Source of the DNA: a phage | Sequence record: OZ470597.1 | Reading direction: 5' to 3' (one strand) | Length of the DNA: 52,133 nt | Part shown: in pieces, positions 1-52,133 of the stretch | Numbering within the stretch: position 1 is the stretch's first letter | How the letters are laid out: each line of letters begins with the position of its first letter | Position numbers and translations under genes: made by a program | Notes under the pieces: model-generated | What the model was told of the DNA's origin: nothing | The model's database searches: none | What the model saw: the letters and a program-made list of their open reading frames with translations, nothing else

Positions 1-1
1 T

Positions 2-523
2 ATGGCTAAAAACGTTGAGCCAGCAGTAAAGGCTTGCAATTTTAAAAAGCTATACAATAAGCAATATGGCGATATTGCAAAAATGACAAAGGCGCACAAG
101 TACACGCCGGAACAGGTGTTTGATCTGGCTGTACGTTACTTTACGTGGGCCGAGGAAAACCATATACAGGCTGCGGAAACTGCATCCTTTCAGGGTAATG
201 TATACGAAAGCAAGATTCACAAGCCGCGCGTGTTCACCTTAAATGGATTCCGCTTATTCGCTGGCCTTTCTGCTTCCGTGCTTGAAAAATGGCGACGCGA
301 GCCAGGATTCAGCGATGTTATGGACTTTATCGACGGAGTTGTTTACGAGCAAAAATTCCAGCTTGCTGCAAACAATATTGTTAACGCTGGATTCATTGGT
401 AAAGAGATCGGCATTGAAAAGCCAGCCACCGTTACCATTGAGAATAACACAAGCGCCAGCGTTGACGCTGTAACGGCGGAGGAAGTCAAAGAGGCGGTAA
501 TTGACATTCTGGAGAAGATATAA
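2..523 (+). CDS. terminase small subunit (putative)
   Basis: ATG at 2; 173 aa ORF whose stop overlaps the start of the large terminase (TAATG at 521-525); assigned by position only. Confidence 0.5.
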   Translation: MAKNVEPAVKACNFKKLYNKQYGDIAKMTKAHKYTPEQVFDLAVRYFTWAEENHIQAAETASFQGNVYESKIHKPRVFTLNGFRLFAGLSASVLEKWRREPGFSDVMDFIDGVVYEQKFQLAANNIVNAGFIGKEIGIEKPATVTIENNTSASVDAVTAEEVKEAVIDILEKI

Positions 524-2091
524 TGCTGATTTGGGAAGACTTAACAGCGGCGCAAAAACGCGCCATTAAGGAAATGAGCGAATATTCATTCGAAAAGATG
601 ATCCGCATTTGGTTCCAACTTCTCCAGGGACAAAGGTTCTTAGGAAACTGGCATTTCAGTTACCTATGCAGCGAAGTTGAAAAAATCATCAAAGGCGAGT
701 CACAAAACGTAATTTTCAACATAACGCCAGGCAGCGGTAAAACAGAGATATTCTCGATCCATATGTCACCTTATGCGTCATTGAAAAGTAAGAAGGTGCG
801 AAATCTTAATCTTTCGTTTAGTGATGGCCTTGTCCAGCAGAATAGCAACCGAATTAAGGAGATTATCGGTTCTCCAGAATGGCAGGAGCTATGGCCTGGA
901 AAACTGGCAAAGGCGAGCGCAAAGGATCTGATCGTAACCGATGGCGGCAAGGTTAAATTGCAAGTTAACTCGCGATCTATAGGTGGTCAGGTTACTGGTC
1001 TGCGTGGCGGCTACATGGACGATGGATTTACTGGTATGCTGGTTCTTGATGATCCAGACAAACCGGATGACATGCTTTCTAAGGTAAAGCGCGAAGCCGG
1101 ACACATGCGCCTAAAGAACACGGTGCGATCGCGTCGAATGAAGGACACAACGCCCATCGTAATGGTCCAGCAACGGCTACACGTCAATGATTCAACATGG
1201 TTCATGACAAACGGAGGTATGGGCGGCATCCAGTTTAAGGTTGTTAGCATTCCGGCGCTCGTTACTAAGGAATATCGCGAAACGCTTCCTGATTGGTTAA
1301 GGCATGAGTTTGATCGCGATGTTTTGTCCAGCAAGCCAGTAATGATTGATGGAGTTGCTCATTATTCATTCTGGCCTGCTAAGGAAAGCGCGGAGGAATT
1401 ACTTGCACTTCGCAATGCTGATCCGTACACGTTCGCTAGTCAGTACCAGCAACAGCCTGTTGCGCTTGGCGGTAACGTGTTTAAAACAGAGTGGTTTCAG
1501 TATTACGGCAGCAGCGAGAAATGCACGCTACCAAAACCGGATCGCTTTGAATATACATTTATCACGGTTGATACCGCGCAGAAAACAGGTGAGCTTAACG
1601 ACTACTCCGTGATCTGTTATTGGGGGATGTATAAAGATCGCGTTTACTTCATTGATGGTGTTCGCGGAAAATGGGAAGCACCAGACCTTGAGACTAATTT
1701 TGTTGCGTTCGTTAATCAGTGCTGGAAGCGCAATAAAGAATGCGGAACGTTGAGAAGGATTCATGTTGAAGATAAGTCATCTGGTACTGGCTTGATTCAG
1801 AGCGCAGCGAAAAAAATCATGATCAAGATCAATCCCGTTCAGCGAGATAAAGATAAGGTTACGCGAGCAATGGACGCAGCACCAGTAATGCGCGCCGGAC
1901 GCGTGGCACTTCCAGAATCTCATCCTATGCTGGCTGAGATACTCGCTGAAGTTGCGGCGTTTACATTCGATGATAGCCATCCTCATGATGATATTGTTGA
2001 TAACATCATTGATGCGGTTAACATTGAAATGAACATGGCAGATGATCCGGTTGGAAGAATGAAAAAATTGGCAGGTTTGCGGAACAAATAG
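523..2091 (+). CDS. terminase large subunit
   Basis: 522 aa; P-loop-like TPGSGKTE, Walker B-like MLVLDDPD, C-terminal nuclease-type acidic motifs (ITVDTAQ, HVEDKSSGTG); followed by terminator. Confidence 0.8.
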   Translation: MLIWEDLTAAQKRAIKEMSEYSFEKMIRIWFQLLQGQRFLGNWHFSYLCSEVEKIIKGESQNVIFNITPGSGKTEIFSIHMSPYASLKSKKVRNLNLSFSDGLVQQNSNRIKEIIGSPEWQELWPGKLAKASAKDLIVTDGGKVKLQVNSRSIGGQVTGLRGGYMDDGFTGMLVLDDPDKPDDMLSKVKREAGHMRLKNTVRSRRMKDTTPIVMVQQRLHVNDSTWFMTNGGMGGIQFKVVSIPALVTKEYRETLPDWLRHEFDRDVLSSKPVMIDGVAHYSFWPAKESAEELLALRNADPYTFASQYQQQPVALGGNVFKTEWFQYYGSSEKCTLPKPDRFEYTFITVDTAQKTGELNDYSVICYWGMYKDRVYFIDGVRGKWEAPDLETNFVAFVNQCWKRNKECGTLRRIHVEDKSSGTGLIQSAAKKIMIKINPVQRDKDKVTRAMDAAPVMRAGRVALPESHPMLAEILAEVAAFTFDDSHPHDDIVDNIIDAVNIEMNMADDPVGRMKKLAGLRNK

Positions 2092-2118
2092 ACGAATCGA
2101 CAAACCAATATATAATCA

Positions 2119-2146
2119 AAGGCTGGTAAATCCAGCCTTTTTTATT
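2119..2146 (+). terminator. intrinsic terminator after large terminase gene
   Basis: hairpin AGGCTGG...CCAGCCT followed by TTTTTT, then RBS GGAGG. Confidence 0.6.
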
Positions 2147-2158
2147 GGAGGAAAGATA

Positions 2159-3439
2159 ATGAGTAAATCACGAATCGTTAAGGCTGATGGCTATAACGAG
2201 ATCTTTAAAGGCGAGAATTGCAAATCGCGAGTAGAGCAACCATTCTACATGCAATCAATGCCATACAAGACACTTGCTGACTTTTACGAAAAAGACGGCT
2301 TGGCAAAAAGGATTATTGACGTAGTACCAGAGGAAATGGTTTCCCCTGGCTTTACTGTTGACGGCGTGGCAGACGAGGCAGCATTCCGTTCTTTGTGGGA
2401 TGAGAAGCGATTGAATGCAAAAATCATTGATGCGCTTTGCTGGTCGCGTTTGTTTGGCGGATCTGCAATCATTGCTCTTGTTCAGGATGGGCGAGCGCTC
2501 AAATCACCTGTAAAGCATGGAGCTATTCTGGAAGATGTGCGCGTTTACGATCGCTATCAGATTCGCGTTGAAGCGCGCGAAACTAATCCCCGCAAAGTTC
2601 GCTATGGTGAGCCAGTGCTTTACACTGTAACACCAGGCGGAGATTTGCCGGAATACCAGGTACACTACACGCGCGTTTGCATTATCGACGGTGAGCGGAT
2701 ACCTAACGCAAAGCGACGCAGCAATGATGGATGGGGTGAGTCAGTTCTTAACAAGCGACTTGTTGAGGCTATTGTTGATTATAACTATTGTGAAACATTA
2801 GCCACGCAATTATTGCGCAGGAAACAACAGGCGGTATGGAAGGCTAAAGGACTCGCTGACTTGTGCGATGATGAAGAAGGTGTTAGCGCGGCACGTCTGA
2901 GGCTTGCGCAGGTTGACGATGAGGGCGGCGTAGGCAAGGCCATTGGTATTGATGCTGAGGATGAGGAATATGATGTTCTTAACTCTGACATTAGCGGCGT
3001 TGATTCTTTTCTGGAAAAGAAAATGGATCGCATCGTTTCCCTTTCAGGTATTCATGAAATCATCCTGAAAAATAAAAACGTTGGCGGCGTTAGCGCAAGC
3101 CAAAACACGGCGCTTGAAACATTCTATAAACTTATTGAGCGAAAACGCGTTGAGGATTACAAGCCAATCCTTGAATTTCTATTGCCGTTCATCATTAGTG
3201 AGCAGGAGTGGAGCATTGAGTTTTCACCTTTGAGCGTACCTAGCGATAAAGATCAGGCTGAAATTCTGAATAAGAATATCGACTCAATCAGCAAGGCTAT
3301 TGATGGTCAGTTCCTTGATGTTGAAGAAGCGCGAGACACGTTGCGAGCAATCGCCCCAAGCGTTAAACTAAAGGACACTAATAAAATCAAGCTGCCGGAG
3401 CCAGTGGAGCCGGAGCCAGGCACACAGGGGAATGAGTAA
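2159..3439 (+). CDS. portal protein
   Basis: 426 aa ORF directly after terminase with GGAGG RBS; position and size typical of portal. Confidence 0.65.
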   Translation: MSKSRIVKADGYNEIFKGENCKSRVEQPFYMQSMPYKTLADFYEKDGLAKRIIDVVPEEMVSPGFTVDGVADEAAFRSLWDEKRLNAKIIDALCWSRLFGGSAIIALVQDGRALKSPVKHGAILEDVRVYDRYQIRVEARETNPRKVRYGEPVLYTVTPGGDLPEYQVHYTRVCIIDGERIPNAKRRSNDGWGESVLNKRLVEAIVDYNYCETLATQLLRRKQQAVWKAKGLADLCDDEEGVSAARLRLAQVDDEGGVGKAIGIDAEDEEYDVLNSDISGVDSFLEKKMDRIVSLSGIHEIILKNKNVGGVSASQNTALETFYKLIERKRVEDYKPILEFLLPFIISEQEWSIEFSPLSVPSDKDQAEILNKNIDSISKAIDGQFLDVEEARDTLRAIAPSVKLKDTNKIKLPEPVEPEPGTQGNE

Positions 3440-4203
3440 TGAAAGTGAAGGGCGTCGTTAAACAATGGCGCTTTCCTGAAGCAAGCGAGCGGCAACTTAG
3501 CCGCTCAATTCAGGAGGCAATTAGAGATCTTGTAATTCTCATGCGCAAGCGAACAAAAGCGATGAAGTTTGACGCAACAGATAATGAGATCAACAGCGCA
3601 GAAGATGAGATTAACAGCCTGGCAACTGACCTTATAGCTGGCATTGTTTCCACCCTTCCTGCAATCGCGTTAACCATCTATAAATTCAATGCGAAGCAGT
3701 TCATAAATGTTGCCAAGTCAACTGGAGGAAAGGATAACACGGCGGTAATTGTTTTGATCGCGGTTGGAGCTAACGCTAGCGAGGAATGGTATCAGACGCT
3801 TTACGGGCAATGGCACGGACTCACAGAATCATCGCTAAGGAAGTTGTTCACAAATATTGTGTCTGACTGGTCAACAAAAATTCGCAATGCAAACTTTCGC
3901 GGAAGCAATGATAAACAGGTTAATGATCTTGCAGAAAAGAGATTTGCTGTTTATAGCTCATGGGGCAAAACAAGATCAGAAAACATTATCGGCGCGTGGA
4001 ATAGTCGCCTGATGCGCCAGCGCCTTTATGATGCTAAGGTGACTCATTATTTCTGGCATGGAATGTTAGATGATAGAGAGCGCTTGCAGCATGTGTTATG
4101 GGAAGGTAAAAGAATAGCGCTTGATGCAATTCATGATTTCCCTGGTGAGCCGTGGGGTTGCCGTTGCTGGGCGATTCCAGATTGGAATAATAAAGGAGAG
4201 TAA
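3439..4203 (+). CDS. head morphogenesis protein (Mu F / SPP1 gp7-like minor capsid protein)
   Basis: 254 aa, start overlaps portal stop; position after portal and conserved C-terminal region typical of MuF-like proteins. Confidence 0.55.
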   Translation: MKVKGVVKQWRFPEASERQLSRSIQEAIRDLVILMRKRTKAMKFDATDNEINSAEDEINSLATDLIAGIVSTLPAIALTIYKFNAKQFINVAKSTGGKDNTAVIVLIAVGANASEEWYQTLYGQWHGLTESSLRKLFTNIVSDWSTKIRNANFRGSNDKQVNDLAEKRFAVYSSWGKTRSENIIGAWNSRLMRQRLYDAKVTHYFWHGMLDDRERLQHVLWEGKRIALDAIHDFPGEPWGCRCWAIPDWNNKGE

Positions 4204-4206
4204 TTA

Positions 4207-5319
4207 ATGAAGGCAAAACAAAGATTTGATAGCGTCCAGGTTAAGGCGCATTTTGATGATAATGGATTTTTAGTGGATCGCCCAATTGTGGCGCGAATTG
4301 GTTTGCAGGAGTACCGCACACCGTATGGAATCAGACGAGAGTTCCGACCAGCGTCAGAGGTGTTTAAGGCTGATTCGCTTGCTACGTTCGCAGGCAAGCC
4401 GATCACTATCGGTCACGTCACAGTGACGCCAGATAATGCGGATCAGGTTGTTGTTGGTTCATGCGCTGGCGCTGGTGTTCCTAATGGGATTGGCGTTGAA
4501 GTTCCGTTAAGCATTTACTCAAAGCGAGCAATTGAGAGCGCAAAAAAGAAAGACACGGCGGAAATTTCAGTTGGTTACACATCGGTTGATATTGACAAGC
4601 CAGGCTGGGGTAATAATAAAACTGGTGATTACTTATTTGATGAAGACCTTAAAGAAGACTGGAAGCCTGATTCTCCTGATTGGGTCAAATTTGACGCCAT
4701 TCAGACGAATATCCGTGTTAATCACATTGCGCTTGTCTTTCGTGGTCGTGCTGGCATTGCCAAATTAAATCTTGATAGTGAACAAGATTTTCCGTATAGT
4801 GACGAGGTTCTAAATGACAAAGGAGATGAGGAAATGACAGTAAAAATTAAACTTGATGGCGCGGTAGAATTTGATGTTCCAAAGGCCGTTGCTGATCATA
4901 TTGAGGCGTTAAAGGCAGATGCAAAAGCTGCAACCGAAAAAGCTGATGGCCTTGAGGCCGAGCGCGACGCCCTGAAAACTAAAGTCGATGGCATTCCGGC
5001 GCAGATTGCAGAAGCTGTTAAGAAGGCAAAGACTGACGCAGAAGAACATGCCAAGCTGGTTGCAGATGCAACTGAAATTGGCATCAAGTGTGACGGCTTG
5101 GACGCTAAAGCGATCAAGGTTGCTTACGTCAAAGAAGTCACTGGCGCTGATATTTCAGAAAAAGCCGATGCATATATTGAAACAGCTTTTGACCTTGCGA
5201 AGCAGTCTGATAAAATGGCGGCGCAGCGTAAATCTGTTAAGGGCGATTCTTTCGAATCTGGCAAGAGTGAAAAAACCGACTCCCTTGATCCTACTGCGCG
5301 TTTGAAAAAACTTAAATAA
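4207..5319 (+). CDS. capsid scaffolding protein (DUF2213-like)
   Basis: 370 aa between MuF-like and capsid genes; C-terminal half Ala/Lys/Glu-rich coiled-coil (KADAKAATEKADGLEAERDALKTKVDG); AAGGAG RBS. Confidence 0.5.
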   Translation: MKAKQRFDSVQVKAHFDDNGFLVDRPIVARIGLQEYRTPYGIRREFRPASEVFKADSLATFAGKPITIGHVTVTPDNADQVVVGSCAGAGVPNGIGVEVPLSIYSKRAIESAKKKDTAEISVGYTSVDIDKPGWGNNKTGDYLFDEDLKEDWKPDSPDWVKFDAIQTNIRVNHIALVFRGRAGIAKLNLDSEQDFPYSDEVLNDKGDEEMTVKIKLDGAVEFDVPKAVADHIEALKADAKAATEKADGLEAERDALKTKVDGIPAQIAEAVKKAKTDAEEHAKLVADATEIGIKCDGLDAKAIKVAYVKEVTGADISEKADAYIETAFDLAKQSDKMAAQRKSVKGDSFESGKSEKTDSLDPTARLKKLK

Positions 5320-5331
5320 GGAGAAATAAAC

Positions 5332-5844
5332 ATGGCTACAATTGGAGCAAGCTACTTTGCTGTAATGTCTCGTGCGTTACCTGGTCAAGTTTCTGACACT
5401 TCAGCTTATAATATTGATGGCGCTTGTGTTCTTGAGAATGCGGCAGGCAATCAGAATCAGTCTGTTTTTGTTGGTGTGGCGGTCCAGCATGGCGGCGTTG
5501 ACGCTATGGGCAATAAGCTAATTAAGCCGATGGCGGCAAGCGGCAAGGCTTACGGCGTTGCAATTCGATCTCACTTTCAGACAACTTCGTCTGACGGTCG
5601 AATGATTTATGAATCTGGCGGCGGAATCAACGTAATGACTGAAGGGCGTGTTTGGATGTTGGCTAAAGACGCTTCCGCGCCAGCTTTCGGCACTGCAATC
5701 AAACTGTCTGATGATGGTCAGGTCGATACCACGTCTGGCACTATCGAAACAAACTGGATCGCGACTGGTGATTTCACCAAGTTTCAAGACTTGAAGCTGG
5801 TAGAGGTTCAGGTGCAAAAAGTTCCGGCAGTTTCAGCAGGTTAA
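5332..5844 (+). CDS. putative head decoration/auxiliary capsid protein (DUF2190-like), paralog 1
   Basis: 170 aa, strong RBS, followed by strong terminator; shares GVAV...G..VW.L...P..G pattern with the next ORF. Confidence 0.35.
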   Translation: MATIGASYFAVMSRALPGQVSDTSAYNIDGACVLENAAGNQNQSVFVGVAVQHGGVDAMGNKLIKPMAASGKAYGVAIRSHFQTTSSDGRMIYESGGGINVMTEGRVWMLAKDASAPAFGTAIKLSDDGQVDTTSGTIETNWIATGDFTKFQDLKLVEVQVQKVPAVSAG

Positions 5845-5851
5845 TAAATAT

Positions 5852-5875
5852 GGCGCTCACTGAGCGCCTTTTTTA
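5852..5875 (+). terminator. intrinsic terminator
   Basis: GGCGCTCA-C-TGAGCGCC hairpin followed by TTTTTT. Confidence 0.7.
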
Positions 5876-5889
5876 TATTTGGAGTTCTC

Positions 5890-6324
5890 ATGAGTGATTA
5901 TTCAGTCATTGTTGGCGCTGAGTCGCCAGGGTGCATGGTCGATTCTTCAATAATGGTGATTAACGGATCTTTCGTGTGCGGAGATGAATTTATTGCGCCA
6001 GGTAAGATTGTGCGACTATCACATATAACAAATGGATACAAAATAGCAAGTGTTAATGGGGATCTCGTTATTGGCGTGGCAGTAAGGCCGCCGGACTCGT
6101 GCATATATGAAGAGGGCGATCCAGTTAATGTGGTTAGTCGAGGTAATGTTTGGTGCTTAACTTCTGAGAGCGAAGCGCCAGAATATGGAGATAAAGTATT
6201 TGTAACGCAAGATGGAGATGTGGCATACAGTGAAGGCGACTTGCTGATTGGTTGGATCTTTACTGGCGAACATGTAAAGGTTGATCATGATTCATATATT
6301 GTCGGGGTAAGCATTAGCGCATAA
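5890..6324 (+). CDS. putative head decoration/auxiliary capsid protein (DUF2190-like), paralog 2
   Basis: 144 aa; paralogous to 5332..5844 (IGVAVRP...SRGNVWCL...APEYGDKV). Confidence 0.35.
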   Translation: MSDYSVIVGAESPGCMVDSSIMVINGSFVCGDEFIAPGKIVRLSHITNGYKIASVNGDLVIGVAVRPPDSCIYEEGDPVNVVSRGNVWCLTSESEAPEYGDKVFVTQDGDVAYSEGDLLIGWIFTGEHVKVDHDSYIVGVSISA

Positions 6325-6336
6325 CACAAAATTATG

Positions 6337-6364
6337 TTGCACGTTTAACAAAAAATGCTATCAT
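6337..6364 (+). promoter_or_regulatory. sigma70-like promoter upstream of major capsid gene (TTGCAC-16-TATCAT), overlapping a reversed copy of the conserved element
   Basis: -35 at 6337-6342, -10 at 6359-6364; conserved element gtttaacaaaaaatgctat at 6343-6361. Confidence 0.4.
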
Positions 6365-6407
6365 TGTGGCGTTACATACTAACAGCCTTTATATATGGAG
6401 GAAGAAA

Positions 6408-7382
6408 ATGGAAAAAGAAAAATTTGATCAGCTAGATGCGGATATTGTTTCTAGCTATCTGGCTACTCGCGGCGTTAAGGGTGATGCTTCTGATATGGGT
6501 ATCTGGACGGCGCAAGAGCTTCACAAGATCCGCTCAACTGCTTACGAGAAAGAATATCCGGCAGGTTCAGCGCTTCGTGTATTCCCTGTAACTAATGAGC
6601 TTTCTGATACTGATAAGACTTTTGAATATCAGATGTTTGACAAGGTTGGTTACGCAAAAATTATCGCTGATTACACCGACGATCTGCCGACCGTTGACGC
6701 GCTGATGTCCAGCGAATTTGGTAAAGTGTTCCGCTTGGGTAACGCGTTCTTGATCTCCATTGACGAAATCAAGGCTGGTCAGCGCACTGGTAAGAGCCTT
6801 TCCACTCGCAAGGCAAACGCAGCGCAAAACGCTCATGATCAGGAAGTTAACCGCCTGGTGTTTAAGGGTTCAAAGCCGCATAAGATTCTTTCGGTGTTTG
6901 AACATCCTAACCTGACAAAGATCGTGTCAACTGGCTGGTTAAGTGCTGATGAAAACACTAAGTTCCCGCAGGCAGCATCTGATGAACTGGAAAAGGCTAT
7001 TGAAACCATTCAGACCATCACCAATGGTCAGCACCGCGCAACCAATATCCTGATTCCGCCGTCTATGCGCAAGGTTCTTTCCGTTCGAATGGAAAACACC
7101 ACTGAAAGTTATCTGGAATACTTCCAGAAACAAAACAGCGGAATCACCATCGATTCAATCGCAGAGCTTGAGGATATTGATGGCGCTGGAACGAAAGGTT
7201 GCCTGGTATATGAGAAAGACCCAATGAACATGTCGATCGAAATTCCAGAAGCATTTAACATGCTTCCGGCGCAACCAAAAGATCTGCATTTCAAAGTTCC
7301 GTGCACTTCAAAATGTACTGGCCTGACTATTTACCGTCCATTTACGCTGGTGCTTATTACTGGCTTGAAAAAATCCGGTTAA
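6408..7382 (+). CDS. major capsid protein
   Basis: 324 aa from ATG 6408 with GGAGG RBS (the listed ORF start 6366 is a GTG upstream); own promoter TTGCAC-16-TATCAT; strong terminator after stop; position after scaffold/decoration genes. Confidence 0.65.
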   Translation: MEKEKFDQLDADIVSSYLATRGVKGDASDMGIWTAQELHKIRSTAYEKEYPAGSALRVFPVTNELSDTDKTFEYQMFDKVGYAKIIADYTDDLPTVDALMSSEFGKVFRLGNAFLISIDEIKAGQRTGKSLSTRKANAAQNAHDQEVNRLVFKGSKPHKILSVFEHPNLTKIVSTGWLSADENTKFPQAASDELEKAIETIQTITNGQHRATNILIPPSMRKVLSVRMENTTESYLEYFQKQNSGITIDSIAELEDIDGAGTKGCLVYEKDPMNMSIEIPEAFNMLPAQPKDLHFKVPCTSKCTGLTIYRPFTLVLITGLKKSG

Positions 7383-7395
7383 TCGTATAACATTT

Positions 7396-7426
7396 GGGAA
7401 TCCTTAATTGGATTCCCTTTTTTATT
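7396..7426 (+). terminator. intrinsic terminator after major capsid gene
   Basis: GGGAATCC...GGATTCCC hairpin followed by TTTTTT. Confidence 0.7.
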
Positions 7427-7438
7427 GGAGGTTATAAA

Positions 7439-7711
7439 ATGGCTAAAGAAAAAACTGTAACGTTAAAGGTTTCCGGTGTGTGCCTTATCATTGTTGATGG
7501 CGAGCATTATCATCCAGGCAAAGAGTTTGACGTAGAAGAATCAAAATTGAAAACAAGCGCGTTTGAATATCTAATTGCAAAAGGCGATCTGGAGGTTAAA
7601 GACAACTCCGCATTGAACGAAGAAATCAAACAGAGCGCAGCAAGCAAGCGTAAAAAAGACCCGCGAGAGGGCAAGAGCAAAGCCGAACTTGAAGACGGCG
7701 GCATCTATTAA
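7439..7711 (+). CDS. hypothetical protein (head-tail region)
   Basis: ATG 7439 with GGAGG RBS immediately after terminator 7396-7426; 90 aa. Confidence 0.45.
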
Positions 7712-7758
7712 TAAAGAGGGCGCTTATAGCGCCCTTTGTCATATCTGGAGGAAACACA

Positions 7759-8175
7759 ATGGTTGATGAATTTTTCACTGACACAGAAATCACGCAGCAA
7801 ATCGTGAAATTAGCTCCACCGATGAAGCAGATTGATCCAGATTTAATGGTGGCATGGATTGAGCTTGCAAAGGAATTTGTTTGCAAGAAGCGGTTTAAAG
7901 AATCATATCCTAAAGCTGTTGCTCTTTATACGTTGCACCTTATGACGCTTGACGGAGCGATGAAACAGGAAGGTGAAAGCGTAGAGAGTTACTCACGGCG
8001 CGTGGCGTCATTTTCCCTGACTGGTGAATTTAGCCAGGCATTTGATCGTGTGTCCGGCGATTCAAGCGGAAAAGAGATCAGGCAAACTCCGTGGGGTAAA
8101 ATGTACGAAACGCTAAATCGCAAGAAAGGTGGTGGATTTGGCCTTGTTACTGGATTTCGGAGGCGCTGCAAATGA
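7759..8175 (+). CDS. putative head-tail connector protein
   Basis: 138 aa, GGAGG RBS, position between capsid and tail genes. Confidence 0.4.
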
Positions 8176-8543
8176 ACTATAACGAGATCGCAAGAATGGC
8201 AACCGAAGGAATTAACTTCTTTAGTGATGGCAACGGTGAGTTTAAGTGCATAACGCAGCGAGGAAGCGTTGAAATAATCGGAGGCGAAGAAGTAGAAAAG
8301 CCAGAGATTAGTGTAATGATTAAGGGTTTAATTCGATCCCCAAAAGTTCGAGAGGTTGACGGCGAGACAATACGAGTAACCGATAAGTTGGGAGTTTTTA
8401 ACAATAAAGTTGAAATTAAGAACGGGTATCATATTGATGTTGATGGTGAATTATATGTTGTAGTTGAAGCAAGACCAATCAGACAAACCAATGTCACTGT
8501 TGCTTATCGGCCTATTTTGAGAAGGATTTCTGTGCATGGCTAA
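8172..8543 (+). CDS. putative head closure/head-tail joining protein
   Basis: 123 aa, start overlaps upstream stop (ATGA); position. Confidence 0.4.
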
Positions 8544-8979
8544 AAACTACACGATAAGGGAATTTCACGGCAACATTGATGCGTGGATAAACGCCGTTGA
8601 TAATGGCCTGAAAGATTGCGTGGAGTTGTTCGCCGAAAAAGTGCATACAGATCTTGTTAAGCGTTCTCCGGTAGATACTGGTCGTTACCGTGGAAACTGG
8701 CAGGTAACAGCAAATAAGCCGCCATTGTATGCGCTTAACCAGTACGATAAGCACGGCGACAAAACGATCGCGGAAGGCAAGCGAGCCATATACGCAATAT
8801 TACGAGGCGGCGGCGCAGTAAGGGCCATTTATTTTTCTAACATGCTTATTTATGCTAACGCGCTTGAATACGGTCATTCAAAACAAGCGCCAGCGGGTGT
8901 GCTTGGTATTGTTGCCGTGAAGTTGCGTTCATATATGGCTGAAGCAATAAAAGAGTCGAGGGCTAAAAATGCACTATGA
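8536..8979 (+). CDS. neck/tail completion protein (HK97 gp10-like)
   Basis: 147 aa with VDTGRYRGNW motif typical of HK97 gp10-family head-tail proteins. Confidence 0.55.
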   Translation: MAKNYTIREFHGNIDAWINAVDNGLKDCVELFAEKVHTDLVKRSPVDTGRYRGNWQVTANKPPLYALNQYDKHGDKTIAEGKRAIYAILRGGGAVRAIYFSNMLIYANALEYGHSKQAPAGVLGIVAVKLRSYMAEAIKESRAKNAL

Positions 8980-9367
8980 ATTAATGCTATCGGCGCGTAA
9001 GGCGCTGGCGACTGAATACGAGAGCAGATTCACGATCGCTTATGAAAACGTAGAGTTTACGCCACCTGGTGACGGTTCGCCGTGGTTGAAGTTTGACTAT
9101 GCCGAAGTTGACACAGAATACTTGTCATTGGATCGAAAATGCGTTTCATATATCGGAATGATTCAGGTTGGCATTGTTTTTCCACCAGGTTACGGAACTG
9201 ACAGGCCGCGCGTTCTAGCTAAAGAGATTGCGCAATTCTTTTACGATGGTAAAATGCTGGAGCATGGTTATATATATGAGGGTGCAAGAGTTCACAAGCC
9301 GCTCAAGAGTGAAAGCGGTTGGATTCTCCCAATAAGGTTTTATGTTCGAATTGAAACAAAGGAGTAA
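8969..9367 (+). CDS. putative tail terminator protein (lambda U-like by size and position)
   Basis: 132 aa immediately upstream of the major tail protein gene. Confidence 0.45.
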   Translation: MHYELMLSARKALATEYESRFTIAYENVEFTPPGDGSPWLKFDYAEVDTEYLSLDRKCVSYIGMIQVGIVFPPGYGTDRPRVLAKEIAQFFYDGKMLEHGYIYEGARVHKPLKSESGWILPIRFYVRIETKE

Positions 9368-9372
9368 AAATT

Positions 9373-10035
9373 ATGCATTTACCAAATGGATCGCAAATTT
9401 TCGTTGAGAGCAATCGCGGAAGCGCTATTGAGGCAACGGCAGTATCAAACGCTAAAGATCCTGTATTCACCGTTGCATCTGGCGGTACTGCGTACAAGAA
9501 AGGTGATTATGTTATCATCACTGCGTCCTCCTGGGGCAAGCTGATTAATCGTGTTATGCGTGTAAAGACTAACGGTGAAGATACAAGCGTAACTCTTGAA
9601 GGTGTAGATACTACTGATCAGAACGTGTTCCCGACTGGCGGCACTGCATCTTTTGCCAAGATTGATGCATGGACTGAGATCCCTTGCGTTCAGGATTTGT
9701 CGCAGGACGGCGGAGAACAGCAATATTACACTTATCAGTGTTTGGCTGACGACCAGGAGCAGCAGTTACCTACCTATAAGAGCGCGGTTTCTCTTACCTA
9801 CACTTTTGCGCACGAATACGATAACGCGATCTATCCGTTACTTCGTGCAGCAGACGAATCCGGTGAAGTAACGGCGCTTCGCATGTATGTACCAAAAGCA
9901 AAAGAGATGCGTTGCTGGGCTGGTGTCCTTTCGTTTAACGAGATCCCACAAACGACCGTTAACGAAATGGAAACTGTTTCCCTGTCTGTATCCCTGAAAG
10001 GTCGATTCACCTTCCTACCTTCTCAAGTAGCATAA
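9373..10035 (+). CDS. major tail (tube) protein
   Basis: 220 aa, AAAGGAG RBS, followed by strong terminator and then the chaperone/tape-measure genes. Confidence 0.6.
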   Translation: MHLPNGSQIFVESNRGSAIEATAVSNAKDPVFTVASGGTAYKKGDYVIITASSWGKLINRVMRVKTNGEDTSVTLEGVDTTDQNVFPTGGTASFAKIDAWTEIPCVQDLSQDGGEQQYYTYQCLADDQEQQLPTYKSAVSLTYTFAHEYDNAIYPLLRAADESGEVTALRMYVPKAKEMRCWAGVLSFNEIPQTTVNEMETVSLSVSLKGRFTFLPSQVA

Positions 10036-10040
10036 TCACA

Positions 10041-10063
10041 AGGGGCGTTGCGCCCCTTTTTTT
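10041..10063 (+). terminator. intrinsic terminator after major tail gene
   Basis: AGGGGCG...CGCCCCT hairpin followed by TTTTTTT. Confidence 0.7.
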
Positions 10064-10101
10064 GTTACTGTACAATCATGCTACACGATTCATAATCAAT
10101 T

Positions 10102-10121
10102 CTTTTAACAAAAAGTGCTAT
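10102..10121 (+). promoter_or_regulatory. conserved element copy (reverse orientation) upstream of tail chaperone gene
   Basis: cttttaacaaaaagtgctat between terminator 10041-10063 and RBS of gene 10135. Confidence 0.35.
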
Positions 10122-10134
10122 CAAGGAGAAAGAA

Positions 10135-10452
10135 ATGTCAAAAATGAAATTGACGATTGGGCCGCTTCCTGACTTTAAATTACCAGTGAAATTTGCAATG
10201 CCTAACGGAGAAGATCAAACAATTATCTTCACAGTTCGCCACCGCAAAACAAGTGAGATTCACGAGCGCTACACGTCAGATACTCCAATGAGCGATGTTG
10301 AAATGATTACCTTCCTTGCTTCCGGTTGGAATCTTGATGATGAATTTAACGAAGAAAATATTAAACAGCTTCTTGATTACTACCCAGCAACAGCAATCGG
10401 ATTAACTAGCGCATACATGAAAGCGCTTGCGGGGCAGCGAGTAAAAAACTAA
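10135..10452 (+). CDS. tail assembly chaperone (lambda G-like)
   Basis: 105 aa between major tail and tape measure genes; ends just after slippery heptamer A_AAA_AAC. Confidence 0.65.
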   Translation: MSKMKLTIGPLPDFKLPVKFAMPNGEDQTIIFTVRHRKTSEIHERYTSDTPMSDVEMITFLASGWNLDDEFNEENIKQLLDYYPATAIGLTSAYMKALAGQRVKN

Positions 10453-10763
10453 AAAGGGCGGTTTACCTGTTTTATCAGAAACCGCCGACAGATGCAGAGC
10501 TTGAGGCCGTTGGGCTTACAAGGGCAGACTATGAAGGAGAAGATCCGCCAGAGGTTATATTTGATGAAAGCATGATGCAATCATGGGATATATTTTGCGC
10601 AATGCAAACGCAATGGAGATGTTCTGGCGGTGGCGCTTACGGATTTGATTATAATGTCTTGCCTATGCTTTTTGAGATTTACAAGGTTGAGGATCGCGAG
10701 ATGGCGCTAAACGACTTGCGAATCATGGAGCAAAAAGCACTTGAAATGATGCATTCAAAATAA
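10135..10763 (+). CDS. tail assembly chaperone GT-like fusion made by programmed -1 frameshift (shift near 10443-10449)
   Basis: -1 frame is open from the slippery site to stop at 10761-10763; slippery AAAAAAC followed 7 nt later by an 8-bp stem (10457-10464/10479-10486). Confidence 0.5.
10443..10486 (+). promoter_or_regulatory. programmed -1 ribosomal frameshift site (slippery A_AAA_AAC plus downstream stem-loop)
   Basis: heptamer 10443-10449 in X_XXY_YYZ register of the G-like ORF; 8-bp stem GGCGGTTT/AAACCGCC at 10457-10464/10479-10486. Confidence 0.5.
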
Positions 10764-10785
10764 GCGCCTACGGGCGCTTTTTTAT
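10763..10785 (+). terminator. intrinsic terminator upstream of tape measure gene
   Basis: AGCGCC...GGCGCT hairpin followed by TTTTTT. Confidence 0.6.
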
Positions 10786-10802
10786 TACCTGGAGGATTAA
10801 TA

Positions 10803-13475
10803 ATGTCAGAACAATACGCAGGCTTGACGCTTGGGGTTGACGTTTCTCAACTCAACAATGCTGTAAAGTCTTTGCAGCAATTCAAGAAGGCAAACGACGA
10901 CGCAAAGGGAAGCATTGAGAGTTTTGTTGATTCAGAGGTTGTTGCAAGACAAAGAGCCAAACAACTGGCTGAGGAATTGGCAAAGCAGAAGCAAGAATTT
11001 AAAGCAATTCAGTCGGCAATAGATCCGACAGCAAGCAAAATGGATAAGTTGCGCCAGGCTGCAACACAGCTTGATGCGCTTTGGAAAAAAGGAATTGTGC
11101 CGGATGATACATTCTTTGAGTTAGGATCAATTCTTGAGACGCAGCAAAATAAACTGATCGCAACTAAAAAGGCGCTAACTGAAGAAGGCCGCGCGGCTCT
11201 TGAGGAAGCAAAAAATAAGGCAAGAGCAGAGGCTGAGGCAAGAAAGTTTATTGCGGCATTGCAGGCGCAAGCTGACGCAGCAGAAAAAACAAAGTCAGAG
11301 CTTGTCGAAATGAGAGCCGCACAACTTGGAGTTAGTGCAGAGGCCGCGCCATTTATTGCAAAAATGAAGGAGCAGGAAAAACAAGCCTCAAAACTTGGCG
11401 TTTCTATGGGGCAGTACAAGCAAGCAATGGCGCAATTGCCAATGCAGATCACTGACGTTGTTACTTCTCTTGCTTCAGGTATGCCAGTATGGATGATCGC
11501 AATCCAGCAGGGCGGGCAAATCAAGGACTCATTCGGCGGTGTTGCTAATACGTTTAAAGCGCTAATGACATTTGTCACGCCTTTAAGTGTAGGAATGACG
11601 GCGCTGACTGGTGCTCTTGGTTATGCTGCATATAATGCATACAAAGCAAATGCACAACTGAAGGAGATCACAAAAACCGTTCAGGAGGCAACTGGTCTTT
11701 CTGGTGATTTTGCGGAGCGGATTGCAACTGGAATCCAGGCGCTATCTGACAAGACAGGTGAGAGCGCCGATAATCTGGCAAAGGCATACATAAGCACTAA
11801 GGATGGAGCAACCGAGGCCATACAAAAACTCGTCGATGTTGGGTTTACCTATGACGAAGCAAAGGTAAAGGTAAACGAATACAAGAATGCGTCAAGTTTT
11901 GTAAGTCTCAACAATGAGATTGCTGATCACAAAAACAAGGTTCTTGAGCTTGGAGATTCGTGGTATGAAGTCTTAAAAGCGAAGAATGATTATGCTTCAC
12001 CGTCCGGCGGGCTGTTGGGGAAAGAGCTTGGTTATGTAAATCCTATGTTGCAATTTGCGAAGAACACCTATGAGGATATAGGGAAGATCGTAAAAGATGC
12101 GAATAAGGATATGGCGGAACGAGCAGCACGCATCGACAGAGAAAATCTTTCCTTAAACAGAGTTCGAGCGGCGCAAGAGGCTTTAAACAAAGCCATAGAG
12201 GATCAGAAAAATGTAGCAAGGACAGCAGACGAAGAGTTGAAAAAACGAGCAGCCGAGAACGTTGAGTTCAGGCGAAAAGAGCTTGAAGAGGCGAAGAAGG
12301 CACAGCAGCAAAAGGAGAAAGTTGGCGGAGTTGTAAAAGCACCAACAGAGCAGCTTGATAAGGAGCTATATGTTCTCAAGGCGCAACTTGAAACGCTGAA
12401 AGAGCACCGAACTGTAAATGATGTTATTTCACGCCAGAGGCAATCTTTGTGGAGTGTTGAAAAGCAGATCCAGATCCTGGAGGAAGCGCAAAGCAAGCGT
12501 AAGCTGACAAGAGCGGAACAAGCGTTACTTAACGAGCAAAAAGCTGTTCTTGCTATGGCAAAAGAAAAGGCAGAGATAGGCGATCAGATTGTTTTGCAAC
12601 AGAGAAAGAATAAGCAATACCAAGAAGGGCTTAAATTCATTCAGCAAACATCAGATGCTATTGACGCTATGAACTTGCGACAGTCTGGAGCTACAGATCT
12701 GCAAATCCAGCGAGAGCTTGAGTTGAAGAAGTTGCGAACTGATTATGTTGCTGGCGGCGGTAGTATCGACGATGAAATTTATCAGCAGATGGAAGCAAAG
12801 CTAAAGGAGTATTACGCAACTGAGGATCAACTTAGAAATAACTGGATTGCAGGAGCAAAAAACGCATGGGAGGTTTACGGACAAGATGCAATGGATATGT
12901 ACGGCAACGTGCAAGATATTGCAAGCGAGGCGCTCAACGGTCTAACCAACCAAATGGCTACATTCCTTGCAACAGGCAAGGCAAACTTTAAGAGCTTCGC
13001 AACGTCAATCATCCAAATGATTATCCAGATGATCACGAAGATGGTTATCTTTAATGCCATATCTGGTGCGATTGGAGGTGACACTTGGACGATTGGAAGC
13101 CTTCTTAAAAATGTTGGATTTGCAACTGGTGGATACACTGGCGACGGCGGGAAGTATGAGCCAGCAGGTGTTGTTCATAAAGGCGAGTTTGTCATGACGA
13201 AGGAGGCCACGAAGCGGATCGGAGTTGGAAACCTTTACAAAATGATGCGCGGTTATGCAAATGGCGGCGTTGTTGGCGGCACTTCATACACTGGCGGCGG
13301 CGTTTCATCAGGAGCAACAAACCTTAATATTGGTGGGATTAGCGTTGATATTAACAACGGAAACGATCCGAAGGGGTTAGAGACTGGCGTAAAAATGATT
13401 TTCACTGATATGATTAAGCGTTCCTGTACGCAGGGTGGGGAAGTTTACGAATTTGTTATGTCTAAGCGGGGGTGA
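10803..13475 (+). CDS. tail tape measure protein
   Basis: 890 aa, coiled-coil-rich N-terminal half, hydrophobic segment, Gly-rich C-terminus; position after G/GT. Confidence 0.85.
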
Positions 13476-13828
13476 TAGTGAAACTTGAGCAATTCAAATG
13501 GTGCACGCAAACGCAAGGAGGCGGCGGCACTATGACCACATCAAATAACGACAGGGAAATCTCATTTGGTAATGGTTACACGCAGGTTGCGTCAGGAGGG
13601 TTTAACACTGTACGCAGGGAGTTTTCCATTGTCTATGTGGGTAATGATTACCGAGATGTTGTTGACTTCCTGAATGGTCACAGGTTGAAGCCGTTTTTAT
13701 GGTTTATGCCTGACGGTCAACCTGGTCTATTCAGGGTAAAATCTGGTAGCGTTGGGTTAACTCCAATATCAGCAACCGTTCAGGAAGTGAAAGCAACATT
13801 TACTGAGCAATTTACATCAATGCAATAA
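13472..13828 (+). CDS. minor tail protein (lambda M-like)
   Basis: FKW...[14 protein letters not shown] matches lambda M FRW...FGDGYSQRAPAGLN; GTG start overlapping tape-measure stop (alternative ATG 13532). Confidence 0.65.
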
Positions 13829-13832
13829 TTCA

Positions 13833-13857
13833 AGCCGCCTTTGTGCGGCTTTTTTAT
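13833..13857 (+). terminator. intrinsic terminator
   Basis: AGCCGC...GCGGCT hairpin followed by TTTTTT. Confidence 0.6.
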
Positions 13858-13889
13858 TGATGATACAATGCACGAAAGGAGGTGCAATT

Positions 13890-14651
13890 ATGGCTAATGA
13901 AACAACAGGTCGAGCGGATCTTGAAAACTGTCTGCAAAGCCTTTACCCTGGCGAGATTATCACGCTAATTGAGATTGACGGTACAAAGTTTGGCGCAAAC
14001 ATTTACCGCATACACAATGAGAACATCTCATACACTGCGGAAGAATTATTGCAGGCGCGAGAAACTGGAGTTCTCCCGCCGAAAGATATTACATTCCGTG
14101 GTGAGGTTTACGGCGCGCGACCGTTCGGAATATCTGGAATCAACTTCACAAGCAACGGAAAGGCTGATAAGCCACAATTGATACTGTCAAACCTTGATAG
14201 CCAGGTGAGCGCGATGATTCGCAACTTTAACGGCATGATGCAAGCTAAGGTTACAATCTGGATCACGCCAGCAGAATTAATGGGTAAAGATGGCAGCATT
14301 AAAGATGGCGCTTCAAGAAAGCTGGTTTATTACATTGAGCGCCCAAGCCATTACAATAGAATGATGGCAAAGTTTGATCTGACATCGCCTTATGATATGG
14401 ATGGAATAATGATTCCTCCGCGAATAACTCAAAGCGTTTGTTATTGGGCGCAGCGTGGATGGTATCGAAGCGGAAAAGGTTGCGGATACAATGGATCGCG
14501 AATGTTTGACAAAGACAACAATCCTGTAACCGATCCATCTCAAGACTTTTGCGCAGGAACTGTAACAGCGTGCAAACTTCGTTTTGGTGCAGATCAGCAG
14601 CTTGATTTTGGCGGTGCGCCAGTAGCAAGCCTGTTAAGGAGAAATCAGTGA
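13890..14651 (+). CDS. minor tail protein (lambda L-like)
   Basis: ATG 13890 with AAAGGAGG RBS; C-terminal Cys cluster (CYWAQ...GKGCGYNG...FCAGTVTAC) like lambda L. Confidence 0.75.
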   Translation: MANETTGRADLENCLQSLYPGEIITLIEIDGTKFGANIYRIHNENISYTAEELLQARETGVLPPKDITFRGEVYGARPFGISGINFTSNGKADKPQLILSNLDSQVSAMIRNFNGMMQAKVTIWITPAELMGKDGSIKDGASRKLVYYIERPSHYNRMMAKFDLTSPYDMDGIMIPPRITQSVCYWAQRGWYRSGKGCGYNGSRMFDKDNNPVTDPSQDFCAGTVTACKLRFGADQQLDFGGAPVASLLRRNQ

Positions 14652-15382
14652 TGATTAGTGCAAAAATAAAACTTGAAATAATGCAGCACGTAAAAGATGA
14701 ATACCCGCGCGAGGCGTGCGGTGTTATCACTCAAAAATCACGCGTGCAAAAATACCGCCGCATAACCAACGTACATGATGATCCTGAAAATCATTTTGAG
14801 ATGGACGCAATTGAATACGTTGAAGCGTGCGAAAGTGGCGAGCTTATTGCTGTTGTGCATAGCCACACTGGAGACGGGGCAAGTACAATTCCAAGCGCCC
14901 ATGATACATGCATGTGTGATGAAATGGGTGTTTCATGGGTTATTGTGTCATGGCCAGAAGGTGATATGAGGATCATTGAGCCTGAATCTCGTCCTCTGAT
15001 TGGTCGCCCGTGGTCGCTTGGGGCGTATGATTGCTGGGGGCTTATTATGGCATGGCACAAGCAACATGGAGTTATCCTGAATGATTTCAGGAAACCATAT
15101 GAATGGTGGAAGCCTGAGCACGGTGAAAATCTTTATCAAGAAAATTATCTGAAAGAGGGTTTTATTGAAACAGGAGAGCCGCCAAAACCTGGTGATATGG
15201 TTATCTTTCAGCTTTCCGCGCCAGTGTGGAATCATGCAGGCATTTATCTTGGCAACAATCAGTTGCTTCATCATGCCTTTGGTAAATTGTCGAGGGTTGA
15301 TTTGTATTCTGGATGGTATCAGGAACATGCAAAAATGGTTTGTAGACATAAGGATCTGAAATATGACTTTGAAGGTAATTAA
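14651..15382 (+). CDS. tail tip assembly protein (lambda K-like; JAB/MPN + NlpC/P60 domains)
   Basis: AVVHSHTGDGASTIPSAHD (JAMM-like) and YDCWGL...H (NlpC/P60 Cys/His) motifs, collinear with lambda K. Confidence 0.85.
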   Translation: MISAKIKLEIMQHVKDEYPREACGVITQKSRVQKYRRITNVHDDPENHFEMDAIEYVEACESGELIAVVHSHTGDGASTIPSAHDTCMCDEMGVSWVIVSWPEGDMRIIEPESRPLIGRPWSLGAYDCWGLIMAWHKQHGVILNDFRKPYEWWKPEHGENLYQENYLKEGFIETGEPPKPGDMVIFQLSAPVWNHAGIYLGNNQLLHHAFGKLSRVDLYSGWYQEHAKMVCRHKDLKYDFEGN

Positions 15383-15959
15383 ATTATCTGGATCTTTAGG
15401 GCGAAGATTTGGTGTATTTCATAAGATGGCTGTTGACTCATACCCTGAAGCAATCCGTGCGCTATCCTCGCAGGTGGAAGGATTCAAGGACTACATGCAA
15501 AGCGAAGTAGGATCACGAATGCGTTATGCTGTATTTGTTGACGGTAATAATGTAGGGCAGCACGATGAAAAAGCGTGGCAATGCGCAAAGGAAGTGCGGA
15601 TTATTCCAATCCCAACAGGTTCAAAGTCTGGTGGGTTGTTTCAGGTTGTTCTTGGGGCGGTTATTATGGCGACTGCATTTTTCACTGGCGGCGCTTCACT
15701 TGCGTTGATGGGTGCTTTTGCATCGTCTGCTTTCATGATGGGTGGCGCTATGGTGCTGGGTGGTGTAATGCAGATGATTTCACCACAGCAAGGCGGGTCG
15801 CGGTTATCATCCCAATCAGCAGAGAATAAGCCGTCTTACGCTTTTGGCGGTGCAGTTAACACAACGGCGGCAGGATACCCAATACCATTACCATACGGTC
15901 AAAGGACCGTCGGCGGAGCTATCTGGTCGGCTGGGAGTTATGCAGAAGATAAGGCTTAA
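15363..15959 (+). CDS. tail tip assembly protein (lambda I-like)
   Basis: SKSGGLFQVVLGAVIMATAFFTGGASLA matches lambda I AKSGGVFQIVLGAAAIAGSFFTAGATLA. Confidence 0.85.
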   Translation: MTLKVIKLSGSLGRRFGVFHKMAVDSYPEAIRALSSQVEGFKDYMQSEVGSRMRYAVFVDGNNVGQHDEKAWQCAKEVRIIPIPTGSKSGGLFQVVLGAVIMATAFFTGGASLALMGAFASSAFMMGGAMVLGGVMQMISPQQGGSRLSSQSAENKPSYAFGGAVNTTAAGYPIPLPYGQRTVGGAIWSAGSYAEDKA

Positions 15960-15967
15960 TATAAAAG

Positions 15968-15994
15968 AGTCGCGCGTTGCGCGGCTTTTTTTTT
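15968..15994 (+). terminator. intrinsic terminator upstream of J-like gene
   Basis: GC-rich hairpin followed by nine Ts; TATAAT at 16000-16005 just downstream. Confidence 0.6.
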
Positions 15995-16039
15995 GCCCGT
16001 ATAATTCAACAAATCAAATAGCACAAAAGGTGAAAAAGC

Positions 16040-19000
16040 ATGGCTGAAAATATGATAACGGGCAGTAAGGGTGGATCATCAAAACCTTATGTGCCGAAAG
16101 AGATGGAAGATAACCTGATCTCAATCAACAAAATCAAAATCCTTCTTGCCGTTTCCGATGGCGAGTGCGATCCAGATTTTACACTTCGCGATCTGTATCT
16201 TGATGATGTTCCGGTAATTGCAGACGACGGAACTGTTAACTACCAGGGTGTGAAAGCTGAATTTAGACCTGGAACGCAGACGCAAGATTACATCCAGGGG
16301 TTTACTGACACATCAAGCGAAGTGACGCTGGCGCGTGACATTACTACATCAAATCCTTATGTAATTTCTGTAACCAACAAAACATTATCGGCTATCAGAA
16401 TTAAAATGCTAATGCCAACAGGCATTAAGCAAGAAGATAACGGGGATCTTGTAGGTGTTAATGTCACTTATGCTGTTGATATGGCTGTTGACGGAGACTC
16501 TTACAAAGAAGTATTGCGAGACACTATCGAAGGTAAAACGCGTTCCGGTTACGACAGAAGCCGAAGGATTGACCTTCCTGCATTTAATGATCGCGTATTA
16601 CTTAGGGTTAGAAGGGTTACGGCAGACAGCGCATCTTCTCGCGTTACTGATCTGATTAAGCTACAAAGTTACGCTGAGGTTATTGATGCAAAATTCCGTT
16701 ATCCTCTGACTGGTCTTGTATACGTTGAATTTGACAGTGAGTTGTTCCCTAACCAGATCCCTAACATTTCAATCAAGAAGAAATGGAAGTTAATTAATGT
16801 TCCGAGCAATTACGATCCGGTAATGCGAGAGTATCACGGTTCATGGGATGGTACTTTCAAGAAAGCGTGGTCGAACAATCCGGCGTGGGTTCTTTATGAC
16901 ATTATCACAAACCAGCGATACGGATTAGATCAGCGAGAACTTGGTGTGCAGGTTGACAAATGGAGTCTTTACGAAGCGGCGCAATACTGCGATCAGAAAG
17001 TGCCGGATGGAAAAGGCGGTACAGAGCCGCGTTATCTATGCGACGTTGTGATTCAAAGCCAGATTGAGGCTTATCAGCTTATTCGTGATATTTGCTCAAT
17101 CTTCCGAGGCATGAGCTTTTGGAATGGCGAGAGCTTGTCAATCGTCATTGATAAGCCGCGCGATCCGTCGTACATCTTCACCAATGACAACGTTGTTGAT
17201 GGTGATTTTCAGTACACAACAGCAAGCGAAAAGAGCATGTACACGCAGTGCAACGTGACGTTCGACGACGAACAAAACATGTATCAACAGGACGTAGAGG
17301 GCGTATTCGACACCGAGGCAGCATTGCGCTTTGGATACAATCCTACAAGCATAACCGCGATCGGATGTACACGCAGGAGTGAGGCTAATCGGCGCGGTCG
17401 ATGGATACTAAAAACCAATTTGCGCAGCACTACGGTAAACTTTGCTACTGGACTGGAAGGCATGATCCCATCAATAGGTGATGTGATTGCTATTGCTGAC
17501 AATTTTCACAGCAGCAACCTTAAGTTAAACCTATCAGGGCGCGTGATGGAAGTTTCCGGCTTGCAGGTGTTCGTTCCGTTTAAGATTGACGCGCGACCAG
17601 GTGATTTCATTATCATCAACAAGCCGGACGGAAAGCCAGTTAAGCGCACAATCTCAAAAGTAAGCGGTGACGGAAAAACCATTGAGCTAAACATTGGGTT
17701 TGGGTTTGAAGTTAAGCCGGATACAGTTTTTGCAATCGACCGCACTGACATTGCGTTGCAGCAATATGTTGTAACGAGTATCGGAAAAGGTGATGATGAT
17801 GATGAATTTACATACTCCATCACGGCTGTTGAATATGACCCTAACAAATACGACGAGATTGATTACGGAGTAAACATTGACGACAGACCAACTTCAATTG
17901 TCCAGCCTGACACAATGGCAGCGCCTGAAAATGTGCAAATATCCTCATACTCGCGAATTGTCCAGGGTGCAAGCGTTGAAACAATGGTTGTGTCGTGGGA
18001 TAAAGTACCTTACGCATCGCTGTATGAAATGCAATGGCGAAAAGGTGATGGCAACTGGCTGAATACACCACAGACTGCAAACAAAGAAATTGAGGTTGAA
18101 GGTATTTATTCAGGAAACTACCAGGTAAGGGTTAGATCTGTTTCTGCTTCCGGTTCTACGTCTCCTTGGTCCAGAATTGTGACAGCTTCACTGACTGGTA
18201 AGGTAGGAGAGCCAGGCGCGCCAATTAACTTAACAGCATCCGACAATGAGGTGTTTGGCATTCGTGTTAAGTGGGGGATGCCAGAAGGGAGCGGAGACAC
18301 GGCATACATTGAGCTTCATCAGTCGCCAGATGGAACAGCGGAAAACTCAAGCCTGTTAACGCTGATCCCATATCCACAATATGAATACTGGCACGGTACG
18401 CTTCCGGCTGGTCATGTTGTATGGTATAGAATCCGCAGCGTTGACAGAATCGGCAACGTTTCCGGCTGGACTGATTTTGTTAGAGGCATGGCTTCAGATG
18501 ATGTGGAGGCTGTTTTAGGCGATATTCTTGATAAGATTTTTGATACCGAAGCAGGAAAGGATCTGAAAGAGAATGCCATTGATAGCGCAAACAAAATCAA
18601 GGATCAGGCACAAAGCATCATTCAAAACGCATTGGCGAATGATGCAGACGTCAGGATTATGAGGAAGGAAAACGGAAAACGCAAAGCCGAATTCAGGCAA
18701 TCAATCCAATTGATCGCAAGTGAAACTGAGGCGCGCGTTACCGCAATGACGCAACTCAAGGCTGAATTTGACGAGGAAATAACTAGCGAAGTAACGAGGC
18801 TTGATCAGGCAATTGCAACAGAATCGGAAACGCGAGCAACAGCCATTGAGGAATTGAAATCACAGATTGGTGATGATATTCAGGGGCAATTAACGCGGGT
18901 TGAGGAAGCGATTGCAAACGAAACAGAGGCGCGCGTTTCGGCTGATACAGCATTAACAGCGAAGTTTGGAGATGTTGAATCGGCGCTGACTGAAAAACTT

Positions 19001-19465
19001 GATTCATGGGCTGGCGTTAATGGCGTTGGCGCACAGTACGCAATGAAACTTGGATTGACATACAACGGGCAGAAGTACAGCGCCGGAATGGTCATGCAGT
19101 TATCAAACAGCAATCAAGGGTTGATCTCACAAATCCTGTTTGATGCTGGCAGATTTGCGATCATGACGAGTTCTACTGGAGGATCGTATACATTGCCTTT
19201 TGTGGCAGAAAATAACCAAGTTTTCATTAACAGCCTGTTAGTAAAAGACGGATCAATCACAAACGCCATGATCGGTAACTTCATCCAATCAAACAATTAC
19301 GTTTGGAATCAAACAGGATGGAGGCTGGATAAAAACGGAACGTTTGAAAATTATGGTTCTACTCCTGGAGAGGGGGCCATGAAAATGACAAACGAAACGA
19401 TCAGCGTTAGGGATGCAAACGGCGTTTTGCGTGTTCAGATTGGTAGGCTTACTGGTACGTGGTAA
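16040..19465 (+). CDS. central tail fiber / host specificity protein (lambda J-like)
   Basis: 1141 aa; long collinear match to lambda J (VPSNYDPVMREYHGSWDGTFK...YCDQKVPDGKGGTEPRY vs VPSNYNPQTRQYSGIWDGTFK...YCDQSVPDGFGGTEPRI); FN3-like repeats. Confidence 0.95.
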   Translation: MAENMITGSKGGSSKPYVPKEMEDNLISINKIKILLAVSDGECDPDFTLRDLYLDDVPVIADDGTVNYQGVKAEFRPGTQTQDYIQGFTDTSSEVTLARDITTSNPYVISVTNKTLSAIRIKMLMPTGIKQEDNGDLVGVNVTYAVDMAVDGDSYKEVLRDTIEGKTRSGYDRSRRIDLPAFNDRVLLRVRRVTADSASSRVTDLIKLQSYAEVIDAKFRYPLTGLVYVEFDSELFPNQIPNISIKKKWKLINVPSNYDPVMREYHGSWDGTFKKAWSNNPAWVLYDIITNQRYGLDQRELGVQVDKWSLYEAAQYCDQKVPDGKGGTEPRYLCDVVIQSQIEAYQLIRDICSIFRGMSFWNGESLSIVIDKPRDPSYIFTNDNVVDGDFQYTTASEKSMYTQCNVTFDDEQNMYQQDVEGVFDTEAALRFGYNPTSITAIGCTRRSEANRRGRWILKTNLRSTTVNFATGLEGMIPSIGDVIAIADNFHSSNLKLNLSGRVMEVSGLQVFVPFKIDARPGDFIIINKPDGKPVKRTISKVSGDGKTIELNIGFGFEVKPDTVFAIDRTDIALQQYVVTSIGKGDDDDEFTYSITAVEYDPNKYDEIDYGVNIDDRPTSIVQPDTMAAPENVQISSYSRIVQGASVETMVVSWDKVPYASLYEMQWRKGDGNWLNTPQTANKEIEVEGIYSGNYQVRVRSVSASGSTSPWSRIVTASLTGKVGEPGAPINLTASDNEVFGIRVKWGMPEGSGDTAYIELHQSPDGTAENSSLLTLIPYPQYEYWHGTLPAGHVVWYRIRSVDRIGNVSGWTDFVRGMASDDVEAVLGDILDKIFDTEAGKDLKENAIDSANKIKDQAQSIIQNALANDADVRIMRKENGKRKAEFRQSIQLIASETEARVTAMTQLKAEFDEEITSEVTRLDQAIATESETRATAIEELKSQIGDDIQGQLTRVEEAIANETEARVSADTALTAKFGDVESALTEKLDSWAGVNGVGAQYAMKLGLTYNGQKYSAGMVMQLSNSNQGLISQILFDAGRFAIMTSSTGGSYTLPFVAENNQVFINSLLVKDGSITNAMIGNFIQSNNYVWNQTGWRLDKNGTFENYGSTPGEGAMKMTNETISVRDANGVLRVQIGRLTGTW

Positions 19466-19508
19466 AATCAAAGCGGGGCGTTTGCCCCGCATTTATGGAG
19501 GTTTAATA

Positions 19509-19814
19509 ATGGCTGAATATGGGATCTCAACTTGGGATGCAAACGGAAAATATAATAACTACGGTATTAAGCCGGTTTCCGTTGTTGGTGTTATCAGTCT
19601 TTCCGCTGGTCAGACAAGCGGATCGTGGAGTTTTAACATTCCAAGTGGTTTTAAGGTTGGGTATGTTGTTTCACTTGATGAAGGCGCTAGAGGAGTTGGA
19701 AGGGAAATAGTGGCATCTGGAAATACAATAAGAATTAGTCCTACATCGTCAGTTGGTCCAAATAGGTATTCTTCTTCAAAGTGCGAGTTAGTTGTTTTTC
19801 TTGAGAGGGTTTAA
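19509..19814 (+). CDS. hypothetical protein downstream of J (MAEYG family, short paralog)
   Basis: ATG 19509 with GGAGG RBS; N-terminus MAEYGISTWDANGK is shared with the next gene. Confidence 0.45.
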   Translation: MAEYGISTWDANGKYNNYGIKPVSVVGVISLSAGQTSGSWSFNIPSGFKVGYVVSLDEGARGVGREIVASGNTIRISPTSSVGPNRYSSSKCELVVFLERV

Positions 19815-19815
19815 A

Positions 19816-20454
19816 ATGGCTGAATATGGAGCAATGTTATCTTTATCAAATGGGAATCCATTTATCACACCAAAATCAACGCCATTTTGCTTGTATGGTA
19901 AGTACACTTATTCATCTTCTGGCACTTCAGCATATCATAGCGCAAGCGCAAATATACCATTAAATCAATCTTATCCATGCATGGTATTTATAAAAACAAC
20001 AAACACACAACAGCCAACCGCATTAATAGCTTACAGGAATGGTGGTAACATTTATGTAAACGGAGGCAATCCATACGGGCAATCATTTACAATGACTGTT
20101 TATATATTTGCTATATTCCCTCAAACTCTACCAAAATATGGTATGGCTATATGGGATGCAAGCGGAAAGTTGGTTTTAACTAATGAAAGCAGGGTGCTAA
20201 CAGACCTTGTGACAATTGGTACTCCTGGCTCTTCAGGTGGGACGAATATAGATCAGACATTATCTGGTTCTTATGCCGTTTGCCCATCAAGGCTTGGTGC
20301 GGTTATAGGTATGGGTGCGTCTGACATATATACATCATGCAGGTATGATGGTTCAAACACAAGGATAGGTGCGGCAAGGACAACTCCAGGGACGGGGTCT
20401 ATAACAAATAACGGAAATTCAATAATTGCAATAAAGACTGATATTTACGACTAA
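19816..20454 (+). CDS. putative receptor-binding protein (MAEYG family, long paralog)
   Basis: 213 aa directly after J-like gene; contains internal repeat of YGMAIWDASGK; followed by bidirectional terminator and convergent lipoprotein gene. Confidence 0.45.
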   Translation: MAEYGAMLSLSNGNPFITPKSTPFCLYGKYTYSSSGTSAYHSASANIPLNQSYPCMVFIKTTNTQQPTALIAYRNGGNIYVNGGNPYGQSFTMTVYIFAIFPQTLPKYGMAIWDASGKLVLTNESRVLTDLVTIGTPGSSGGTNIDQTLSGSYAVCPSRLGAVIGMGASDIYTSCRYDGSNTRIGAARTTPGTGSITNNGNSIIAIKTDIYD

Positions 20455-20460
20455 TTAAAA

Positions 20461-20485
20461 AGGGGCTTTGGCCCCTTTGTTTTTA
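20461..20485. terminator. bidirectional intrinsic terminator between RBP gene and convergent lipoprotein gene
   Basis: AGGGGC...GCCCCT hairpin flanked by A-run upstream and T-run downstream. Confidence 0.65.
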
Positions 20486-20486
20486 T

Positions 20487-20714
20487 TTACATGCTGCAAT
20501 CAGCGTTTTTAAAGTTATCAATGCTTACCCACTGAAAATTAAATGGATAGCCAGCCTTAACAAGAGTGCGGTCGCCAACTCGTTTTACTCCAAAGATAGC
20601 AACTGAATACTGCATTCCGCTATTTTCATAAATAGCGGTGCATTCACGTTTAGGCATATTTGCACAACCAGTCAGAGCAACGGCTGCAATCAAAACGGCG
20701 ATTAATTTTTTCAT
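20487..20714 (-). CDS. small outer-membrane lipoprotein, putative superinfection exclusion protein (Cor-like)
   Basis: 75 aa; signal peptide with lipobox LTGC (MKKLIAVLIAAVALTGCA); AAGGAG RBS; own promoter carrying the conserved motif; convergent to RBP gene. Confidence 0.55.
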   Translation of the reverse strand: MKKLIAVLIAAVALTGCANMPKRECTAIYENSGMQYSVAIFGVKRVGDRTLVKAGYPFNFQWVSIDNFKNADCSM

Positions 20715-20745
20715 CTTGGTATCTCCTTCGTTGTTGTTGGTTGCA

Positions 20746-20788
20746 ACTATACACGATCTTACAGCATGCGTTTAGCAAAAAGTGCTAT
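20746..20788 (-). promoter_or_regulatory. conserved-element promoter (ATAGCACTTTTTGCTAAAC + extended -10 TGTATAGT) for Cor-like lipoprotein gene
   Basis: element 20769-20788 on minus strand, -10 at 20746-20751. Confidence 0.5.
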
Positions 20789-20859
20789 TATGTTCTTTTT
20801 GTTCTCGCGTGTTCTCAAATCTGCGGAGTCTTAAATTTAGCTCAAAAAGTGAACAATAA

Positions 20860-21030
20860 TAGAGCACAATACATACAGATAAATATATATACATACATAT
20901 AAATCAATAAGTTAGTAGTATATATATTTATATTCGTTCTTTATTGTTATCTATGTTCTGTGTGATTTTGCGTGTCCGGTGATTTTTATTGTGATTATGC
21001 ATGTGTCAGTGGTTATGTGTGTCTATATAT
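20860..21030. repeat. AT-rich / GT-rich iteron-like noncoding region
   Basis: ATACATACA repeats (20870-20899) and GTGATT(T/A)T repeats at 20962, 20979, 20991 plus GGTTATGTGTG at 21011-21021. Confidence 0.5.
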
Positions 21031-21159
21031 CTATATCCGGCGCAAGTTGAGGAACAAGAGAACAAAAAGACAACAAAGATATTTATCAATCACTTACATG
21101 TAAGTTTTGTTATCTAAGTTGGTTATAACGTTGTTAGAACAGAAAAAACAAAATAACTA

Positions 21160-21187
21160 TTGACTAAACGCATCAAATAGCTACAAT
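21160..21187 (+). promoter_or_regulatory. sigma70-like promoter of recombination module (TTGACT-16-TACAAT)
   Basis: -35 TTGACT 21160-21165, 16-nt spacer, -10 TACAAT 21182-21187, about 30 nt upstream of exonuclease ATG. Confidence 0.5.
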
Positions 21188-21216
21188 GCAGACATACCAA
21201 CCAATGAGGGTAAATC

Positions 21217-22278
21217 ATGAATAAGTTTATGGCGTACACCAGCGAAGAAATGAGCAATGAGCTTTATCACGATCCAGAAGCGTGGACGGCTGATTATGTT
21301 AGTGGATCAAGCCTTGCAGAGATTTACAGCACATGCCCGGCGGCGTGGAAGTTCAAGCCGCGTGAAGATAAGAGCAAGGCGCTAGTTTTCGGTACGCAGT
21401 CGCATACCAACTTTGAAAGCAAGGAGCTTTTCGAAAAAACATATCGCCGTGCGCCAGCGCCAGAAGACTTTAAGGATCTGATAACTAGCCAAACGGCGCT
21501 TGCTGCAAAACTGAAATCATTTGGCCTGAAAGGTACAACCGGAAAGACTTATCCAGACCTTATCAAAATGATGGTGGATTGCGGAGAAGACCTTAACGTT
21601 ATGTGGTTGATTGAGATGATCGCAGAAAGCCAGGCCAGGGCTGACGGCGTACAGCTAATCGAATCTAAAGATTACGATGCGTGCGTTGCAATGCGCCAGG
21701 TTCTGGAATCAATACCGGAACATAACGCATGTATGAATAGCAAGACGGCACAACGTGAATTATCGTTGTTCGGTGAAATTAACGGCGTAAAAGTCAAAGT
21801 GCGATGCGATCACGTTGACGTAACAAAGAACGTCACCGCAACGCTGATTGATGGTTACGATGAAAAAGGTCAGCCGATTTGCCGAGATATTATTTATCCA
21901 GAGGCCATTGTGATCACAGACTACAAAACTACAATGAGCGCGAATCCGGCTGAGTTTATGCGCCTGGCTTACAATCACGGCTATTATTTGAAAATGGCGT
22001 TGCAATGTGATTTATTCAGAAAAGCGTATCCAGAAGAAAAGCGACCTATAGTTGTGCGACTGTTAGCGCAAGAGAAGAAAGAGCCTTATTTGCCGTTGGC
22101 TTTCCGCATGAATAGCGAGCAATTGAAGATCGGGCGCATTCAGTACATGAGCGTAATTAACCAGTTTGCCATGTGCCAGCAACATGACGTTTGGCCTTCG
22201 TATTCAAACGGTGAGCCTGAGGTTTGCCTTGATACTCCTGATTGGGTGCGCCGCCAGTTTAAGCAATATCTTATTTAA
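21217..22278 (+). CDS. recombination exonuclease (PD-(D/E)XK family)
   Basis: 353 aa; RCDHVD and ITDYKTT motifs consistent with PD-(D/E)XK nuclease; sigma70-like promoter TTGACT-16-TACAAT upstream; precedes ERF and SSB. Confidence 0.6.
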   Translation: MNKFMAYTSEEMSNELYHDPEAWTADYVSGSSLAEIYSTCPAAWKFKPREDKSKALVFGTQSHTNFESKELFEKTYRRAPAPEDFKDLITSQTALAAKLKSFGLKGTTGKTYPDLIKMMVDCGEDLNVMWLIEMIAESQARADGVQLIESKDYDACVAMRQVLESIPEHNACMNSKTAQRELSLFGEINGVKVKVRCDHVDVTKNVTATLIDGYDEKGQPICRDIIYPEAIVITDYKTTMSANPAEFMRLAYNHGYYLKMALQCDLFRKAYPEEKRPIVVRLLAQEKKEPYLPLAFRMNSEQLKIGRIQYMSVINQFAMCQQHDVWPSYSNGEPEVCLDTPDWVRRQFKQYLI

Positions 22279-22359
22279 ACAGCACAAATAGCTAAACAAA
22301 TGAAAAATACGGTGTTATAATTCAACGCATAAGTTAACAACAAGAGTAAGGAAATAAGC

Positions 22360-22638
22360 ATGGAAAACAAACAAGTGTCAGAGGTAGCAGTTCATATCAA
22401 TAATTTTGCAACTGGCATGGCTATGTTGCTTCGTGATTTTGTAGCGCCTCTTGATCCAACGGCAGGCGAAGAAGAAATGGAGTACATCAGAAAAGTAATG
22501 GATGCAGTCGATAACGTCGTACTTATTGCAACAATGAGCGAAGACAACGAGGAAGCAATCAAGGCGGTAAAAGAAAGTTCTGATCGCATGATGGAAAATC
22601 TGATTAAATTACACACCAAAGAAGAAACAAAGCATTAA
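22360..22638 (+). CDS. hypothetical protein
   Basis: 92 aa acidic protein between exonuclease and ERF; RBS AAGGAA. Confidence 0.45.
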   Translation: MENKQVSEVAVHINNFATGMAMLLRDFVAPLDPTAGEEEMEYIRKVMDAVDNVVLIATMSEDNEEAIKAVKESSDRMMENLIKLHTKEETKH

Positions 22639-22683
22639 TAGCAATAAGGCGGCGAAAGCCGCCATGAATTACGGGAATTAATC

Positions 22684-23340
22684 ATGAAACTATCAGAGCA
22701 ATTCGACAAAGTTTTACCAGCACTGCATAAGGCGCGCAGTTTGTTTGTAAAGGTTAAGAAGGATAAGCAAAATACACACTTAAAAAATCGTTACGCAACA
22801 CTTGATGCCGTACTTGATGCAATCACTCCAGCATTGAATGATAATGAGCTAATGTTGATGCAGGATATGATTGAAAGCGAACAACCTAACCGAATCAAGG
22901 TTGAAACTACAGTCCTGCATGTTTCCGGTCAGTGGGTTAAATTCTATGCTGAATTACCAATCGTTAAAAACGATCCTCAAGGTGTCGGATCTGCATTCAC
23001 ATACGCGCGTCGTTATGCAGCCGCCGCAGCATTTGGCTTAAGCCAGGCAGACGATGACGCACAGATTGCCGTTAAATCTGCAAACGACTGGAAGCGTGAC
23101 ATTGAGAAATGCGAAAGCGTAAACGAATTGCAAGAAGTGCTTAAATCAGCATGGAAGGCAAGCGATCCGGCAAGCAAGCAGGTAATTAAAGGGCATTACG
23201 AGAAGCGCAAGGCAGAGCTTGAGATCGGCAAAGCGCGAGGATTTAATCCAGCGCAACCAAAGCAAAATCTTGCATCGCCAGAAGTTGACACAAAAAACGA
23301 CGAGCAAGTAAAATCGCAAAGTATCACTGATTTTGAATGA
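22684..23340 (+). CDS. ERF-family single-strand annealing protein
   Basis: 218 aa; [17 protein letters not shown] and [15 protein letters not shown] motifs characteristic of ERF recombinases; terminator after. Confidence 0.75.
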
Positions 23341-23345
23341 TTGAC

Positions 23346-23368
23346 AGGGGCGATTGCGCCCCTTTTTT
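23346..23368 (+). terminator. intrinsic terminator after ERF gene
   Basis: AGGGGCG...CGCCCCT hairpin followed by TTTTTT. Confidence 0.65.
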
Positions 23369-23383
23369 ACAGGAGAATAAAAC

Positions 23384-23842
23384 ATGCATATTATTACTGG
23401 TGAGATCCGAAAAGAGCCGCGAGTAAAGCAAATGCCTAACGGCAGCACACTTTATGTGGTTGAGCTTTCAGAGCGATACAAAGATAAAGATGGAAACTGG
23501 CAATATACAAACTACAGTTTCTTTTTTAATGCTAAAACAGAAGGTCTTAAGGGTTGGTATGATGAGGCATTCCAGGTTGGCAAGGTTATTTCTGTATCTT
23601 GCGACACGCTGCGCATTGAAACGCGTGAATATAACGGAAAGATGTATTCAAGTTTAATGCCAGGAGGATTTGCAAATCTTATCTTCAGTCAGCGCGGGGA
23701 AAGCCAGCAACAATATCAGCAGCGAACGCAAGGAGGATGGGGCCAACCACAACAACAGAATCAACCGCAACAACAGCAACAGCAACAGCCAAGACAAAAC
23801 AATCAGCCTCCTATGGACTTTGACGACGACATCCCTTTCTGA
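23384..23842 (+). CDS. ssb: single-stranded DNA-binding protein
   Basis: 152 aa; Gln/Gly-rich linker and C-terminal tail PPMDFDDDIPF identical to the E. coli SSB tip. Confidence 0.9.
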   Translation: MHIITGEIRKEPRVKQMPNGSTLYVVELSERYKDKDGNWQYTNYSFFFNAKTEGLKGWYDEAFQVGKVISVSCDTLRIETREYNGKMYSSLMPGGFANLIFSQRGESQQQYQQRTQGGWGQPQQQNQPQQQQQQQPRQNNQPPMDFDDDIPF

Positions 23843-23847
23843 TCAAC

Positions 23848-23871
23848 AAAGGGGCATTACGCCCCTTTTTC
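23848..23871. terminator. bidirectional terminator after ssb
   Basis: AGGGGC...GCCCCT hairpin with A-run before and T-run after. Confidence 0.6.
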
Positions 23872-24114
23872 ACTTTCAGCCATACCAAGCACGGCAATAA
23901 CCTTAACAGCAATTCGCTTTGCAAGTTCAGTTTGATGAGCGTTCAGCTTTCCTGTTGTCATTATTGACAACATTCCGCTCATGCTTCCAAGCCCGTTAAA
24001 ATCTGACATTGCAGATTTCATTATTGATATTGGTGAATGACCATCATCAGCTATTGTGTGTGCTCTCTCTGACAGGTCTTTAACTACCTGATCTATTCCT
24101 TCACTTTTCGTCAT
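23857..24114 (-). CDS. hypothetical protein
   Basis: 85 aa ORF; 3' end overlaps bidirectional terminator hairpin. Confidence 0.35.
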   Translation of the reverse strand: MTKSEGIDQVVKDLSERAHTIADDGHSPISIMKSAMSDFNGLGSMSGMLSIMTTGKLNAHQTELAKRIAVKVIAVLGMAESEKGA

Positions 24115-24592
24115 TTGCTTTTCCTTCAGGAGTTGATTGTTGTTCTGGCATTACAGGCCATGGGCTAATTGACTCCCTTTCTGCGACTGGCTTTTCAGGT
24201 TCAATTCCTAAAAACTTTCCTACAAACTCACCAACAAAATTTGAGCTATCGCTTACATAAACATGCATCCTGTCCAGATCTGCAACAGTAACGCTATTTG
24301 GTGCAATCATAATCCTCTGTTGGTGAAAACCGATATACATCACATTAGCCGGACGCTCAAGAGTCCCCATATTTGGCGCAATTACGCCCATTATCCAACA
24401 ATAATGAATGTTGCCATCAAGCGGCTCACATCCAGCGTTAAGCCAGTTTACTTTCTGGTGAGGAAACGCCATTGATGAATCAGTAGCATCACGCCGTAAC
24501 GACCATTTAACGCCGCCAATCTCAATGATTTGTTTCGGCCTCATCCCGTTGAATTGAGTCACGCCAGCGCCATTTTGATTAATGTTTTGCAT
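24101..24592 (-). CDS. hypothetical protein
   Basis: 163 aa ORF with AAGG RBS. Confidence 0.45.
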   Translation of the reverse strand: MQNINQNGAGVTQFNGMRPKQIIEIGGVKWSLRRDATDSSMAFPHQKVNWLNAGCEPLDGNIHYCWIMGVIAPNMGTLERPANVMYIGFHQQRIMIAPNSVTVADLDRMHVYVSDSSNFVGEFVGKFLGIEPEKPVAERESISPWPVMPEQQSTPEGKANDEK

Positions 24593-24606
24593 ATCGGTTA
24601 ACCTTT

Positions 24607-24930
24607 TTACATTGATTTCATTTTACGCAATGCGCAGATACAAGCGGCAGCAAGATCGGTTAATTCTTTCTCAATGCCATGATGCGAGCCGTCTGCCTTT
24701 TCGGTCATTAGCTCTTTGTATTCCATTTCTACAATCGACATTAAGCCGCCTGGCTTGTCAATGTGCGCGTCCCAGGTTTTAGGATAGTGCTTAGTTCTTT
24801 CCATAACACTTCCCATAACTGAATCATGTTTGCTATCTCGCTCATAATCATCATCATGATCATCACTCCCGATTGAAACTCGCGGCAAATGAATGCGCGG
24901 TATTTTATAGCCAGCATAACGGATCTTCAT
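24607..24930 (-). CDS. hypothetical protein
   Basis: start set at ATG 24930 (GAGGG RBS); the listed ORF start 24987 is GTG. Confidence 0.4.
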   Translation of the reverse strand: MKIRYAGYKIPRIHLPRVSIGSDDHDDDYERDSKHDSVMGSVMERTKHYPKTWDAHIDKPGGLMSIVEMEYKELMTEKADGSHHGIEKELTDLAAACICALRKMKSM

Positions 24931-24976
24931 TATCTCGCCCTCTTGATGAAAAGCGCCCCGAAAGGCGCTTGATTTA

Positions 24977-25681
24977 TTAGCAACCACAGCAACCAGTCGG
25001 CGGAGTCGCCGGAGTTGGTAGCTTGAAGTTTACCAGTTGATTGACTTGGTTGATTTTGCAGTTGAGTTCCGAAGTCTGCTTCTCTTGAGAAAGAGCAAAG
25101 CGCGCTTCCTGCAACTGAGCTTTCATATCGCAAATCAAAACAGCCTGAGCATCAGCGAACTGTTGACGCATCAGATCTCGAGTTGCGTTACCTTGTCGCT
25201 CAATGTTCAGGTTAGTCTCGCAGCAACATCTTTCGGCTGCAATCTGTGCCTGATAGGAACGCTCAAGAGCATTAACATCAGCAGCATTAATCGCAGCAAC
25301 TGTCTGGTTAGTACCGCTAACAATCGCGGTATTCAGTCCGGCGAAACCTTGCACCGATGCAAGCAGGTTTTGCGTATTCTGGCTGGTAATGCCGTTAAAT
25401 GTTGATGCGGCGGAGCGCTCAACGGCAAGGTTTGTGGAGTTTTGGCCTTGCAGAGTTTGCAGTCCCAGGTTGTTTACGCCCGTCTGGATGTTATTAATAC
25501 CATCAAGAACAGCGTTAGCACCGACAGCAACAGCAGCACCATCACCACCATAACCACCACGACCATTAAAGCCGTTACCAAACCATGACCCAATCAGGCC
25601 GCCAACAGCACCACCAAGACCAGCCGCGCCAGCTTCGCCACCAAAACCACCACCAGTAGGGAGTAAAGTCATATCTGACAT
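24977..25681 (-). CDS. glycine-rich protein with Cys clusters (possible fiber-associated protein)
   Basis: start at ATG 25681 (MSDMTLLPTGGG) with RBS; Gly-rich N-terminus, coiled-coil middle, CCC and CCGC Cys clusters. Confidence 0.5.
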   Translation of the reverse strand: MSDMTLLPTGGGFGGEAGAAGLGGAVGGLIGSWFGNGFNGRGGYGGDGAAVAVGANAVLDGINNIQTGVNNLGLQTLQGQNSTNLAVERSAASTFNGITSQNTQNLLASVQGFAGLNTAIVSGTNQTVAAINAADVNALERSYQAQIAAERCCCETNLNIERQGNATRDLMRQQFADAQAVLICDMKAQLQEARFALSQEKQTSELNCKINQVNQLVNFKLPTPATPPTGCCGC

Positions 25682-25815
25682 AGTAAATTCCTCTTTGACG
25701 TTAAAAAAAACAAAAAAAGTTTGCAACATTTATGTTACGACAAAGAGTATGCGCCTAACTGTCAGGAATAGATATAAAACATTTGTCAACGATATGTAAG
25801 CAACTGGCATAAAGA

Positions 25816-25848
25816 CGAAAAAAGCGCAGCCGGAGCCGCGCTTGAGTT
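25816..25848 (-). terminator. putative terminator after lateral tail fiber gene
   Basis: imperfect GC-rich hairpin followed by T-run on minus strand. Confidence 0.4.
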
Positions 25849-25858
25849 AAAAAGATTG

Positions 25859-27976
25859 TTATTTATTGAGCAGTGCAGCAACAGCCGCCTTTAATTCGTC
25901 TATCTCCTTTTGCTGTTTTTCGATCATTCCTCCCATGTAAACCATAGCGCAAGCCATATCTGTTAGCATAACATTGCTATCTAGCGCCAATGTATCATCA
26001 TTTCTGTCAGTTTCAATCTGGCGATCAATGTATTCCTCGCCATTTTCATCAACCCCGATCACATCTTCAAATACTGGTGAGCCTGGGACAAGTTTCACGT
26101 ATTGCGGATCGATTTTTAACAGGTCTTGAGCTATCAGGCCAAAACGCTGGATGTCAGATCCATTGTATTTAAACATGGTTGGCAACCATTGCATCACGCG
26201 ATCATAGCTTTCCTTTCCGTCCGTGTACTGAATATCGTGCTTCAAATCACGATCAGATGTTGGGTTTTTTGCAAAGTCATAGTTTCCACCCCACGGATCA
26301 TTACCCCAAGAATAAATGTCACCAGACTTACTAAAATTATATGCGCGATGATAACGACCATCACCTAACATGTGAATAGCAACCTGAGGCCAATCAGTAG
26401 TGCCGCCTGAAATAATACCTAAAGACGTTCTCATATAGTAACCACCGTCAGACATAGACCCACCTGACACTATCGGAGACCAGCCGCTGTTATTTCTAGT
26501 AACGGTGTCAGCCCAAAACGGCGTTAACCTGTTATTTGCATCGGCGTCCCAGCCACCCATATAGCAACGACCCATAAAACCACGTGGCGACCTTACATAA
26601 CCGCTAGCCTGAACGTCATTCGGCTCAGGTATGAAGTTAAAATTTATGCCGGAGTATCCTGATTTATTTGGATTAATGTATAACTGTAAATTGTTTAGAT
26701 CCGTTCCTTCGCCCCTAACACCTCCTAACTGCCAGTATCCATCGTGCCAGTAGCCTTGCAGCAAGTTCACCCAGCCACCAGGAGATGAATCGCCAGTAAT
26801 ATTTAAAAGACTTATGTCTTTATTTCCACCGCTAGACGTCCCAACACCTACTCGATTTCCCTGCCCTGCGGTAACATTACCATTTGACTCAATGCCCCCA
26901 AATGCAACGACCTGACCAGTTCCAAGCCCAAAATTATTGCGAGCACCCTCAACAGTAGTTGCACCAGTACCGCCAGTGCTAATTTCAAACGGTTTGGTAT
27001 CATTTCCGTCGCCGGTCTGATATACAAGAAGCCCGTCATTTTTGATCACCAGCCTATATGATTTATTTGGCGAGTAAATAAACGAATGAACACCATCGGT
27101 ATCGTAAGGGGCAACTCGCATGTTCTCGCGAGCAATTTCAAGGTTAGACAGATCTGAAAGGTTCGCATTTTTTCTAAGCAGATTTTCAGCATTAAGGCTT
27201 TTAGCAAATTCTTCAGCCTCATTGCGCGCCATAACAGCGCCGTTTTTTGCAGTTTCAGCGGCGTTATTTGCAGATTGAGCGCCAGTCATGTATTGCTGGG
27301 CTGAATCCCTTGCTGAAATAGCTTCGTTTTTCAGATTAGAAACATCACCCTTTATCTGATTCATTTCTGAAACAGCCTGATCTTTAGTCTGGTTTACAGC
27401 TAAAACACCTTGATCGCGTGCGGAATTAACTTCCGTTATCGCAGAATCTTTAATCTGTTGCGTTTGCGCCTTGATTGCGTCAGTGTCTGCTTTAATCTGG
27501 TTTGTTTCAGCAACAGCAGAATCCTTTATCTGTTGAGTGTCGTTTTTCAGTTGTTCAGTAGCAGCACGATAATCTGCCGTTTTCTCTGCATCGCCTTTAA
27601 CCTGATTAGCCAGATCTTGCAATTGTTTCAGGTCAAAGTTTTTGAAAAATTCAATAGCTTCCTCGATCTGAGTTTCTTTGCTTTGATAGTAACGCAGCGT
27701 TTCAGCAACATCTTGCGCCAGGCCGTCAACAGTTATTGAGTCATGCAGCAAAATAATGTAGTTGCTTCTCCCAATTTCAGCGCCGCCAGTTGTGATTGCG
27801 CGGATTTGTGTATCGCTGATAACTTCACTAATCACAGCCGCTTGAAATGGTGCGTCAATAAAAAAGATTGTTGCGCCAGGACGAATGAGAGTTAGTTGCT
27901 CTCGCCATTTCGTGTCGTATCCAGTGATATAACCTTGAGCGTCCATTGACGCCTGTCCGGTTCTGTAAATTGCCAT
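25859..27976 (-). CDS. lateral tail fiber protein with C-terminal intramolecular chaperone (peptidase S74-like) domain
   Basis: start at ATG 27976 with GGGAG RBS (ORF extends to 28075 in frame); coiled-coil stalk, Gly-rich beta region, C-terminal DRDLKHDIQY...FGLIAQDL chaperone-type domain. Confidence 0.8.
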   Translation of the reverse strand: MAIYRTGQASMDAQGYITGYDTKWREQLTLIRPGATIFFIDAPFQAAVISEVISDTQIRAITTGGAEIGRSNYIILLHDSITVDGLAQDVAETLRYYQSKETQIEEAIEFFKNFDLKQLQDLANQVKGDAEKTADYRAATEQLKNDTQQIKDSAVAETNQIKADTDAIKAQTQQIKDSAITEVNSARDQGVLAVNQTKDQAVSEMNQIKGDVSNLKNEAISARDSAQQYMTGAQSANNAAETAKNGAVMARNEAEEFAKSLNAENLLRKNANLSDLSNLEIARENMRVAPYDTDGVHSFIYSPNKSYRLVIKNDGLLVYQTGDGNDTKPFEISTGGTGATTVEGARNNFGLGTGQVVAFGGIESNGNVTAGQGNRVGVGTSSGGNKDISLLNITGDSSPGGWVNLLQGYWHDGYWQLGGVRGEGTDLNNLQLYINPNKSGYSGINFNFIPEPNDVQASGYVRSPRGFMGRCYMGGWDADANNRLTPFWADTVTRNNSGWSPIVSGGSMSDGGYYMRTSLGIISGGTTDWPQVAIHMLGDGRYHRAYNFSKSGDIYSWGNDPWGGNYDFAKNPTSDRDLKHDIQYTDGKESYDRVMQWLPTMFKYNGSDIQRFGLIAQDLLKIDPQYVKLVPGSPVFEDVIGVDENGEEYIDRQIETDRNDDTLALDSNVMLTDMACAMVYMGGMIEKQQKEIDELKAAVAALLNK

Positions 27977-28075
27977 GCGTTTTCTCCCATGTTGCATGTT
28001 AATGTCAATGCAGATAATAGCATTTGATAAGGCAAAAAAAAACCCCGCAATGCAGGGTAAAAGTAGCAGTGACAT

Positions 28076-29008
28076 TTAGAGAAGAGATTCAGGTTTGTAA
28101 ACCTTCCTCTCTATCCCTTGCCTGTAATTATCATTAATCGGCATCATAATTTCAAGACCTCTTTCCTCTGCGGCAATGATAGCGTCACGATCTGTGCTCT
28201 TACAGACAACTCGCATTCTTCTGTTGCCTTTATACCTGTAAGCCACAATCTCAATGTTAGTTGCATCAAAACAGGCCCAAACCTCTTGACCAGTTGCAAG
28301 GTGAATATGTTGCGCATCAATCCAGTCAACGCAAAGATAGATTGTCTTATCTGTGCTTCCGGTTCTAACAATCGACCCTCGCGTGTAGTCCTTTGCGATA
28401 AAAGACTGTTTACCCTCCTCATCAATGAAAAGCACATTGCACATTTCATCATCAATATCATCTGAGTGTACCAGGTGACAAGGTAGCGCGTGAATGTATC
28501 TACCATCTTTTACGCCGCAATCATAATGACCATCTTCAGGCGGGTATATTCCTTCATATGTGCTTAACGGCGTGCGATCAAATTTTAGTGTTTTTGACAT
28601 AACGCGCTCGCAGCATTCATGGCTTGCCTGTTTCCCAAACGAATAACCAGAATCACGAGATACTCGCTTATTTGCCTTGATCCTATAGTCCTGCGGAACT
28701 TTTCCAAGAAAACGGCCCAAAATATTGATCACTTCGCTGTAAGGTTCTCCGGTTAGCTTCATGATCCAACCAATTCCGGTGTCATTACCGCACACGTTGC
28801 AGATCGCACCGCCATCGCCTTTTTTATCGCCAAGTTTATCCGTCCATCTGAAGCGATCCTTTCCGCCGCAGTGTGGGCAAGATTGATGCTTGCCGTTAAA
28901 AACTTCATTTGGAAGACCGCAAATACTTTGTAGCGCCTCACGCCATAGTCCCTGCATATATGGGAGAACATCTTCCTTTTGATAAACCATAAAGTTTTCG
29001 TTGTTCAT
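28076..29008 (-). CDS. DNA primase (CHC2 zinc-finger type)
   Basis: ATG 29008 with GAGG RBS; zinc-binding CPHCGGKDRFRW...CNVCGN motif. Confidence 0.7.
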   Translation of the reverse strand: MNNENFMVYQKEDVLPYMQGLWREALQSICGLPNEVFNGKHQSCPHCGGKDRFRWTDKLGDKKGDGGAICNVCGNDTGIGWIMKLTGEPYSEVINILGRFLGKVPQDYRIKANKRVSRDSGYSFGKQASHECCERVMSKTLKFDRTPLSTYEGIYPPEDGHYDCGVKDGRYIHALPCHLVHSDDIDDEMCNVLFIDEEGKQSFIAKDYTRGSIVRTGSTDKTIYLCVDWIDAQHIHLATGQEVWACFDATNIEIVAYRYKGNRRMRVVCKSTDRDAIIAAEERGLEIMMPINDNYRQGIERKVYKPESLL

Positions 29009-29062
29009 ATGCACCTCAAACAAAAAGCCTGACAGATGATAACATCATGCCAGGCATTGTTT

Positions 29063-29536
29063 TTAGCAATTAGTGCTTTCAGGTTTATACAGGAATCCGC
29101 CAGGTTCATAATCTGACATTCTTACCACTCGCAACATTTCACGCTTATCACATCTCTTTGTGAGCGGTTTGCCATTGGAATCAAATCGCAGATCTGGACG
29201 GCAGAATGAAGCTCGATAGCCTTGACAGCCATACTTTTTGTAATCGTTATGCACCTTTTGAGCGCCAGCGGCTGAAATCATACCGCGAACACGCCACTGA
29301 TTTACGGTTTGCTGGCTAACGTTAAGACGTTTTGCCATTGCTGACACGCTTCCGTAATACTCAATAAGGATGTCAAGTCGCGCTTTTAGTCCGGCGCGCA
29401 CTTCATCTTTTAAAACATAGTATCCTGTAGGGCGCTTGCGCTTTTTCTTATCTTTACCCCGTCGAGTTCCGTTATTGCCATTAATTGTGCGCTTGTCAAT
29501 CTTGCCTGTTGATACTGCGATTCGCTGTTCTTTCAT
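29063..29536 (-). CDS. HTH-domain DNA-binding protein (putative transcriptional regulator)
   Basis: 157 aa; basic N-terminus and helix-turn-helix SVSAMAKRLNVSQQTVNQW; divergent from helicase gene. Confidence 0.55.
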   Translation of the reverse strand: MKEQRIAVSTGKIDKRTINGNNGTRRGKDKKKRKRPTGYYVLKDEVRAGLKARLDILIEYYGSVSAMAKRLNVSQQTVNQWRVRGMISAAGAQKVHNDYKKYGCQGYRASFCRPDLRFDSNGKPLTKRCDKREMLRVVRMSDYEPGGFLYKPESTNC

Positions 29537-29549
29537 TATTCATTCTCCA

Positions 29550-29592
29550 ATAGCATTTTTTGTTAAACGATGATTTAATGATTGTGTATTAT
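29550..29592 (+). promoter_or_regulatory. conserved-element promoter upstream of helicase gene
   Basis: ATAGCATTTTTTGTTAAAC 29550-29568, 18-nt spacer, -10 TATTAT 29587-29592. Confidence 0.5.
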
Positions 29593-29625
29593 ACACGCCA
29601 AATGGCATTACTCAAAGGTTTTAGA

Positions 29626-31665
29626 ATGATTCCAAACATTGAAAAGCAAATATCAGCACTTGGTGAAGCGGTAATTAAATCCATTCAGGAGCGTTTCACT
29701 GTTGGCGAGATTGTGCCTTACCCTTACCAGTGCGTTGCATACGCTGAGATCGCAAAGCGTATGAAAAATTATGAGCATCCATTCTTTGTTAAAGCGTCCG
29801 TATCGGCTGGCAAAACATTGATGTTTGCAATGGTTGCTCACCAGTGCCGGAAAATGGGCTTAAAAATGATGGTTCTTGCTCGCCAAGCTGAGATTGTGGA
29901 TCAAGATTCTGAAGAGATAACAAATCTTGGCGTGCCGAACTCAATCTATTGCGCAGGGCTGAAGACAAAGAGCGCATACTTTCCGATCGTTGTTGGTTCT
30001 GAGGGAACTGTAGTTAATGGACTCTTTAAAGCGCTTAGCGACTATGTTCCTCACGTTATCGGGATTGACGAGTGTCACCAGGTGGATTGGGAAGACCTTG
30101 CCGACGCAATAGAGAAAGACGAGTCATTTTTACAAATGACGACAAAGAAAGGCGAAAAAGTACCAAATCCAGATTATGACGTAGCGAGCGATAACGAATG
30201 CGAAGAGTTCCTGATTGGTGAGGATGGCTTGCCAATGGAGGGAACAGGCCGCACACAATACACTGTCATTATTATGGAAATGATGCGCCGTTGCCGGAAA
30301 ACATATGGTCATGAACTACGCATATTTGGCATGACTGGATCAGAGTTTCGCGGTGTAGTCCCAATACTGGTAGAAGATAAAAAGCAAAAAGGATTCTGGC
30401 GTGAGCAGGTTACTAATATTGACACCAACTACCTGATCAAGTTCGGATCTGTTGTTCCGACTAATTTTGGCGACGTTGGCGATCTCGGGTATGACCTTTC
30501 AGAGTTTGAGGCATCAAGCGAGGATGGCGTTGCAGACTTTGACGCTAAAACGCTTCGCAGGATGGAACAAAAAATTCATGAAGAAGCGACCATGACAAAG
30601 CGCATCATGGCGAAAGTGCACGAGATATGTAAAAACCGTAACGGCGTACTTGTGACATGTGCAGGCGAAAGGCACTGTAAAGAGGCAGCGGCAGCATTGC
30701 CACCTGGAACGACTTACAGGATCATTACTGGTAAGACTGGCGATAACCAGCGCAAGGAGTGGTTGAAGGAGGCATACGAAGGGAAGGTAAAATACATCTT
30801 CCAGGTTCAGGCGCTAACAACTGGCGTTAACGTGCCTTTTTGGGATACGTCGGTTATATTGCGCAAGATTGGATCTCTTACGTTGCTGATTCAGCTTTTA
30901 GGGCGCGGAATGCGACTACTTAAGAAGTGGCATAAGGAGCAAGGATTCCAGAAAGATGATCATCTCGTCATGGATTTTTCAGGAACGATGGACGAGTTAG
31001 GGGAACTTTATTTTGATCCGATACTTGAACAGGCGCAACACAAGAAGCGATTCAGGAACGGTAAAGATCCGAAGCCTTGTCCTATTTGTGGAACTCTTAA
31101 CAGCTATTATGCTCGTCGTTGTATGCACGTAGACGAAAACGACAACAGATGCGAGTGGTTCTTTAAATTCAGGACATGTGATGATCAGATTGACCCGCGC
31201 ACTAAAAAGATTATTCATCGCGGTTGCGGCACGAAGAATGATATTGCGGCCAGGGTATGCAGACATTGCGACATGTCATTAATTGACCCTAACGAGAAGT
31301 TAAGCGGAAAGCACTACACAAAAAACGACTGGTTCAAGGTGCAATCTTTCTCGGTTGACATGACGAAAAACCAGAAAGGGATAATATTTAATTATGAGCT
31401 TTCCGATGGCATAGACACTTTCAGGGCGAGAGAGATATTTTTCCCTGAATCTGAAAGCCAAATTTGCCGCGCAAAATGGCGAAGCGTTGCCCTTAAGCAC
31501 ATACCAGATCGCCGCATCGCTGGTATGGTGGCGAGCTATCGCAATGCGCGTAAAATCATGCAATATGTGAATCACATCATGCCGCCATCGCGCGTGACTC
31601 ACCGCAAGACTAGCAAGGGCGAAGATAATTTGTACAAAAAGGAATTTAATTATGGCAATGACTGA
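29626..31665 (+). CDS. SF2 DEAD/DEAH-box ATP-dependent helicase
   Basis: Walker A SAGKT and DECH box; start set at ATG 29626, downstream of the conserved promoter at 29550-29592. Confidence 0.8.
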   Translation: MIPNIEKQISALGEAVIKSIQERFTVGEIVPYPYQCVAYAEIAKRMKNYEHPFFVKASVSAGKTLMFAMVAHQCRKMGLKMMVLARQAEIVDQDSEEITNLGVPNSIYCAGLKTKSAYFPIVVGSEGTVVNGLFKALSDYVPHVIGIDECHQVDWEDLADAIEKDESFLQMTTKKGEKVPNPDYDVASDNECEEFLIGEDGLPMEGTGRTQYTVIIMEMMRRCRKTYGHELRIFGMTGSEFRGVVPILVEDKKQKGFWREQVTNIDTNYLIKFGSVVPTNFGDVGDLGYDLSEFEASSEDGVADFDAKTLRRMEQKIHEEATMTKRIMAKVHEICKNRNGVLVTCAGERHCKEAAAALPPGTTYRIITGKTGDNQRKEWLKEAYEGKVKYIFQVQALTTGVNVPFWDTSVILRKIGSLTLLIQLLGRGMRLLKKWHKEQGFQKDDHLVMDFSGTMDELGELYFDPILEQAQHKKRFRNGKDPKPCPICGTLNSYYARRCMHVDENDNRCEWFFKFRTCDDQIDPRTKKIIHRGCGTKNDIAARVCRHCDMSLIDPNEKLSGKHYTKNDWFKVQSFSVDMTKNQKGIIFNYELSDGIDTFRAREIFFPESESQICRAKWRSVALKHIPDRRIAGMVASYRNARKIMQYVNHIMPPSRVTHRKTSKGEDNLYKKEFNYGND

Positions 31666-32071
31666 TAAAGGCGATTATCTGGAGTTTTACGAAAGAGATC
31701 CGACAGATACGCTAAAAGAGGAATCGCACCAGATCGGGGCGTTTCAATGGTTGACTTATGCTCATCCTGAATTACTGGCATGGCATACGAAAAACGAGGG
31801 CGACAAGGGGATCGCCACCGCAATGATGGATCAGCAAGCTGGGCTTGTTAAGGGCGTAAGTGATTTTATCATCCTGATTGGATTAAAAGGTCGTTACCCG
31901 TTCGCGGCAATTGAGATGAAGCGCGTCAATAAGTCCGGCAAGGGTAAGGCTTCACCAGTCAGCAAGGACCAAAAAGCCTTCTTGCGTCGTGTGCGTGAGC
32001 TTGGCGGATTCGCTGCCGTAACATACGGATATAAGCAATTCATGATCGCTGTAGAATACATGATGAAATAG
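31652..32071 (+). CDS. VRR-NUC domain nuclease
   Basis: 139 aa; PD-(D/E)XK-type SDFIILI...AAIEMKR motif typical of VRR-NUC. Confidence 0.6.
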   Translation: MAMTDKGDYLEFYERDPTDTLKEESHQIGAFQWLTYAHPELLAWHTKNEGDKGIATAMMDQQAGLVKGVSDFIILIGLKGRYPFAAIEMKRVNKSGKGKASPVSKDQKAFLRRVRELGGFAAVTYGYKQFMIAVEYMMK

Positions 32072-32111
32072 CACTTTTTGTTAAAACAGGCGCGAAGGAT
32101 TGCGCCATAAT
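32068..32111 (+). promoter_or_regulatory. conserved-element promoter upstream of dam
   Basis: ATAGCACTTTTTGTTAAAAC 32068-32087 overlapping upstream stop TAG; GC-rich inverted repeat spacer; -10 CATAAT 32106-32111. Confidence 0.55.
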
Positions 32112-32145
32112 AACGCCAGTTCAACAAGCAACAGGTAATTAAGAA

Positions 32146-32847
32146 ATGAGTAAAGAAACTGAAGTGACATTTGAACAAATAGAACGCGAAACATTCATTG
32201 GCAATGCTCTTGCTACTGGTGGTCATTACCAGGCTGTTAAACCAAATCAATATTTCAAAGTGACTGGCAACCGCTATAACGGCAGCAATACGCCGGACAT
32301 TGTGCGCGATTTGTGGTCTACTCCGCATGAGCTTGTCGCATGGATGGAAAGTGAATACGGTGATTATGACATCGACGCGGCTGCAAGCAAAGAAAATGCT
32401 GTATGTGAAAAATTCTACAGCAAGGAAACAAATTGCTTAAAGCGTTGGTGGGGTAGTAACAAGCATATATGGCTTAATCCACCGTACAGCAATATTACGC
32501 CATTTGTTAAGAAGGCGATTGAGCAAATGGAGCACAACAACCAGATCGACATGCTGTTACCTTGCGACACATCAACAGGATGGTTTTATGAAGCGCAGCA
32601 GCGCGCAGCGGAAATCATCTGGATCACTGGCGAAGTTTACCAGGAGGACGGAACAGAATATTCCCGCACAGGACGCCTTGCGTTTACCTCTGCTCTTACA
32701 GGTAAACCAGTTCAGGGAAACAACAAAGGCAGCGTTATTTTCATCATGCGCGAACTGAAGGAAGGTGAGCAGCAGAAAACTCGATACGTTAAAATCAGCG
32801 ACATTTGCCCTTCGGTGGCAGACCGTCGCGCACGGAAACGGAGCTAA
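32146..32847 (+). CDS. dam: DNA N6-adenine methyltransferase (phage T1 Dam type)
   Basis: 233 aa; catalytic NPPY motif (WLNPPYSNI); conserved promoter element upstream. Confidence 0.85.
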   Translation: MSKETEVTFEQIERETFIGNALATGGHYQAVKPNQYFKVTGNRYNGSNTPDIVRDLWSTPHELVAWMESEYGDYDIDAAASKENAVCEKFYSKETNCLKRWWGSNKHIWLNPPYSNITPFVKKAIEQMEHNNQIDMLLPCDTSTGWFYEAQQRAAEIIWITGEVYQEDGTEYSRTGRLAFTSALTGKPVQGNNKGSVIFIMRELKEGEQQKTRYVKISDICPSVADRRARKRS

Positions 32848-32851
32848 AACA

Positions 32852-33091
32852 ATGCAGAAAGAAAGAAGCGTTTATTTAAATGAAACTGGAGAGTGGTTGT
32901 TATTTCGCGCTATGGTTTGCGAGGCGCTTGATAAAAACGATTTCATAAAACCGCTATTAGGTTGCGATCCGTGGGAATTTACAAGCGCGCTTGACATGAG
33001 CTTCGAGGAAACAAGAAAACTACCGCTTGAAAAATGGCATGAGCAGATCGGTAAAGACTTGCAAGAGTTTTACGAATCAGCATCAAAATAG
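32852..33091 (+). CDS. hypothetical protein
   Basis: ATG 32852 (the listed ORF start 32765 overlaps dam); 79 aa; stop TAG lies inside the next conserved promoter element. Confidence 0.45.
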   Translation: MQKERSVYLNETGEWLLFRAMVCEALDKNDFIKPLLGCDPWEFTSALDMSFEETRKLPLEKWHEQIGKDLQEFYESASK

Positions 33092-33131
33092 CACTTTTTG
33101 TTAAAACGCCCGGCCTTGTGTCGGGCATAAT
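33088..33131 (+). promoter_or_regulatory. conserved-element promoter
   Basis: ATAGCACTTTTTGTTAAAAC 33088-33107 overlapping stop TAG; spacer hairpin GCCCGGCCTTGTGTCGGGC; -10 CATAAT 33126-33131. Confidence 0.55.
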
Positions 33132-33163
33132 TATTTCATCAAAACGAACAAGAGGAAAACAAA

Positions 33164-33343
33164 ATGGTTGTTTACGATCCACGCGCTTTTAAAATTGCTC
33201 AAGAAGTTTCACGCGAATCTGTTGCTGGCGGTTCGGTTAACGGCTATCAGTTTGATTGGTCGGCAGCAATGACCTTGCTTAAGGTTGCATATGGTCACGC
33301 GCCAATTGAAACAGCGGAGGAATATTATAAGCATGAAGGTTGA
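33164..33343 (+). CDS. hypothetical small protein
   Basis: 59 aa ORF with AGAGGA RBS downstream of promoter 33088-33131. Confidence 0.3.
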   Translation: MVVYDPRAFKIAQEVSRESVAGGSVNGYQFDWSAAMTLLKVAYGHAPIETAEEYYKHEG

Positions 33344-33575
33344 GCAAGGTAGGCAGGCTGTATGGGATCACGCAAAGGAATGCGGGATCGCAGAAGACAT
33401 ATCCAGGATAGCGAAATATTTTGATATTGCTGACATAAGCATTATCAGCGGCGACAAAATGACATTTCTCAATGAACGCCCGCGCAAGATGCATCGCGTC
33501 CCAGCAATACCAACAAAGATTGATTTCAAAGAGGCTATGGCGAAAATTCGCGAGCCGCGCAAATACTACAAATGA
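33333..33575 (+). CDS. hypothetical protein
   Basis: ATG 33333 with GGAGG RBS; 80 aa. Confidence 0.4.
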   Translation: MKVEQGRQAVWDHAKECGIAEDISRIAKYFDIADISIISGDKMTFLNERPRKMHRVPAIPTKIDFKEAMAKIREPRKYYK

Positions 33576-33674
33576 GGATTATTATCATGTGGCGTTTGTT
33601 ACTTTTGCCCTTACCTGTTATGATGGCGATCTCTATTGTATACGTTGTCATAATGAGATAAGGAGAATTTTTTG

Positions 33675-34790
33675 ATGAAGCAAATCAAAATCACAGATGA
33701 ACAATTTATCAATGAGCGCAAGCAGGGAAAGACATATAAGCAGATCGCTAATGAGTATGGCATGAACGTTCGAAGCATTGAGCGACGCGCGGCACGATTA
33801 GCAAAGCAGGGTAAAGTTACAACCATCGGATCACCTGGTTTTGGTGTTACTGGAGAATCAAAGCTAATTGATAAAGATGGCAATGTGGTTATGACATGGA
33901 TTAAGACAAGCAAAGACCGCGAACAGTTAGAAGCATTAATGCATGCCGCTATGGATGCATTTAGCGAAGAAGTTCCGCGACTTGATCCGCAGCCAGAATC
34001 ACAAAAGGATTATAGCGAGACGTTATCACTGTATCCGATCTTTGACATGCACTTGGGCGCAATGGCGCATAAGCATGAATGCGGCGAGAATTGGGATACA
34101 GCAACAGCAGAGCGCGTAATGAATAATTTCATTGATTATTCCATCCAGTGCGCACCTGATAGTGAGAATGCTGTTTTGCTGATTGGCGGTGATATGCTTC
34201 ACAGTGACGGACTGGAAGCGGTAACACCTGCAAGCGGTCACGTATTGGATCAAGATAGTCGATACGCAAAACTTGTTTATGTTGCCATCCGGTCAGTGCG
34301 TCGAGCAATTACAAAGCTGTTATCAAAACACAAAAACGTCGAGATTCAGATCATTGAAGGCAACCACGACCAAAGCGGCATGATCTGGTTGCGCGCAGCA
34401 ATGGCGGCAGCATATGAGAATGAGCCGCGAGTGCATGTTGATGTGTCTCCGCGAGTAGTTCATCACACACAATATGGCAAAACGTTCCTGGCATACCATC
34501 ACGGGCATACTATCCGCAAACCTGAAACATTGCTAATGATGTGCGCGGCAGACTGGCGCGAAGACTTCGGCAATTCAAAAATGATGTATGCTCACGTAGG
34601 GCACTGGCATCATCAAACAGTAACTGAAACAAGCCTGGGCATTGTTGAAGTGCATAGCACTATGGCGGCAAAAGATGCATATGCGGCGCGCGGTGGATGG
34701 CGTTCTCGTCGCCGTGCGGCTGTTATTGTTTATGATAAAGAATACGGAGAAGTAGGGCGATTTATGCATTATCCAGAAATGTCTGGTTGA
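33675..34790 (+). CDS. metallophosphoesterase (calcineurin-like) with N-terminal HTH region
   Basis: phosphoesterase motifs GDMLH, GNHD, GHWHH; N-terminal TYKQIANEYGMNVRSIERRAARL helix-turn-helix. Confidence 0.65.
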   Translation: MKQIKITDEQFINERKQGKTYKQIANEYGMNVRSIERRAARLAKQGKVTTIGSPGFGVTGESKLIDKDGNVVMTWIKTSKDREQLEALMHAAMDAFSEEVPRLDPQPESQKDYSETLSLYPIFDMHLGAMAHKHECGENWDTATAERVMNNFIDYSIQCAPDSENAVLLIGGDMLHSDGLEAVTPASGHVLDQDSRYAKLVYVAIRSVRRAITKLLSKHKNVEIQIIEGNHDQSGMIWLRAAMAAAYENEPRVHVDVSPRVVHHTQYGKTFLAYHHGHTIRKPETLLMMCAADWREDFGNSKMMYAHVGHWHHQTVTETSLGIVEVHSTMAAKDAYAARGGWRSRRRAAVIVYDKEYGEVGRFMHYPEMSG

Positions 34791-34833
34791 ACTTTTAATC
34801 ATTAAAATATAAATATAAATCATCAATTTAATT

Positions 34834-34864
34834 GGGCGTGGCATTTTGCTTCGCCCTTTTTTTA
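34834..34864 (+). terminator. intrinsic terminator upstream of lysis cassette
   Basis: GGGCG...CGCCC hairpin followed by TTTTTTT. Confidence 0.6.
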
Positions 34865-34936
34865 TTCCTTTTTATTCGTTCAATGGTTAGGATACAGTCA
34901 ATTAATTGTTGACTTTTATCTACAGGAGATCTAATC

Positions 34937-35152
34937 ATGAAAGATTTTTTAAACGCTGCAACTTCCGGCACTGGCGGCGCGTCAATCACTGGCGCGGTAA
35001 CTGGTCAAACAACTATTGCAATAGCCAGCTTCGTTTTGATGGCTGCATTTGGTATGTGGGGCGCTTATCTTCGCTGGCGTGATAGTAAGGCGCTACGTGA
35101 CGCGCTTGAATGCGGTGATATTAAGAAAGCTATTGAGATCAGAGGTAAATAA
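34937..35152 (+). CDS. holin (pinholin-like, two predicted TMDs)
   Basis: 71 aa, weak Gly/Ala-rich TMD1 and hydrophobic TMD2, charged C-terminus; directly upstream of SAR endolysin with TAATG overlap. Confidence 0.6.
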
Positions 35153-35640
35153 TGAGTATAAAACAAAGAGTGACAGCTGCGGCTTTTGGCGTTGCTCTTG
35201 CCCTTACTTCTCCGCTACTGGAGGAAATAGAAGGAGTAAAACATAAGCCGTACAAAGATATTGCTGGGATATGGACGGTTTGCGCCGGAATAACTGGACC
35301 TGACGTAATACCAGGCAAAACGTACACACAGAGAGAGTGCGATGCGCTACTGGCAAAGCATATCAAGATCGCAAAGGATGAAGTTGATAAACGTGTGAAG
35401 GTTGATATTCCTGATACAATGCGCGCAGCGATGTATTCATTCACATACAATGCTGGCACTGGTGCTTTTAGAAATTCAACCATGCTTAAGCTGATTAATA
35501 ACGGTCGTTATATGGAAGCGTGCAATCAGTTATGGCGATGGACAAAATACACCAACCCAAAAACAGGAAATAAAGAAACGTCTAAAGGACTGCGCAACCG
35601 CCGCGCCGTGGAATTTAAATATTGCATTAAGGATCTGTAA
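35152..35640 (+). CDS. SAR endolysin (T4-lysozyme fold, phage 21 R-like)
   Basis: N-terminal SAR domain [17 protein letters not shown] then [25 protein letters not shown], matching R21 [24 protein letters not shown] catalytic region. Confidence 0.85.
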
Positions 35641-35642
35641 TT

Positions 35643-36041
35643 ATGAGAAAGTTATCGGCAATCGCGATCGCTGTTATCTTGTCTGGATGTTCAAGCGTTA
35701 TGCCACTGACCGGATTAATCGGCAGTAAGCCGGAAATCACAGCACAGGCTGGCGCGGAGAACGTTAAGCAGACAGTTGGCGTTACCGCAAAGCAGGACGC
35801 CAGCACAAAACAGGAAACCACAATAAAGGAATCTGCGGTTGATAAGGTGGACACTTCCAGCAAGAAGGATTTCACTACGTCAACCATTCAGGCTAACACC
35901 ATCAAGGCTGATAAAATCCAGGTTGTGCAGGGTGGGCAAAGGAAGTGGTACGATCCTATAATCTATTGCGCTGCAATTTTTAGTGGTCTTTTGTTAATGA
36001 CTTACTTTTCCTACCGCAAAGGCAACAAAAAGGAGGCTTAA
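35643..36041 (+). CDS. unimolecular spanin (lipoprotein with C-terminal TMD)
   Basis: lipobox ILSGCSS at N-terminus and C-terminal TMD IIYCAAIFSGLLLMTYF; last gene of lysis cassette; terminator after. Confidence 0.7.
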   Translation: MRKLSAIAIAVILSGCSSVMPLTGLIGSKPEITAQAGAENVKQTVGVTAKQDASTKQETTIKESAVDKVDTSSKKDFTTSTIQANTIKADKIQVVQGGQRKWYDPIIYCAAIFSGLLLMTYFSYRKGNKKEA

Positions 36042-36055
36042 CGCCTCCTTTGTTA
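36027..36055. terminator. bidirectional terminator after spanin gene
   Basis: GGAGGC...GCCTCC hairpin flanked by A-run and T-run. Confidence 0.6.
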
Positions 36056-36247
36056 TTCAATTCTCTTTACAGTAACCAACAAAACGCCGTCATCATCACA
36101 CAAATTATGCTCTGATATGTTAAACGCTCGCATGTCAGAATGAATTAGCGTTAACATTGCGTGCATGAAGTCTTCATGTGAGATTGAACTTACGGCGCAG
36201 AACTTCAATATTTTGTCTATTAGCATTTGACGCAAACAATTCTTCAT
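36053..36247 (-). CDS. hypothetical protein
   Basis: 64 aa ORF with GGAG RBS; overlaps 3' end of 36174..36572 by 74 nt, so uncertain. Confidence 0.25.
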   Translation of the reverse strand: MKNCLRQMLIDKILKFCAVSSISHEDFMHAMLTLIHSDMRAFNISEHNLCDDDGVLLVTVKRIE

Positions 36248-36572
36248 CGCTCATTTCTCCGATCCTTAAAACATCCCTTACCCATTCGTTTTGCATACCT
36301 TCCAGGCTGTAAAGTTCAAACGAGAAAGGGCGATTTGCGGATCCTTTCTTACACCAGAACTTTCCACCAACTCCATCAAGATAACCAGCGGTCATCATTC
36401 TTGCGCAAAACTCTTTTGAAACGGCAGTCGCAAACATTCTCGGCGTAAATCCTGCGGCCCTTGCGAGCCGCTCACATTCTCTATGCTGAAATATAAATTT
36501 CGCTATATGTTGACGTGTAAACCATTCGAATGACTCACACCAGCGATACAGATCCAGAAGAAACATAATCAC
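36174..36572 (-). CDS. hypothetical protein
   Basis: 132 aa; start overlaps stop of upstream large gene (ATGA). Confidence 0.45.
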   Translation of the reverse strand: MIMFLLDLYRWCESFEWFTRQHIAKFIFQHRECERLARAAGFTPRMFATAVSKEFCARMMTAGYLDGVGGKFWCKKGSANRPFSFELYSLEGMQNEWVRDVLRIGEMSDEELFASNANRQNIEVLRRKFNLT

Positions 36573-38152
36573 CCCAGCAATGTTGGATTTACAAAAACAA
36601 CGCCATTAATCACACAAATATAATTTCTTTCTTCAAGCATCGGCAGCAGTTGCGTTTCCATACGCTTCATTACGCCAGCCTGACCAACAAAAGGCTTAAC
36701 TTTTCGTGCAGCCTCATATATGGCGCGCACATTCAAGATCCCCTTGTTAGCCTTACCGTGTCGAGTGATAATCTCGATTAGTTTACCCATTTCAGCATCA
36801 TCACCAGCATAGCCAGAAGCGTTGGCGGCGCTAATGTATGTTTTGCTCAACTCGCTAAACATCAGCAGTGCTTCTTGAACGGTTTCAACTTCAATCTCTT
36901 TCGACTTCTGAGGGTATCCACCAGGATTAAACCAGTTGCGGATAGTGTGCAAAACTGAAGCAATCCTGATCACCTGCTTATCCATTTTGCCAAGCGCGCC
37001 GCGCAGCATTGTATGCGAATACTTTCCGCCATCAGCAAGGTGCGGTTCCATCTCCTGACGAGCCATGTTAAGGACTCGCATTGCTGATTTGCTGATCTTA
37101 AGCTGTATGTTTGATTCACTCATGATGTTATGGATCAGCTTAAAATATTGGCTTTTCAGTTCTCCATCAACAGGCTCATAAGTAGAATCACCGTTATCAT
37201 CAACAAATTTTCGACGACCTAAAAATGATTCTTCACGCACAAGCAAATAACGCTCACTCACACCGATACCGCGCGATCCTGCATCCATGATGGCATTAAT
37301 TGTTTCATCCTGGGCAATTACTGCCATACAGCCAAGAGCTTTAAAACTCATGTTATTGTCTGCGTTTGCGCGAGCTATAGAAACATGACCGTGATCCCAT
37401 GCTTTCAGCACAAGTTCGCTGTTGGTTTTACGTTCGCTATTGGCATATGTCAGACCTAAAAGGCTGTTAATACTCGTTGCCTCGTCTGAAATCACAGCAA
37501 AGTTACCCTGGCGATTGTTGATTCTTGCAAGTCCTTCCGGCGTGGTGTCTGACACAGGGAAAACGATGTCACACATCTTTTCCAGTTTTTCTTCCAGATC
37601 TTCTTTCTCCTGGTATAGCGATTCCATATCAGCACCAGATCGCTCGCTCTTCATCTCTTTTGCAAGACCTGCCAACTTTGCCTGAATCTTTTTCCGCTCC
37701 TTCTTTCGCTGATCATTAATTCTTTCCACTTCAGCAACCATAGGAGCAAGAGCCAGGCTGTTAACGGCAGATTTACCAGTTGAAGGAGGCTGGCTTGTGA
37801 CAACGTAAAGAGCGGTTGGCTGATCCGTTCCGTGATACTCAACCGTGAAGCGTCCAAGCATTGCAGCAGACACGCAGCCGATAAAATGCATATAGGCCGA
37901 TGATTCAGGGAATTGAACAGAGCGAGCAATGTTTCGCGCCAACTTACCAACAACATCAACATCATTGCCAAGAGAAATTACAGGGTAGCGATCGTTTCCG
38001 TTATTAACATCATTAACCTCACCCCAAAAGCTGGACGATTGACGGTATCCGTTAGCCTGAATGGACACGCGCACCGGAGACAATCCTTGTGCATCAGCTA
38101 ATTCGATAATTTGTTTTGGTGTTAGTTTATTGGTTTCAAACGAAAAATTCAT
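36569..38152 (-). CDS. large hypothetical protein (possible DUF3987-like replication-associated protein)
   Basis: 527 aa from ATG 38152 (AAAGGAG RBS; ORF extends to 38212); conserved promoter element immediately upstream; P-loop-like PPSTGKS is non-canonical. Confidence 0.5.
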   Translation of the reverse strand: MNFSFETNKLTPKQIIELADAQGLSPVRVSIQANGYRQSSSFWGEVNDVNNGNDRYPVISLGNDVDVVGKLARNIARSVQFPESSAYMHFIGCVSAAMLGRFTVEYHGTDQPTALYVVTSQPPSTGKSAVNSLALAPMVAEVERINDQRKKERKKIQAKLAGLAKEMKSERSGADMESLYQEKEDLEEKLEKMCDIVFPVSDTTPEGLARINNRQGNFAVISDEATSINSLLGLTYANSERKTNSELVLKAWDHGHVSIARANADNNMSFKALGCMAVIAQDETINAIMDAGSRGIGVSERYLLVREESFLGRRKFVDDNGDSTYEPVDGELKSQYFKLIHNIMSESNIQLKISKSAMRVLNMARQEMEPHLADGGKYSHTMLRGALGKMDKQVIRIASVLHTIRNWFNPGGYPQKSKEIEVETVQEALLMFSELSKTYISAANASGYAGDDAEMGKLIEIITRHGKANKGILNVRAIYEAARKVKPFVGQAGVMKRMETQLLPMLEERNYICVINGVVFVNPTLLG

Positions 38153-38177
38153 TGATGATAACTCCTTTTGATGCGGC

Positions 38178-38221
38178 AATAATACCGCACCAATGCTACC
38201 CGCATTTAACAAAAAATGCTA
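38178..38221 (-). promoter_or_regulatory. conserved-element promoter for 36569..38152 gene
   Basis: minus-strand ATAGCATTTTTTGTTAAAT (38204-38221) and -10 TATTAT (38178-38183). Confidence 0.5.
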
Positions 38222-38440
38222 TTTTATCCGCTCTATGCTAACTAGGATTTTTTCTGGTTCCCTTGCGCTATGGCAATGCGCGGTTACGGAATCAACAAAA
38301 TCAAAATAAAGTGATTTGTGGTAAGAAAGACCAATCAGCCATCCAACCATCGTTTTCTTTATTGGCCTGACTATATCGCCAGGCTTGAAGGTTTTTGTTG
38401 CTGAATGAGTCACCTTATAGCGATATTCAGTCTTGATCAT
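38219..38440 (-). CDS. hypothetical protein
   Basis: start tentatively at ATG 38440 just downstream of the HNH stop. Confidence 0.3.
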   Translation of the reverse strand: MIKTEYRYKVTHSATKTFKPGDIVRPIKKTMVGWLIGLSYHKSLYFDFVDSVTAHCHSAREPEKILVSIERIK

Positions 38441-38447
38441 AATGCTT

Positions 38448-38945
38448 CTATTTCCCGTGGTTTTCATGGAATCCATAATCAATCAACAATCTATCTCTTT
38501 CTGATATAGCCGACTCCAAGCATGTGTGCCACCCGCCATAAATCAATCTACCATCAACCCTCACATTAACCTTGTATTTACCCCTATTTTCGTACCAGAT
38601 AATACCTATATGACCGCTTGTATTGTTAGACCGCATGGATAAATTTCGTCCGTTTATCGACCTTGTAACCAGCCTCAAGTTTTCTATCCTGTTATCAGTT
38701 CTGTCATGGTTTAAGTGATCAACCTCCATGTTTGGCGGAATATCTCCGTTATGCATAATCCAAACAACCCTGTGAGCATAAATCTGCACACCTTCTATAG
38801 TTAGCTTTACATACCCTTTGCTGTTTACGGTTCCAGCCTCAAGACTACGTTTTCTACCCTTTCTCCATTCCTTCCAGTAAAGAATCCCGTCGTCGTATCT
38901 TAGTTGACTTAGAAGTATTTCGCTTGAAATTTTGCAGTTGCACAT
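38448..38945 (-). CDS. HNH homing endonuclease
   Basis: 165 aa; MEVDHLNHDRTDNRIENLRL HNH motif, C-terminal DYGFHENHGK; GGAGG RBS; 5' end overlaps upstream gene by 37 nt. Confidence 0.8.
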   Translation of the reverse strand: MCNCKISSEILLSQLRYDDGILYWKEWRKGRKRSLEAGTVNSKGYVKLTIEGVQIYAHRVVWIMHNGDIPPNMEVDHLNHDRTDNRIENLRLVTRSINGRNLSMRSNNTSGHIGIIWYENRGKYKVNVRVDGRLIYGGWHTCLESAISERDRLLIDYGFHENHGK

Positions 38946-39292
38946 TCGAAACCCTCCTCGCAGCGATATAGAGTAAAACGATCACCTTGTTCGTCGTAAA
39001 CATACCCAGCAACAGCGCCAAGAACTCTACCACTTTCCACTTGATATCTCTTTCCTTTCTTGAAAGTTTTCTTAACGCTAAGAGAATGGTCAACGCAAGT
39101 GCAAAGTATTGTTTTTGTCTTGATATGACGATAGTCAGACTCAACAGCGTTTTGCCACTTGCTACCCTTTGTAATGCTCTTTACCTGGAATTGTTCCAAC
39201 TCGATCACATCATCGCTACCAGCAATTTTTTCGTATACAGCTTTATAACGACCGTTCATCAAAACGTTGGTTTTATTGCAGATAACTTTCAT
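38909..39292 (-). CDS. hypothetical protein
   Basis: 127 aa, AAGGAG RBS, conserved promoter element upstream. Confidence 0.5.
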   Translation of the reverse strand: MKVICNKTNVLMNGRYKAVYEKIAGSDDVIELEQFQVKSITKGSKWQNAVESDYRHIKTKTILCTCVDHSLSVKKTFKKGKRYQVESGRVLGAVAGYVYDEQGDRFTLYRCEEGFECATAKFQAKYF

Positions 39293-39323
39293 CGTTTATT
39301 TCTCCTTTCGTTTCGGTGAAGTG

Positions 39324-39367
39324 ATTATGCCAGGCTTTTACACCTGGCTTTTAACAAAAAGTGCTAT
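39324..39367 (-). promoter_or_regulatory. conserved-element promoter for 38909..39292 gene
   Basis: minus-strand ATAGCACTTTTTGTTAAAAG (39348-39367), spacer hairpin GCCAGGTGTAAAAGCCTGGC, -10 CATAAT (39324-39329). Confidence 0.55.
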
Positions 39368-40050
39368 TTTGCGTTAGCTTCAAAGACGGCGCGAGCAAAA
39401 CCGCGCGGTGTGAGGGAGCGGAGTTGCTTTGTTCTGGCAGACTTACCGCCTAAAAACTTCCAACCCCAAAAGAACATTACGCCCTCATCATTGCATAACG
39501 GCTTGCGTTCCGGTTCGGTAAATCCGTTGCCGCACCAGATAGCCGTCCTTTTTGTGTAGCCATCCTTTAGCGGCATCTTGGGGTGAAAAGATCCATCGGA
39601 TTCGTCCAGGTAGTTACCAAAATCGCGCGGATTGAAATAAAAATCAGGCTTGCGCCATAGCGTTGATAGTCGGCCTACAGGATTCTCAGCCATCCAGGGA
39701 ACACCGAAATGATTCCCGACAGTTTCAACCATGATTGCATTTTTGAGCGCGACCTGAACATCATCATCGCTTCGCGCGTGCTTGATTCCTGATTGGGCAA
39801 ACATGGTGCAGTCTGGAAATCCAAATACAATATCTGGTTTTGGAATATCCATCTTACTGATTCTTTCAATGAAATTTTCATCAATCCACATATTCACATA
39901 ATGCAGATTTTCATGCTTCATCTTGATGAAATATTCGCCGTGATTTCCTTCATCAGCGTTAAAGCAATAGCATTGATAGCCAGCCTTAGCATATTCAAGC
40001 AGCATGATTCCAGATCCATCAAACATTGAGTAAGCAACTTTATTTCCCAT
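39364..40050 (-). CDS. C5-cytosine methyltransferase-like protein (divergent, compact)
   Basis: FDGSG (motif I-like), GFPDC (motif IV PC-like), ENP (ENV-like) at spacing typical of C5-MTases; start uncertain (ORF extends to 40110, overlapping the HNH gene). Confidence 0.4.
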   Translation of the reverse strand: MGNKVAYSMFDGSGIMLLEYAKAGYQCYCFNADEGNHGEYFIKMKHENLHYVNMWIDENFIERISKMDIPKPDIVFGFPDCTMFAQSGIKHARSDDDVQVALKNAIMVETVGNHFGVPWMAENPVGRLSTLWRKPDFYFNPRDFGNYLDESDGSFHPKMPLKDGYTKRTAIWCGNGFTEPERKPLCNDEGVMFFWGWKFLGGKSARTKQLRSLTPRGFARAVFEANAK

Positions 40051-40567
40051 GATTTTTATGATACCCCAATTCATTCTCGGCTTTACGTTTTGCGGCAACA
40101 GCATCTCCAAAACTGGAGAAACAACCTATATAAATCCTACATCCTCGCTTTCCGCTTCCAACCCTTACAACCCATTTTCCATGTTTATTTTTATGCACAC
40201 CTGGTATGCCACTTGTATTGTTTTTCTGCTTTGATGTGTTTCGCATATTTCCTTTGTGATCTTTTAATTCAAAGTTTATTGCTCTGTTATCAGTAGTAAT
40301 GTGATTTACGTGATCAACCTCCATTCCTTCCGGTATAGGCCCATAGTGCATTTCATAGCATATTCTATGAACTTTCAGATTATAACGCTTTCCATTTACA
40401 GTAAGTGCGGTTTCTAAATATCGACCACCACTACCCAAAGAGCCAACCTCATTACCAGCATTGCAAGCATTCCATTGTTTAACTCTTGATTGGTGAATAT
40501 CTTTTCTTTCTTTCCAGAACAGCTTTCCAGTTTCTGGATTGTATGTAAAGTAATCGTGCCAATTCAT
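40040..40567 (-). CDS. HNH homing endonuclease (paralog)
   Basis: 175 aa; MEVDHVNHITTDNRAINFEL HNH motif, C-terminal ELGYHKNHGK; GAGGTGA RBS. Confidence 0.8.
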   Translation of the reverse strand: MNWHDYFTYNPETGKLFWKERKDIHQSRVKQWNACNAGNEVGSLGSGGRYLETALTVNGKRYNLKVHRICYEMHYGPIPEGMEVDHVNHITTDNRAINFELKDHKGNMRNTSKQKNNTSGIPGVHKNKHGKWVVRVGSGKRGCRIYIGCFSSFGDAVAAKRKAENELGYHKNHGK

Positions 40568-40575
40568 TCATCACC

Positions 40576-40800
40576 TCAAAACGGAAAGCATCGCGCACAG
40601 TTAGGATCAAAATTGCAGCCGCAATCATTGACAATCATCGTTGGATCTGCAAATGCAGCGCCGCATTCATGATCCATATCCATATCACCTAACGCATCAT
40701 CAAGCGTCCTGATCTTATATGCAACTTCAAGCGCTGCCTCTTTATTTAATCCGGCATCTTCAGCCATTTGCAGGCGCTCAAAAAATCCGTCCTGACTCAT
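40576..40800 (-). CDS. hypothetical Cys-rich protein
   Basis: start at ATG 40800 with AAGGAG RBS; C-terminal Cys/His cluster (HECG...CGCNFDPNCARC). Confidence 0.45.
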   Translation of the reverse strand: MSQDGFFERLQMAEDAGLNKEAALEVAYKIRTLDDALGDMDMDHECGAAFADPTMIVNDCGCNFDPNCARCFPF

Positions 40801-40910
40801 TTCATAAACTCCTTGATAGCAACCAGAACAATAGCAAGACCAGCAGTGACAACCCAAAGACCCATAAGGCCAATCATCACTCCCAATAAAATATCAAGAA
40901 ATTTCATCAT
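40797..40910 (-). CDS. hypothetical small membrane peptide
   Basis: 37 aa hydrophobic ORF (MMKFLDILLGVMIGLMGLWVVTAGLAIVLVAIKEFMK), AAGGTGA RBS, stop overlaps next start (ATGA). Confidence 0.3.
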   Translation of the reverse strand: MMKFLDILLGVMIGLMGLWVVTAGLAIVLVAIKEFMK

Positions 40911-40957
40911 TATTATCACCTTTATTTAAAGGGAGGCGAAAACCTCCCATTGATTAA

Positions 40958-41185
40958 TCAGACAGCCTTCCAGCTTTCAATAAACATGCTGTTTTCTTCC
41001 AGCAGTTTAATCAATTCTTCGCGTGTATATTTTCGGATTTTACTACCAGGATGCGAGCCAACAACAAACACACCTTTACCGCTTGTGATTGTTAACTGGT
41101 TGATTCCACAAGATTTATCCATTTTCACAGCGACGCGGTGATGTGCATCAATAGTGTGCATGATGTTAGTGACTTTAGCTTTCAT
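40958..41185 (-). CDS. hypothetical protein
   Basis: start at ATG 41185 with GAGG RBS. Confidence 0.45.
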   Translation of the reverse strand: MKAKVTNIMHTIDAHHRVAVKMDKSCGINQLTITSGKGVFVVGSHPGSKIRKYTREELIKLLEENSMFIESWKAV

Positions 41186-41359
41186 TATGCAATCCTCATT
41201 ATATTTGGTGTGGTAACTATACCAGGTTTGAGAAATATTGTTTATCAATTATTGCTATCAGTTGAAATAGCTATGGCGCTTTGCTCGCTTTCCGCCTCCG
41301 CCATAATGATCATTTGCAACAGCTACCATCCAGGAATTATGGAATATTATTAGCTTCAT

Positions 41360-41641
41360 CTAATTAATGCCAACAACGTTAAAACTTACAGCTTTTGTTG
41401 CGCTAAACACATACGCTTCAACAGCCTCACCAAATACACGAATTTTTCCATAGCCGTACTGCGCATTCATATTGCGCCAAACCGTCCTGTTAGAGCAGAA
41501 CGCGCTACCAGTCTTGATGAGATTATCCATCTCTTTTCTTATGTCATGATAATCAAGCCAGAATCTATAAGCGCGTTGTTTAATGAGTTTCGCCTTGATT
41601 GTTTCGGCTGAGTTTTTAAAATCGCTGTTTTTGTAGGCCAT
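41360..41641 (-). CDS. hypothetical protein
   Basis: 93 aa, GGAGG RBS, start overlaps upstream stop (TAATG). Confidence 0.5.
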   Translation of the reverse strand: MAYKNSDFKNSAETIKAKLIKQRAYRFWLDYHDIRKEMDNLIKTGSAFCSNRTVWRNMNAQYGYGKIRVFGEAVEAYVFSATKAVSFNVVGIN

Positions 41642-41835
41642 TACACAACCTCCATAAAAGTATTGAATCCACGCAGTTTGAAAGCGTTGCCATGTTTAAC
41701 AACGTTCCATGTCAGGCCGGAGTGATACGCAACCATATCATCAAGATCAATGGTGATGATAGCGCCTTTCTTAAAGATTCCTTTCTCGTGAGTGGTGTCA
41801 CGCTGTGCAACTTTAACATCAACCTGTGTTTCCAT
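41641..41835 (-). CDS. hypothetical protein
   Basis: 64 aa; conserved promoter element and conserved leader upstream. Confidence 0.5.
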   Translation of the reverse strand: METQVDVKVAQRDTTHEKGIFKKGAIITIDLDDMVAYHSGLTWNVVKHGNAFKLRGFNTFMEVV

Positions 41836-41866
41836 TTTTAAATCCTAGTTCGTTGTCGATGCGCTT

Positions 41867-41910
41867 AATATACCAATCAGAGGCGCATCGGTTTTAACAA
41901 AAAGTGCTAT
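41867..41910 (-). promoter_or_regulatory. conserved-element promoter for 41641..41835 gene
   Basis: minus-strand ATAGCACTTTTTGTTAAAAC (41891-41910), -10 TATATT (41867-41872). Confidence 0.5.
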
Positions 41911-42197
41911 TCAACAACAGATCCAGTTAAAGAGATAAGCTGCCTTGTGCTCTTGTGTCTGCGATACTGACGCGCAACAACCGGAAGATTTTCACCGCTC
42001 TGATGACCAAAACAGATCGGCAACTCACCCTCAAGAGAGCGGAAGCCGCCAAATTCAAGATCCCGAACTGGCTTCGTGCGCCAGGCTTCAATAAATCCGC
42101 GCTCGTCACGAGTGATATAGCGGTATATGTTCGGGAGTGGCAATTGTATCCCCTCAAAATCCACGGTATCGGTATAGCTGTAAAACTTAGAACTCAT
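41907..42197 (-). CDS. hypothetical protein
   Basis: start at ATG 42197 with GGAG RBS (the listed ORF start 42212 lies further upstream). Confidence 0.45.
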   Translation of the reverse strand: MSSKFYSYTDTVDFEGIQLPLPNIYRYITRDERGFIEAWRTKPVRDLEFGGFRSLEGELPICFGHQSGENLPVVARQYRRHKSTRQLISLTGSVVE

Positions 42198-42339
42198 AGT
42201 CAACAACTCCAAATTCGTTTACGATTTGCGCCTTGTAGAAGCCGCCATTTTTCGCAAGGTTGTAGCATGCCGCCACAGTTTCAAATTCGCGCACTTCCGG
42301 CTGGCTGTTTTCGTGTTCCCAGGTAATCAGAGTAACCAT
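42187..42339 (-). CDS. hypothetical small protein
   Basis: 50 aa ORF (MVTLITWEHENSQ...) behind a duplicated promoter-leader module. Confidence 0.35.
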   Translation of the reverse strand: MVTLITWEHENSQPEVREFETVAACYNLAKNGGFYKAQIVNEFGVVDYEF

Positions 42340-42372
42340 TTTCAAATCCTCGCATTCGTTGTCGATGTGTGT

Positions 42373-42416
42373 AATGTACAGTAATACGATGATTGAGTTT
42401 TAACAAAAAGTGCTAT
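42373..42416 (-). promoter_or_regulatory. conserved-element promoter for 42187..42339 gene
   Basis: minus-strand ATAGCACTTTTTGTTAAAAC (42397-42416), -10-like TACATT (42373-42378); leader conserved with the 41867-41910 copy. Confidence 0.45.
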
Positions 42417-42683
42417 TTAGTCCAGGAATTCGATTTCGCGCTCGCCAGTTAACGGATCTTTAATCCAGAATCCAAGCGCCTCACCGTAAATACCGCCATA
42501 GAATCCAAGCGCCGACAGATCCTCACCGTTAACAAATACCAGATCCCCGCTACGGCTTACGTGAGACACGTTAACGATAACCGGAAATGTACGATCCTTA
42601 AATGCAGGCCGCAGGGCGTAACACCCGTTATTGAGCAAACGTGCTTTGCGCTTAACTGGAATAGGTGCATTGATTCGCGCCAT
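42417..42683 (-). CDS. hypothetical protein
   Basis: start at ATG 42683 with AAGGAG RBS. Confidence 0.5.
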   Translation of the reverse strand: MARINAPIPVKRKARLLNNGCYALRPAFKDRTFPVIVNVSHVSRSGDLVFVNGEDLSALGFYGGIYGEALGFWIKDPLTGEREIEFLD

Positions 42684-42696
42684 CTTTATTTCTCCT

Positions 42697-42942
42697 TCAT
42701 TGTTGATCGTGTTTAACCGCACTCAGAACATCACATGATTCGTTAATAAATTTTGCCATGCGCTTATCATCACCAACAGGGATTAGCGCGTTAAACTCGC
42801 GTTTGCTACTGAATACCGTCACTTTATGAAACGATGCGAACGGCATCGACGGGAACTCGACTGTTTGCCTCAAGATCCGCAATCCCATCTTTTTGGCCCT
42901 TACCTGGGCCTCTGCAAGTTCAAAATCCACTTCATTAATCAT
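42697..42942 (-). CDS. hypothetical protein
   Basis: 81 aa, GAGGAG RBS. Confidence 0.5.
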   Translation of the reverse strand: MINEVDFELAEAQVRAKKMGLRILRQTVEFPSMPFASFHKVTVFSSKREFNALIPVGDDKRMAKFINESCDVLSAVKHDQQ

Positions 42943-43210
42943 TTCTTGATCTCCTCGGAAATAAACTTCAGGACTTTGCGCAAAAACACTTCGTTATTGA
43001 TGGTCGCTGGCAATTCCTCTTTCACCTCTTGCGGCAGGTAAACGTTGTTATGCCAGGTTAAGCAATCGTAGTTGATACGATAAGAGCAAAGCCACTCGCA
43101 ATCGTTATCTGCTTCCCAAATGCAGAGTTGCAGAACATCACCGAAATCCTCAACAGTCAGATCCAGACCGTGACGCTTTGCAAAGTTGAAAGTGGTTTTG
43201 CTGATGTTCA
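42939..43210 (-). CDS. hypothetical protein (first gene of leftward early arm)
   Basis: start at ATG 43210 with AGGAG RBS, downstream of conserved promoter 43249-43292. Confidence 0.5.
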
Positions 43211-43248
43211 TTGCTATCTCCTGATGGGTATCTCGTTTCGATGTGTGC

Positions 43249-43292
43249 ATTATGCCAAATCCAGTCAGGCACGTTTTAACAAAAAGTGCCAT
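43249..43292 (-). promoter_or_regulatory. conserved-element promoter for 42939..43210 gene
   Basis: minus-strand ATGGCACTTTTTGTTAAAAC (43273-43292), -10 CATAAT (43249-43254). Confidence 0.55.
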
Positions 43293-43611
43293 TTGCTGAC
43301 TGGTCATTATTCCATCTATTCCATTAATCAGGAATAACAGGAATAACTCATTCTCGATCACCTGGATTGTGAGACTTTGAGTTTGATCAATTTTAATCAG
43401 TTGATTAACTTTTTGTGTGGAGGGGATAGAGAAACGCGATCCTCTCGCATCCTTTCCGGCAATCCTGGTGAGCGCAACTGTTGTCTTCTGTTATCGCTGT
43501 TGTGCGTGTTATTCCGGCGTGGAATCGCATAACAAAAAATAACAAGAAAAATCCATATAACATACTAAAAAATAAGGATTATTTATTTATATGTATCTAT
43601 AAATTATTATC

Positions 43612-43690
43612 TGTTATGTGTGTTATGTGGTTATATTGATACCTGGTGTATTTTTGGTGGTTGTGTGTGGTTGTGTGTTGGTTGGTGTGT
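43612..43690. repeat. GT-rich tandem repeats in divergent early control region
   Basis: TGTTATGTG x2 (43612-43629) and GGTTGTGTG x2 (43659-43677); shares GGTTATGTG-type motif with 20860-21030. Confidence 0.5.
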
Positions 43691-43890
43691 ATATATGGGG
43701 TGTGGGGCGTATCCGCGCATTTTTAGATAACACGCAAAAACAACATTGATTTATAAGAAAAAAAAACGCGAATCTTGTTATGTTATGAAAAGATAACATC
43801 GGAAAACCGCCGGTAACAATAAAAAACAGTTGACACACCAGGTGGCGGTAAATGATGATGCAGTCACTGAGTCACGAGGAGGTATAAAGC

Positions 43891-44361
43891 ATGAGTGAAT
43901 CTGTATTTACAAATGAGCTTCGCAAGGTTGCGATTGCGCTCGCATCTGGATTGCACGAATCGATCCAGATACCTGAAAGATGGGTAAGGCAGCACCTGGA
44001 GGGTAAGAAGTCAGCCAGCAATGCTGGATCATATATCCGTCAGATTATGGGGCGCGTTCCAGAAGTGGCGGAGAAGGGGAGAGTTTCAGTCTCAAAGAAA
44101 CCTTACGGCCCTGATAGCGAATATTTCGGAGAAAATTACTTTGATGTGGCGATTGTTAGTGCGCCGAATCGCAGGGTGTACAACAAGGCCGCGCTTGAGA
44201 AGGCTGTAGCGAAAGCAAAACGCCAGGTTGCTGAGTCGATGCTTAAAGTCTCACCAAACCTAGCGAACTACTCGCCAGATGAATATGAAACACTTGCTAA
44301 GGCGATCGCAGACTTTCACGCGATCATTAAAGAAACATATCTTAACGATGAGGAACAATAA
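43891..44361 (+). CDS. hypothetical protein (first gene of rightward early arm)
   Basis: 156 aa, GAGGAGG RBS. Confidence 0.5.
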   Translation: MSESVFTNELRKVAIALASGLHESIQIPERWVRQHLEGKKSASNAGSYIRQIMGRVPEVAEKGRVSVSKKPYGPDSEYFGENYFDVAIVSAPNRRVYNKAALEKAVAKAKRQVAESMLKVSPNLANYSPDEYETLAKAIADFHAIIKETYLNDEEQ

Positions 44362-44362
44362 A

Positions 44363-44611
44363 ATGAGCAAACTTACTCTTGATGAACTGATGGAAAAAAT
44401 TGATGAAGTTGGCTTTAACAAACTGGTTGATTTCCACTTGACCGCATGTGAAATCACCGCGCAGGAGTTTAGCGACATGCTATCTGATGCGAGCGAGATT
44501 TACACAAGCCTATGCGGAAGAGAAATCAAAGTCATTGAAATTGAAATGCCTGGAGATCCGGTATTTGCAAGGCTTGTGGCTGCATTCGATGAGGAGAATG
44601 TTGGACTCTGA
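44363..44611 (+). CDS. hypothetical protein
   Basis: ATG 44363 with GAGGAA RBS; 82 aa acidic. Confidence 0.45.
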   Translation: MSKLTLDELMEKIDEVGFNKLVDFHLTACEITAQEFSDMLSDASEIYTSLCGREIKVIEIEMPGDPVFARLVAAFDEENVGL

Positions 44612-44617
44612 GCGGAA

Positions 44618-44661
44618 ATAGCACTTTTTGTTAAAACGCCAGGCGCAAAACCTGGCATAAT
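44618..44661 (+). promoter_or_regulatory. conserved-element promoter
   Basis: ATAGCACTTTTTGTTAAAAC 44618-44637 overlapping stop; spacer hairpin GCCAGGCGCAAAACCTGGC; -10 CATAAT 44656-44661. Confidence 0.55.
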
Positions 44662-44694
44662 AGCCTCATCGAAACGAGATTGAGGAAAACAAAA

Positions 44695-44880
44695 ATGGCA
44701 CGTCGCATCACTAAAGACCTTAAAGTCCTGAACAAAGAAAACGTAGTTAAAATTCTGGTTATCTGGGGCTACAACGAAGAAACAGCAAAGCAGAAGGTAG
44801 ATGCAGGTTATGACCTGGCTGTAAAAGCAATGCCAAACGACGACGCCAAAGGCATTGCAAACTATGTAGCTTTCTTTTAA
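44695..44880 (+). CDS. hypothetical protein
   Basis: 61 aa; downstream of conserved promoter 44618-44661. Confidence 0.45.
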   Translation: MARRITKDLKVLNKENVVKILVIWGYNEETAKQKVDAGYDLAVKAMPNDDAKGIANYVAFF

Positions 44881-44895
44881 TTAGCAGGTGAATAA

Positions 44896-45081
44896 ATGAA
44901 AACGAAATTAGTCCATAAATCAGAAATCAAGATCGGCGATACTGTGATTCACAACGGAGAGCTTAGAACTGTTGGCAAAGAGTCAATAAGCCACGATGAA
45001 TTTATGGGGATCTTGTTGTTCGGTGACTCTTATCGTCTTGGTTATAAAATGGTTGAGCTTGTGGAAGAGGTAAAATTCTAA
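44896..45081 (+). CDS. hypothetical protein
   Basis: 61 aa; AGGTG RBS. Confidence 0.45.
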   Translation: MKTKLVHKSEIKIGDTVIHNGELRTVGKESISHDEFMGILLFGDSYRLGYKMVELVEEVKF

Positions 45082-45125
45082 ATAGCACTTTTTGTTAAAA
45101 CTCAAAAACGATAACCAGGCATAAT
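45082..45125 (+). promoter_or_regulatory. conserved-element promoter
   Basis: ATAGCACTTTTTGTTAAAAC 45082-45101; -10 CATAAT 45120-45125. Confidence 0.55.
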
Positions 45126-45180
45126 GCATCATATAGGGCGGCACGGCGTCGCCCACTAAAACCAATCAGGAGAAAGCACC

Positions 45181-46068
45181 ATGTTAAAACTTGCTGACAT
45201 TAAATTCCCGATCACCTTCGAATCTCGCGGCGTTGGTCATTTCATGTTTACCGACGAGAAGACATGCACTAAGTTTAACGAATACGGAAGTCCAAACGCT
45301 TCAACAATGGAGATTGAATACTTCATTGAAGCGCACAATAAACACTACAACTCACTCAGAGACTACGGTTACGCAATGCCAGGCTACACATGTTTGCACT
45401 ATGAGCCATATAAGGGCCAGGTGTTACCAGTGCGCTCACCGGAACGCGCAGAGATTCATACGGTCGATATGAAAACCTGCGACTACAAAAAATTGTGGTG
45501 CTTAAGCGTGGATAACATCAAGTATCCGATTGTTTTTCATTGTGGCGGTTCAACAATCAGGTTCACATCACGCGACAATGGCGTTTATAGCGATGGTACG
45601 AAATCAGAGTTGAAAGTTGATTTATTTGTTAATGGTCACAACAAATTCAATCCACACAATGAAGAGGATAAGGTGTACTACGTGGAAGATGTTACAAAAC
45701 ACTTGTTTGGAGAAACACCATTCGGCGGCGGAAAGACGTCAATTCAGAAAATCATTGGCGAGGAGATCCACAAAGCTGCTACCGAAATGAAAGCGCCTGG
45801 ACGCTGGCGTATTGATAAGAGCGCCTTTGCAAATCAAGAAATCGTAACGCAGGGCGCTATTGAAGACATGCCAGTTGCCGCCACGCTAAAAGGAGTTCAG
45901 CTTGATGATGGTATGTGGTTTGAAGTAACGGCAAAACCAAAGACGATCGAGATTCATGATGATGTTGTTATTCTTCTACTTCATTACGGTAGCGCAAAAA
46001 ACCGTACCGTTGCGGGTGAGATTAGCATCAAGCGCGGAACGATGGTTAAGTGGAAGGTGAAAGTGTAA
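45181..46068 (+). CDS. hypothetical protein with internal duplication
   Basis: 295 aa; repeated segments IKFPITFESRGVGHFMFTDEKT and IKYPIVFHCGGSTIRFTSRDNG; CAGGAG RBS. Confidence 0.55.
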   Translation: MLKLADIKFPITFESRGVGHFMFTDEKTCTKFNEYGSPNASTMEIEYFIEAHNKHYNSLRDYGYAMPGYTCLHYEPYKGQVLPVRSPERAEIHTVDMKTCDYKKLWCLSVDNIKYPIVFHCGGSTIRFTSRDNGVYSDGTKSELKVDLFVNGHNKFNPHNEEDKVYYVEDVTKHLFGETPFGGGKTSIQKIIGEEIHKAATEMKAPGRWRIDKSAFANQEIVTQGAIEDMPVAATLKGVQLDDGMWFEVTAKPKTIEIHDDVVILLLHYGSAKNRTVAGEISIKRGTMVKWKVKV

Positions 46069-46111
46069 ATAGCACGAATTGTTAAAACTCAAATGTGGGG
46101 CCAAGTATAAT
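46069..46111 (+). promoter_or_regulatory. conserved-element promoter (variant)
   Basis: ATAGCACGAATTGTTAAAAC 46069-46088; -10 TATAAT 46106-46111. Confidence 0.5.
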
Positions 46112-46141
46112 GGCCTCACTTTCAACGAAGGAGATAAAACG

Positions 46142-46372
46142 ATGTACATTAACAAGAAGATGAAATGCATTTCCGTTAACTATGGTTGCTCTGTCATGTT
46201 CAAGCCTGGCGAAATCTATATGGCGCAAAAGTTGAAATCATCAACCGGATCTTTTTACGTGAGCAATAGTAAGGGGCATCGCATGTTCCTGAACGGTGGT
46301 GAAGGCACTAAGGTTATGGCACACGCTATGGTAATTGCTGAATTTGAAGAGGTGAAAGATGGAAACAAATAA
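46142..46372 (+). CDS. hypothetical protein
   Basis: ATG 46142 with GAAGGAG RBS downstream of promoter 46069-46111. Confidence 0.45.
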   Translation: MYINKKMKCISVNYGCSVMFKPGEIYMAQKLKSSTGSFYVSNSKGHRMFLNGGEGTKVMAHAMVIAEFEEVKDGNK

Positions 46373-46580
46373 GCGCGTTAAGCACAAGTTTATTGATAAT
46401 TATGGAGATGCACTTGAAGTATATAAGTTCGGCGATAGAGTTTTTATTGATGGCACGTTTGAAGGTGGTCGCAGGCCGGATTTTAGGTCGATACTCACCA
46501 TTGACCAGGTGCGCAAGCTGGCGGATAAGTTAAATGATCTGGCAGATGAAATCGAATGCAAGCAAATTCATTTTAATTGA
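46359..46580 (+). CDS. hypothetical protein
   Basis: 73 aa; GAGGTG RBS; overlaps upstream stop. Confidence 0.45.
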   Translation: METNKRVKHKFIDNYGDALEVYKFGDRVFIDGTFEGGRRPDFRSILTIDQVRKLADKLNDLADEIECKQIHFN

Positions 46581-46591
46581 TAGGTTTGATA

Positions 46592-47131
46592 ATGAAAAAA
46601 TACGAATTTGAACTTTGGGGCAGCAAATACCATTTTTCCACGAGCAAGCCGATTGTTATCGTTGACCTGGACGGAACGTTATCAGACGGAACGCATCGCT
46701 TGCACCTGCTTCCGACAGAAGATTTGCACCTTACAGAAAGCTGGTCTGAGTTCAACAAAGCGGCTGTTGGCGATTCTCCGATTAAGAGCACGGTTTCAGT
46801 GGTTAACGGATTGTGGATGTCAGGATTTGCCGTGGTTATCCTGACCGGACGTAGCGATGAAGTGATGGAGGACACCTGCAAATGGCTTAACGAAAACGGC
46901 ATCAAGTACGATGCGTTAATCATGCGCCGCAAGGAAGACAACCGCAAAGACACAATCATCAAAGAAGAAGTCTTGCGCGCTATCGGACTGGAAAACATTG
47001 TGTGCGCTTTTGATGATTCGCCGAACGTGGTTAAGCACTTCCGCAGCCTGGGAATCACAACCTATCAGGTCACGGAATACGACAATCCACATAATCATAT
47101 CCAATCGCATGGCGTGGAGGAATTGAAATGA
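46592..47131 (+). CDS. HAD-superfamily phosphatase (polynucleotide 3'-phosphatase-like)
   Basis: HAD motif I VIVDLDGTL, motif II ILTGRS, motif IV AFDDSPN. Confidence 0.6.
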   Translation: MKKYEFELWGSKYHFSTSKPIVIVDLDGTLSDGTHRLHLLPTEDLHLTESWSEFNKAAVGDSPIKSTVSVVNGLWMSGFAVVILTGRSDEVMEDTCKWLNENGIKYDALIMRRKEDNRKDTIIKEEVLRAIGLENIVCAFDDSPNVVKHFRSLGITTYQVTEYDNPHNHIQSHGVEELK

Positions 47132-47289
47132 CCTGGTTACTTTTAATCTTTGTCACAAGTTACAATTCCGCCGCTATTGAATCGCAAGAGTTCCACGGCG
47201 AATCAAGATGCCAGGAAGCACGAAAACAAGTTGTTCTCCACATGTCAGATAGTGGGAAAGATGTAACAGCGCTATGCGTTCGTAAATAG
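47128..47289 (+). CDS. hypothetical small protein with signal-peptide-like N-terminus
   Basis: 53 aa ORF, start overlaps upstream stop (ATGA); stop TAG inside conserved promoter element. Confidence 0.3.
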   Translation: MTWLLLIFVTSYNSAAIESQEFHGESRCQEARKQVVLHMSDSGKDVTALCVRK

Positions 47290-47329
47290 CACTTTTTGCA
47301 AAAACACATTATCGGGCTTGCGGTATAGT
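47286..47329 (+). promoter_or_regulatory. conserved-element promoter (variant)
   Basis: ATAGCACTTTTTGCAAAAAC 47286-47305; -10 TATAGT 47324-47329. Confidence 0.5.
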
Positions 47330-47360
47330 AAGCCAATCGACAACAAGCGAGGATTAAATC

Positions 47361-47624
47361 ATGGTTAATAAAGTTGAGTTTTTCAAAGCGGTAGACAAGA
47401 TTGACGGCGCGCCAAGTTTCTTTGCTATCCATTCCATTGACGGCGAAGACGTTGCATACAACGTGATTAGTCGAGACGGTATATCAAAACTTAGTGATCT
47501 GGTGGGTTATATTGTGGCAAACGGGAAATGTGCATGGCCAGATTCGCCACGAGAGCCGCGCCGCCGCGACATGCAAAATCCAGTCCTGCTTTACACGCTG
47601 GTAATTGAAGGAGTCAACAAATGA
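47361..47624 (+). CDS. hypothetical protein
   Basis: 87 aa; GAGGA RBS; downstream of promoter 47286-47329. Confidence 0.45.
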   Translation: MVNKVEFFKAVDKIDGAPSFFAIHSIDGEDVAYNVISRDGISKLSDLVGYIVANGKCAWPDSPREPRRRDMQNPVLLYTLVIEGVNK

Positions 47625-47806
47625 TTTGGTTACTTGTATTTTTGGTTGTTTTCTTTTATATTTCAGGCTTATTCATCTTCCGTGCGCTGGTGAAAACATG
47701 CGATTGCACGGATAAAGATCAGCCTCTTGTTCTGATGTTCTGGTTTGTGTGGTTTTGGGTTGCGCTTTATCAGATTGTACGGGATAAAAGCGGATTCAAG
47801 TGGTGA
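47621..47806 (+). CDS. hypothetical membrane protein (two predicted TMDs)
   Basis: 61 aa, GAAGGAG RBS, two hydrophobic helices (IWLLVFLVVFFYISGLFIF; LVLMFWFVWFWVALYQI). Confidence 0.45.
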   Translation: MIWLLVFLVVFFYISGLFIFRALVKTCDCTDKDQPLVLMFWFVWFWVALYQIVRDKSGFKW

Positions 47807-48000
47807 TTCTTACTATAGCGCATTCACGCAGTGCGCTATGTTGAGATAACAACATGAGATCATGAAGATGCGAAACTTCGAAAAAATCGTATCCAAAAAG
47901 AAGCGATACAGCTACCACGAGCACCAAGAGATGAATCAACGCTATCGCAATAAGCGCCAGCGCAAAGGTAAACATTCCGGTAAACATGGAGAAAATCAAT

Positions 48001-48591
48001 ATGAAACGAGACATTATCATCCTTAACGGACCGCCAGGAGTTGGCAAAGATACGCTTGCGGCATACTTAACGGGCCATCGTTACGCAGCGGTTAAAGCGT
48101 CATTTAAACAGCCTATGTTCGATATTGCATTCTCCATGCTTGGCGTTTACCGATATGACGAGTTCATTGATCTGTATAACGACCGTGAGCAGAAAGAAAA
48201 GCCTCAAGCAATCTTGCAAGGCAAGTCTCCGCGACAATTCATGATCTGGATTAGCGAAGAAGTCATGAAGCCAGCTTTTGGCGAGCAATATTTTGGGAAT
48301 CGCATGGTTGAGCAAGTACACGAGATGTACAGAGATTTAGCTGTTGTAATTAGTGATGGAGGATTCCCTGAAGAAATCAAGCCGCTCGTTAAGGCAGGCC
48401 ATGAAGTTCACATTTGCCGACTGCATCGCGAAGGCTTCACGTTTGATGGCGATTCACGAAACTATATTGACCTGAGCGGATACCATCACCGAGTAAAACA
48501 TTACGACTTCACAATGATTGATGGCGATCCAGAAAAGACTGTTGACGAGATCATCAAAACTGTCAAGTGGAAACACATTAAGATCAAATAG
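48001..48591 (+). CDS. P-loop kinase (polynucleotide kinase / dNMP kinase-like)
   Basis: Walker A GPPGVGKDT at N-terminus; start at ATG 48001 with GGAG RBS (ORF extends to 47986). Confidence 0.6.
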   Translation: MKRDIIILNGPPGVGKDTLAAYLTGHRYAAVKASFKQPMFDIAFSMLGVYRYDEFIDLYNDREQKEKPQAILQGKSPRQFMIWISEEVMKPAFGEQYFGNRMVEQVHEMYRDLAVVISDGGFPEEIKPLVKAGHEVHICRLHREGFTFDGDSRNYIDLSGYHHRVKHYDFTMIDGDPEKTVDEIIKTVKWKHIKIK

Positions 48592-48631
48592 CACGAATTG
48601 CTAAAAGCGGGGCGCAATGCCTCGCTATAAT
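48588..48631 (+). promoter_or_regulatory. conserved-element promoter (variant)
   Basis: ATAGCACGAATTGCTAAAAG 48588-48607; -10 TATAAT 48626-48631. Confidence 0.5.
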
Positions 48632-48661
48632 GCAAAAACCAATCAACGAAAGGACTTGGAT

Positions 48662-49066
48662 ATGTTAGATCTTCACAAAATCCGCGTAGGCACAAAATTT
48701 GTTGTAACCTGGGTATATGATGAGCGATGCGGCATTCGTAAAGGTGAGATTGTAACGGCTTCCGATCGCTATATCGGATCGTTAAAAGAGTTTAACCGAC
48801 CGCGCATTAAGAATGGCTATATCATTACTCGACGACTTGGCTTTGATCATTATTGCGTAGTGGCAACTCAAGGCTTTTTGATTGAGCTTAAGCGAATCAG
48901 AGATCATCGCGGCTGCCATGTTAAGACAATGAAGATACCATTTCAGCAAGCGCGATACGATGCGCGACGTATGCGCCGACTTGCGCGAAATGCGATCAAG
49001 TTCAAAAAGCCTGATAATGTTTTTTACGGCATGTACAAGGGGATTGCGCGAAATGCTGGGAAATAA
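48662..49066 (+). CDS. hypothetical protein
   Basis: ATG 48662 with AAGGA RBS downstream of promoter 48588-48631. Confidence 0.45.
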   Translation: MLDLHKIRVGTKFVVTWVYDERCGIRKGEIVTASDRYIGSLKEFNRPRIKNGYIITRRLGFDHYCVVATQGFLIELKRIRDHRGCHVKTMKIPFQQARYDARRMRRLARNAIKFKKPDNVFYGMYKGIARNAGK

Positions 49067-49165
49067 CAACAACGCAACAAATCCAAAGCCGCCATTTAAT
49101 TTTCATGAAATCATGATTGTGTTATTCTTGATTCTCTTAGTTGTTTATTCAGTGAGGGCCGCAAT

Positions 49166-49429
49166 ATGGTTTTTAATGCACTAAAACGAATCTTTAAACC
49201 TGAATACCGGATCGTTGCTTGCACAGAATGCAAGATTTATTACCTGCAACGCCGCCGCGTTATTAGTGGCGATTGGGAATACCTAACGGATGATGCTTTC
49301 GGCTTTTGGGTTATGGAGTTCAATAGCTACAGTGAAGCGCGTGAGTACGCTAAAAAGTTGCACAAGTTCCGACCTTACAAACTGCGTTTACTGGTTGTTA
49401 AAAAATGCGATGTGTGGGATCACGAATGA
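49166..49429 (+). CDS. hypothetical protein
   Basis: 87 aa; GAGGG RBS. Confidence 0.45.
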   Translation: MVFNALKRIFKPEYRIVACTECKIYYLQRRRVISGDWEYLTDDAFGFWVMEFNSYSEAREYAKKLHKFRPYKLRLLVVKKCDVWDHE

Positions 49430-49554
49430 AAAGAGTAATTATCATTTTTATTGCCGTTATCGCTGGTTGCTACCTGGCTTATAATTATCCGTTATTGCTG
49501 GTTGCTACCTGGCTTATAATTATAGCGGCATTGTTGAGTCAATCGGCGGGTTGA
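49426..49554 (+). CDS. hypothetical small membrane peptide containing a 35-bp tandem repeat
   Basis: 42 aa hydrophobic ORF overlapping upstream stop (ATGA); coding status uncertain. Confidence 0.25.
   Translation: MKRVIIIFIAVIAGCYLAYNYPLLLVATWLIIIAALLSQSAG
49454..49523 (+). repeat. tandem direct repeat, 2 x 35 bp
   Basis: CCGTTAT(C/T)GCTGGTTGCTACCTGGCTTATAATTAT at 49454-49488 and 49489-49523, one mismatch. Confidence 0.85.
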
Positions 49555-49683
49555 TTATCTTCATGGCTGGCGGGTATGCTGGCTATTGTGATGGATTCGA
49601 AAACGGTAAGCGTTACATGCTGACCGAAAAAAAAGAAGTAATGTTAACCGCGCCGCTTCGGTGGCGCTAAAAGGAGGAAGCAA

Positions 49684-49971
49684 ATGGCTAAAAGCTATCG
49701 TAAAATGTTGATTAACGCATTCGAAAAGGCAGCGCTTGAGCGTGGTTGGAATGACTCATTTCACACAGCAAACTGTATCCGCCGTTACGGATTCAAGAAT
49801 TGCCGCTCATGGGCGCGTCAAATGGCTTCATGGTATGATCTTGATGCGCATTACCTTGATATGGATTGCGCGCTGGTTGAAATGATTGAGCAGGCAGCGC
49901 TAGAGGATCGACCATTGACGCAATCTGATTTTGACGATTTTGTTCGCGATGAAATCTATTACATGAGCTAA
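49684..49971 (+). CDS. hypothetical protein
   Basis: 95 aa; AAAGGAGG RBS. Confidence 0.5.
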   Translation: MAKSYRKMLINAFEKAALERGWNDSFHTANCIRRYGFKNCRSWARQMASWYDLDAHYLDMDCALVEMIEQAALEDRPLTQSDFDDFVRDEIYYMS

Positions 49972-50013
49972 TAGCACTTTTTGTTAAAACTTCCGCGAGG
50001 GCATTTGTTAAAG
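49971..50013 (+). promoter_or_regulatory. conserved-element promoter
   Basis: ATAGCACTTTTTGTTAAAAC 49971-49990; extended -10-like TGTTAAAGT 50005-50013. Confidence 0.45.
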
Positions 50014-50046
50014 TGTCCTCATTGAAGCGAAACAGAGGAAAGAGCA

Positions 50047-50304
50047 ATGTCAACCTTAAAAGATAAAAATTTTATCGGTCATGTTAGAGTTAAGTTAATC
50101 AATGTTGACTACAGACCAGATCCAGAATCGCCAACATTGCGCGAGTGGGCCGGATTCGAAAACGTAAAGGAAATGGTTGTAGAGCTTTACAAAGATGGTG
50201 AGATGTGGGCGATGGCTGGCATTAATCACAACGGCGAATTTGGCGAAGTAAAAGAAACAGATTGGTTTAGTCTTACAGATAATGAAGCGGAGATTATCGA
50301 ATGA
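50047..50304 (+). CDS. hypothetical protein
   Basis: 85 aa; AGAGGAA RBS; first of three translationally coupled genes. Confidence 0.45.
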   Translation: MSTLKDKNFIGHVRVKLINVDYRPDPESPTLREWAGFENVKEMVVELYKDGEMWAMAGINHNGEFGEVKETDWFSLTDNEAEIIE

Positions 50305-50564
50305 TCACGATTAACCTGTCAGAGCAGCAAGCGCGCATTATGTTAGCGGCCTTCGGTTGGCGAGATGATAACGGTATTCAGTCAACGGTTAAAATTCCTG
50401 AGCCAGTGGCGCGTGAAGTTTTCAGCCAGCTAGAACACGCATTTGATCCGGCTGGGGCTGAGCAAGCGGAAACTGCCGCATGGTTCGGTGAGAACGGATA
50501 CCGCGATCATCAGATTGAAGAATGGAAGCGCAAAAACGAAACGGCGGAGGATGCTGGATTATGA
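50301..50564 (+). CDS. hypothetical protein
   Basis: 87 aa; start overlaps upstream stop (ATGA). Confidence 0.45.
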   Translation: MITINLSEQQARIMLAAFGWRDDNGIQSTVKIPEPVAREVFSQLEHAFDPAGAEQAETAAWFGENGYRDHQIEEWKRKNETAEDAGL

Positions 50565-50875
50565 TTTACATTCACTACTACCAGATCGGGACAAACGAAA
50601 ACAAGCAGGAGCGCAGAGCAATTTGTGACACGCTCGACGATGCGAAAGCACAGCAACGCGTTTTGGGTGGTGTAATTCAGGCTTTTGAGCCAGTGGAAGA
50701 TATAGAGCACCGAGAGCATTTGAAAGAGATTGTTGTTGATGAAATTTCATCACTAATCGACGACATGACAAATCACGGACCTGGTTCTCCGTGGGAAGAA
50801 GATGGATCGACGGAGTGGGATTGCGCTAAAGTTGCAACACTTAACAACTTTCGTGAGTTGCTCGACGATTTTTAA
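50561..50875 (+). CDS. hypothetical protein
   Basis: 104 aa; start overlaps upstream stop (ATGA). Confidence 0.45.
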   Translation: MIYIHYYQIGTNENKQERRAICDTLDDAKAQQRVLGGVIQAFEPVEDIEHREHLKEIVVDEISSLIDDMTNHGPGSPWEEDGSTEWDCAKVATLNNFRELLDDF

Positions 50876-50945
50876 TTAAAATTGAATGCCTCATACAGCG
50901 AACAGGACGCATTTTGACGAGGAATTTTTTAGGTAAGGTGATTCA

Positions 50946-51074
50946 ATGGATAACTACATAAAACCGTCGCAGTGGTGCGCACAGAAGCAAGAGGAAGCAT
51001 TAGAACGCGGCGACACTGAAACGGCAATGCACTATTTCGAAATGTACAACTTGTGGAAGGGCAGAGGTCTGTAA
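50946..51074 (+). CDS. hypothetical small protein
   Basis: 42 aa ORF with AGGTAAGGTG RBS. Confidence 0.3.
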   Translation: MDNYIKPSQWCAQKQEEALERGDTETAMHYFEMYNLWKGRGL

Positions 51075-51304
51075 TGTTTGGAATGAACGAGGCACAATTC
51101 AACGCTGCAAAACGCCAGGCTAAGAAGTGCGGCGAGGCAATGAAGGCGGATGTTGAAAAGCGCGGGAAGTATGTTGATGAAGTTATGAAGGGCATTATTG
51201 CCGAACATTATCAGCCAGTTGCGCCAATGCTGACAATCACTCAATTCATCTGGTTGTGTGGTTATCTTCGTGGGAGATGGGGAAACGCATTTGACCGCGA
51301 ATGA
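51074..51304 (+). CDS. hypothetical protein
   Basis: 76 aa; start overlaps upstream stop (TAATG). Confidence 0.4.
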   Translation: MFGMNEAQFNAAKRQAKKCGEAMKADVEKRGKYVDEVMKGIIAEHYQPVAPMLTITQFIWLCGYLRGRWGNAFDRE

Positions 51305-51448
51305 TTGACAACGATTTCCTGATTGGATAGCATATCAATCGTTTACATAAGAGCGGCTAAGGCCGAACGGGTGGCGCGGTTGCCACGCAACAACGGCGAT
51401 ATGCAGGTTTTTACCGTAAGACGTATCGCCTTCTTTATAGGTGAATAT

Positions 51449-51682
51449 ATGGAAAAATACAAATTAACTTTCATGTTTGACAGTATGGTGATGAATCCAT
51501 TAAATGGTTACGCTTGCAATAGCTTTTCTGTTACCGTTAATGAGGATGAAATTGATGATGATGGTAAATTTATTCGAATAGGTGATTACATTTATCCTAT
51601 TCACAATATCAATTGCATCAAGCGCGAGATTGTTAAGGATGAAGTACAAAGTAAAGCTGACAATCAGACGAATGGGGCGTAA
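51449..51682 (+). CDS. hypothetical protein
   Basis: ATG 51449 with AGGTGA RBS. Confidence 0.4.
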   Translation: MEKYKLTFMFDSMVMNPLNGYACNSFSVTVNEDEIDDDGKFIRIGDYIYPIHNINCIKREIVKDEVQSKADNQTNGA

Positions 51683-51827
51683 TTGCCAGTCATGTAGGCA
51701 GGATTTTGAATGCGAGATTTCAGCGCAAAATCCTGTTGACGCGATTCAATGCGCTAAAGTTATATCAGGTGCAGATCCAGAGACGCATCAATTTTCAATC
51801 AACTTTGTAAGGGAAGTATCATGTTAA
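51639..51827 (+). CDS. hypothetical Cys-rich small protein
   Basis: overlapping ORF with CQSCRQDFEC motif; start uncertain. Confidence 0.25.
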   Translation: MKYKVKLTIRRMGRNCQSCRQDFECEISAQNPVDAIQCAKVISGADPETHQFSINFVREVSC

Positions 51828-52054
51828 ACTTAATTTCTGCTTTTGTTATTGGTTTTGTTTTTGCTGTAATTATTCTGCTTATCGCGTCGGAAAAGATTTG
51901 CAAATTTCTTGCTAAGAACGGGAAGTTTGCAAGCGCGACATGGAATAACAAGAAGCAGCGATGGGATGTGCGCGGTCACTACCTGACGATTGGTAGCAAA
52001 ATCCATCAACATCTGAAGAATCAAGAAGATGAAAAAGTAAAATACAAGTGTTGA
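51821..52054 (+). CDS. hypothetical membrane protein
   Basis: 77 aa; N-terminal TMD LISAFVIGFVFAVIILLIA; terminator after. Confidence 0.45.
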   Translation: MLNLISAFVIGFVFAVIILLIASEKICKFLAKNGKFASATWNNKKQRWDVRGHYLTIGSKIHQHLKNQEDEKVKYKC

Positions 52055-52060
52055 ACAACT

Positions 52061-52085
52061 ACCCGCCAAATGGCGGGTTTTTTAT
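52061..52085 (+). terminator. intrinsic terminator at end of rightward early arm
   Basis: CCCGCC...GGCGGG hairpin followed by TTTTTT; TATAAT at 52101-52106 downstream. Confidence 0.65.
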
Positions 52086-52133
52086 TGTCTGCAATTTGTC
52101 TATAATGAGGCTTTGTTATAAAGGAGGGCGCAT

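Follow-up and report, generated by a model that had tools for sequence, protein, structure and literature searches.

K42 Dcm, a KarlJaspers-type cytosine methyltransferase (711 bp), is known to raise the 5mC content of msDNA, as determined by LC-MS, and to trigger the retron Ec86 (bioRxiv 10.1101/2023.08.16.553469). Neither the increase in 5mC nor the triggering of Ec86 is seen with its C82A/E128A/K175A/K176A variant, a four-residue alanine mutant in which K175 and K176 are predicted substrate-binding residues (bioRxiv 10.1101/2023.08.16.553469). Such a Dcm is encoded by 34 of the 35 phages that are sensitive to Ec86 (bioRxiv 10.1101/2023.08.16.553469). The sole demonstrated substrate of the K42 enzyme is msDNA, a hairpin DNA that the host's own Dcm methylates poorly, and its CCWGG target is assumed from that of E. 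coli Dcm, with msDNA mutants, examined in a dcm+ host, as its sole support (bioRxiv 10.1101/2023.08.16.553469). PMC12804668 refers to the retron work as Wang et al., Cell Rep 2024;43:114857. A second described system is CmoX (PDB 8yf3), a DNA cytosine C5-carboxymethyltransferase of 372 aa as crystallised (8yf3_A). In CmoX an arginine at the position of M.HhaI Asn304 binds the carboxylate of Cx-SAM and sets the selectivity, and the enzyme is accompanied by a phage CmoA and usually by the CmoY ligase (PMC12783734).

The window analysed here is a stretch of 52,133 nucleotides (OZ470597.1) from a T1-like phage of the Drexlerviridae (Tempevirinae). One of its minus-strand genes probably encodes an active orphan AdoMet-dependent DNA cytosine-C5 methyltransferase of a compact phage "Dcm-like" family, a prediction that we hold with good confidence. 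The gene and the neighbours that bear on its interpretation are the following.

39364..40050, minus strand: predicted CDS of the Dcm-like C5-cytosine DNA methyltransferase (228 aa and stop)
40040..40567, minus strand: HNH_3 homing-endonuclease gene immediately upstream, its last 11 nt lying over the methyltransferase start (Pfam, E 9.4e-15)
38909..39292, minus strand: conserved 127-aa gene directly downstream, in the same direction of transcription (ORF)
38448..38945, minus strand: second HNH_3 homing-endonuclease gene, downstream (Pfam, E 1.7e-22)
32146..32847, plus strand: T1-type Dam N6-adenine methyltransferase, the other orphan methyltransferase (Pfam Dam PF05869, E 1.8e-61)

The first-pass annotation had placed the gene between two HNH genes, and both flanks are indeed HNH_3 by Pfam. 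The two HNH proteins are 35% identical to each other, and the downstream gene is annotated as "homing endonuclease" in phage BEK7. The 127-aa gene has the methyltransferase gene on one side and the downstream HNH gene on the other; its product has no Pfam match and is 80% identical to KarlJaspers bas06_0054, residues 1-60 being nearly identical and the C-terminal half divergent. No restriction endonuclease gene lies beside the methyltransferase gene, the neighbours being homing HNH_3 genes and small phage genes; the cognate endonuclease of a type II restriction-modification system is lacking. Homologues in bacterial genomes (Bdellovibrio, Serratia) lie within the replication regions of prophages, and the genes near them include no recognisable restriction enzyme or nuclease partner. 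A search for a local promoter or terminator returned nothing above shuffled expectation at the locus.

The ORF listing gives a minus-strand frame of 248 aa that begins at TTG (39364..40110), within which an in-frame ATG at 40050 opens a 228-aa protein beginning MGNKVAYSMFDGSG. This ATG overlaps the stop of the upstream HNH gene by 11 nt, and the start had been called uncertain on account of that overlap. The overlap stands. The uncertainty does not, because in phage BEK7, where the upstream HNH gene is missing, a 228-aa CDS, 97% identical, is annotated from the equivalent ATG. By this comparison ATG 40050 is the true start, and the longer CDSs of several records run into the HNH gene. It is very improbable that the real protein has 244-248 residues and starts inside the HNH gene, or that the ORF has been silenced by the HNH insertion. 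The longer form would agree with the mechanical ORF, which begins at TTG 40110, with 244-aa database entries and with several sister records, such as the 246-aa CDS of PeterMerian, that extend the start upstream; yet the additional N-terminal residues are an out-of-frame reading of the 3' end of the HNH gene, and in all more distant homologues the [FY]DGSG motif follows the start by 4-8 residues. As to silencing, in BEK7 and in KarlJaspers, which likewise is without the upstream HNH gene at this position, the methyltransferase ATG comes directly after the stop of a small upstream gene and a GAGG Shine-Dalgarno sequence, and here the HNH gene displaces this native ribosome-binding site. Several phages nonetheless keep the arrangement of HNH and methyltransferase genes, 93-95% identical at the nucleotide level and with the methyltransferase ORF intact. 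Because the insertion removed the native GAGG site, expression of the methyltransferase may be reduced or coupled to HNH translation.

The 228-aa protein carries the following candidate motifs of a C5-methyltransferase.

40009..40023, minus strand: motif I, FDGSG, residues 10-14, the predicted AdoMet-binding loop after strand 1
39805..39819, minus strand: motif IV, FPDCT, residues 78-82, containing Cys81, the predicted catalytic nucleophile
39679..39687, minus strand: motif VI, ENP, residues 122-124, where strand 5 ends
39535..39558, minus strand: motif VIII-like strand, YTKRTAIW, residues 165-172
39385..39420, minus strand: C-terminal segment RSLTPRGFARAV, residues 211-222, the probable motif X helix

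The first three of these had been proposed from their spacing, and alignments agree with that proposal. With phmmer against the PDB, residues 8-97 align with residues 5-85 of M.HaeIII (E 0.0065), placing FDGSG on FSGAG and GFPDCT on GGPPCQ, with the cysteine in register with the catalytic one. With hhalign, FPxC pairs with FPCQ and ENP with ENV of M.HhaI, and FDGSG is aligned to FDGIA of DNMT3A. In all, Cys81 aligns with the PC-motif cysteine of M.HaeIII, DNMT2, M.HhaI and DNMT3A. The protein also matches phrog_757, "DNA methyltransferase", over its full length (E 1.8e-78), its residues 3-227 falling on positions 14-219 of a profile of 247. The reading of the catalytic motif as PDC rather than PCQ is to be amended: the correct parse sets F-P-D-C-T over G-P-P-C-Q, so that the cysteine is kept, the proline before it is replaced by aspartate and the glutamine after it by threonine. 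Since hhalign and hmmsearch comparisons of the family profile with M.HhaI and the DNMT3A catalytic domain did not extend beyond the stretches of motifs I-IV or IV-VI, and no sequence tool aligned the C-terminal part (motifs VIII and X) to either enzyme, we infer the two remaining assignments by other means. The strand order in the model suggests YTKRTAIW as the equivalent of the canonical motif VIII (QxRxR), and sequence pattern and position suggest that residues 211-222 correspond to GNSV of M.HhaI or GRSWSVP of DNMT3A. The M.HhaI sequence used was identical to 10mh_A; that of DNMT3A had one mismatch to 5yx2_A in the hhalign run, which was corrected for hmmsearch. No motif IX was recognised in the 228-aa protein, and about 35 residues (about 175-210) separate candidate motifs VIII and X.

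By profile searches the protein is one of a large family of phage and prophage enzymes that are likewise compact, at about 200-260 aa. Among 1.84 billion representatives, the profile retrieved 1770 clusters (50% identity) with a limit of E<=1e-3 and 736 with one of <=1e-10, most of them of 200-260 aa, and a homologue is present in 1494 phage records, many of them annotated as cytosine methylase. The curated models respond poorly to this family. Pfam PF00145 gives the protein 13.8 bits against a gathering score of 22, over the N-terminal 89 residues only, NCBIfam gives it no match, and a single one of 80 family members reaches PF00145 at E<0.01, the other 79 having no match; membership in the canonical family is therefore argued from fold and motifs and not from a curated sequence model. 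Profiles built from 40 and 80 family members returned nothing significant from the PDB (best DNMT2, E 0.23, and M.HaeIII, E 0.75). The broader profile did not bridge to the canonical enzymes, which the single sequence and the fold comparison did. Structure prediction, the check that the first-pass annotation had proposed, gave an AlphaFold model (pLDDT 89, pTM 0.88) with the three-dimensional fold of a C5-methyltransferase and a terminal helix at residues 216-226. The top Foldseek matches of the model are DNMT3A/3B, and the closest solved fold to it, as modelled, is that of DNMT3.

The departures from consensus had led to the suggestion of a degenerate or repurposed fold, possibly one with an anti-restriction role. 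In this reading, the change of proline to aspartate before the cysteine, the loss of the glutamine after it and the missing recognition domain would abolish methyl transfer, and the protein would act only as a binder of DNA or of some host factor, for instance an anti-restriction decoy. FPDCT does deviate from the PCQ consensus, the Pfam score is under threshold, the chain falls short of M.HhaI or M.HaeIII by about 100 residues, and the loop just after the cysteine (residues 87-91) is modelled at pLDDT below 50. Yet two of the three supposed lesions are family-wide: the family motif IV is FPxCT, threonine replaces the glutamine in every member, and the large recognition domain is missing even from the methylating K42 Dcm. 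The third concerns the residue before the cysteine: the cysteine is invariant, but that position is free to vary (P, D, S, E, V, Q) and is usually proline in the family and aspartate in the present clade. The aspartate is, on this evidence, apparently a clade-level variant of a variable position and not decay. Across 80 divergent members (26-55% identical to the query), the core residues C81, G88, E122, P124, Y165, K167, T169 and W172 are invariant, and conservation reaches at least 90% at N123, R211, S212, P215, G217 and A221. Within the clade, G12 and S13 of motif I are invariant and F10, D11 and G14 at least 90% conserved. A pure binder would need none of these AdoMet-side and catalytic residues. 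Moreover, dN/dS against close relatives is about 0.10-0.14, and the 46%-identical, syntenic K42/KarlJaspers Dcm raises 5mC in vivo, its four mutated residues being conserved here: by pairwise alignment, C82, E128, K175 and K176 of K42 Dcm are C81, E122, K167 and R168. A dead or repurposed fold is accordingly most improbable in our estimation, and the claim of degeneracy is not borne out.

An active enzyme could still have another main substrate or chemistry, namely RNA or tRNA, as DNMT2, single-stranded or hairpin DNA, or the transfer of a non-methyl group such as carboxymethyl from host Cx-SAM, as CmoX. We consider this improbable, though a little less so than loss of function. For hairpin DNA speaks the msDNA of the K42 homologue, its only demonstrated substrate, in a dcm+ host. 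For carboxymethyl transfer speaks Arg211, a nearly invariant residue of the probable motif X, which recalls the arginine of CmoX at the M.HhaI Asn304 position, in a register that is itself inferred. Arg211 is not diagnostic, however, because DNMT3A, a true AdoMet methyltransferase, carries the same R-S pattern in GRSWSVP, which resembles the C-terminal helix region here by inspection. A CmoX-like carboxymethyltransferase was set aside on this ground and because the product found by LC-MS for the K42 homologue is 5mC, which counts against other chemistries in general. No hypermodification genes were seen in gene scans of the window or in the KarlJaspers and PeterMerian annotations, where many small genes have no assigned function, and the annotations of these two phages list neither cmoA nor an amide-ligase gene. 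Against an RNA substrate, both fold searches place DNA methyltransferases above RNA enzymes.

The preferred reading, a DNA cytosine-C5 methyltransferase, would then entail the following mechanism, modelled on the chemistry of canonical C5-methyltransferases and on the family. AdoMet would be held by FDGSG and the C-terminal RS...P helix, and the target cytosine would be flipped out of the DNA. Cys81 of the FPDCT loop would attack C6 while Glu122 of ENP protonates N3, the methyl group would be transferred to C5, and beta-elimination would free the enzyme. The target-recognition domain seems to have shrunk to the 35 or so residues at about 175-210, and the family has a highly conserved insert of its own at residues about 135-168, between strands 6 and 7. 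Given this reduced domain and this insert, DNA recognition must differ from that of M.HhaI or Dcm. The enzyme would be made early in infection, from a minus-strand gene block, and would methylate the replicating phage DNA and, incidentally, the host DNA. Its role would most plausibly be to guard against cytosine-sensitive restriction. In Drexlerviridae, the BASEL study saw no simple relation of these methyltransferase genes to restriction resistance (PMC8594841). As a side effect, the activity could be sensed by the retron Ec86 (Eco1), as it is for the K42 homologue; the source phage may thus be visible to this retron, if its enzyme methylates the msDNA hairpin.

The target CCWGG is assumed by analogy. 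CCWGG is not avoided in the genome (117 observed, 121 expected), nor is GATC (288 observed, 292 expected), whereas many other short palindromes, C-rich ones included, are strongly avoided. These word statistics are weak support for CCWGG, because GCGC, GCWGC and GCSGC are likewise not avoided and most hosts are dcm+. We found no direct determination of specificity for T1-like phage C5-methyltransferases in the literature. A tentative and rather unlikely extension of the preferred reading is that the Asp-Cys allele is not a functional copy of the K42 enzyme and perhaps has a different target, possibly shorter or non-palindromic, the family being a minimal C5-methyltransferase without the classical recognition domain, perhaps a DNMT3-like oligomer. 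A different target is conceivable because the allele differs from the K42 enzyme mainly in the loops that must replace the recognition domain. If so, sister phages would have different protection spectra and different visibility to Ec86, and two alternating alleles with different targets would help to explain why methyltransferase content does not predict the restriction sensitivity of Drexlerviridae.

The gene itself is already known and is a routine, annotated component of T1-like phages. Genes 93-97% identical are present in BEK7, PeterMerian Bas05, JLBYU07, Poky and Kalemo (Escherichia) and in vB_GS71 (Salmonella), under labels such as "Dcm-like C5 cytosine methyltransferase", "DNA methyltransferase" and "putative cytosine DNA methylase", the BEK7 copy being labelled just "hypothetical protein". 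The two HNH insertions are variably present or absent among these sister phages. Of wider consequence is that neither Pfam PF00145 nor NCBIfam captures a very large family of compact phage C5-methyltransferases, the 1770 clusters mentioned above.

Compared with the canonical PF00145 enzymes (E. coli Dcm/M.EcoRII, M.HhaI, M.HaeIII), the protein has motif I, the motif IV cysteine and the motif VI Glu-Asn in register. It is, as had been noted, unusually compact: its 228 aa fall about 100 residues below M.HhaI (327 aa) and M.HaeIII (324 aa), and E. coli Dcm is larger still. The canonical enzymes have a large recognition domain, absent here, a motif IX, not recognisable here, and Pro-Cys-Gln in place of the x-Cys-Thr of the compact family; conversely, they are without the conserved insert between strands 6 and 7. 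Unlike CmoX, the protein has no recognised partner genes in the window, and none is annotated in the sister phages. DNMT3A shares the FDG form of motif I (sequence verified against the PDB), and DNMT3A and DNMT3B also have a small recognition domain; their catalytic domains, of about 285 residues, are 11-16% identical to the present protein, and they act on CpG as homo- or hetero-oligomers. We saw no evidence for direct descent from DNMT3 or for oligomerisation of the phage enzyme.

The comparison with KarlJaspers (Bas06) is the most informative. Its Dcm (bas06_0055, QXV82308.1; residue numbers checked against the translation) has 236 aa against 228 and is 46% identical over 228 of 236 aligned residues (E 3e-71), and the two proteins have the C-terminal LRSLTPRGFARAVFEANAK in common. 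Motif IV is FPDCT here and the canonical Pro-Cys form FPPCT in KarlJaspers/K42 Dcm, and the loop after the cysteine and the regions at ~140-165 and ~175-200 are strongly different. The locus is shared: the gene lies between a 74-aa gene and a 127/128-aa gene, followed by a DUF3987 "putative helicase", with the HNH gene inserted at the methyltransferase start here and not in KarlJaspers. Because the flanking genes are 95% and 80% identical and the Dam (Dam-like methyltransferase in KarlJaspers) 99%, while the methyltransferases are 46% identical, the methyltransferase has been exchanged as a cassette.

The minus-strand ORF 39364..40110 comprises 248 aa when counted from its TTG (ORF listing), and the in-frame ATG at 40050 gives a 228-aa protein, MGNKVAYSMFDGSG...EANAK. 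The gene, its motifs and its neighbors are arranged as follows.

39364..40050, minus strand: compact Dcm-like C5-methyltransferase gene
40009..40023, minus strand: motif I FDGSG, residues 10-14
39805..39819, minus strand: motif IV FPDCT, residues 78-82
39679..39687, minus strand: motif VI ENP, residues 122-124
40040..40567: upstream HNH_3 gene, predicted homing endonuclease (Pfam HNH_3, E 9.4e-15)
38909..39292: 127-aa gene, separating the downstream HNH gene from the methyltransferase gene
38448..38945: downstream HNH_3 gene, predicted homing endonuclease (Pfam HNH_3, E 1.7e-22)

The first-pass annotation placed the gene between two HNH genes. Both flanks are indeed Pfam HNH_3 (mutual identity 35%), with the 127-aa gene also intervening downstream. 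It further held the start to be uncertain in view of the overlap with the upstream HNH gene; the overlap exists, the end of the HNH gene reaching 11 nt into the methyltransferase ORF, but the start can be settled. The sister phage BEK7, without the upstream HNH gene, has an annotated 228-aa CDS 97% identical to the window protein. DNA alignment revealed that BEK7 and another sister phage, KarlJaspers (Bas06, MZ501090), have the empty-site (native) arrangement. The small upstream gene ends there in ...CCGTTTTGA, then GG, which places a GAGG Shine-Dalgarno sequence 6-7 nt 5' of the methyltransferase ATG. In the window, a 528-bp HNH gene has entered precisely at this boundary, with the stop/GAGG ribosome-binding site of the small gene on one side and this ATG on the other (junctions at 40040..40060 and 40560..40580). 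The former ribosome-binding site of the methyltransferase now serves the inserted gene, and methyltransferase codons 2-5 are rewritten from KQKI to GNKV. All distant homologues start 4-8 residues ahead of the [FY]DGSG motif. Thus, the native arrangement in BEK7 and the start position in distant homologues identify ATG 40050 as the predicted true start, and the resulting 228 aa agree with the compact size of about 230 aa noted at first. Away from its native ribosome-binding site, this ATG may be used less, or by coupling to HNH translation. The 244-246-aa database versions gain their extra N-terminal residues from the HNH coding sequence, translated out of frame; at the locus of the sister phage PeterMerian (Bas05; 6187..6927) and in several 244-aa entries the start is set 16-18 codons too early, inside the HNH 3' end. 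Past the methyltransferase stop, the 71-nt spacer (39293..39363, minus strand) holds a 7-bp hairpin at about 39322..39341, GCCAGGU(6 nt)GCCUGGC, with a CCWGG site in each arm and without a T-run, just 5' of where the 127-aa gene has its AAGGAG ribosome-binding site. The 91-nt fold holding it has z = -2.46 against shuffles, and the hairpin may be due to chance.

FDGSG, GFPDC and ENP had been read as C5-methyltransferase motifs, and the alignments agree. Residues 8-97 aligned with M.HaeIII 5-85 (phmmer against PDB sequences, E 0.0065), with FDGSG on FSGAG and GFPDCT on GGPPCQ. The family profile (hhalign) paired FPxC with FPCQ and ENP with ENV of M.HhaI, and FDG with FDG and PxC with PCN of DNMT3A. 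Judged by these alignments, the three are genuine motifs and not chance look-alikes. The original description of motif IV as PDC rather than PCQ is correct in that Asp replaces Pro ahead of the Cys and Thr replaces Gln behind it, but it is a slight mis-parse, since the Cys itself stays aligned with the catalytic one. No sequence method aligned YTKRTAIW with motif VIII or RSLTP... with motif X in the M.HhaI and DNMT3A comparisons; we infer these two assignments.

An AlphaFold2 model, computed from a 40-sequence alignment, had a mean pLDDT of 89 and a pTM of 0.88, and pLDDT fell below 50 only at residues 87-91, directly past the catalytic loop.

Fold comparison of the AlphaFold2 model (structure, score, aligned residues)
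DNMT3B, 14.2, 192/228
Prophage C5-methyltransferase 3g7u, 12.1, 179
DNMT3A, 12.0, 190
Carboxymethyltransferase CmoX 8yf3, 11.8, 182
M.MpeI, 11.1, 188
M.HhaI, 11.0, 187

The matches to DNMT3B, DNMT3A and M.HhaI, together with the model itself, bear out the methyltransferase fold that had been proposed. With unrelated Rossmann methyltransferases the aligned stretch was merely ~130 residues, and the nearest BFVD models were phage "cytosine DNA methylases". Strand 1 of the model leads to motif I and strand 4 to the FPDCT loop, followed by a long helix; in the second half, strand 5 carries ENP, a further strand YTKRTAIW, and the terminal helix TPRGFARAVF. This modeled order fits the large domain of C5-methyltransferases. 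Where the classical enzymes have a recognition domain and motif IX, the window protein has ~35 residues, from the YTKRTAIW strand to the terminal helix. A strongly conserved, family-specific segment lies at ~135-168, between strands 6 and 7.

The protein matched PHROG 757 "DNA methyltransferase" over its full length (E 1.8e-78). Pfam PF00145 scored it at 13.8 bits, below the cut-off of 22, the NCBIfam search gave no match, and PADLOC gave marginal methyltransferase matches only. When 1.84 billion cluster representatives were searched with a profile built from 40 relatives, 1770 clusters matched at E<=1e-3, of which 736 passed <=1e-10; among the best 150 of the 1770 matches the full-length members were nearly all 200-260 aa. 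PF00145 was found at E<0.01 in one of 80 divergent members (26-55% identical to the query) and was absent in 79. These compact proteins thus form a large and coherent family overlooked by curated methyltransferase models; since PF00145 and NCBIfam miss it, automated annotation would often read "hypothetical". In all 80 members, C81, G88, E122, P124, P141, Y165, K167, T169, W172 and P180 are invariant, and conservation is 90% or higher at F78, P79, T82, N123, R211, S212, P215 and G217. The family motif IV is FPxCT, where x is Pro (87), Glu (10), Val (9), Asp (5) or Ser (5) among 50%-identity representatives, and Asp (87), Ser (20) or Pro (10) among the 120 closest relatives. The Asp before Cys81 thus reads as variation between clades, at a position that tolerates change beside an invariant Cys, and does not signal decay. 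The dN/dS of the gene was 0.095 against BEK7 and 0.14 against PeterMerian (small counts). The suggestion of a degenerate or repurposed enzyme is at odds with the invariant C81 and E122, with these ratios and with the clade-level Asp. The compact fold also occurs as one domain within far larger phage proteins, BFVD A0A6J5SE15 (1397 aa) and A0A6J5NPY6 (1126 aa), one such protein being annotated with a helicase/UvrB N-terminal domain, and longer family members have 548, 401 and 334 aa; the methyltransferase unit therefore travels as a module too.

The region is 93-97% identical in DNA to T1-like Escherichia, Shigella and Salmonella phages of the Drexlerviridae, subfamily Tempevirinae (Hanrivervirus, Warwickvirus). 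The BASEL phage PeterMerian names the gene (bas05_0050) "Dcm-like C5 cytosine methyltransferase", and other sister records have "putative DNA cytosine methyltransferase", "DNA methyltransferase" or "hypothetical protein". The core of the first-pass interpretation is therefore an existing database annotation, and gene, annotation and family are already known. A tblastn search found homologues in 1494 phage records (1471 with at least 80% query coverage), including Klebsiella phages of ~50 kb and Escherichia and Enterobacter phages of ~145-150 kb, among others. About 20 unannotated "Campylobacter phage" records with host Campylobacter jejuni (for example, MG065636, MG065638, MG065640, MG065641, MG065673, MG065679 and MG065687) are 88-96% identical to the E. 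coli T1-like region, and are likely mislabelled or contaminating phages.

In Bdellovibrio and Serratia genomes, homologues are located in the replication regions of prophages, and no restriction enzyme could be recognised among their neighbors; they count as orphan phage methyltransferases. The Bdellovibrio homologue also adjoins a DUF3987/primase-polymerase-like gene (locus 5403..7787), and in the window the gene block continues downstream of the methyltransferase with a 547-aa DUF3987 protein (36569..38212, minus strand, Pfam E 2e-43), which BASEL phages label "putative helicase". Across the whole window (52133 bases), many 6-bp palindromes were very strongly avoided; those absent at 8-19 expected copies were TCCGGA (19 expected), AAGCTT (18), GGCGCC (18), AGGCCT, GCCGGC and CTGCAG. 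GGATCC occurred once against 15 expected, and GAATTC (2 copies) and GATATC (1 copy) were also strongly avoided. GGCC (0.51 of expectation) and CCSGG (0.15) were depleted and CTAG was avoided too. GATC (288 observed, 292 expected) and CCWGG (117 observed, 121 expected) were at expectation. The counts fit avoidance of most restriction sites by the phage, with Dam and Dcm sites covered by methylation instead, and speak against a non-specific "all cytosines" methylase. They are weak evidence, since GCWGC and GCGC are likewise at expectation (the 378 copies of GCGC, ~3x the base-composition expectation, being explained by trinucleotides) and most hosts are dcm+. In Drexlerviridae, restriction sensitivity did not follow in any simple way from the methyltransferase genes present, according to the BASEL study (PMC8594841). 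Overall, the window protein is likely an active orphan DNA C5-methyltransferase, and its predicted target is probably CCWGG-like.

The experimentally studied counterpart is the Dcm of K42, a KarlJaspers-like Drexlerviridae phage in which every mutant escaping retron Ec86 disrupts the 711-bp "dcm" (bioRxiv 10.1101/2023.08.16.553469; journal version Wang et al., Cell Rep 2024;43:114857, per the reference list of PMC12804668). Its expression was toxic only in retron-carrying cells and gave high 5mC by LC-MS on msDNA, a hairpin DNA, whereas the C82A/E128A/K175A/K176A protein gave neither toxicity nor raised 5mC; a Dcm of this kind is encoded by 34 of the 35 Ec86-sensitive phages (bioRxiv 10.1101/2023.08.16.553469). 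The CCWGG target was assumed by analogy with E. coli Dcm, its sole support coming from msDNA hairpins with a mutated CCTGG, assayed in a dcm+ host (bioRxiv 10.1101/2023.08.16.553469). Our literature search found no direct specificity measurement for the compact family. KarlJaspers bas06_0055 (711 bp, annotated "Dcm-like C5 cytosine methyltransferase") carries C82 within FPPCT, E128 within ENP and K175-K176 within YFKKT, so that its residue numbers match the published ones exactly. The window protein aligns with it over the full length (46% identity, E 3e-71), and these residues correspond to C81, E122, K167 and R168. The two genes occupy the same locus, as compared over window 38909..40857 and KarlJaspers 39629..41031.

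Identity of individual genes between window and KarlJaspers
Dam-like methyltransferase (32146..32847, Pfam Dam E 1.8e-61), 99%
Small gene upstream of the Dcm-like gene, 95%
Dcm-like methyltransferase, 46%
127-aa downstream gene (first 60 residues nearly identical), 80%

The downstream break in similarity falls within the 127-aa gene, past about residue 60, and the window allele is nearer (55-67%) to alleles of Klebsiella, Enterobacter and Erwinia phages and of some prophages. It looks as if methyltransferase alleles are swapped as a cassette at a fixed locus between otherwise close phages. The two alleles diverge most strongly in the post-Cys loop and at ~140-165 and ~175-200, the parts that would have to touch DNA. 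By analogy, the window methyltransferase may shield phage DNA against cytosine-sensitive restriction, and it may betray the phage to retron Ec86.

Follow-up and report, generated by a model that had tools for sequence, protein, structure and literature searches.

Why two small, unrelated genes of a phage should be preceded by almost the same sequence is the question raised by this locus. The record OZ470597.1 (52,133 nt, analysed over its whole length and hereafter called the window) is the complete genome of a T1-like phage (Hanrivervirus, family Drexlerviridae). A first-pass annotation had described two promoter copies, each followed by a nearly identical 5' leader, and both were recovered on the minus strand at the positions it had assigned. 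They share a common order: AATAGCACTTTTTGTTAAAAC (21 of 21 positions identical), an unrelated 18-nt spacer, a -10 hexamer, 6 nt, CATCGACAACGAA (13 of 13) and AGGATTTRAAAATGG. On alignment, therefore, the similarity is not limited to the promoter element but reaches past it, since the leader blocks match too. All promoter positions given here are predicted from the -10 hexamer. The parts of the two copies, A and B, are as follows.

41911 to 41891, minus strand: copy A, 21-nt box AATAGCACTTTTTGTTAAAAC
41891 to 41910, minus strand: copy A, 20-bp marbox-type box ATAGCACTTTTTGTTAAAAC, at about -50 to -31
41873 to 41890, minus strand: copy A, variable 18-nt spacer
41867 to 41872, minus strand: copy A, -10 TATATT after TGG (extended -10)
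41861 to 41849, minus strand: copy A, CATCGACAACGAA
41849 to 41860, minus strand: copy A, predicted A(+1) at 41860 (start inferred from the -10) and leader box ATCGACAACGAA
41836 to 41848, minus strand: copy A, remainder of the 25-nt 5'UTR, with Shine-Dalgarno AGGA at 41843-41846
42417 to 42397, minus strand: copy B, 21-nt box AATAGCACTTTTTGTTAAAAC
42397 to 42416, minus strand: copy B, 20-bp box identical to that of module A
42379 to 42396, minus strand: copy B, variable 18-nt spacer
42373 to 42378, minus strand: copy B, -10 TACATT (TATATT in phage egaa)
42367 to 42355, minus strand: copy B, CATCGACAACGAA
42355 to 42366, minus strand: copy B, predicted A(+1) at 42366 and leader box ATCGACAACGAA
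42340 to 42354, minus strand: copy B, remainder of the 27-nt 5'UTR, with Shine-Dalgarno GAGGA at 42347-42351

The discriminator reads aagcgc in copy A and acacac in copy B, and the leaders end in CTAGGATTTAAAA (ATG at 41835) and TGCGAGGATTTGAAA (ATG at 42339), respectively. The upstream 96-aa ORF terminates inside box A, at a TAG stop (41907-41909), and box B is adjoined by the TAA stop (42417-42419) of its upstream gene. Three genes lie downstream of the two modules.

41641 to 41835, minus strand: gene after module A, 64 aa, Pfam PF25180 (phage antiviral trigger protein Gp54), E 1e-36
42187 to 42339, minus strand: gene after module B, 50 aa, Pfam DUF7170, E 1.5e-28
41907 to 42197, minus strand: second gene of the module B unit, 96 aa, its start overlapping the stop of the DUF7170 gene

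The Gp54 and DUF7170 proteins had been described as unrelated, and they do belong to different Pfam families with no significant similarity (BLASTP E 0.012 over 19 residues); a family search with the 96-aa protein gave no match. In phage Bas11, escape mutations located directly upstream of the gp54 orthologue, "probably within its promoter", reduce its expression (PMC11578894). The entire 75-nt intergenic region upstream of that orthologue is a module of the same type, and we take these mutations as an experimental hint that the modules are promoters.

The box had been noted at two sites, and it is in fact widespread. At up to 3 mismatches, 15 copies of the 21-nt box were found in the window against 0.02 expected, and about 20 full modules were recognised there, with a similar number in each of T1 and Rtp. 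Modules were also detected in TLS and in more than 120 IMG/VR stretches (TLS, pSf-1 and T7 were analysed by pattern tools only), and their layout is conserved across three subfamilies. The following members were identified elsewhere in the window.

43275 to 43289, minus strand: marbox core, -10 CATAAT, leader ATCGAAACGAG
41241 to 41255, minus strand: one mismatch to the marbox consensus, -10 TATAGT
39350 to 39364, minus strand: spacer stem-loop, CATAAT, leader ACCGAAACGAA
38205 to 38219, minus strand: stem-loop around the -10 TATTAT, leader ATCAAAAGGAG
44621 to 44635, plus strand: first module of the rightward arm, leader ATCGAAACGAG
45085 to 45099, plus strand: member with a different leader
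46072 to 46086, plus strand: member of the GAA class
47289 to 47303, plus strand: leader ATCGACAACAAGCGAGGATTAAATCATGG, second only to the focal pair in likeness
48591 to 48605, plus strand: member of the GAA class
49974 to 49988, plus strand: member
32071 to 32085, plus strand: member
33091 to 33105, plus strand: leader ATCAAAACGAA
29553 to 29567, plus strand: member 5' of the helicase gene
29062 to 29076, minus strand: member 5' of the primase gene, overlapping the end of the Cro-like regulator gene
20771 to 20785, minus strand: leader CAACAACAACGAAGGAG
22282 to 22296, plus strand: one mismatch, -10 TATAAT
10104 to 10118, minus strand: member antisense to the structural gene block
6344 to 6358, minus strand: box copy with a weak -10, antisense to the structural gene block

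The box takes the general form ATAGCACnnnTTGyTAAAAc (about -50 to -31), falls into three sequence classes (TTT, GAA and AAA/TAA) and often contains or adjoins the stop codon of the upstream gene. The distance from its 15-mer core to a TAnnnT -10 is exactly 20 nt in 48 of the 60 modules of the window, T1 and Rtp. The -10 is often TGn-extended, with TG at -15/-14 in some modules and not in others, and is followed by a mostly GC-rich discriminator of 6 nt, after which an A occurs in 42 of 54 modules; this A is preceded by C in 30 of the 54. The orthologues in egaa and pSf-1 have an unchanged box, -10 and leader box, and their substitutions fall in the spacer and the discriminator. The modules are thus very probably promoter-leader cassettes of a family-wide type.

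The boxes of A and B match the published marbox consensus, 5'-GCAHWWWWTGYYAAA-3' (PMC6900184), at 15 of 15 positions, a match made after the fact and among many known motifs. A marbox is asymmetric, and its recognition elements are GCAC and YAAA. The window contains 15 exact matches to this consensus (0.08 expected) and 20 with no more than one mismatch (2.9 expected); exact matches number 11 in T1, 12 in TLS and 9 in Rtp, with none in T7. Phage cores such as GCACAAATTGCTAAA are identical to bound sites in Salmonella ChIP-seq data (PMC10268841). Class II marboxes lie in forward orientation and overlap the -35 position, with sites clustered near -41 and no recognisable -35 hexamer. The phage box is likewise forward (GCAC distal to the promoter), is centred at about -40.5 from the predicted starts and overlaps the -35 position, where, at a 17-bp spacing, 51 of 54 modules match TTGACA at three or fewer of the six positions. 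As a control, the Escherichia coli micF promoter reads ACAGCACTGAATGTCAAAAC, 18 nt, TAGAAT, and has the same distance from box to -10 as the phage modules; a composite pattern matched micF as well as 10–12 sites per genome in T1, TLS and Rtp, but had no match in T7. A standard sigma-70 scan (-35 plus -10) called neither module A nor module B, as expected of promoters without a -35, which explains their omission by standard annotation.

Other identities were considered and set aside. TTGTTA was rejected as a -35 because it lies 22 bp from the -10. The likeness of TGGCAC-N5-TTGC, the sigma-54 pattern, to ATAGCAC-N3-TTGC fails on a spacing 2 nt short and the absence of GG. Sites for sigma-32, IHF and Fis, a DnaA box and the T4 MotA box were ruled out by inspection. 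A profile search of all six-frame ORFs of the window and T1, with approximate query sequences, gave no significant MarA/SoxS/Rob homologue, and the annotated phage regulator is Cro/YdaS-like (29063-29536). We found no paper in a literature search joining the marbox and T1-like phages.

About half of the modules begin with A(+1)TCGA(A/C)AACGA. This leader box is present with two or fewer mismatches in 26 of 54 modules, compared with 0.3% of random positions, and lies at +1 in three subfamilies and also in Klebsiella phage KP15. The leaders are short, A/C-rich and unstructured: predicted RNA folding of the two focal leaders, as proposed in the first-pass annotation, gave z scores of +0.75 and +1.12, less stable than shuffled controls, and an Rfam search returned no match at E up to 1. 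These two results speak against a structured 5' leader or riboswitch. For the shared post-transcriptional control suggested in the first-pass annotation, no common RNA structure was found; the leader may carry a linear RNA or DNA signal. Significant stem-loops were detected in or around the -10, in 34 of 54 modules (mean z -2.66, Wilcoxon p 1e-9); the spacer frequently forms one that is GC-rich. In module A, CGATGCGC (41883-41890) pairs with GCGCATCG (41857-41864), placing the -10 inside the loop structure (-14.6 kcal/mol centroid, z -3.4), whereas the module B spacer has no significant stem-loop (z -0.56). A terminator scan at modules A and B found no terminator-like site, and the hairpins lack T-tracts, which makes a role as terminators improbable at both focal modules. 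It is possible that the stem-loops act against antisense transcription, with TTTTAA of the box serving as the T-tract.

The first-pass annotation had further proposed that a promoter-leader cassette was duplicated, and comparison with relatives supports the cassette but not the local duplication. The segment from module to module behaves as one unit:

41911 to 42416, minus strand: 506-bp unit, module to module (module B core and leader plus two genes)

Phages egaa, pSf-1 and JakobBernoulli have this unit; damhaus and BEK7 lack it and have one hybrid module instead of the focal pair. The crossover in damhaus falls inside the box, and the BEK7 module is a B-A-B-A patchwork that switches at conserved blocks. 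Among HSP ends, 23 of 71 lie within 30 nt of a module, compared with 13% expected, the relatives not being independent. Since the box, the leader box and AAAATGG recur before unrelated genes, they also offer homology patches for recombination, and it is quite probable that the conserved blocks act as recombination joints.

Had one cassette simply been copied locally and recently, the similarity of A and B would reflect common descent only. In favour of this, A and B are neighbours at a distance of 506 bp and point the same way, the intervening unit is gained or lost whole, CATCGACAACGAA has no other exact match in the window, and their leaders are the most alike of all 171 module-leader pairs there (score 18, median -2). 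Yet their spacers are only 26% identical, the level of any two modules (mean 30% across all pairs), and the same blocks are found in T1, where two modules carry an identical CATCGACAACGAA, and as variants in Rtp. The unrelated spacers, together with orthologue substitutions confined to the spacer and discriminator, fit selection or patchwise recombination better than a recent copy, and given a module spread over genome and family we consider local duplication very unlikely. Alternatively, the shared leader may be a post-transcriptional control element, a linear site through which some of the early messages are coordinated by a small RNA, a nuclease or a protein that binds RNA. Its recurrence at +1 across subfamilies and in KP15 and its invariance among orthologues agree with this, but the leader forms no structure, belongs to no Rfam family and has no known binding partner, and its exact position at +1 would equally suit a DNA-level role in start-site choice or promoter escape. 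We regard this as rather unlikely, though it could hold alongside the main explanation.

Two further readings concern the box itself. It could be the operator of a phage DNA-binding protein (an activator, a shut-off repressor or a stoperator), its likeness to the marbox being coincidence or mimicry, with the Cro/YdaS-like regulator or an unrecognised small early protein as candidates. A box far more uniform than host marboxes, with extra conserved bases, would be expected of such a site; the GAA class has a partial dyad, TAGCA-N5-TGCTA, as for a dimeric helix-turn-helix protein, the three classes could mark temporal classes, and stoperator or enhancer-binding roles were proposed in the TLS study (PMC11447400). 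However, the GCA...TGC pseudo-dyad is already part of the marbox consensus (PMC6900184), and an integral promoter element rather than a roadblock is indicated by the rigid spacing of 18 nt up to the -10, by boxes that all face one way and by the lack of a -35. The boxes also precede the very first genes, which are read before any phage protein exists, and no AraC-family gene was found in the profile search of the window and T1, so that a phage operator appears unlikely. Even less probable, in our judgement, is a UP-like, A/T-rich element for which the alpha C-terminal domains are the sole contact, which would make these extended -10 promoters without an activator. The T5 and A4 tracts of the box, TGn before many -10 hexamers, the frequent factor independence of phage early promoters and the mention of UP elements in the TLS paper (PMC11447400) all lend it some weight. 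Against it, the invariant G/C positions (GCAC, TG) do not fit, TG at -15/-14 is missing in some modules, and the box extends to -31 and so covers the -35 position; UP elements are found further upstream, at about -40 to -60.

The explanation we prefer, to which we give slightly better than even credence, is that the modules are host sigma-70 promoters of the class II marbox type that double as recombination joints. Host sigma-70 RNA polymerase would initiate at them as it does at class II promoters such as micF, with a monomeric host activator of the MarA/SoxS/Rob family on the box replacing the missing -35 contact. Rob is the member of this trio that is made constitutively. Transcription would start at the A within C-A-T-C-G-A and run into the Shine-Dalgarno and ATG, and the conserved leader would give all cassettes one start and an open ribosome-loading region, while the two focal modules would bracket one exchangeable two-gene unit. 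From the sequence we infer where transcription starts, that MarA/SoxS/Rob bind and activate, and what the leader box does; as for whether activators of this type work at the modules, the chances seem even. Under this explanation, early genes would need MarA or SoxS, both scarce when the cell is not under stress, or Rob, which is then largely inactive. The promoters might also fire activator-free from their good, often extended -10 elements. The box is more conserved than host marboxes (including ATA before GCAC and TT before G), so that a dedicated, unrecognised phage protein could be its reader. GAA-class boxes break one W position of the marbox consensus.

T1-like phages are common, notorious as laboratory contaminants and candidates for phage therapy. 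Tentatively, and with a little less than even confidence, we suggest that they drive the bulk of their transcription from some 20 near-consensus class II marboxes per genome, wired to the host MarA/SoxS/Rob regulators of stress and antibiotic resistance, that replicating genomes may titrate these regulators, and that the same cassettes are the joints at which accessory genes, including Gp54-type defence triggers, are shuffled. Should the repeat prove to be a class II marbox, it would identify most of the family's promoters in one step and tie phage gene expression to the regulators through which the host responds to salicylate, redox stress, bile salts and antibiotics. The hybrid modules of damhaus and BEK7 show a route of gain and loss for small accessory genes beside a known immunity trigger (the Gp54 family).

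Among the closest known elements is the 21-nt direct repeat of phage TLS and Drexlerviridae, with consensus aaATAGCACnnnTTGnTAAAA, which runs along the direction of transcription about 76 nt before the start codon (PMC11447400). Module A has this geometry (76 nt from the box start at 41911 to the ATG at 41835); the box is the same, and the TTT, GAA and AAA sub-classes are common to both. The TLS study suggested a stoperator, an enhancer site or an UP element, settling on none, and its re-annotation reported only three sigma-70-like promoters; a -10 at fixed distance, the conserved leader, the stem-loops, the marbox match and the recombination junctions are not part of that description (PMC11447400). 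The modules resemble class II MarA/SoxS/Rob promoters such as micF in the 15-mer match, the orientation, the overlap with a -35 position that lacks its hexamer and the 18 nt after the 20-mer. Unlike the degenerate host marboxes, the phage sites are near-identical and number about 20 per 50 kb in a virulent phage, and the modules add to the class II design a start and a leader box that are conserved and, in many cases, a stem-loop.

T4 middle promoters, also a phage class, likewise combine a good -10 with a conserved box that takes the place of the -35, which they lack. The MotA box, TGCTTtA, is centred at about -30 and lies 11–13 bp from the -10, whereas the present box differs in sequence and ends 18 bp from the -10. 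We know of no MotA or AsiA in T1-like phages; one T1-type module of KP15 is annotated "putative middle promoter".

The PeSL cassettes of the T4-type phages RB49 and phi1 (PMC2839356, PMC4122927) belong to a different phage family from the Drexlerviridae. They lie in hyperplastic regions and have consensus sigma-70 -35 and -10 elements. Their upstream element is a consensus -35 with an A/T-rich tract, not a marbox-type box without a -35, and their stem-loop terminates transcription, whereas the hairpins here lack T-tracts and module B has no stem-loop. Like PeSL cassettes, many of the modules (34 of 54, A among them) have within the conserved promoter a stem-loop that follows the upstream element and precedes or overlaps the -10. 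In both systems, the 3' end holds a Shine-Dalgarno and ATG, small accessory genes are flanked, and indel junctions between relatives fall inside the modules. The best reading of this comparison is that the conserved blocks served as cut-and-paste joints for swaps of small genes, as in PeSL cassettes, which would extend the concept of mobile regulatory cassettes past T4-type phages.

At ~93% identity, the window, 52.1 kb in length, matches phages of the genus Hanrivervirus (Drexlerviridae, Tempevirinae), egaa and pSf-1 among them, and thus amounts to an essentially complete genome of a T1-like phage. The two promoter-leader modules lie in its early region, within a series of small minus-strand genes on the leftward arm, and are colinear when the minus strand is read:

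41836-41911 (-), module A: box, -10 element and leader
41641-41835 (-), gene behind module A: 64 aa, Pfam family Gp54 (E 1e-36)
42340-42417 (-), module B: box, -10 element and leader
42187-42339 (-), gene behind module B: 50 aa, DUF7170 (E 1.5e-28)

Both modules open with the box AATAGCACTTTTTGTTAAAAC (21/21 identical), continue with 18 nt that are unrelated between the two, a -10 element (TATATT in A, TACATT in B) and 6 further nt, and end in a leader sharing the 13-mer CATCGACAACGAA (13/13), followed by 2–4 nt and AGGATTT(A/G)AAAATGG. The first-pass annotation had described two promoter copies, each with a nearly identical leader, in front of dissimilar genes, and this description is borne out: on alignment the likeness extends past the promoter element into the leader, and BLASTP found no significant similarity between the 64-aa and 50-aa proteins, which belong to different families. 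Within the window, exact CATCGACAACGAA occurs only in these two modules, and their leaders are the most similar among 171 module pairs; their spacers, at 26% identity, stand at the level of any module pair.

The accompanying interpretation was right in part: rather than a one-off duplication, the focal sites represent a promoter-leader cassette found across the family. With ≤3 mismatches allowed, the window contains the 21-nt box 15 times (0.02 expected), and the same architecture recurs in T1 and Rtp. Alignment of all box copies gives a single layout, in which the 15-mer core of the box lies 20 nt from the -10 in 48 of 60 modules (window, T1, Rtp), the -10 hexamer is TAnnnT or CATAAT, often directly preceded by TGn, and an A stands six nt past it in 42/54 modules, with C before that A in 30/54. 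At this A, ATC(G/A)A(A/C)AACGA is found with ≤2 mismatches in 26 of the 54 modules, compared with 0.3% of random positions; exact CATCGACAACGAA is present in two T1 modules and close variants in Rtp. Orthologous modules from egaa and pSf-1 have accumulated their substitutions in the spacer and discriminator, with box, -10 and leader box invariant, a pattern that indicates constraint on these blocks rather than recent copying.

TTGyTA was considered as a -35 element and ruled out because it lies 22 bp from the -10, and at the expected position TTGACA is matched at no more than 3/6 positions in 51 of 54 modules. A generic -35/-10 scan did not call modules A and B, the outcome to be expected of promoters lacking a -35. 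The box fits the marbox, which is bound by MarA, SoxS and Rob (by RamA in other enterics), monomeric activators of the AraC family, and has the consensus 5'-GCAHWWWWTGYYAAA-3' (PMC6900184). The boxes of modules A and B match it at 15/15 positions, and the window contains 15 exact matches (0.08 expected) and 20 with ≤1 mismatch (2.9 expected); exact matches number 11 in T1, 12 in TLS, 9 in Rtp and 0 in T7. The phage box classes TTT, GAA and AAA/TAA vary at degenerate consensus positions, and GCACAAATTGCTAAA and GCACATTTTGTTAAA, which are among the Salmonella ChIP-seq sites of MarA/SoxS/Rob-type proteins (PMC10268841), are identical to phage cores or one base off. In class II marbox promoters, a forward box lies over the -35, sites cluster near -41 and no -35 is recognisable (PMC10268841); for the micF soxbox the centre lies at -41.5 (PMC9638938). 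The promoter of E. coli micF served as a control: it reads ACAGCACTGAATGTCAAAAC, 18 nt, TAGAAT, 7 nt, G(+1), and the phage modules ATAGCACTTTTTGTTAAAAC, 18 nt, -10, 6 nt, A, the distance from box to -10 being 18 nt in both. A composite pattern (core, 20 nt, TAnnnT) matches micF and 10–12 sites each in T1, TLS and Rtp, with 0 in T7.

A search of the window and T1 with MarA/SoxS/Rob queries found no recognisable MarA-like protein, and the annotated regulator of the phage is Cro/YdaS-like, which would make a host factor the simplest reader of the box. Judged from sequence, the chances that host MarA/SoxS/Rob-type activators work at the modules are about even; some activator-independent activity is plausible, given the good -10 elements. 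The regulator gene is flanked by divergent modules, and a promoter of its own is not obvious:

29063-29536 (-), Cro/YdaS-like helix-turn-helix regulator, the only annotated regulator, 60% identical to T1 ST23
29062-29076 (-), marbox module towards the primase
29553-29567 (+), marbox module towards the helicase

Further marbox-type boxes are antisense and could yield short antisense RNAs:

Window 6344-6358 (-) and 10104-10118 (-), pointing into the structural (late) gene block
T1 15069-15083 (-) and 18833-18847 (-), in places comparable to those in the window

A GC-rich hairpin lies ~25 nt downstream of the window box at 10118. Elsewhere, a tandem 35-nt unit (CCGTTATYGCTGGTTGCTACCTGGCTTATAATTAT, 97% identity) occupies 49454-49523 (+), each copy with a TATAAT-like end. 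A stretch of ~1.3 kb (about 43300-44600) separates the first leftward module (43289) from the first rightward one (44621) and holds few convincing ORFs; egaa and vojen have linear records that start or stop near it, and it may be a packaging or terminal region. About 20 unannotated 'Campylobacter phage' records (MG065673, MG065687, MG065640 and others) share ~89% identity with this early region of coliphage type and are probably T1-like contaminants or mislabelled.

Shared post-transcriptional control had also been suggested, and here the leaders have no RNA structure in common: the predicted 5′UTRs (25 nt in A, 27 nt in B), folded with the first codons, folded less well than shuffled sequences did (z +0.75 and +1.12), and an Rfam search of the leaders gave no match. 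Their shared element is a linear A/C-rich box precisely at the predicted +1, which could act on DNA, in start-site choice or promoter escape, or on RNA, by keeping the region of ribosome loading open or as a target for a protein or nuclease. Folding of the stretch from box to +5 in 54 modules (promoter cores from the window, T1 and sequence L006) gave structures far more stable than in shuffles, with a mean z of -2.66 and z < -1.64 in 34 of them (Wilcoxon p 1e-9). These GC-rich stem-loops, which carry no T-tracts, occupy the interval from box to -10 or surround the -10 with the discriminator as 3′ arm. That of module A is CGATGCGC...GCGCATCG (-14.6 kcal/mol); module B, folded likewise, formed none. 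Attenuation, RNA end protection and a DNA-level effect are candidate roles.

We regard the modules as promoter cassettes with high confidence. Phage Bas11 lends indirect experimental support to this function: Pfam family PF25180 (Gp54), which includes the gene at 41641-41835 (-), was founded on Bas11 gp54, and the 75-nt intergenic region upstream of gp54 consists entirely of the same module type. Bas11 escape mutations lying directly ahead of gp54, probably in its promoter, are reported to reduce its expression (PMC11578894). Bas11 Gp54 directly triggers the defence protein CapRelSJ46, and Gp54 homologues occur in 214 phage records, whose hosts are in nearly all cases typical for phages of the T1 type.

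Modules wholly occupy the intergenic space. In 8 of the 19 window modules (e.g. 41907-41909, 32069-32071, 39364-39366) the upstream ORF terminates at the TAG in ATAGCAC, and in 5 others TAA adjoins the box; box and gene end are therefore fused. The early region is strongly mosaic, with relatives aligning to it in 8–12 pieces, and in blastn against four relatives, which are non-independent, 23 of 71 alignment ends fell ≤30 nt from a module (13% expected), numerous ends lying exactly at the upstream edge of the box or at the ATG. The clearest cassette case is the focal pair itself. Here a 506-bp unit, comprising module B, the DUF7170 gene and a 96-aa ORF, runs from box A to box B; egaa, pSf-1 and JakobBernoulli have it, and damhaus and BEK7 lack it. 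Damhaus carries a single hybrid module, in which the gene that precedes module B in the window is joined through the box to module A's spacer, -10 and leader, with the Gp54-like gene behind them, placing the crossover inside the box. The BEK7 patchwork is finer and switches at conserved blocks: B flank, box, A spacer, -10 and discriminator, leader box, B-type distal leader (TGCGAGGATTTG), AAAATGG and A gene. We are fairly confident that the modules serve as recombination joints. An HNH/AP2-type homing endonuclease gene at 40040-40567 (-) has no counterpart in egaa, pSf-1, damhaus or JakobBernoulli, for which alignment begins at 40567; it probably represents an independent mobile insertion, unconnected with the modules.

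In IMG/VR, the exact composite (box, 19 nt, TAnnnT, 6 nt, ATCGA) occurs in more than 120 stretches at the least, and among the matches listed nearly all are on 44-53 kb contigs. One exception is KP15, a Klebsiella phage of the T4-like genus Slopekvirus, which has T1-type modules with the same ATCGAAACGA leader:

KP15 (NC_014036) 10042-10425, T1-type modules, annotated 'putative middle promoter': 10031-10085 (-) in sequence L020; 743-776 and 1087-1126 in sequence L131

In one module the box is accompanied by a stem-loop, GGGGTA...TACCCC, that surrounds the -10, and the leader is ATCGAAACAAGG; in the second the leader is CATCGAAACGAAAC and the hairpin is a larger one, of the T-tract terminator type. 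This suggests that regulatory cassettes are exchanged between phage families.

As a repeat, the upstream box has been described before: the TLS re-annotation (PMC11447400) reported a 21-nt direct repeat, aaATAGCACnnnTTGnTAAAA, with 21 occurrences oriented with transcription about 76 nt 5′ of start codons and also found in T1, Rtp and Rogue1; a stoperator, an enhancer-binding site and an UP element were its candidate functions, and only three sigma-70-like promoters were found in TLS. The fixed-distance -10, leader, marbox match, stem-loops and hybrid modules are absent from that paper, and the class II marbox identity, core-promoter geometry, start/leader, stem-loop enrichment and hybrid modules appear undescribed in the literature searched. 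The PeSL cassettes of T4-type phages combine conserved early promoters, a stem-loop that overlaps the -10 or separates it from the upstream element, and a Shine-Dalgarno and ATG at the end, with ORFans alongside, and mediate modular shuffling (PMC2839356, PMC4122927); the T1-like modules display the same cassette behaviour.

Follow-up and report, generated by a model that had tools for sequence, protein, structure and literature searches.

The window analysed here, i.e. the whole stretch of 52,133 nucleotides deposited as OZ470597.1, is the complete genome (~52.1 kb) of a T1-like siphovirus of the genus Hanrivervirus (Drexlerviridae, Tempevirinae); its record was opened at the small terminase gene, as was that of the BASEL phage JakobBernoulli (JakobB). 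The leftward early arm (~36-43.2 kb) consists of small genes together with those for a DUF3987 helicase-like protein and a Dcm methylase, and the rightward arm comprises small genes and continues into terS. Between the two arms lies a gene-free gap of 679 bp (43212-43890), flanked on the left by a 90-aa gene (ATG at 43211, GGAG before the start) that matches vojen_4 and its homologues, and on the right by the gene for a 156-aa DUF7174 protein (Pfam PF23796, E 4.5e-27). The gap region is 92-96% identical to that of phages vojen, egaa, damhaus, and pSf-1, and its length is kept at 680-743 bp in the nine aligned gaps. Four parts can be distinguished: a leftward promoter, a candidate pac segment, a central module of repeated words, an AT-rich core, and a GT-rich tract, and a rightward promoter.

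A first-pass annotation of this DNA had set the left boundary of the gap at 43362, which is wrong: the gap begins at 43212, and the 140-aa ORF that had been taken to border it (42939-43361) is a read-through of the 90-aa gene. Its statement that the interval holds no convincing ORF was borne out, since the short ORFs in the gap are not kept as reading frames among relatives, and the repeats, the AT-rich stretch, and the hexamers that it listed were all recovered where it had placed them. A coding role of the gap was thus rejected, both for the read-through ORF and for the short frames. The long minus-strand frame in the gap is due to the composition of that strand, which is T-poor and CA-rich. 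The annotated JakobBernoulli gene bas07_0066 was likewise dismissed: it overlies a conserved non-coding segment, and the corresponding frame in the window has no start codon upstream of GTG 43361. A search of positions 43000-44100 returned no Rfam family match (E up to 1), and a terminator-like hairpin at 43698-43718 was discarded, as it is not conserved in the aligned relatives.

Outward promoters of the two early arms

The elements that presumably drive transcription out of the gap, listed from the rightward to the leftward side, are the following:

43830..43859, plus strand: putative rightward early promoter P_R, with -35 TTGACA (43830-43835), an 18-nt spacer (N18), and -10 GATGAT (43854-43859)
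43862..43893, plus strand: 5' UTR with AGTCAC-TG-AGTCAC (43862-43875), RBS GAGGAGG (43876-43882), and ATG at 43891
43249..43292, minus strand: putative leftward early promoter, serving the first leftward gene (ATG 43211)
43292->43274, minus strand: marbox-like element ATGGCACTTTTTGTTAAAA, followed by a 19-nt spacer and -10 CATAAT at 43254->43249

The TTGACA hexamer pointed out in the first-pass annotation is present at 43830-43835 and is partnered with GATGAT 18 nt downstream. While the -35 hexamer of P_R agrees with the TTGACA consensus at six of six positions, the -10 hexamer agrees with TATAAT at four of six. All nine aligned gaps, including that of T1, have an unchanged TTGACA, and the relatives carry GATAAT or AATAAT (5/6) as their -10 at a spacing of 17-18 nt. 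Judged by consensus and conservation, P_R is well supported as a near-consensus, family-conserved sigma-70 promoter for the first rightward gene. The direct repeat AGTCAC-TG-AGTCAC, previously listed as a possible control element, does exist, but it is part of the 5' UTR, and only the closest relatives (vojen and haarsle) have retained it.

As for the divergent early promoters that had been proposed for the interval, the rightward one is conserved across subfamilies, whereas the leftward one lies at 43249-43292, outside the annotated interval. It is found in sequence that the earlier annotation treated as coding. Conserved in all lineages aligned, and presumably functional on the strength of this conservation and of its consensus, the leftward element is one of 21 genome copies of ATAGCACNNNTTGNTAAAA (3.2 expected), which in both early arms point in the direction of transcription; each precedes a -10-like hexamer (~19 nt downstream), an RBS, and an ATG. 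This is the promoter repeat already known for the family, described upstream of genes in the TLS paper as a 21-nt intergenic element, aaATAGCACnnnTTGnTAAAA. The marsox box consensus of E. coli is AYnGCACnnWnnRYYAAAY (PMC3709825), and ATGGCACTTTTTGTTAAAA departs from the marbox consensus AYNGCACNNWNNRYYAAAY by one mismatch, i.e. it matches 18 of the 19 positions. At no more than one mismatch, 18 marbox-consensus sites were counted in the genome against 1.55 expected; marbox-type sites number 21, 21, and 16 in T1, TLS, and Rtp, respectively, with the -10 at a spacer of 19 nearly always. In class II marbox promoters, the box stands in forward orientation, overlaps the -35 region, and is centred between -36 and -55 (PMC12052159). 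The leftward box of the phage is also in forward orientation, with its centre at ~-42 (transcription start assumed), and is made up of the 19-nt box, the 19-nt spacer, and CATAAT. The phage promoter thus shares the match, the forward orientation, the centre, and the -10 spacing with class II marbox promoters of the mar/sox/rob regulon in E. coli, and the family to which it belongs fits the marbox of MarA, SoxS, and Rob with the arrangement of class II. Host marboxes are much more degenerate than the phage element, which might also be the target of a factor encoded by the phage itself instead of Rob, MarA, or SoxS. Our literature search found no link between the T1-like intergenic repeat and MarA, SoxS, or Rob.

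The candidate pac segment

Directly to the right of the leftward promoter follows a segment with these features:

43293..43480, plus strand: candidate pac segment (188 bp) for the initiation of packaging, rightward
43308..43347: palindromic repeat set TATTCC-N3-TATTCC ... GGAATA-N3-GGAATA (period 9, 2.1 copies by TRF)
43356, 43385, and 43438: GATC sites within the segment
43393-43408: palindrome TTAATCA-gt-TGATTAA, with a perfect IHF-core match on the minus strand (43394-43406)
43415-43435: box GTGTGGAGGGGATAGAGAAAC

Packaging is the best-documented role of this gap within the family, and it had not been considered in the first-pass annotation. According to the SU57 paper, T1 and other T1-like phages have their pac in this untranslated region, and the TLS authors mapped pac by restriction analysis; an exact pac sequence for T1-like phages was not found in the accessible literature. 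The TerS of the phage is P22 gp3-like (Pfam GP3_package), and the phage uses headful packaging. Related records point to this gap as well. The corresponding gap contains the first base of the T1, TLS, and Rtp records, at a distance of 538, 588, and 545 nt, respectively, ahead of the ATG of the first rightward gene; for several further isolate genomes, the start precedes this gene by 430-740 nt. The T1 record moreover annotates a 2.8-kb terminal repeat from position 1. Two independently assembled Hanriverviruses narrow the position further: the haarsle record breaks at window 43419|43420 and the G29-2 record at 43427|43428, only 8 bp apart and both inside the conserved box GTGTG|GAGGGGAT|AGAG, with position 1 of T1 falling ~50 nt to the left of this box. 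Across lineages, the record starts scatter over ~300 bp, and some of them were possibly set by analogy with T1 rather than measured.

A second line of evidence comes from the small terminase subunit. The segment 43293-43480 is 90-95% identical in all five genomes whose measured TerS is at least 88% identical to that of the window and is not alignable in any of the seven with a TerS of 49-73% identity, a co-occurrence that is correlative and confounded with genus membership. The central module to its right assorts apart from TerS: JakobBernoulli combines the same TerS with a different module, and Warwickvirus a different TerS with a 73%-identical module. The segment is also unique in the genome (blastn against the window returned only itself) and is without counterpart in the second hub at 20.9 kb described below. 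Because of the ends mapped or recorded in relatives and of the co-occurrence with TerS, we assign pac to 43293-43480, which is probably the pac site. Known until now only in rough position, pac would hence be confined to 188 bp, within which a probable cut site can be named.

Within this segment, the repeat set at 43308-43347 is lineage-specific, being replaced by four copies of GTAATC in Warwickvirus and four of TAGACC in TLS. The clustering of GATC is modest (three in 83 bp as compared to one per 181 bp genome-wide).

In phage lambda, cos comprises cosN and cosB with the IHF site I1, and in P1 the pac cut is flanked by sets of hexamers. The candidate segment resembles both in layout: a cleavage point, repeated words suited to protein binding, an IHF-type bend on the packaged side, and GATC sites clustered near the cut (here the three within 83 bp). 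The comparison is one of layout and not of sequence, and the phage differs from both in its headful packaging with a P22 gp3-like TerS.

The central module and its second copy

Between the candidate pac segment and P_R, the gap is occupied by a module with the following features, the words of which also extend somewhat beyond it:

43334..43798, both orientations: twelve ATAACA/TGTTAT words, with TGTTAT on the plus strand at 43489, 43507, 43612, 43621, 43776, and 43781, and ATAACA on the plus strand at 43334, 43529, 43539, 43557, 43727, and 43793
43529..43612: AT-rich core, possibly an element at which the DNA unwinds or bends
43612..43700, plus strand: GT-rich, strand-asymmetric tract that contains the TGTTATGTG and GGTTGTGTG tandems and ends in TATATATGGG (43690-43699)
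43781-43798: inverted repeat TGTTAT-N6-ATAACA, ~32-49 bp upstream of the -35 hexamer of P_R
43502..43743, plus strand: extent of the module homologous to its second copy (profile E 8e-51)

ATAACA/TGTTAT is the most enriched hexamer of the gap, which holds 12 of its 62 genome copies against 0.66 expected (Poisson p ~8e-12). Copies stand on both sides of the AT core, and neighbouring ones are often 9-10 bp apart. The tandem pairs of TGTTATGTG and GGTTGTGTG on which the first-pass annotation had focused are indeed present, yet the main repeated unit is this dispersed word, and the two TGTTATGTG units form part of its signal. At ~71-73% identity, the words at 43529, 43539, 43612, 43727, and 43776 are kept in Warwickvirus, and those at 43529 and 43776 also in the JakobB type. 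At the same positions, lineages L020, L029, and L033 carry TAAACA (among these words, two to the left of the core and two directly at the -35 hexamer); elsewhere the repeated word is GTTAAT (T1) or GTGAAC or mixed NNAACA (TLS-like phages). As other lineages carry different NNAACA words at the same positions, the shared unit is an AACA/TGTT core, which some lineages have homogenised to a single hexamer.

The AT core stands out by composition and by predicted stability. No other 80 bp of the genome are as AT-rich as 43529-43608 (86% AT), 43556-43615 is its second least stable 60-bp duplex window, and the 100-bp windows around 43536-43635 rank second as well. Despite diverged flanks (~71-73%), the stretch TAAAAAATAAGGATTATTTATTTATATGTATCTATA in this core is near-identical between Hanrivervirus and Warwickvirus. 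The adjoining tract (33 G, 44 T, 10 A, and 2 C) includes the top G+T 80-bp window genome-wide (43627-43706; 88% as compared to a mean of 50%, SD 7%). It contains TGTTATGTG at 43612-43620 and 43621-43629 (TRF period 9, 2.7 copies) and two copies of GGTTGTGTG inside a period-10 array at 43657-43689 (TRF, 3.3 copies). In Tempevirinae, its composition is conserved rather than its sequence, and the motif TATATATG is family-wide; the tract was not found in T1 or Rtp.

The module is duplicated in the genome. An nhmmer profile was built from the 43.5-kb-type cores of 11 lineages only and searched against the window and TLS. In the window, it finds a second copy at 20867-21058 (E 4e-14), and in TLS it matches 178-413 and 28783-28989 (E 1e-18); there were no further significant matches in either genome. 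The second copy is embedded in a hub of its own:

20715..21216, plus strand: paralogous hub between divergent promoters, before ATG 21217
20770-20788, minus strand: leftward marbox promoter of the hub, the first of its parts
next, in order: three TGTTCT words phased at ~10 bp, then an AT core with AATCAATAAGTTA
thereafter: GT-rich tract, AGAACA/GGAACA words, TTGACT-N16-TACAAT, and ATG 21217

The order and orientation of these parts are the same as in the 43.5-kb gap, and equivalent second hubs occur in T1 (29851-30377), TLS, and Rtp. The core of the second hub is the least stable duplex window of the genome, ahead of the 43.5-kb core, and no windows of the genome are richer in G+T than the two GT tracts. 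AATCAATAAGTTA in the AT core of the second hub is an IHF-core match, and three of the eight such matches in the genome lie within the two hubs.

What the module may do

We infer that the central module (~43481-43800) plausibly serves as a replication origin, one of two per genome, although this reading is unproven and draws on sequence evidence. It fits the module best because an easily melted core is combined with phased repeats, because there are two copies that each lie between divergent promoters, and because the phage encodes a primase and helicases; a polymerase is not encoded. An origin was one of the options raised in the first-pass annotation, and the AT core, the phased repeats, and the 20.9-kb paralogue speak in its favour, but no initiator was found, and DnaA boxes (TTWTNCACA; three in the genome, 7.3 expected) are absent from both hubs. 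Of the attributes of iteron origins, an AT-rich element prone to unwinding and clustered words beside it are present, and no candidate for a cognate initiator co-varies with the words. No replication origin for the T1-like family was reported in the accessible literature. The cumulative GC skew tracks gene orientation and is uninformative on the origin; Chi sites are absent from the window.

Two-copy origin systems are found in SPP1 (oriL/oriR) and P4 (ori/crr), and the SaPI ori is an origin of the iteron-plus-AT-rich kind. The module resembles these in that an AT-rich segment that melts readily is flanked by short repeated words, and it shares with SPP1 and P4 the two copies per genome, next to an encoded primase and helicases and no polymerase. 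Unlike in these systems, the words, built on an AACA core, measure only 6 nt and vary within some lineages, the C-terminus of the DUF3987 protein does not co-vary with them, and the module is located in a non-coding gap and not inside or beside an initiator gene.

Candidates for a protein that binds the words were screened for covariation at 19 loci. DUF7174 was rejected, since it is only 25% identical between the window and JakobB though the word is shared. TerS did not qualify either, as its overall identity does not partition by word type, and neither did the C-terminus of the DUF3987 helicase, which groups L033 with the TGTTAT phages, nor the N-terminus of the gp7 family (phrog_2684), whose types do not sort by word class. 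Within Tempevirinae, the first leftward protein agrees with the words, and it is absent from T1, TLS, and Rtp. Finally, a Cro/YdaS-like HTH regulator is encoded at 29063-29536, beside the primase, and its recognition helix differs between word classes, albeit not cleanly. The idea of a switch in binding specificity is weakened by the several lineages that use mixed NNAACA words.

The main rival to the origin reading is a purely transcriptional hub, because the words that abut the -35 hexamer and the inverted repeat TGTTAT-N6-ATAACA would suit an operator role equally well. The AACA words would then be operators for a phage regulator, e.g. the Cro/YdaS-like HTH protein at 29063-29536, that switches the rightward promoters at 43830 and 21160 on or off, with the AT core acting as bent DNA that is bound by IHF, Fis, or H-NS and loops distant operators onto the promoters. 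In line with this, words adjoin or overlap the -35 hexamer (AAAACAG-TTGACA in the window and TAAACAaaaTAAACA-TTGACA in L033), the inverted repeat at 43781-43798 is operator-like, the rightward promoter is of the TTGAC(A/T) type and not of the marbox type in both hubs, and the hubs hold the above-mentioned share of IHF-core matches (3/8). The recognition helix SQQxVNQW is moreover found in both TGTTAT lineages and is different in L033, L020/L029, TLS, and T1. However, the two TGTTTA lineages have unrelated recognition helices, the words of several lineages are mixed, and most words lie 200-350 bp from either promoter. A control hub would also leave the near-identical AT core, the extreme instability of the duplex, and the strand-asymmetric GT tract unexplained, and we consider it possible but on the whole rather doubtful.

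Clearly less probable than a control hub is that the whole array from 43293 to ~43800 is a packaging signal, in which the words and the AT core would form a platform for TerS binding and bending on the packaged side of the cut, comparable to lambda cosN-cosB with its IHF site or to the hexamer sets of P1 pac. The ends do map directly left of the array, on the side where packaging sets out, and phased short repeats, bendable AT-rich DNA, and the IHF-core match at 43394-43406 would suit such a platform; the Rtp paper, as cited elsewhere, reportedly proposed ATATA repeats as the T1 pac motif. Against this stands the homologous module at 20.9 kb, where no record ends map, such a duplication of the repeat array being unexpected for a packaging signal. 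In addition, the module assorts independently of TerS, while 43293-43480 follows it, and TerS identity shows no partition by word type. It is the duplication and the independent assortment that lead us to argue that the module is not part of pac. Very improbable, lastly, are functionless repeats that arose by slippage in an AT-rich spacer between promoters: several copies are in tandem with periods of 9-10 bp and the sequence of the GT tract is poorly conserved, yet the copies are spread over 460 bp in both orientations, and they keep their positions at ~71% identity and also between lineages that cannot be aligned; moreover, the AT core has hardly changed, the gap length is conserved, and a profile search recovers a paralogue.

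Returning to the origin reading and combining it with the other parts, we interpret the interval as a composite genome-end control region of a T1-like phage, with two outward promoters, pac, and an origin module, and put the probability of this reading at roughly one half. The terminase would recognise 43293-43480 and make its first cut near the GGAGGGGAT box at ~43420-43428, from which heads would be filled rightward, i.e. towards the terminase genes. The words with the AACA core would be bound by some protein, upon which the AT core might open, possibly aided by negative supercoiling between the diverging transcription units.

As a pac-bearing end region of T1-like genomes, the region would be of a known kind. 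It corresponds to the end regions of T1, TLS, and Rtp in its site between the early arms and in its length class (~700-1000 bp), and the layout is the same: a leftward ATAGCAC-type promoter, lineage-specific repeats, an AT/TATATA core, and, ~60 nt ahead of the ATG of the first rightward gene, a promoter of the TTGAC(A/G/T) type. The nucleotide sequence, in contrast, is alignable only in patches, and the repeated word differs; unlike the window, T1 and Rtp have a second leftward marbox element inside the gap and are missing the GT tract. What is new here is the dissection into four parts, the origin-like module with its paralogue, and the interpretation of the promoter family in terms of the marbox. 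T1-like phages are common contaminants in laboratories and industry and are widely isolated for therapy, and their cis-acting DNA is poorly defined. The two paralogous 200-bp modules can be named as specific origin candidates, and defined pac and origin elements would help in rebooting and engineering T1-like phages and in predicting transduction by them.

A more far-reaching proposal joins the origins with the marbox family: the 43.5- and 20.9-kb modules would be two origins opened by divergent early transcription, and the leftward promoters of both hubs as well as most of the ~16 other marbox-type elements would act as class II marbox promoters under the control of Rob, MarA, or SoxS from the host. 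We regard this combination as unlikely; if it holds, the early programme of the phage and the start of its replication would be coupled to the stress regulon of the host.

A marbox-like promoter repeat

In the T1 family, the promoter repeat ATAGCACTTTTTGTTAAAA(C) fits the marbox consensus of the E. coli regulators MarA, SoxS and Rob, and its geometry is that of class II: the -10 hexamer lies 19 nt 3' of the marbox-like element. Such promoter sites number 18 in the window and 16-21 in the related phages T1, TLS and Rtp.

Marbox-like elements (19 nt, both strands) and inverted-repeat spacers
Elements at 6343, 10103, 20770, 22279, 29550, 32068
Elements at 33088, 38204, 39349, 41892, 42398, 43274
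Elements at 44618, 45082, 46069, 48588, 49971
Inverted-repeat spacers 3' of the elements at 32068, 33088, 39349, 44618, 48588

Taken together, the consensus match and the class II geometry suggest that host Rob, MarA or SoxS may activate early and middle phage promoters, a link between the T1-family repeat and the marbox of which no mention was found in the searchable literature. The 19-nt spacer between marbox-like element and -10 is furthermore often an inverted repeat (for example, CCAGGcgcaaaaCCTGG and GGCGCgaaggattGCGCC), whose copies vary in sequence while pairing is retained; it looks like a candidate hairpin, kept by selection and overlapping the -10.

Among the structural (late) genes, which are encoded on the plus strand, two marbox-type promoter elements (6343-6361 and 10103-10121, both minus strand) lie antisense. 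Both have a -10-like hexamer after them, and antisense transcripts may arise from them.

A second hub and the end of the rightward arm

The architecture of the non-coding gap between the two early arms (43212-43890) recurs in a second non-coding hub at 20715-21216, which is flanked by a small leftward lipoprotein-like (cor-type) gene on one side and a recE-like gene on the other, and within which the least stable duplex window of the genome is found. Where the rightward early arm ends, ahead of the packaging genes and directly upstream of the small terminase gene terS, a hairpin with a T-run after it (CCCGCCAAATGGCGGGTTTTTT, 52062-52085) resembles a terminator.

Leftward-arm proteins and database records

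The Pfam family 'Phage antiviral trigger protein Gp54' (PF25180) matches a 64-aa protein of the leftward arm (41641-41835, minus strand) with E 1e-36; this protein may trigger a host defence system. Directly upstream of the DUF3987 helicase, a phrog_2684 protein is encoded (38909-39292, minus strand; homologues T1 ST7, TLS gp73 and Rtp69). Its C-terminal half (~70 aa) is strongly conserved across the window protein and these homologues, and its N-terminal domain is variable: there are three or more unrelated types, shuffled between lineages.

In the BASEL phage JakobBernoulli, the 108-aa 'hypothetical protein' bas07_0066 (12445-12771 of that genome) covers the conserved non-coding candidate pac segment and the leftward promoter, as do similar gene calls in other records. 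These calls are probably spurious, and the 140-aa GTG-started ORF of the window (42939-43361) is the same artefact as bas07_0066.

About 20 GenBank MG0656xx records labelled 'UNVERIFIED Campylobacter phage' (e.g., MG065640 and MG065643) share 88-94% identity with the E. coli Hanrivervirus of the window; host mis-assignment or contamination seems likely.

Follow-up and report, generated by a model that had tools for sequence, protein, structure and literature searches.

The window analysed here, the full 52,133 nucleotides of phage sequence record OZ470597.1, carries a left arm of 27 open reading frames (ORFs), all on the plus strand, between 43891 and 52054. These represent 26 loci when g17 and g18 are counted as one gene, and their products of 39 to 295 aa agree with the one-directional array of small genes (40 to 300 aa) described in the initial annotation. 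Public records of relatives annotate 22 to 31 coding sequences over the equivalent span. A sequence search returns 234 matching phage records, with phage vojen matching the arm at 93% coverage and 95.4% identity, and sequence comparison places the source phage in Hanrivervirus, among the T1-like Drexlerviridae siphoviruses. The arm closes with an intrinsic terminator 81 nt ahead of the start of terS (window position 2), and the records of T1, Chapo, and G29-2 annotate a terminator at the equivalent position.

g1, 43891-44361, plus strand: 156 aa, DUF7174 / phrog_4841; pN/pS 0.14
g2, 44363-44611, plus strand: 82 aa, acidic (net -12), phrog_31863; pN/pS 0.07
g3, 44695-44880, plus strand: 61 aa, DUF7421; pN/pS 0.11; Hanrivervirus only
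g4, 44896-45081, plus strand: 61 aa, phrog_3623; pN/pS 0.02
g5, 45181-46068, plus strand: 295 aa, T1 ST70 family (phrog_7116)
g6, 46142-46372, plus strand: 76 aa, weak phrog_9122 match; pN/pS 0.14
g7, 46359-46580, plus strand: 73 aa, phrog_14011; pN/pS 0.15
g8, 46592-47131, plus strand: 179 aa, PNKP-phosphatase-type HAD; pN/pS 0.12
g9, 47128-47289, plus strand: 53 aa, signal-peptide-like N terminus, 2 Cys; ATGA-coupled to g8
g10, 47361-47624, plus strand: 87 aa, weak PHROG matches only; variable alleles
g11, 47621-47806, plus strand: 61 aa, two transmembrane (TM) segments, phrog_9755; ATGA-coupled to g10; pN/pS 0.11
g12, 47862-48026, plus strand: 54 aa, very basic; overlaps the g13 start by 26 nt
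g13, 48001-48591, plus strand: 196 aa, P-loop (GPPGVGKDT), phage dNMP-kinase family; pN/pS 0.05
g14, 48662-49066, plus strand: 134 aa, net charge +20; matches no family in the libraries searched; pN/pS 0.39; Hanrivervirus only
g15, 49053-49184, plus strand: 43 aa, one TM segment; overlaps g14 and g16; pN/pS 0.59
g16, 49166-49429, plus strand: 87 aa, CxxC motif, no family match; pN/pS 0.07; Hanrivervirus only
g17, 49426-49554, plus strand: one TM segment; fragment of a 59-codon gene
g18, 49551-49670, plus strand: second fragment of the same 59-codon gene
g19, 49684-49971, plus strand: 95 aa, matches the C-terminal half of phrog_8758; pN/pS 0.06
g20, 50047-50304, plus strand: 85 aa, acidic (net -9), phrog_5684
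g21, 50301-50564, plus strand: 87 aa, acidic (net -8), DUF7180
g22, 50561-50875, plus strand: 104 aa, acidic (net -14), phrog_11192; pN/pS 0.19
g23, 50946-51074, plus strand: 42 aa, phrog_1312; pN/pS 0.11
g24, 51074-51304, plus strand: 76 aa, phrog_303; pN/pS 0.02
g25, 51449-51682, plus strand: 77 aa, no family match
g26, 51639-51827, plus strand: 62 aa, five Cys including a CxxC, phrog_2919
g27, 51821-52054, plus strand: 77 aa, N-terminal TM anchor, DUF7299
Terminator, 52061-52088, plus strand: 7-bp GC-rich stem and T run, closing the arm

Assignment and conservation of the arm genes

As initially proposed, no function can be assigned beyond a HAD phosphatase (g8) and a kinase (g13). For the remaining 25 ORFs, any hits in Pfam, PHROGs, and NCBIfam are limited to DUFs and PHROGs of unknown function; a PDB sequence search returns no match for them, and the arm ORFs show no meaningful match in PADLOC. 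Of the approaches called for in the initial annotation, homology searches lead to an assignment for g8 and g13, while AlphaFold models and fold searches of g1 and g5 lead to none. The g1 model contains a confident N-terminal α/β domain (residues 1 to 90) that weakly resembles winged-helix and R3H folds. The internal duplication claimed for g5 is real but modest (residues 2 to 54 against 108 to 156, 28% identity, E 8e-5): N-module copies at residues ∼1 to 55 and 108 to 160, both matching the N terminus of T1 ST70, are followed by a conserved C-terminal β domain, and the fold search with the g5 model gives no match. Several small membrane proteins had also been predicted, and four or five are found: g11 with two TM segments, g15, g17, and g27 with one each, and g9 with its signal-peptide-like N terminus.

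The phosphatase g8 scores 80.1 bits against Pfam HAD_PNKP (cutoff, 27.6) and keeps the DxDxT motif as DLDGT. It aligns with the HAD phosphatase domains of T4 Pnkp (1LTQ, E 1.8e-5) and Pnkp1 (4XRP, E 6e-9) but comprises 179 aa without a kinase domain, compared to 301 aa for T4 Pnkp, which makes the common record label "polynucleotide kinase" a misnomer. The kinase g13 matches phrog_139 with an E value of 8.7e-51. Its substrate is taken only from the PHROG and the record annotations, since the PDB holds no detectable sequence relative of g13 among solved structures, T4 dNMP kinase included, and Pfam and NCBIfam give nothing above cutoff. Each of the 10 relatives tested carries homologues of both enzymes. 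The g13 homologue of the Klebsiella webervirus MUC-5.2 adjoins and overlaps the g8 homologue, and the two adjoin in other weberviruses.

A presence/absence matrix shows many of the arm ORFs missing or swapped in close relatives, and this mosaic is as expected for accessory, host-interaction genes. g1 is near-identical in vojen only, with alleles of 24 to 32% identity in other relatives. The g2 slot is occupied by a different family (phrog_6360) in phiE31-2, and the slot gene of JLBYU41 shares the DUF4884 label. g3 and g4 are jointly absent from JLBYU41 and JLBYU09; g7, g9, and g25 are missing from JakobBernoulli, and damhaus has no annotated counterpart of g9, a gene that, judged by eye, resembles T1 ST69. 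g19 is common to the Tempevirinae relatives tested. g20 is undetected by tblastn in 10 relatives, yet the gene in their corresponding slot falls into the same PHROG, and on these comparisons it is a deeply diverged allele; it is ∼98% identical in 5 coliphages and 46 to 48% identical among the Klebsiella phages listed, with 133 matching Klebsiella records. g21 shows two allele classes in the genus, at ∼86% or ∼49% identity. The most constrained ORF is g24, with 100% protein identity within the genus and 34% to T1, and g26 is conserved out to T1 (49%). Two records label g24 "inducer of pleiotropic effects," a label whose basis is not traceable.

Purifying selection acts on most of the arm, with pN/pS values of 0.02 to 0.19 in 19 of 23 scorable ORFs, many with tens of synonymous changes. 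A properly spaced Shine-Dalgarno (SD) site or else an ATGA overlap accompanies the start of most ORFs. The translationally coupled trio at 50047-50875 is borne out by ATGA overlaps at g20/g21 and g21/g22, and the same overlap is found at g8/g9, g10/g11, and g16/g17. g17 and g18 form one 59-codon membrane-protein gene (49426-49670) that two changes disrupt in this genome: a 35-bp insertion at 49462-49496, duplicating 27 bp of the sequence downstream of it, and one extra A in a poly-A run at ∼49627-49634.

Promoters, repeat cassettes, and homology breakpoints

The element ATAGCACnnnnTGnnAAAA occurs six times in the arm (44618, 45082, 46069, 47286, 48588, and 49971); the whole window has 20 copies, where 2.6 would be expected. 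A conserved-element promoter had been proposed before each gene; in fact the element lies ahead of just 6 of the 27 ORFs, heading operon-like groups rather than single genes. Conservation extends beyond the repeat over ∼75 nt to the ATG, at a distance fixed in most copies.

Promoter match upstream of g1, 43830-43859, plus strand: sigma-70-like, TTGACA-18-GATGAT, consensus match only; not a cassette
Cassette 1, 44616-44694, plus strand: core AAATAGCACTTTTTGTTAAAAC, hairpin CCAGG/CCTGG, GGCATAAT, leader CATCGAAACGA, SD; hairpin z -2.95
Cassette 2, 45080-45180, plus strand: no significant hairpin; longer leader
Cassette 3, 46067-46141, plus strand: "GAA" subtype; hairpin around the -10; z -4.93
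Cassette 4, 47284-47360, plus strand: hairpin z -2.94
Cassette 5, 48586-48661, plus strand: "GAA" subtype; hairpin z -3.69
Cassette 6, 49969-50046, plus strand: hairpin z -3.83
Promoter match upstream of g25, 51305-51333, plus strand: sigma-70-like, TTGACA-17-TAGCAT

The cassette consists of the core AAATAGCACTTTTTGTTAAAAC, a stem-loop that varies between copies, a good -10 hexamer, and a conserved leader with the SD site. A significant hairpin is present in 13 of 19 cassette copies (P = 5e-7 against random segments). The upstream part of the core would sit at the position of an UP element or activator site, and the core includes a weak -35-like TTAAAA. The poor -35-like hexamer and the spacer of 18 to 19 nt, together with an invariant ATAGCAC that is overconserved for a plain UP element, suggest that a dedicated regulator may be involved.

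Elsewhere in the genome, cassettes lie ahead of cor, the primase, two helicases, a DNA methyltransferase, and several opposite-arm ORFs of small size; none of the 20 copies in the window lies upstream of structural genes in the sense orientation. On the basis of this promoter class the arm is plausibly transcribed early in infection; searches of the literature found no published transcript-timing or transcription start site data for T1-like phages, Hanrivervirus included. A perfect cassette copy is located upstream of gene 54 of phage Bas11. The native upstream region of this gene drives expression in uninfected Escherichia coli, and escape mutations upstream of gene 54, at positions not stated in the text, lower its expression (PMC11578894).

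Homology breakpoints fall into cassettes in 23 of 65 cases, compared to 4.1 expected, an enrichment that may partly reflect selection for intact genes, as ordinary gene junctions are also rich in breakpoints. Cassette 1 contains a breakpoint in five relatives, and in 8 of 11 relatives the swapped g20 allele is bounded on its left by the 3' edge of cassette 6. In JLBYU41, an exact deletion from cassette 1 to cassette 2 removes g3 and g4; it is the only clean cassette-to-cassette event found and is a new observation of this analysis.

Proposed organization and alternative readings

With a probability of about 0.72, the region corresponds to the canonical accessory-gene left arm of a T1-like Hanrivervirus, including its transcription units, cassettes, enzymes, and exchanged small genes. 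The arm would span from the divergent noncoding region, equivalent to the left end of the T1 and TLS genomes, to the intrinsic terminator before the small terminase gene. It would be read by host sigma-70 RNA polymerase as ∼9 transcription units, 6 of which begin with a cassette and 2 more with the sigma-70-like matches at 43830 and 51305; within the units, genes are packed tightly and frequently ATGA coupled. g8 and g13 would be family-wide genes, g8 encoding a phosphatase-only enzyme homologous to the phosphatase domain of T4 Pnkp and g13 a P-loop kinase of the dNMP-kinase type. Jointly, they most likely feed breakdown products of host DNA into phage DNA synthesis. For these two kinases, a part in nucleotide supply has also been suggested in work on Drexlerviridae (PMC13164509), and degradation of host DNA with reuse of the nucleotides is described for T1 and TLS (PMC11447400). 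The ∼23 remaining small proteins would be products of real genes that are under purifying selection yet individually dispensable and that move between phages as modules with boundaries often inside cassettes. They most likely act early by binding components of the host or of competitors that are located at the envelope, within defense systems, or on nucleic acids, with no target that can be named.

That many of the small ORFs are instead spurious annotations within a long leader or regulatory stretch is highly improbable. g12 appears doubtful as a gene, being intact and ungapped in 4 of 10 relatives with only 8 substitutions to judge from; g15 is weakly constrained (pN/pS 0.59), g17/g18 is broken, and the gene calls vary between records (22 to 31), but the low pN/pS values of 19 ORFs, the SD sites or ATGA overlaps, and the phage protein family matches of most ORFs argue for genes. 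It is also quite unlikely that g8 and g13, rather than being a salvage pair, act as a split polynucleotide kinase-phosphatase in RNA repair, such as the healing of tRNAs cleaved by anticodon nucleases. Among solved structures, g8 is most closely related to the phosphatase domains of the RNA-repair enzyme Pnkp1 and of T4 Pnkp, the two genes lie together in weberviruses, and the record of Stevie, from the TLS group, annotates a 26-codon Stp-like ORF in the equivalent arm. Against this, g13 matches a dNMP-kinase PHROG and not the Pnk kinase domain, T4 Pnkp in the PDB is hit by g8 and missed by g13, family searches reveal no RNA ligase among the arm ORFs, and nucleotide reuse as described for T1 and TLS fits salvage.

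A somewhat stronger but still unlikely reading takes the repeat as chiefly an operator ("stoperator") or activator site through which a phage-encoded regulator switches the cassette-driven genes jointly, in place of a simple constitutive host promoter. The activity of the Bas11 cassette region in uninfected cells means that basal activity needs no phage factor, and g1 is not conserved wherever the repeat occurs (no tblastn hit in T1, Chapo, or IsaakIselin), its model showing only the weak winged-helix and R3H similarity. Such an operator is compatible with the accessory-region reading as an extra regulatory layer. The possibility that the arm is chiefly an arsenal against host defenses or for host takeover, with several proteins inhibiting bacterial immune systems or shutting down host functions, deserves the most weight among these alternatives, though it too is on the unlikely side. 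The genes are small, mosaic, cassette driven, and probably early, g1, g20, and g21 show deep allelic divergence, and the proteins of the coupled trio are acidic (net -9, -8, and -14), as are many DNA-mimic inhibitors. A protein of the Gp54 family from the sister arm is a proven defense trigger, and its authors speculate that Gp54 inhibits another system (PMC11578894). Yet the PADLOC, Pfam, NCBIfam, and PDB searches gave nothing, the fold searches of g1 and g5 yield no assignment, and the conservation of g5, g21, g24, and g26 out to T1 fits housekeeping better than an arms race.

The accessory-region reading agrees with the initial annotation in part. Its description holds for the array, the gene sizes, the lack of assignments, the duplication, the trio, and the membrane proteins, but not for a promoter before each gene. 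Its interpretation stands for unassignable small genes that are mosaic and plausibly early, but neither for per-gene promoters nor for an undescribed region, and the family, PADLOC, PDB, and fold searches tie no ORF to host takeover or anti-defense. The arm had been considered the likeliest place for undescribed functions, but an equivalent arm with "hypothetical protein" content is present in more than 200 deposited phage genomes, and about half of the T1 genes, mostly small ORFs, lack an assignment (PMC13164509). The arm is an ordinary, already cataloged block of mostly unknown small genes found in all T1-like coliphages, and no specific new function emerged for any of its ORFs.

Comparison with known phage systems

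The promoter-early stem-loops (PeSLs; PMC2839356, PMC4122927) of T4-type phages are, like the cassettes described here, repeated composites of promoter and stem-loop, and both flank small novel ORFs in plastic regions and have indel junctions inside the motif. The phage family, sequence, and order of parts differ, with the core first and the stem-loop in or around the spacer and -10 in the present cassettes. In PeSLs, a terminator-like stem-loop reportedly precedes the promoter. That the cassettes, known here from sequence alone, work like PeSLs would be an analogy rather than membership.

Gp54 of Bas11 is a small early protein that triggers CapRel-SJ46 (PMC11578894) and is the only such Drexlerviridae protein with a demonstrated host-immunity interaction. 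Like the arm products, it is small, nonessential, cassette driven, of unknown function, and encoded in a Drexlerviridae accessory arm. The window encodes its homologue on the minus strand of the opposite arm (41641-41835), and none of the arm ORFs resembles Gp54 in sequence.

The closest counterparts are the left arms of T1 (ST77 to ST55) and TLS (gp01 to gp28), which match this arm in position, from the left end to terS, and in orientation. In both, a noncoding left end is followed by ∼25 small ORFs, among them pnk and, in TLS, dmk, and then by terS. Common landmarks are the PNKP-type phosphatase, the P-loop kinase, ST70/g5, the homologues of g21, g24, and g26, and the terminator preceding terS. 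The arms differ from one another in the gene modules they carry: g3, g4, g9, g14, g16, g17/g18, and g25 are limited to Hanrivervirus, g5 carries an extra N-module, and the g20 allele is common only to a few coliphages and Klebsiella phages. The arm element is the 21-nt direct repeat aaATAGCACnnnTTGnTAAAA already published for TLS, T1, and Rtp and carried in the T1 and TLS arms, and its "T" (TTT spacer) and "G" (GAA spacer) subtypes both recur here, according to the available part of PMC11447400. Beyond the TLS description, as far as that part extends, the present analysis newly defines the repeat as a ∼75-nt cassette of promoter, variable hairpin, -10, and leader, links it to published promoter activity, and shows that it carries a deletion junction.

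Identity and gene content of the arm

The window comprises the complete, circularly permuted genome of a T1-like siphovirus (Drexlerviridae, Tempevirinae, genus Hanrivervirus), and the stretch at 43891-52054 is an ordinary, standard accessory arm of such phages, already catalogued and with the "unknown" status of its genes on record. The arm shows 95.4% identity with Escherichia phage vojen over 93% of its length, and parts of it are common to 234 phage records. The first 25 kb of the window is 96-97% identical to SFP17, vojen, and egaa and is annotated in relatives as terminase, portal, capsid, and tail genes. In T1 and TLS, the same arm forms the left end of the genome, following a noncoding stretch of ~550 bp, and contains ~25 small open reading frames (ORFs), including pnk (and in TLS also dmk), up to terS; the T1 record annotates a terminator ahead of terS. 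This layout from the noncoding left end to terS is identical in T1, TLS, Chapo, and vojen. All arm genes of the window lie on the + strand and are directed towards terS, which starts at window position 2, 81 nt past the last ORF (g27), and the arm closes with a strong intrinsic terminator at 52061-52078. As in a Drexlerviridae left arm, a PNKP-type phosphatase gene and a P-loop dNMP-kinase-type gene lie amid many small hypothetical ORFs, and the direct repeat ATAGCAC...TAAAA, oriented with transcription, punctuates the arm. The main features, with ORFs numbered g1 to g27 in order, are as follows.

43891-52054, + strand, arm with 27 ORFs
45181-46068, + strand, g5, counterpart of T1 ST70 with an internal duplication
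46592-47131, + strand, g8, HAD phosphatase
48001-48591, + strand, g13, putative deoxynucleoside monophosphate kinase
49426-49670, + strand, g17 and g18, one split gene
50047-50875, + strand, g20-g22, translationally coupled trio
52061-52078, intrinsic terminator

The region at 43361-43890 between the two arms is divergent and noncoding, with a GT-rich tract at ~43610-43700, and corresponds in position to the noncoding left end of the T1 and TLS records; its first 130 bp alone are conserved, in several relatives. A scan of the arm against Rfam gave a single subthreshold isrK match over the terminator, which was dismissed, and the window contains no tRNAs. A further intrinsic terminator, annotated in Stevie at the position equivalent to the end of g22, was rejected for the window because its fold is no better than that of shuffled sequence (z = 0.81).

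Most of the 27 ORFs have a Shine-Dalgarno site or overlap the preceding gene. The arm is real, and its initial annotation is correct except for the claim of a conserved-element promoter ahead of each gene, which is wrong: the repeat occurs in six arm copies heading groups of one to six ORFs. The coupled trio is borne out by ATGA overlaps at g20/g21 and g21/g22, and further such overlaps occur at g8/g9, g10/g11, and g16/g17. Likewise, the small membrane proteins are recovered as clear transmembrane segments in g11, g15, g17, and g27, with a signal-peptide-like start in g9. The duplication reported within g5 is real and modest (residues 2 to 54 versus 108 to 156, 28% identity, E = 8e-5). As described, the HAD phosphatase g8 (Pfam HAD_PNKP) and the kinase g13 (phrog_139) are the sole ORFs given a function; for the remainder, matches are limited to DUFs (DUF7174, DUF7421, DUF7180, and DUF7299) and PHROGs without a known function, or are lacking altogether. 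For the larger products, NCBIfam and the defense systems of PADLOC gave nothing useful, with no meaningful PADLOC match, and when the 25 unassigned products were queried together as one joined sequence, no relative turned up in the PDB.

Comparison of each ORF with its counterparts in 11 Hanrivervirus arms made 23 ORFs scorable for pN/pS (g5, g17, and g18 were not). Since 19 of the 23 score 0.02 to 0.19, many of them on tens of synonymous changes, most arm ORFs are, as judged from substitution patterns, genes under purifying selection. Exceptions are g15 (0.59), g14 (0.39), and g26 (0.35), along with g12, which has only 8 substitutions, is intact and ungapped in 4 of 10 relatives, and overlaps the start of g13. 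The ORFs g12, g15, and g17/g18 are doubtful or broken. The ORFs g17 and g18 represent one gene: four relatives contain a single 59-codon membrane-protein gene at this place and lack both a 35-bp insertion within 49462-49531 of the window, which repeats 27 bp of the adjoining downstream sequence, and one extra A in a poly-A run at about 49627-49634. Together, the insertion and the extra A split the 59-codon gene into g17 and g18, a disruption that may represent either true loss of function or an artifact of assembly or sequencing. Several functional labels in the records of related phages find no support in Pfam, PHROGs, or NCBIfam; one of them, "inducer of pleiotropic effects" for g24, could be traced to no paper in a literature search.

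Table. Unsupported labels in the records of phiE31-2, JLBYU41, and SFP17
g5: "tail fiber protein"
SFP17 gene adjoining or overlapping g20: "RCC1"
g6, g7, g14: "HNH endonuclease"
g20 slot: "type 11 methyltransferase"
g24: "inducer of pleiotropic effects," "fusion protein"

Core genes, accessory genes, and the two enzymes

The distribution of the 27 products was determined by tblastn against the arms of ten relatives from five genera. The two enzymes g8 and g13 are universal in these ten; g21, g24, g26, and the C-terminal two-thirds of g5 are common to T1, and g19, g22, and g23 are common to the Tempevirinae relatives tested. Within this set, g3, g4, g9, g14, g16, g17/g18, and g25 are restricted to Hanrivervirus. 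The family-wide core consists of g8 and g13, followed by g5, g21, g24, and g26, and the rest are genus-specific or swapped modules. Near-identical copies of g1 and g2 are found in vojen only; elsewhere, the g1 slot contains alleles of 24 to 32% identity belonging to the same PHROG, and the g2 slot is occupied by a different family. No counterpart of g20 was detected by tblastn in any of the ten relatives. Because the gene in this slot of vojen and JakobBernoulli belongs to the same PHROG as g20 (5684), g20 is a deeply diverged allele. The allele of the window is ~98% identical in five coliphages and shows 46 to 48% identity among the Klebsiella phage matches listed, with 133 Klebsiella records matching. 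Since natural phages without g3-g4, g7, g9, g11-g12, or g25 exist, these genes are individually dispensable.

Related arms contain additional small genes. In pSf-1, an extra gene at 2858-3010, between g5 and the third repeat copy, encodes a product beginning with MATWILLILMIDGG with 2 Cys residues; by eye, this product resembles g9 and T1 ST69, which suggests that this type of signal-peptide-like miniprotein occurs as paralogues in the arm. The equivalent arm of Stevie has a 26-codon ORF at 5242-5322 annotated as Stp-like (PrrC anticodon nuclease activator, or restriction inhibitor), and an equally long hypothetical ORF occupies the corresponding place in TLS (1865-1945).

The core protein g5 is the counterpart of T1 ST70, which it matches end to end with residues 108 to 294 (40% identity), and residues 1 to 55 give a second match to the ST70 N terminus. 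This N-module, with a conserved HN..NP.N motif, is present in one copy in T1 and haarsle, two in the window, and three in P0050; in Stevie, the gene is apparently split. A fusion of the tandem T1 paralogues ST71 and ST70 was considered as the origin of g5 and rejected, because ST71 is unrelated and both repeats match the ST70 N terminus. The family is tiny: an exhaustive HMMER search of 1.84 billion proteins gave 41 cluster representatives, none longer than 375 amino acids and most of ~150 to 190, and no functional lead, since that protein library carries neither names nor annotation. An AlphaFold model built on a 32-sequence alignment, gathered by two homologue searches, shows three folded pieces. 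No fold could be assigned, because the model is moderately confident (mean pLDDT of 63.6) and the best Foldseek match in the PDB, with an E value of 0.79, is no structural match. For g1, structural comparison with winged-helix domains gave weak similarity.

The phosphatase g8 matches Pfam HAD_PNKP (PF25109) with 80.1 bits, compared to a gathering cutoff of 27.6, keeps HAD motif I (DxDxT) as DLDGT, and belongs to a family present in 1,409 phage records. In contrast to the bifunctional T4 Pnkp type, this protein of 179 amino acids has no N-terminal P-loop 5'-kinase domain, so the label "polynucleotide kinase" found in many records is a misnomer for a phosphatase-only protein. Its partner g13 matches phrog_139, "deoxynucleoside monophosphate kinase" (E = 8.7e-51), with the Walker A motif GPPGVGK (family pattern GxxGxGK). 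Relatives of g13 occur in 1,437 records and are annotated as dNMP kinase in T5-like and other phages, including distant relatives; no relative of solved structure was found, and nothing exceeded the cutoff in Pfam or NCBIfam. Homologues of g8 and g13 adjoin and overlap in the Klebsiella webervirus MUC-5.2 and adjoin in other weberviruses. That the pair forms a split RNA-repair PNKP is a minor alternative; g8 aligns solely with phosphatase domains, those of RNA-repair Pnkp1 (4XRP, E = 6e-9) and T4 Pnkp (1LTQ, E = 1.8e-5). The authors of the KanT1 study interpret the two genes as extending the replication module by a supply of nucleotides (PMC13164509), and the TLS reannotation states that T1 and TLS degrade host DNA and reuse the nucleotides (PMC11447400). 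The reading of the KanT1 authors is adopted here, with the putative activities of g8 and g13 supplying nucleotides for phage replication.

The repeat as a promoter, stem-loop, and leader cassette

The repeat element occurs in 20 copies genome-wide, compared to 2.6 expected by chance, six of them in the arm, and the arms of 16 relatives scanned contain four to nine copies each. In the TLS reannotation, the element is a 21-nt direct repeat, aaATAGCACnnnTTGnTAAAA, that was found at 21 sites, oriented with transcription and located ~76 nt 5' of start codons, and that is present also in T1 and Rtp; a stoperator, an enhancer site, and a UP-like element are given as its candidate roles (PMC11447400). 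Alignment of the 20 copies of the window shows that conservation reaches beyond the published 21 nt to a cassette of ~75 nt, ordered as AAATAGCACTTTTTGTTAAAAC, a spacer of 16 to 17 nt, a GGCATAAT-like box, the leader CATCGAAACGA, a Shine-Dalgarno site, and ATG. The hexamer TTGTTA is not a -35 element because its distance of 22 nt from the -10 box is too great; the -35-like hexamer is TTAAAA, with an 18- to 19-nt spacer, so that ATAGCAC and the T run come to lie at about -45 to -60. The stretch from core to leader forms a hairpin with a z score below -1.5 in 13 of 19 copies (mean of -2.6 versus 0.0 in random segments; Mann-Whitney P = 5e-7), with stem sequences that vary between copies. The cassette is a composite of promoter, stem-loop, and leader that extends the published repeat; together with the support for host-polymerase promoter activity and the module deletion described below, it constitutes the most useful new point of this analysis.

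Outside the arm, cassettes precede the genes for the Cor superinfection-exclusion lipoprotein, the primase, two helicases, and a DNA methyltransferase as well as small ORFs of the opposite arm; no sense-oriented cassette lies ahead of a structural gene in the window. In Bas11 (JohannLBurckhardt), gene 54 lies directly 3' of a perfect cassette, as does its Bas10 homologue. According to the study of the defense system CapRel-SJ46, uninfected Escherichia coli expresses gene 54 from a plasmid that includes the native upstream region of the gene, and upstream escape mutations reduce its expression (PMC11578894). These two observations provide indirect but experimental support for the cassette as a promoter read by the host polymerase without phage factors. 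Literature searches on transcript timing in T1-like phages gave nothing usable; based on the Bas11 promoter experiment and the distribution of cassettes, early expression is the most likely reading for the arm.

The Cor gene (20487-20714, - strand; phrog_1119, E = 4.8e-29) lies antisense inside the + strand GC-skew region (1-23 kb) and is driven by the cassette copy at 20770. Two other cores on the - strand, at 10103-10121 and 6343-6361, are antisense within the + strand structural-gene block. The copy at 10103 could yield a short antisense RNA, since no ORF lies downstream of it and its -10-like box is followed, after ~30 nt, by a GC-rich hairpin flanked by A/T runs. The copy at 6343 has 2 mismatches and precedes only a 43-codon ORF. 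One copy in JLBYU09 (~1745-1765) is missed by pattern searches because its core consists partly of Ns in the deposited record.

Module exchange and host interaction

Of the 65 internal homology breakpoints seen in comparison with 11 Hanrivervirus arms, 23 fall in the six arm cassettes, compared to 4.1 expected; counted by distinct sites, 6 of ~22 are in cassettes, and nearly all others are gene junctions. The sole clean two-sided event found is that between JLBYU41 and phiE31-2. JLBYU41 matches phiE31-2 up to the core AAATAGCACTTTTTGTTAAAAC of the cassette ahead of g3 and then continues with the sequence downstream of the cassette ahead of g5. It lacks exactly one cassette-to-cassette unit, that of g3 and g4, which spans 464 bp in the window, and the junction falls within the 22-nt repeat core. 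Cassettes can be sites of module deletion. The extra gene of pSf-1 was rejected as a second event, an insertion from cassette to cassette, since a cassette is present on one side only. In the proposed mechanism, cassettes would be the sites where modules of the arm are lost or gained. A functional parallel is found in T4-type phages, in which promoter/stem-loop (PeSL) cassettes are reported to mediate modular shuffling (PMC2839356, PMC4122927).

The arm could plausibly serve as a reservoir of host-interaction genes; searches of Pfam, PHROGs, NCBIfam, PADLOC, and the PDB tied no ORF beyond the two enzymes to a function. A homologue of the crystallized CapRel trigger Gp54 of Bas11 was sought within the arm by the PDB search with the joined products and not found; it sits in the opposite, leftward arm. 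There, at 41641-41835 on the - strand, a homologue (64 to 66 amino acids) of Gp57 of Bas10 and Gp54 of Bas11 shows 51.5% identity (E = 3e-16), with a cassette copy ahead at 41892. Those proteins are small β-barrel proteins and direct triggers of CapRel-SJ46. By analogy, the arm cassettes may be PeSL-like shuffling devices supplying exchangeable early genes, with at least one variable, cassette-bounded module acting as a counterdefense factor or defense trigger like Gp54 of the sister arm, a tentative reading given a chance of roughly one in three. The best candidates for such modules would be the acidic coupled trio g20-g22 and g5; the alleles of g20 and g21 are deeply diverged, and the N-module of g5 varies from one to three copies.

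That T1-like phages have such an arm, with small genes left unassigned and labeled "hypothetical" in hundreds of genome records, is known already. The practical value of the analysis lies in a cleaned, prioritized gene list ranked by conservation, in which doubtful or broken ORFs are flagged and several unsupported record labels are corrected. The cassette picture offers a concrete, testable mechanism for the turnover of early genes in Drexlerviridae. Like the PeSLs of T4-type phages, the arm repeat combines a promoter, with activity seen via Bas11, and a stem-loop, and indel junctions between close relatives lie inside its motif. Unlike them, the arm cassettes belong to another phage family, and the parts of T4-type PeSLs are reportedly arranged in a different order. 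The resemblance of the cassettes to PeSLs is a functional analogy rather than membership in the same group.

Follow-up and report, generated by a model that had tools for sequence, protein, structure and literature searches.

Here we report that a small, conserved membrane-protein gene in a T1-like phage sequence of 52,133 nucleotides (OZ470597.1; this whole stretch is called the window below) carries a 35-bp head-to-tail duplication. Judging from related sequences, we consider it probable that this is a spontaneous tandem duplication which arose in the phage lineage and broke an accessory Hanrivervirus gene. We infer that the duplication is present in the phage DNA and not in the assembly alone, that slippage or unequal recombination produced it, and that the phage tolerates losing the gene.

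In the proposed course of events, the duplication would have arisen spontaneously in the gp51-like gene by replication slippage or unequal recombination. Ribosomes starting at the ATG at 49426 would then read copy 1 in frame and copy 2 in a shifted frame, stopping at TGA 49552-49554 to give a 42-aa peptide, and the 3' part of the gene would be left without a start codon. Copy 2 would have gained one transition (C to T at 49496) after the duplication, a run of A residues near the 3' end would have gained one A either before or after it, and the outcome would be an inactivated, decaying gene and no regulatory repeat.

Structure of the repeat

Two 35-bp copies lie head to tail at 49454-49488 and 49489-49523, and direct comparison finds a single mismatch between them, C49461 versus T49496:

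49454-49488, + strand: copy 1 of the 35-bp unit; ancestral C at 49461; read in the gene's original frame, with codons for ..AVIAGCYLAYNY
49489-49523, + strand: copy 2 of the 35-bp unit; derived, private T at 49496; read from the ATG in a shifted frame (PLLLVATWLIII)

The unit, CCGTTAT(C/T)GCTGGTTGCTACCTGGCTTATAATTAT, occurs exactly twice in a repeat search of the whole window. TRF reports 49454-49523 with period 35, 2.0 copies, 97% matches and no indels, and the score of 133 is the highest in the window, the runner-up scoring 70. The repeat extends at neither edge (49453 is G and 49488 is T; 49524 is A and 49489 is C). By chance, about 4e-12 such repeats would be expected in a window. Exact self-matches at lags of 12-60 reach 27 nt here, versus 9-14 nt in 20 shuffles; a chance origin is excluded. 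The initial annotation had described a 35-bp tandem duplication with one mismatch inside a 42-aa hydrophobic ORF (49426-49554), with its copies read in different frames and a TATAAT hexamer in each unit. Coordinates and sequence of the duplication are exact by TRF and direct comparison, translation returns the ORF and the two frames, and the hexamers are present at 49480-49485 and 49515-49520.

Head-to-tail copies of an ancestrally single-copy sequence are what slipped-strand tandem duplication produces. The short direct repeat at the unit boundaries that also belongs to that process is missing: a comparison of the boundaries found no microhomology at the junction, the flanking bases being unlike, and inspection of the sequence near them found one imperfect TTATTGC/TTATCGC pair, out of register.

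Genome setting and the conserved gene

In megablast searches the repeat region and the window's whole second half match, at about 90-96% identity, Hanrivervirus T1-like coliphages (Drexlerviridae, Tempevirinae) such as pSf-1, SFP17, vojen, damhaus and JakobBernoulli. The JakobBernoulli record begins at the small terminase gene (terS) and the window runs collinear with it; because of this collinearity and its length of 52.1 kb it is very probably a complete T1-like genome rotated to a terS start. The features around the duplication are as follows:

49166-49429, + strand: upstream 87-aa gene, homologue of pSf-1 gp50; intact; ends in a TGA that shares bases with the broken gene's ATG (ATGA)
49426-49554, + strand: truncated 42-aa product; residues 1-21 ancestral, residues 22-42 derived from the frameshift; stop TGA 49552-49554
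49524-49670, + strand: orphaned 3' remainder of the gene, read in the ancestral frame (SGIVESIGGLIIFMAGGYAGYCDGFENGKRYMLT...); first possible start TTG 49551
49627-49634, + strand: A8 run, a second private lesion (GA8G at 49626-49635, +1 relative to the relatives)
49639-49641, + strand: ancestral TAA stop, back in frame with ATG 49426 (35+1=36), with two stop codons between
49650-49667, + strand: conserved hairpin GCGCCGC-TTCG-GTGGCGC, located after the broken gene and before the next gene's RBS, outside the duplication
49684-49971, + strand: downstream 95-aa gene, homologue of pSf-1 gp52 (phrog_8758); intact; RBS AAGGAGG at 49671-49677

At the site of the repeat the relatives annotate one CDS of 58-59 codons (pSf-1 gp51, G292_00016, vojen_19 and, in JakobBernoulli, bas07_0082). 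The same gene order, a gp50-like gene, a gp51-like gene with an ATGA start overlap and a gp52-like gene, is common to all relatives and is kept in the window, and the overlap is such that the gp51-like gene appears translationally coupled to its upstream neighbour. Two hydrophobic segments and a basic tail at the C-terminus characterise the encoded protein. Its family forms 17 clusters at 90% identity, confined to the same phage group, and the mean dN/dS over 25 distinct intact nucleotide alleles is about 0.19, which marks a real gene whose intact alleles are under purifying selection. Both the window product repaired to a single copy (E = 4.5e-5) and the intact vojen protein (3.4e-5) match phrog_14912, whose function is listed as unknown in PHROGs; unlike these, the 42-aa product has no PHROG match. 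Pfam searches with the gp51-like protein returned sub-threshold matches only. One family member carries the UniRef label 'Lipoprotein', reflecting an IAG-C motif shared by the window and about half of the alleles. A lipobox (L-[AS]-[GA]-C) has an invariant Cys behind the signal peptide; many intact alleles read IAG-S, so that the lipobox Cys would not be a conserved feature of the family, and conservation of this residue does not appear to support the label.

The hairpin at 49650-49667 keeps its stem in the relatives, with a loop that varies (TTCG, TTAG, TTCT, TCCG). A T-run follows it only in phage BabyEgg, which makes a terminator improbable; it might act in RNA stability or processing. The window's orphaned frame reads through this hairpin because of the extra base in the A-run.

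A different arrangement of the same two genes was seen in two metagenome-derived loci (L023, 720-1157; L026, 717-1157), where the upstream 87-aa gene has one more base in the A-run at its 3' end. This brings both genes into one frame, and a fused product of 145-146 aa that joins the upstream protein to the small membrane protein is called.

The single-copy state in relatives

The initial annotation had proposed looking for single-copy alleles in related genomes, and every relative has one copy. We inspected 32 relatives' loci base by base and measured the 54 full-length blastn matches by their span. A stretch that takes up 301 nt in the window measures 262-266 nt in each of the 54 matches. Between the ATG and the RBS of the following gene, the 32 loci have 204-209 nt where the window has 244 nt, a figure equal to 208 + 35 + 1. 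In four-way and pairwise DNA alignments every relative shows a clean gap of 35 nt exactly opposite the window's second copy. A recent slippage or duplication event, one of the readings first offered for the repeat, is its best interpretation.

Removal of either copy fuses ORFs 49426-49554 and 49551-49670 into one frame, whose product (MKRVIIIFIAVIAGCYLAYNYSGIVESIGGLIIFMAGGYAGYCDGFENGKRYMLT...) is collinear with the relatives' protein and reads MKRVIIIFIAVIAGCYLAYNYSGIVESIGG...GKRYMLT.. whichever copy is deleted. Over the gene's first 100 nt the A16a allele does not differ from the window's single-copy context, and because of this identity it represents the state before the duplication. The intact A16a-type allele is 79-97% identical to the cluster representatives and matches the repaired window product up to the A-run. 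At the one mismatch all aligned relatives carry C where copy 2 has T; copy 1 is thus ancestral at this position, and the T of copy 2 is private, derived and synonymous in the ancestral frame.

Consequences for the product

Since 35 cannot be divided by 3, copy 2 is read out of frame; its translation in the ancestral frame would again be VIAGCYLAYNY. The 42-aa product retains only the first hydrophobic segment of the ancestral protein, and the 3' half to two-thirds of the gene is left without a start codon ahead of TTG 49551. The 42-aa ORF is no gene of its own; it is the truncated 5' part of the conserved 59-aa gene, the rest of which is the overlapping ORF 49551-49670 in another frame. The window lacks the intact frame of 58-59 codons, and its allele is a disrupted, non-functional member of phrog_14912.

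The second lesion lies in the A-run. Most relatives read GGA6G; a metagenomic locus (L024) reads GA7G, which is in frame and changes Gly to Glu; and the window reads GA8G, which is a frameshift. This series suggests that a substitution lengthening the homopolymer preceded the slip. The added A exchanges the C-terminal ..LTGKKK before the stop for ..LTEKKEVMLTAPLRWR, and the orphaned frame runs 10 codons beyond the ancestral stop.

Two ways of rescuing the gene were considered and rejected. The two insertions together amount to 36 nt, which would restore the frame, but two stop codons stand between the lesions; for programmed frameshifting, inspection of the overlap region showed no slippery heptamer.

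Occurrence elsewhere and integrity of the genome

A pattern search for the duplication junction found it absent from IMG/VR, JGI metagenome contigs and GTDB genomes. Exact look-up of the 42-aa and 49-aa products gave no match on record, and a search of the protein collection with the 42-aa product returned no protein carrying the frameshifted tail. Megablast found no near-identical sister genome, the best matches being about 94-96% identical, and contigs sharing the exact downstream protein are just 87-90% identical locally. Among the sequences searched the duplication is a one-off, probably private to one phage lineage.

We took a census of CDS integrity against JakobBernoulli, the pairwise indel listing against pSf-1 having proved uninformative (the pSf-1 annotation has split genes, and its indels cannot be polarised). 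In one frame and at full length are 79 of the 85 CDSs; three are absent and three partial, the latter being the tail fibre, the polynucleotide kinase and the gp51-like gene, which is the sole frameshifted one. The polynucleotide-kinase-like gene (46577-47131) encodes 184 aa versus 237 aa in JakobBernoulli, with a different C-terminus, and the lateral tail fibre (26915-27976) is similar to that of JakobBernoulli over its N-terminal 353 residues only (79% identity). Both differences look like module swaps and not errors.

The gp51-like gene is also broken elsewhere. Shigella phage 2019SD1 has two separate 1-nt deletions in it and a Logan contig from SRR26820257 has one; BEK12B carries an AAA-to-TAA nonsense change, with a truncated product that clusters with that of BEK7; and an ENA protein (P0001) is a frameshifted gp51-like product. 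Protein P0017 belongs to these independently broken cases as well. Some of these breaks may be sequencing errors, and the gene appears either to be lost recurrently or to lie in an error-prone region. Independent breakage in at least four other lineages suggests that the gene is dispensable and that its loss is tolerated.

Mutation, artefact or switch

The alternative that survives best, though we think it unlikely, is an assembly or finishing artefact, in which a 35-nt overlap of contig ends was left untrimmed before the sequence was rotated to terS and the A8 run is a separate homopolymer miscall. T1-like phages have terminally redundant, circularly permuted genomes that assemble as circles. 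Pac-type headful packaging is documented for them (PMC11447400). Collinearity with a terS-first genome implies that the window was probably rotated after assembly, and such editing can create artefacts. The junction without microhomology, unusual for simple slippage, counts against a real duplication and for an artefact, as does the uniqueness of the duplication to the window in every collection searched; one added base in an 8-A homopolymer is a classic sequencing error, and the assembly of a related phage, the Logan contig above, ends right beside the gp51-like gene. The length of 35 is odd, like a de Bruijn k-mer, but to our knowledge it is neither a default nor a usual final k of the familiar assemblers, and an overlap of k-mers is exact by construction, whereas the copies here differ at one base. 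Nor are errors evident elsewhere, the 79 conserved CDSs being free of frameshifts. It would take a coincidence for two unrelated errors to fall in one 180-nt gene, which makes up about 0.35% of the genome, while two frameshifting lesions in the same gene are what real decay of an inactivated gene would be expected to leave. We therefore prefer a mutation in the phage to an error in its sequence.

It is far less credible that the duplication is a functional new allele or a reversible switch, either an OFF state that reverts when the 35-bp copies recombine, with help from Erf/RecE-like recombinases of the phage itself, or an active 42-aa peptide. Besides the first hydrophobic segment, which it retains, the peptide has acquired a second one that is strongly hydrophobic (Kyte-Doolittle maximum of 2.95 over 15 residues), but a frameshifted hydrophobic coding sequence would often remain hydrophobic for compositional reasons. 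Tandem repeats are unstable, the relatives encode exonuclease VIII and an Erf-like annealing protein, and the gp51-like gene is repeatedly broken in other lineages; against this, the window is a single example without conservation, and owing to the second lesion a revertant would lack the ancestral C-terminus. There is accordingly only a slim chance that we are looking at a metastable OFF allele of a gene repeatedly switched off in T1-like phages, from which collapse of the repeat by phage recombination would yield the ON form. If so, the gp51-like gene would be a contingency locus, and the recurrent breaks and the homopolymer variation could be connected with that.

The initial annotation had also raised a duplicated promoter or regulatory site, with the TATAAT in each unit as a -10 element and the pair as a doubled internal promoter or protein-binding site for the downstream genes. 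Two perfect hexamers 35 bp apart are indeed present, and in both copies a scan picks out a weak stem of 5 bp with a T-rich tail behind it, but we give this reading almost no credence and reject it: a consensus scan calls no + strand sigma-70-like promoter at the repeat and no acceptable -35, so that the combination of -35 and -10 with a 16-18 nt spacer, conserved among relatives, is not found there; the hexamer is a codon pair, TAT-AAT (Tyr-Asn), for which about half of the intact alleles have TATGGG, TATGAG or TATGGA, following Asn/Gly/Glu codon changes; the unit lies inside coding sequence under purifying selection and is present twice in no relative; its folding is ordinary (z = -0.5 and -1.6); it has no Rfam match; and the repeated element already known from T1-like phages is another one, an intergenic 21-mer.

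In the window that element recurs at about 15 dispersed intergenic sites as the motif AATAGCACTTTTTGTTAAAAC, in the orientation of the neighbouring genes, and this motif matches the 21-nt repeat aaATAGCACnnnTTGnTAAAA. Direct repeats of this kind are described for TLS, T1, Rtp and Rogue1, and their function is still unknown (PMC11447400). The site nearest to the duplication is 49969-49989; examples of the others are:

+ strand: AATAGCACTTTTTGTTAAAAC motif at 32066, 33086, 44616, 45080, 46067 and 47284
Minus strand: AATAGCACTTTTTGTTAAAAC motif at 6342, 10102, 20769, 38203, 39348, 41891, 42397 and 43273

Also in the window, GC-rich hairpins followed by T-runs (GGGGCG..CGCCCC TTTTT) lie at 10038-10062, 20458-20482, 23344-23368 and 23847-23871; this family looks like a set of intrinsic terminators punctuating the structural and late region.

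Comparison with known systems

Based on these observations, we suggest a single disrupted gene (a pseudogene, or a frameshift awaiting verification) as the annotation for ORFs 49426-49554 and 49551-49670, in place of two new peptides or a promoter. Beyond annotation the importance of the finding is small, with the minor biological point that a small, conserved Hanrivervirus membrane-protein gene appears dispensable.

The closest counterpart of the window allele is the family of pSf-1 gp51, vojen_19 and bas07_0082, with which it shares the position between gp50 and gp52 and the ATGA overlap; without one copy it has 97% nucleotide identity to the A16a and JLBYU09 alleles. It differs from the intact members, of 58-59 aa, in being broken by the added 35 nt and the added A. 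The T1-like 21-nt repeats are the known repeated elements of the same phage group and are present in the window, but they have another sequence and are intergenic, dispersed and conserved across genomes, and the 35-bp unit is none of these.

Untrimmed terminal-overlap duplications in circularised phage assemblies are a known finishing artefact. The present case resembles them in being a short direct tandem repeat, unique to one record, in a circle re-opened elsewhere, and differs from them in its non-identical copies, an unusual k length and a second, independent lesion in the same gene.

Classical work on frameshifts in the rII and lysozyme genes of phage T4 reportedly described tandem duplications of this sort, for which Streisinger's slipped-mispairing model is said to account. 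As in those duplications, tens of bases within coding sequence, their number not divisible by 3, are copied head to tail, the product is truncated, and removal of one copy restores the gene; the differences are that the junction here lacks the microhomology normally required by the simple slippage model and that the event is known from one assembled sequence. The event is an ordinary frameshifting tandem duplication of this long-known kind, and neither a new type of element nor a regulatory repeat.
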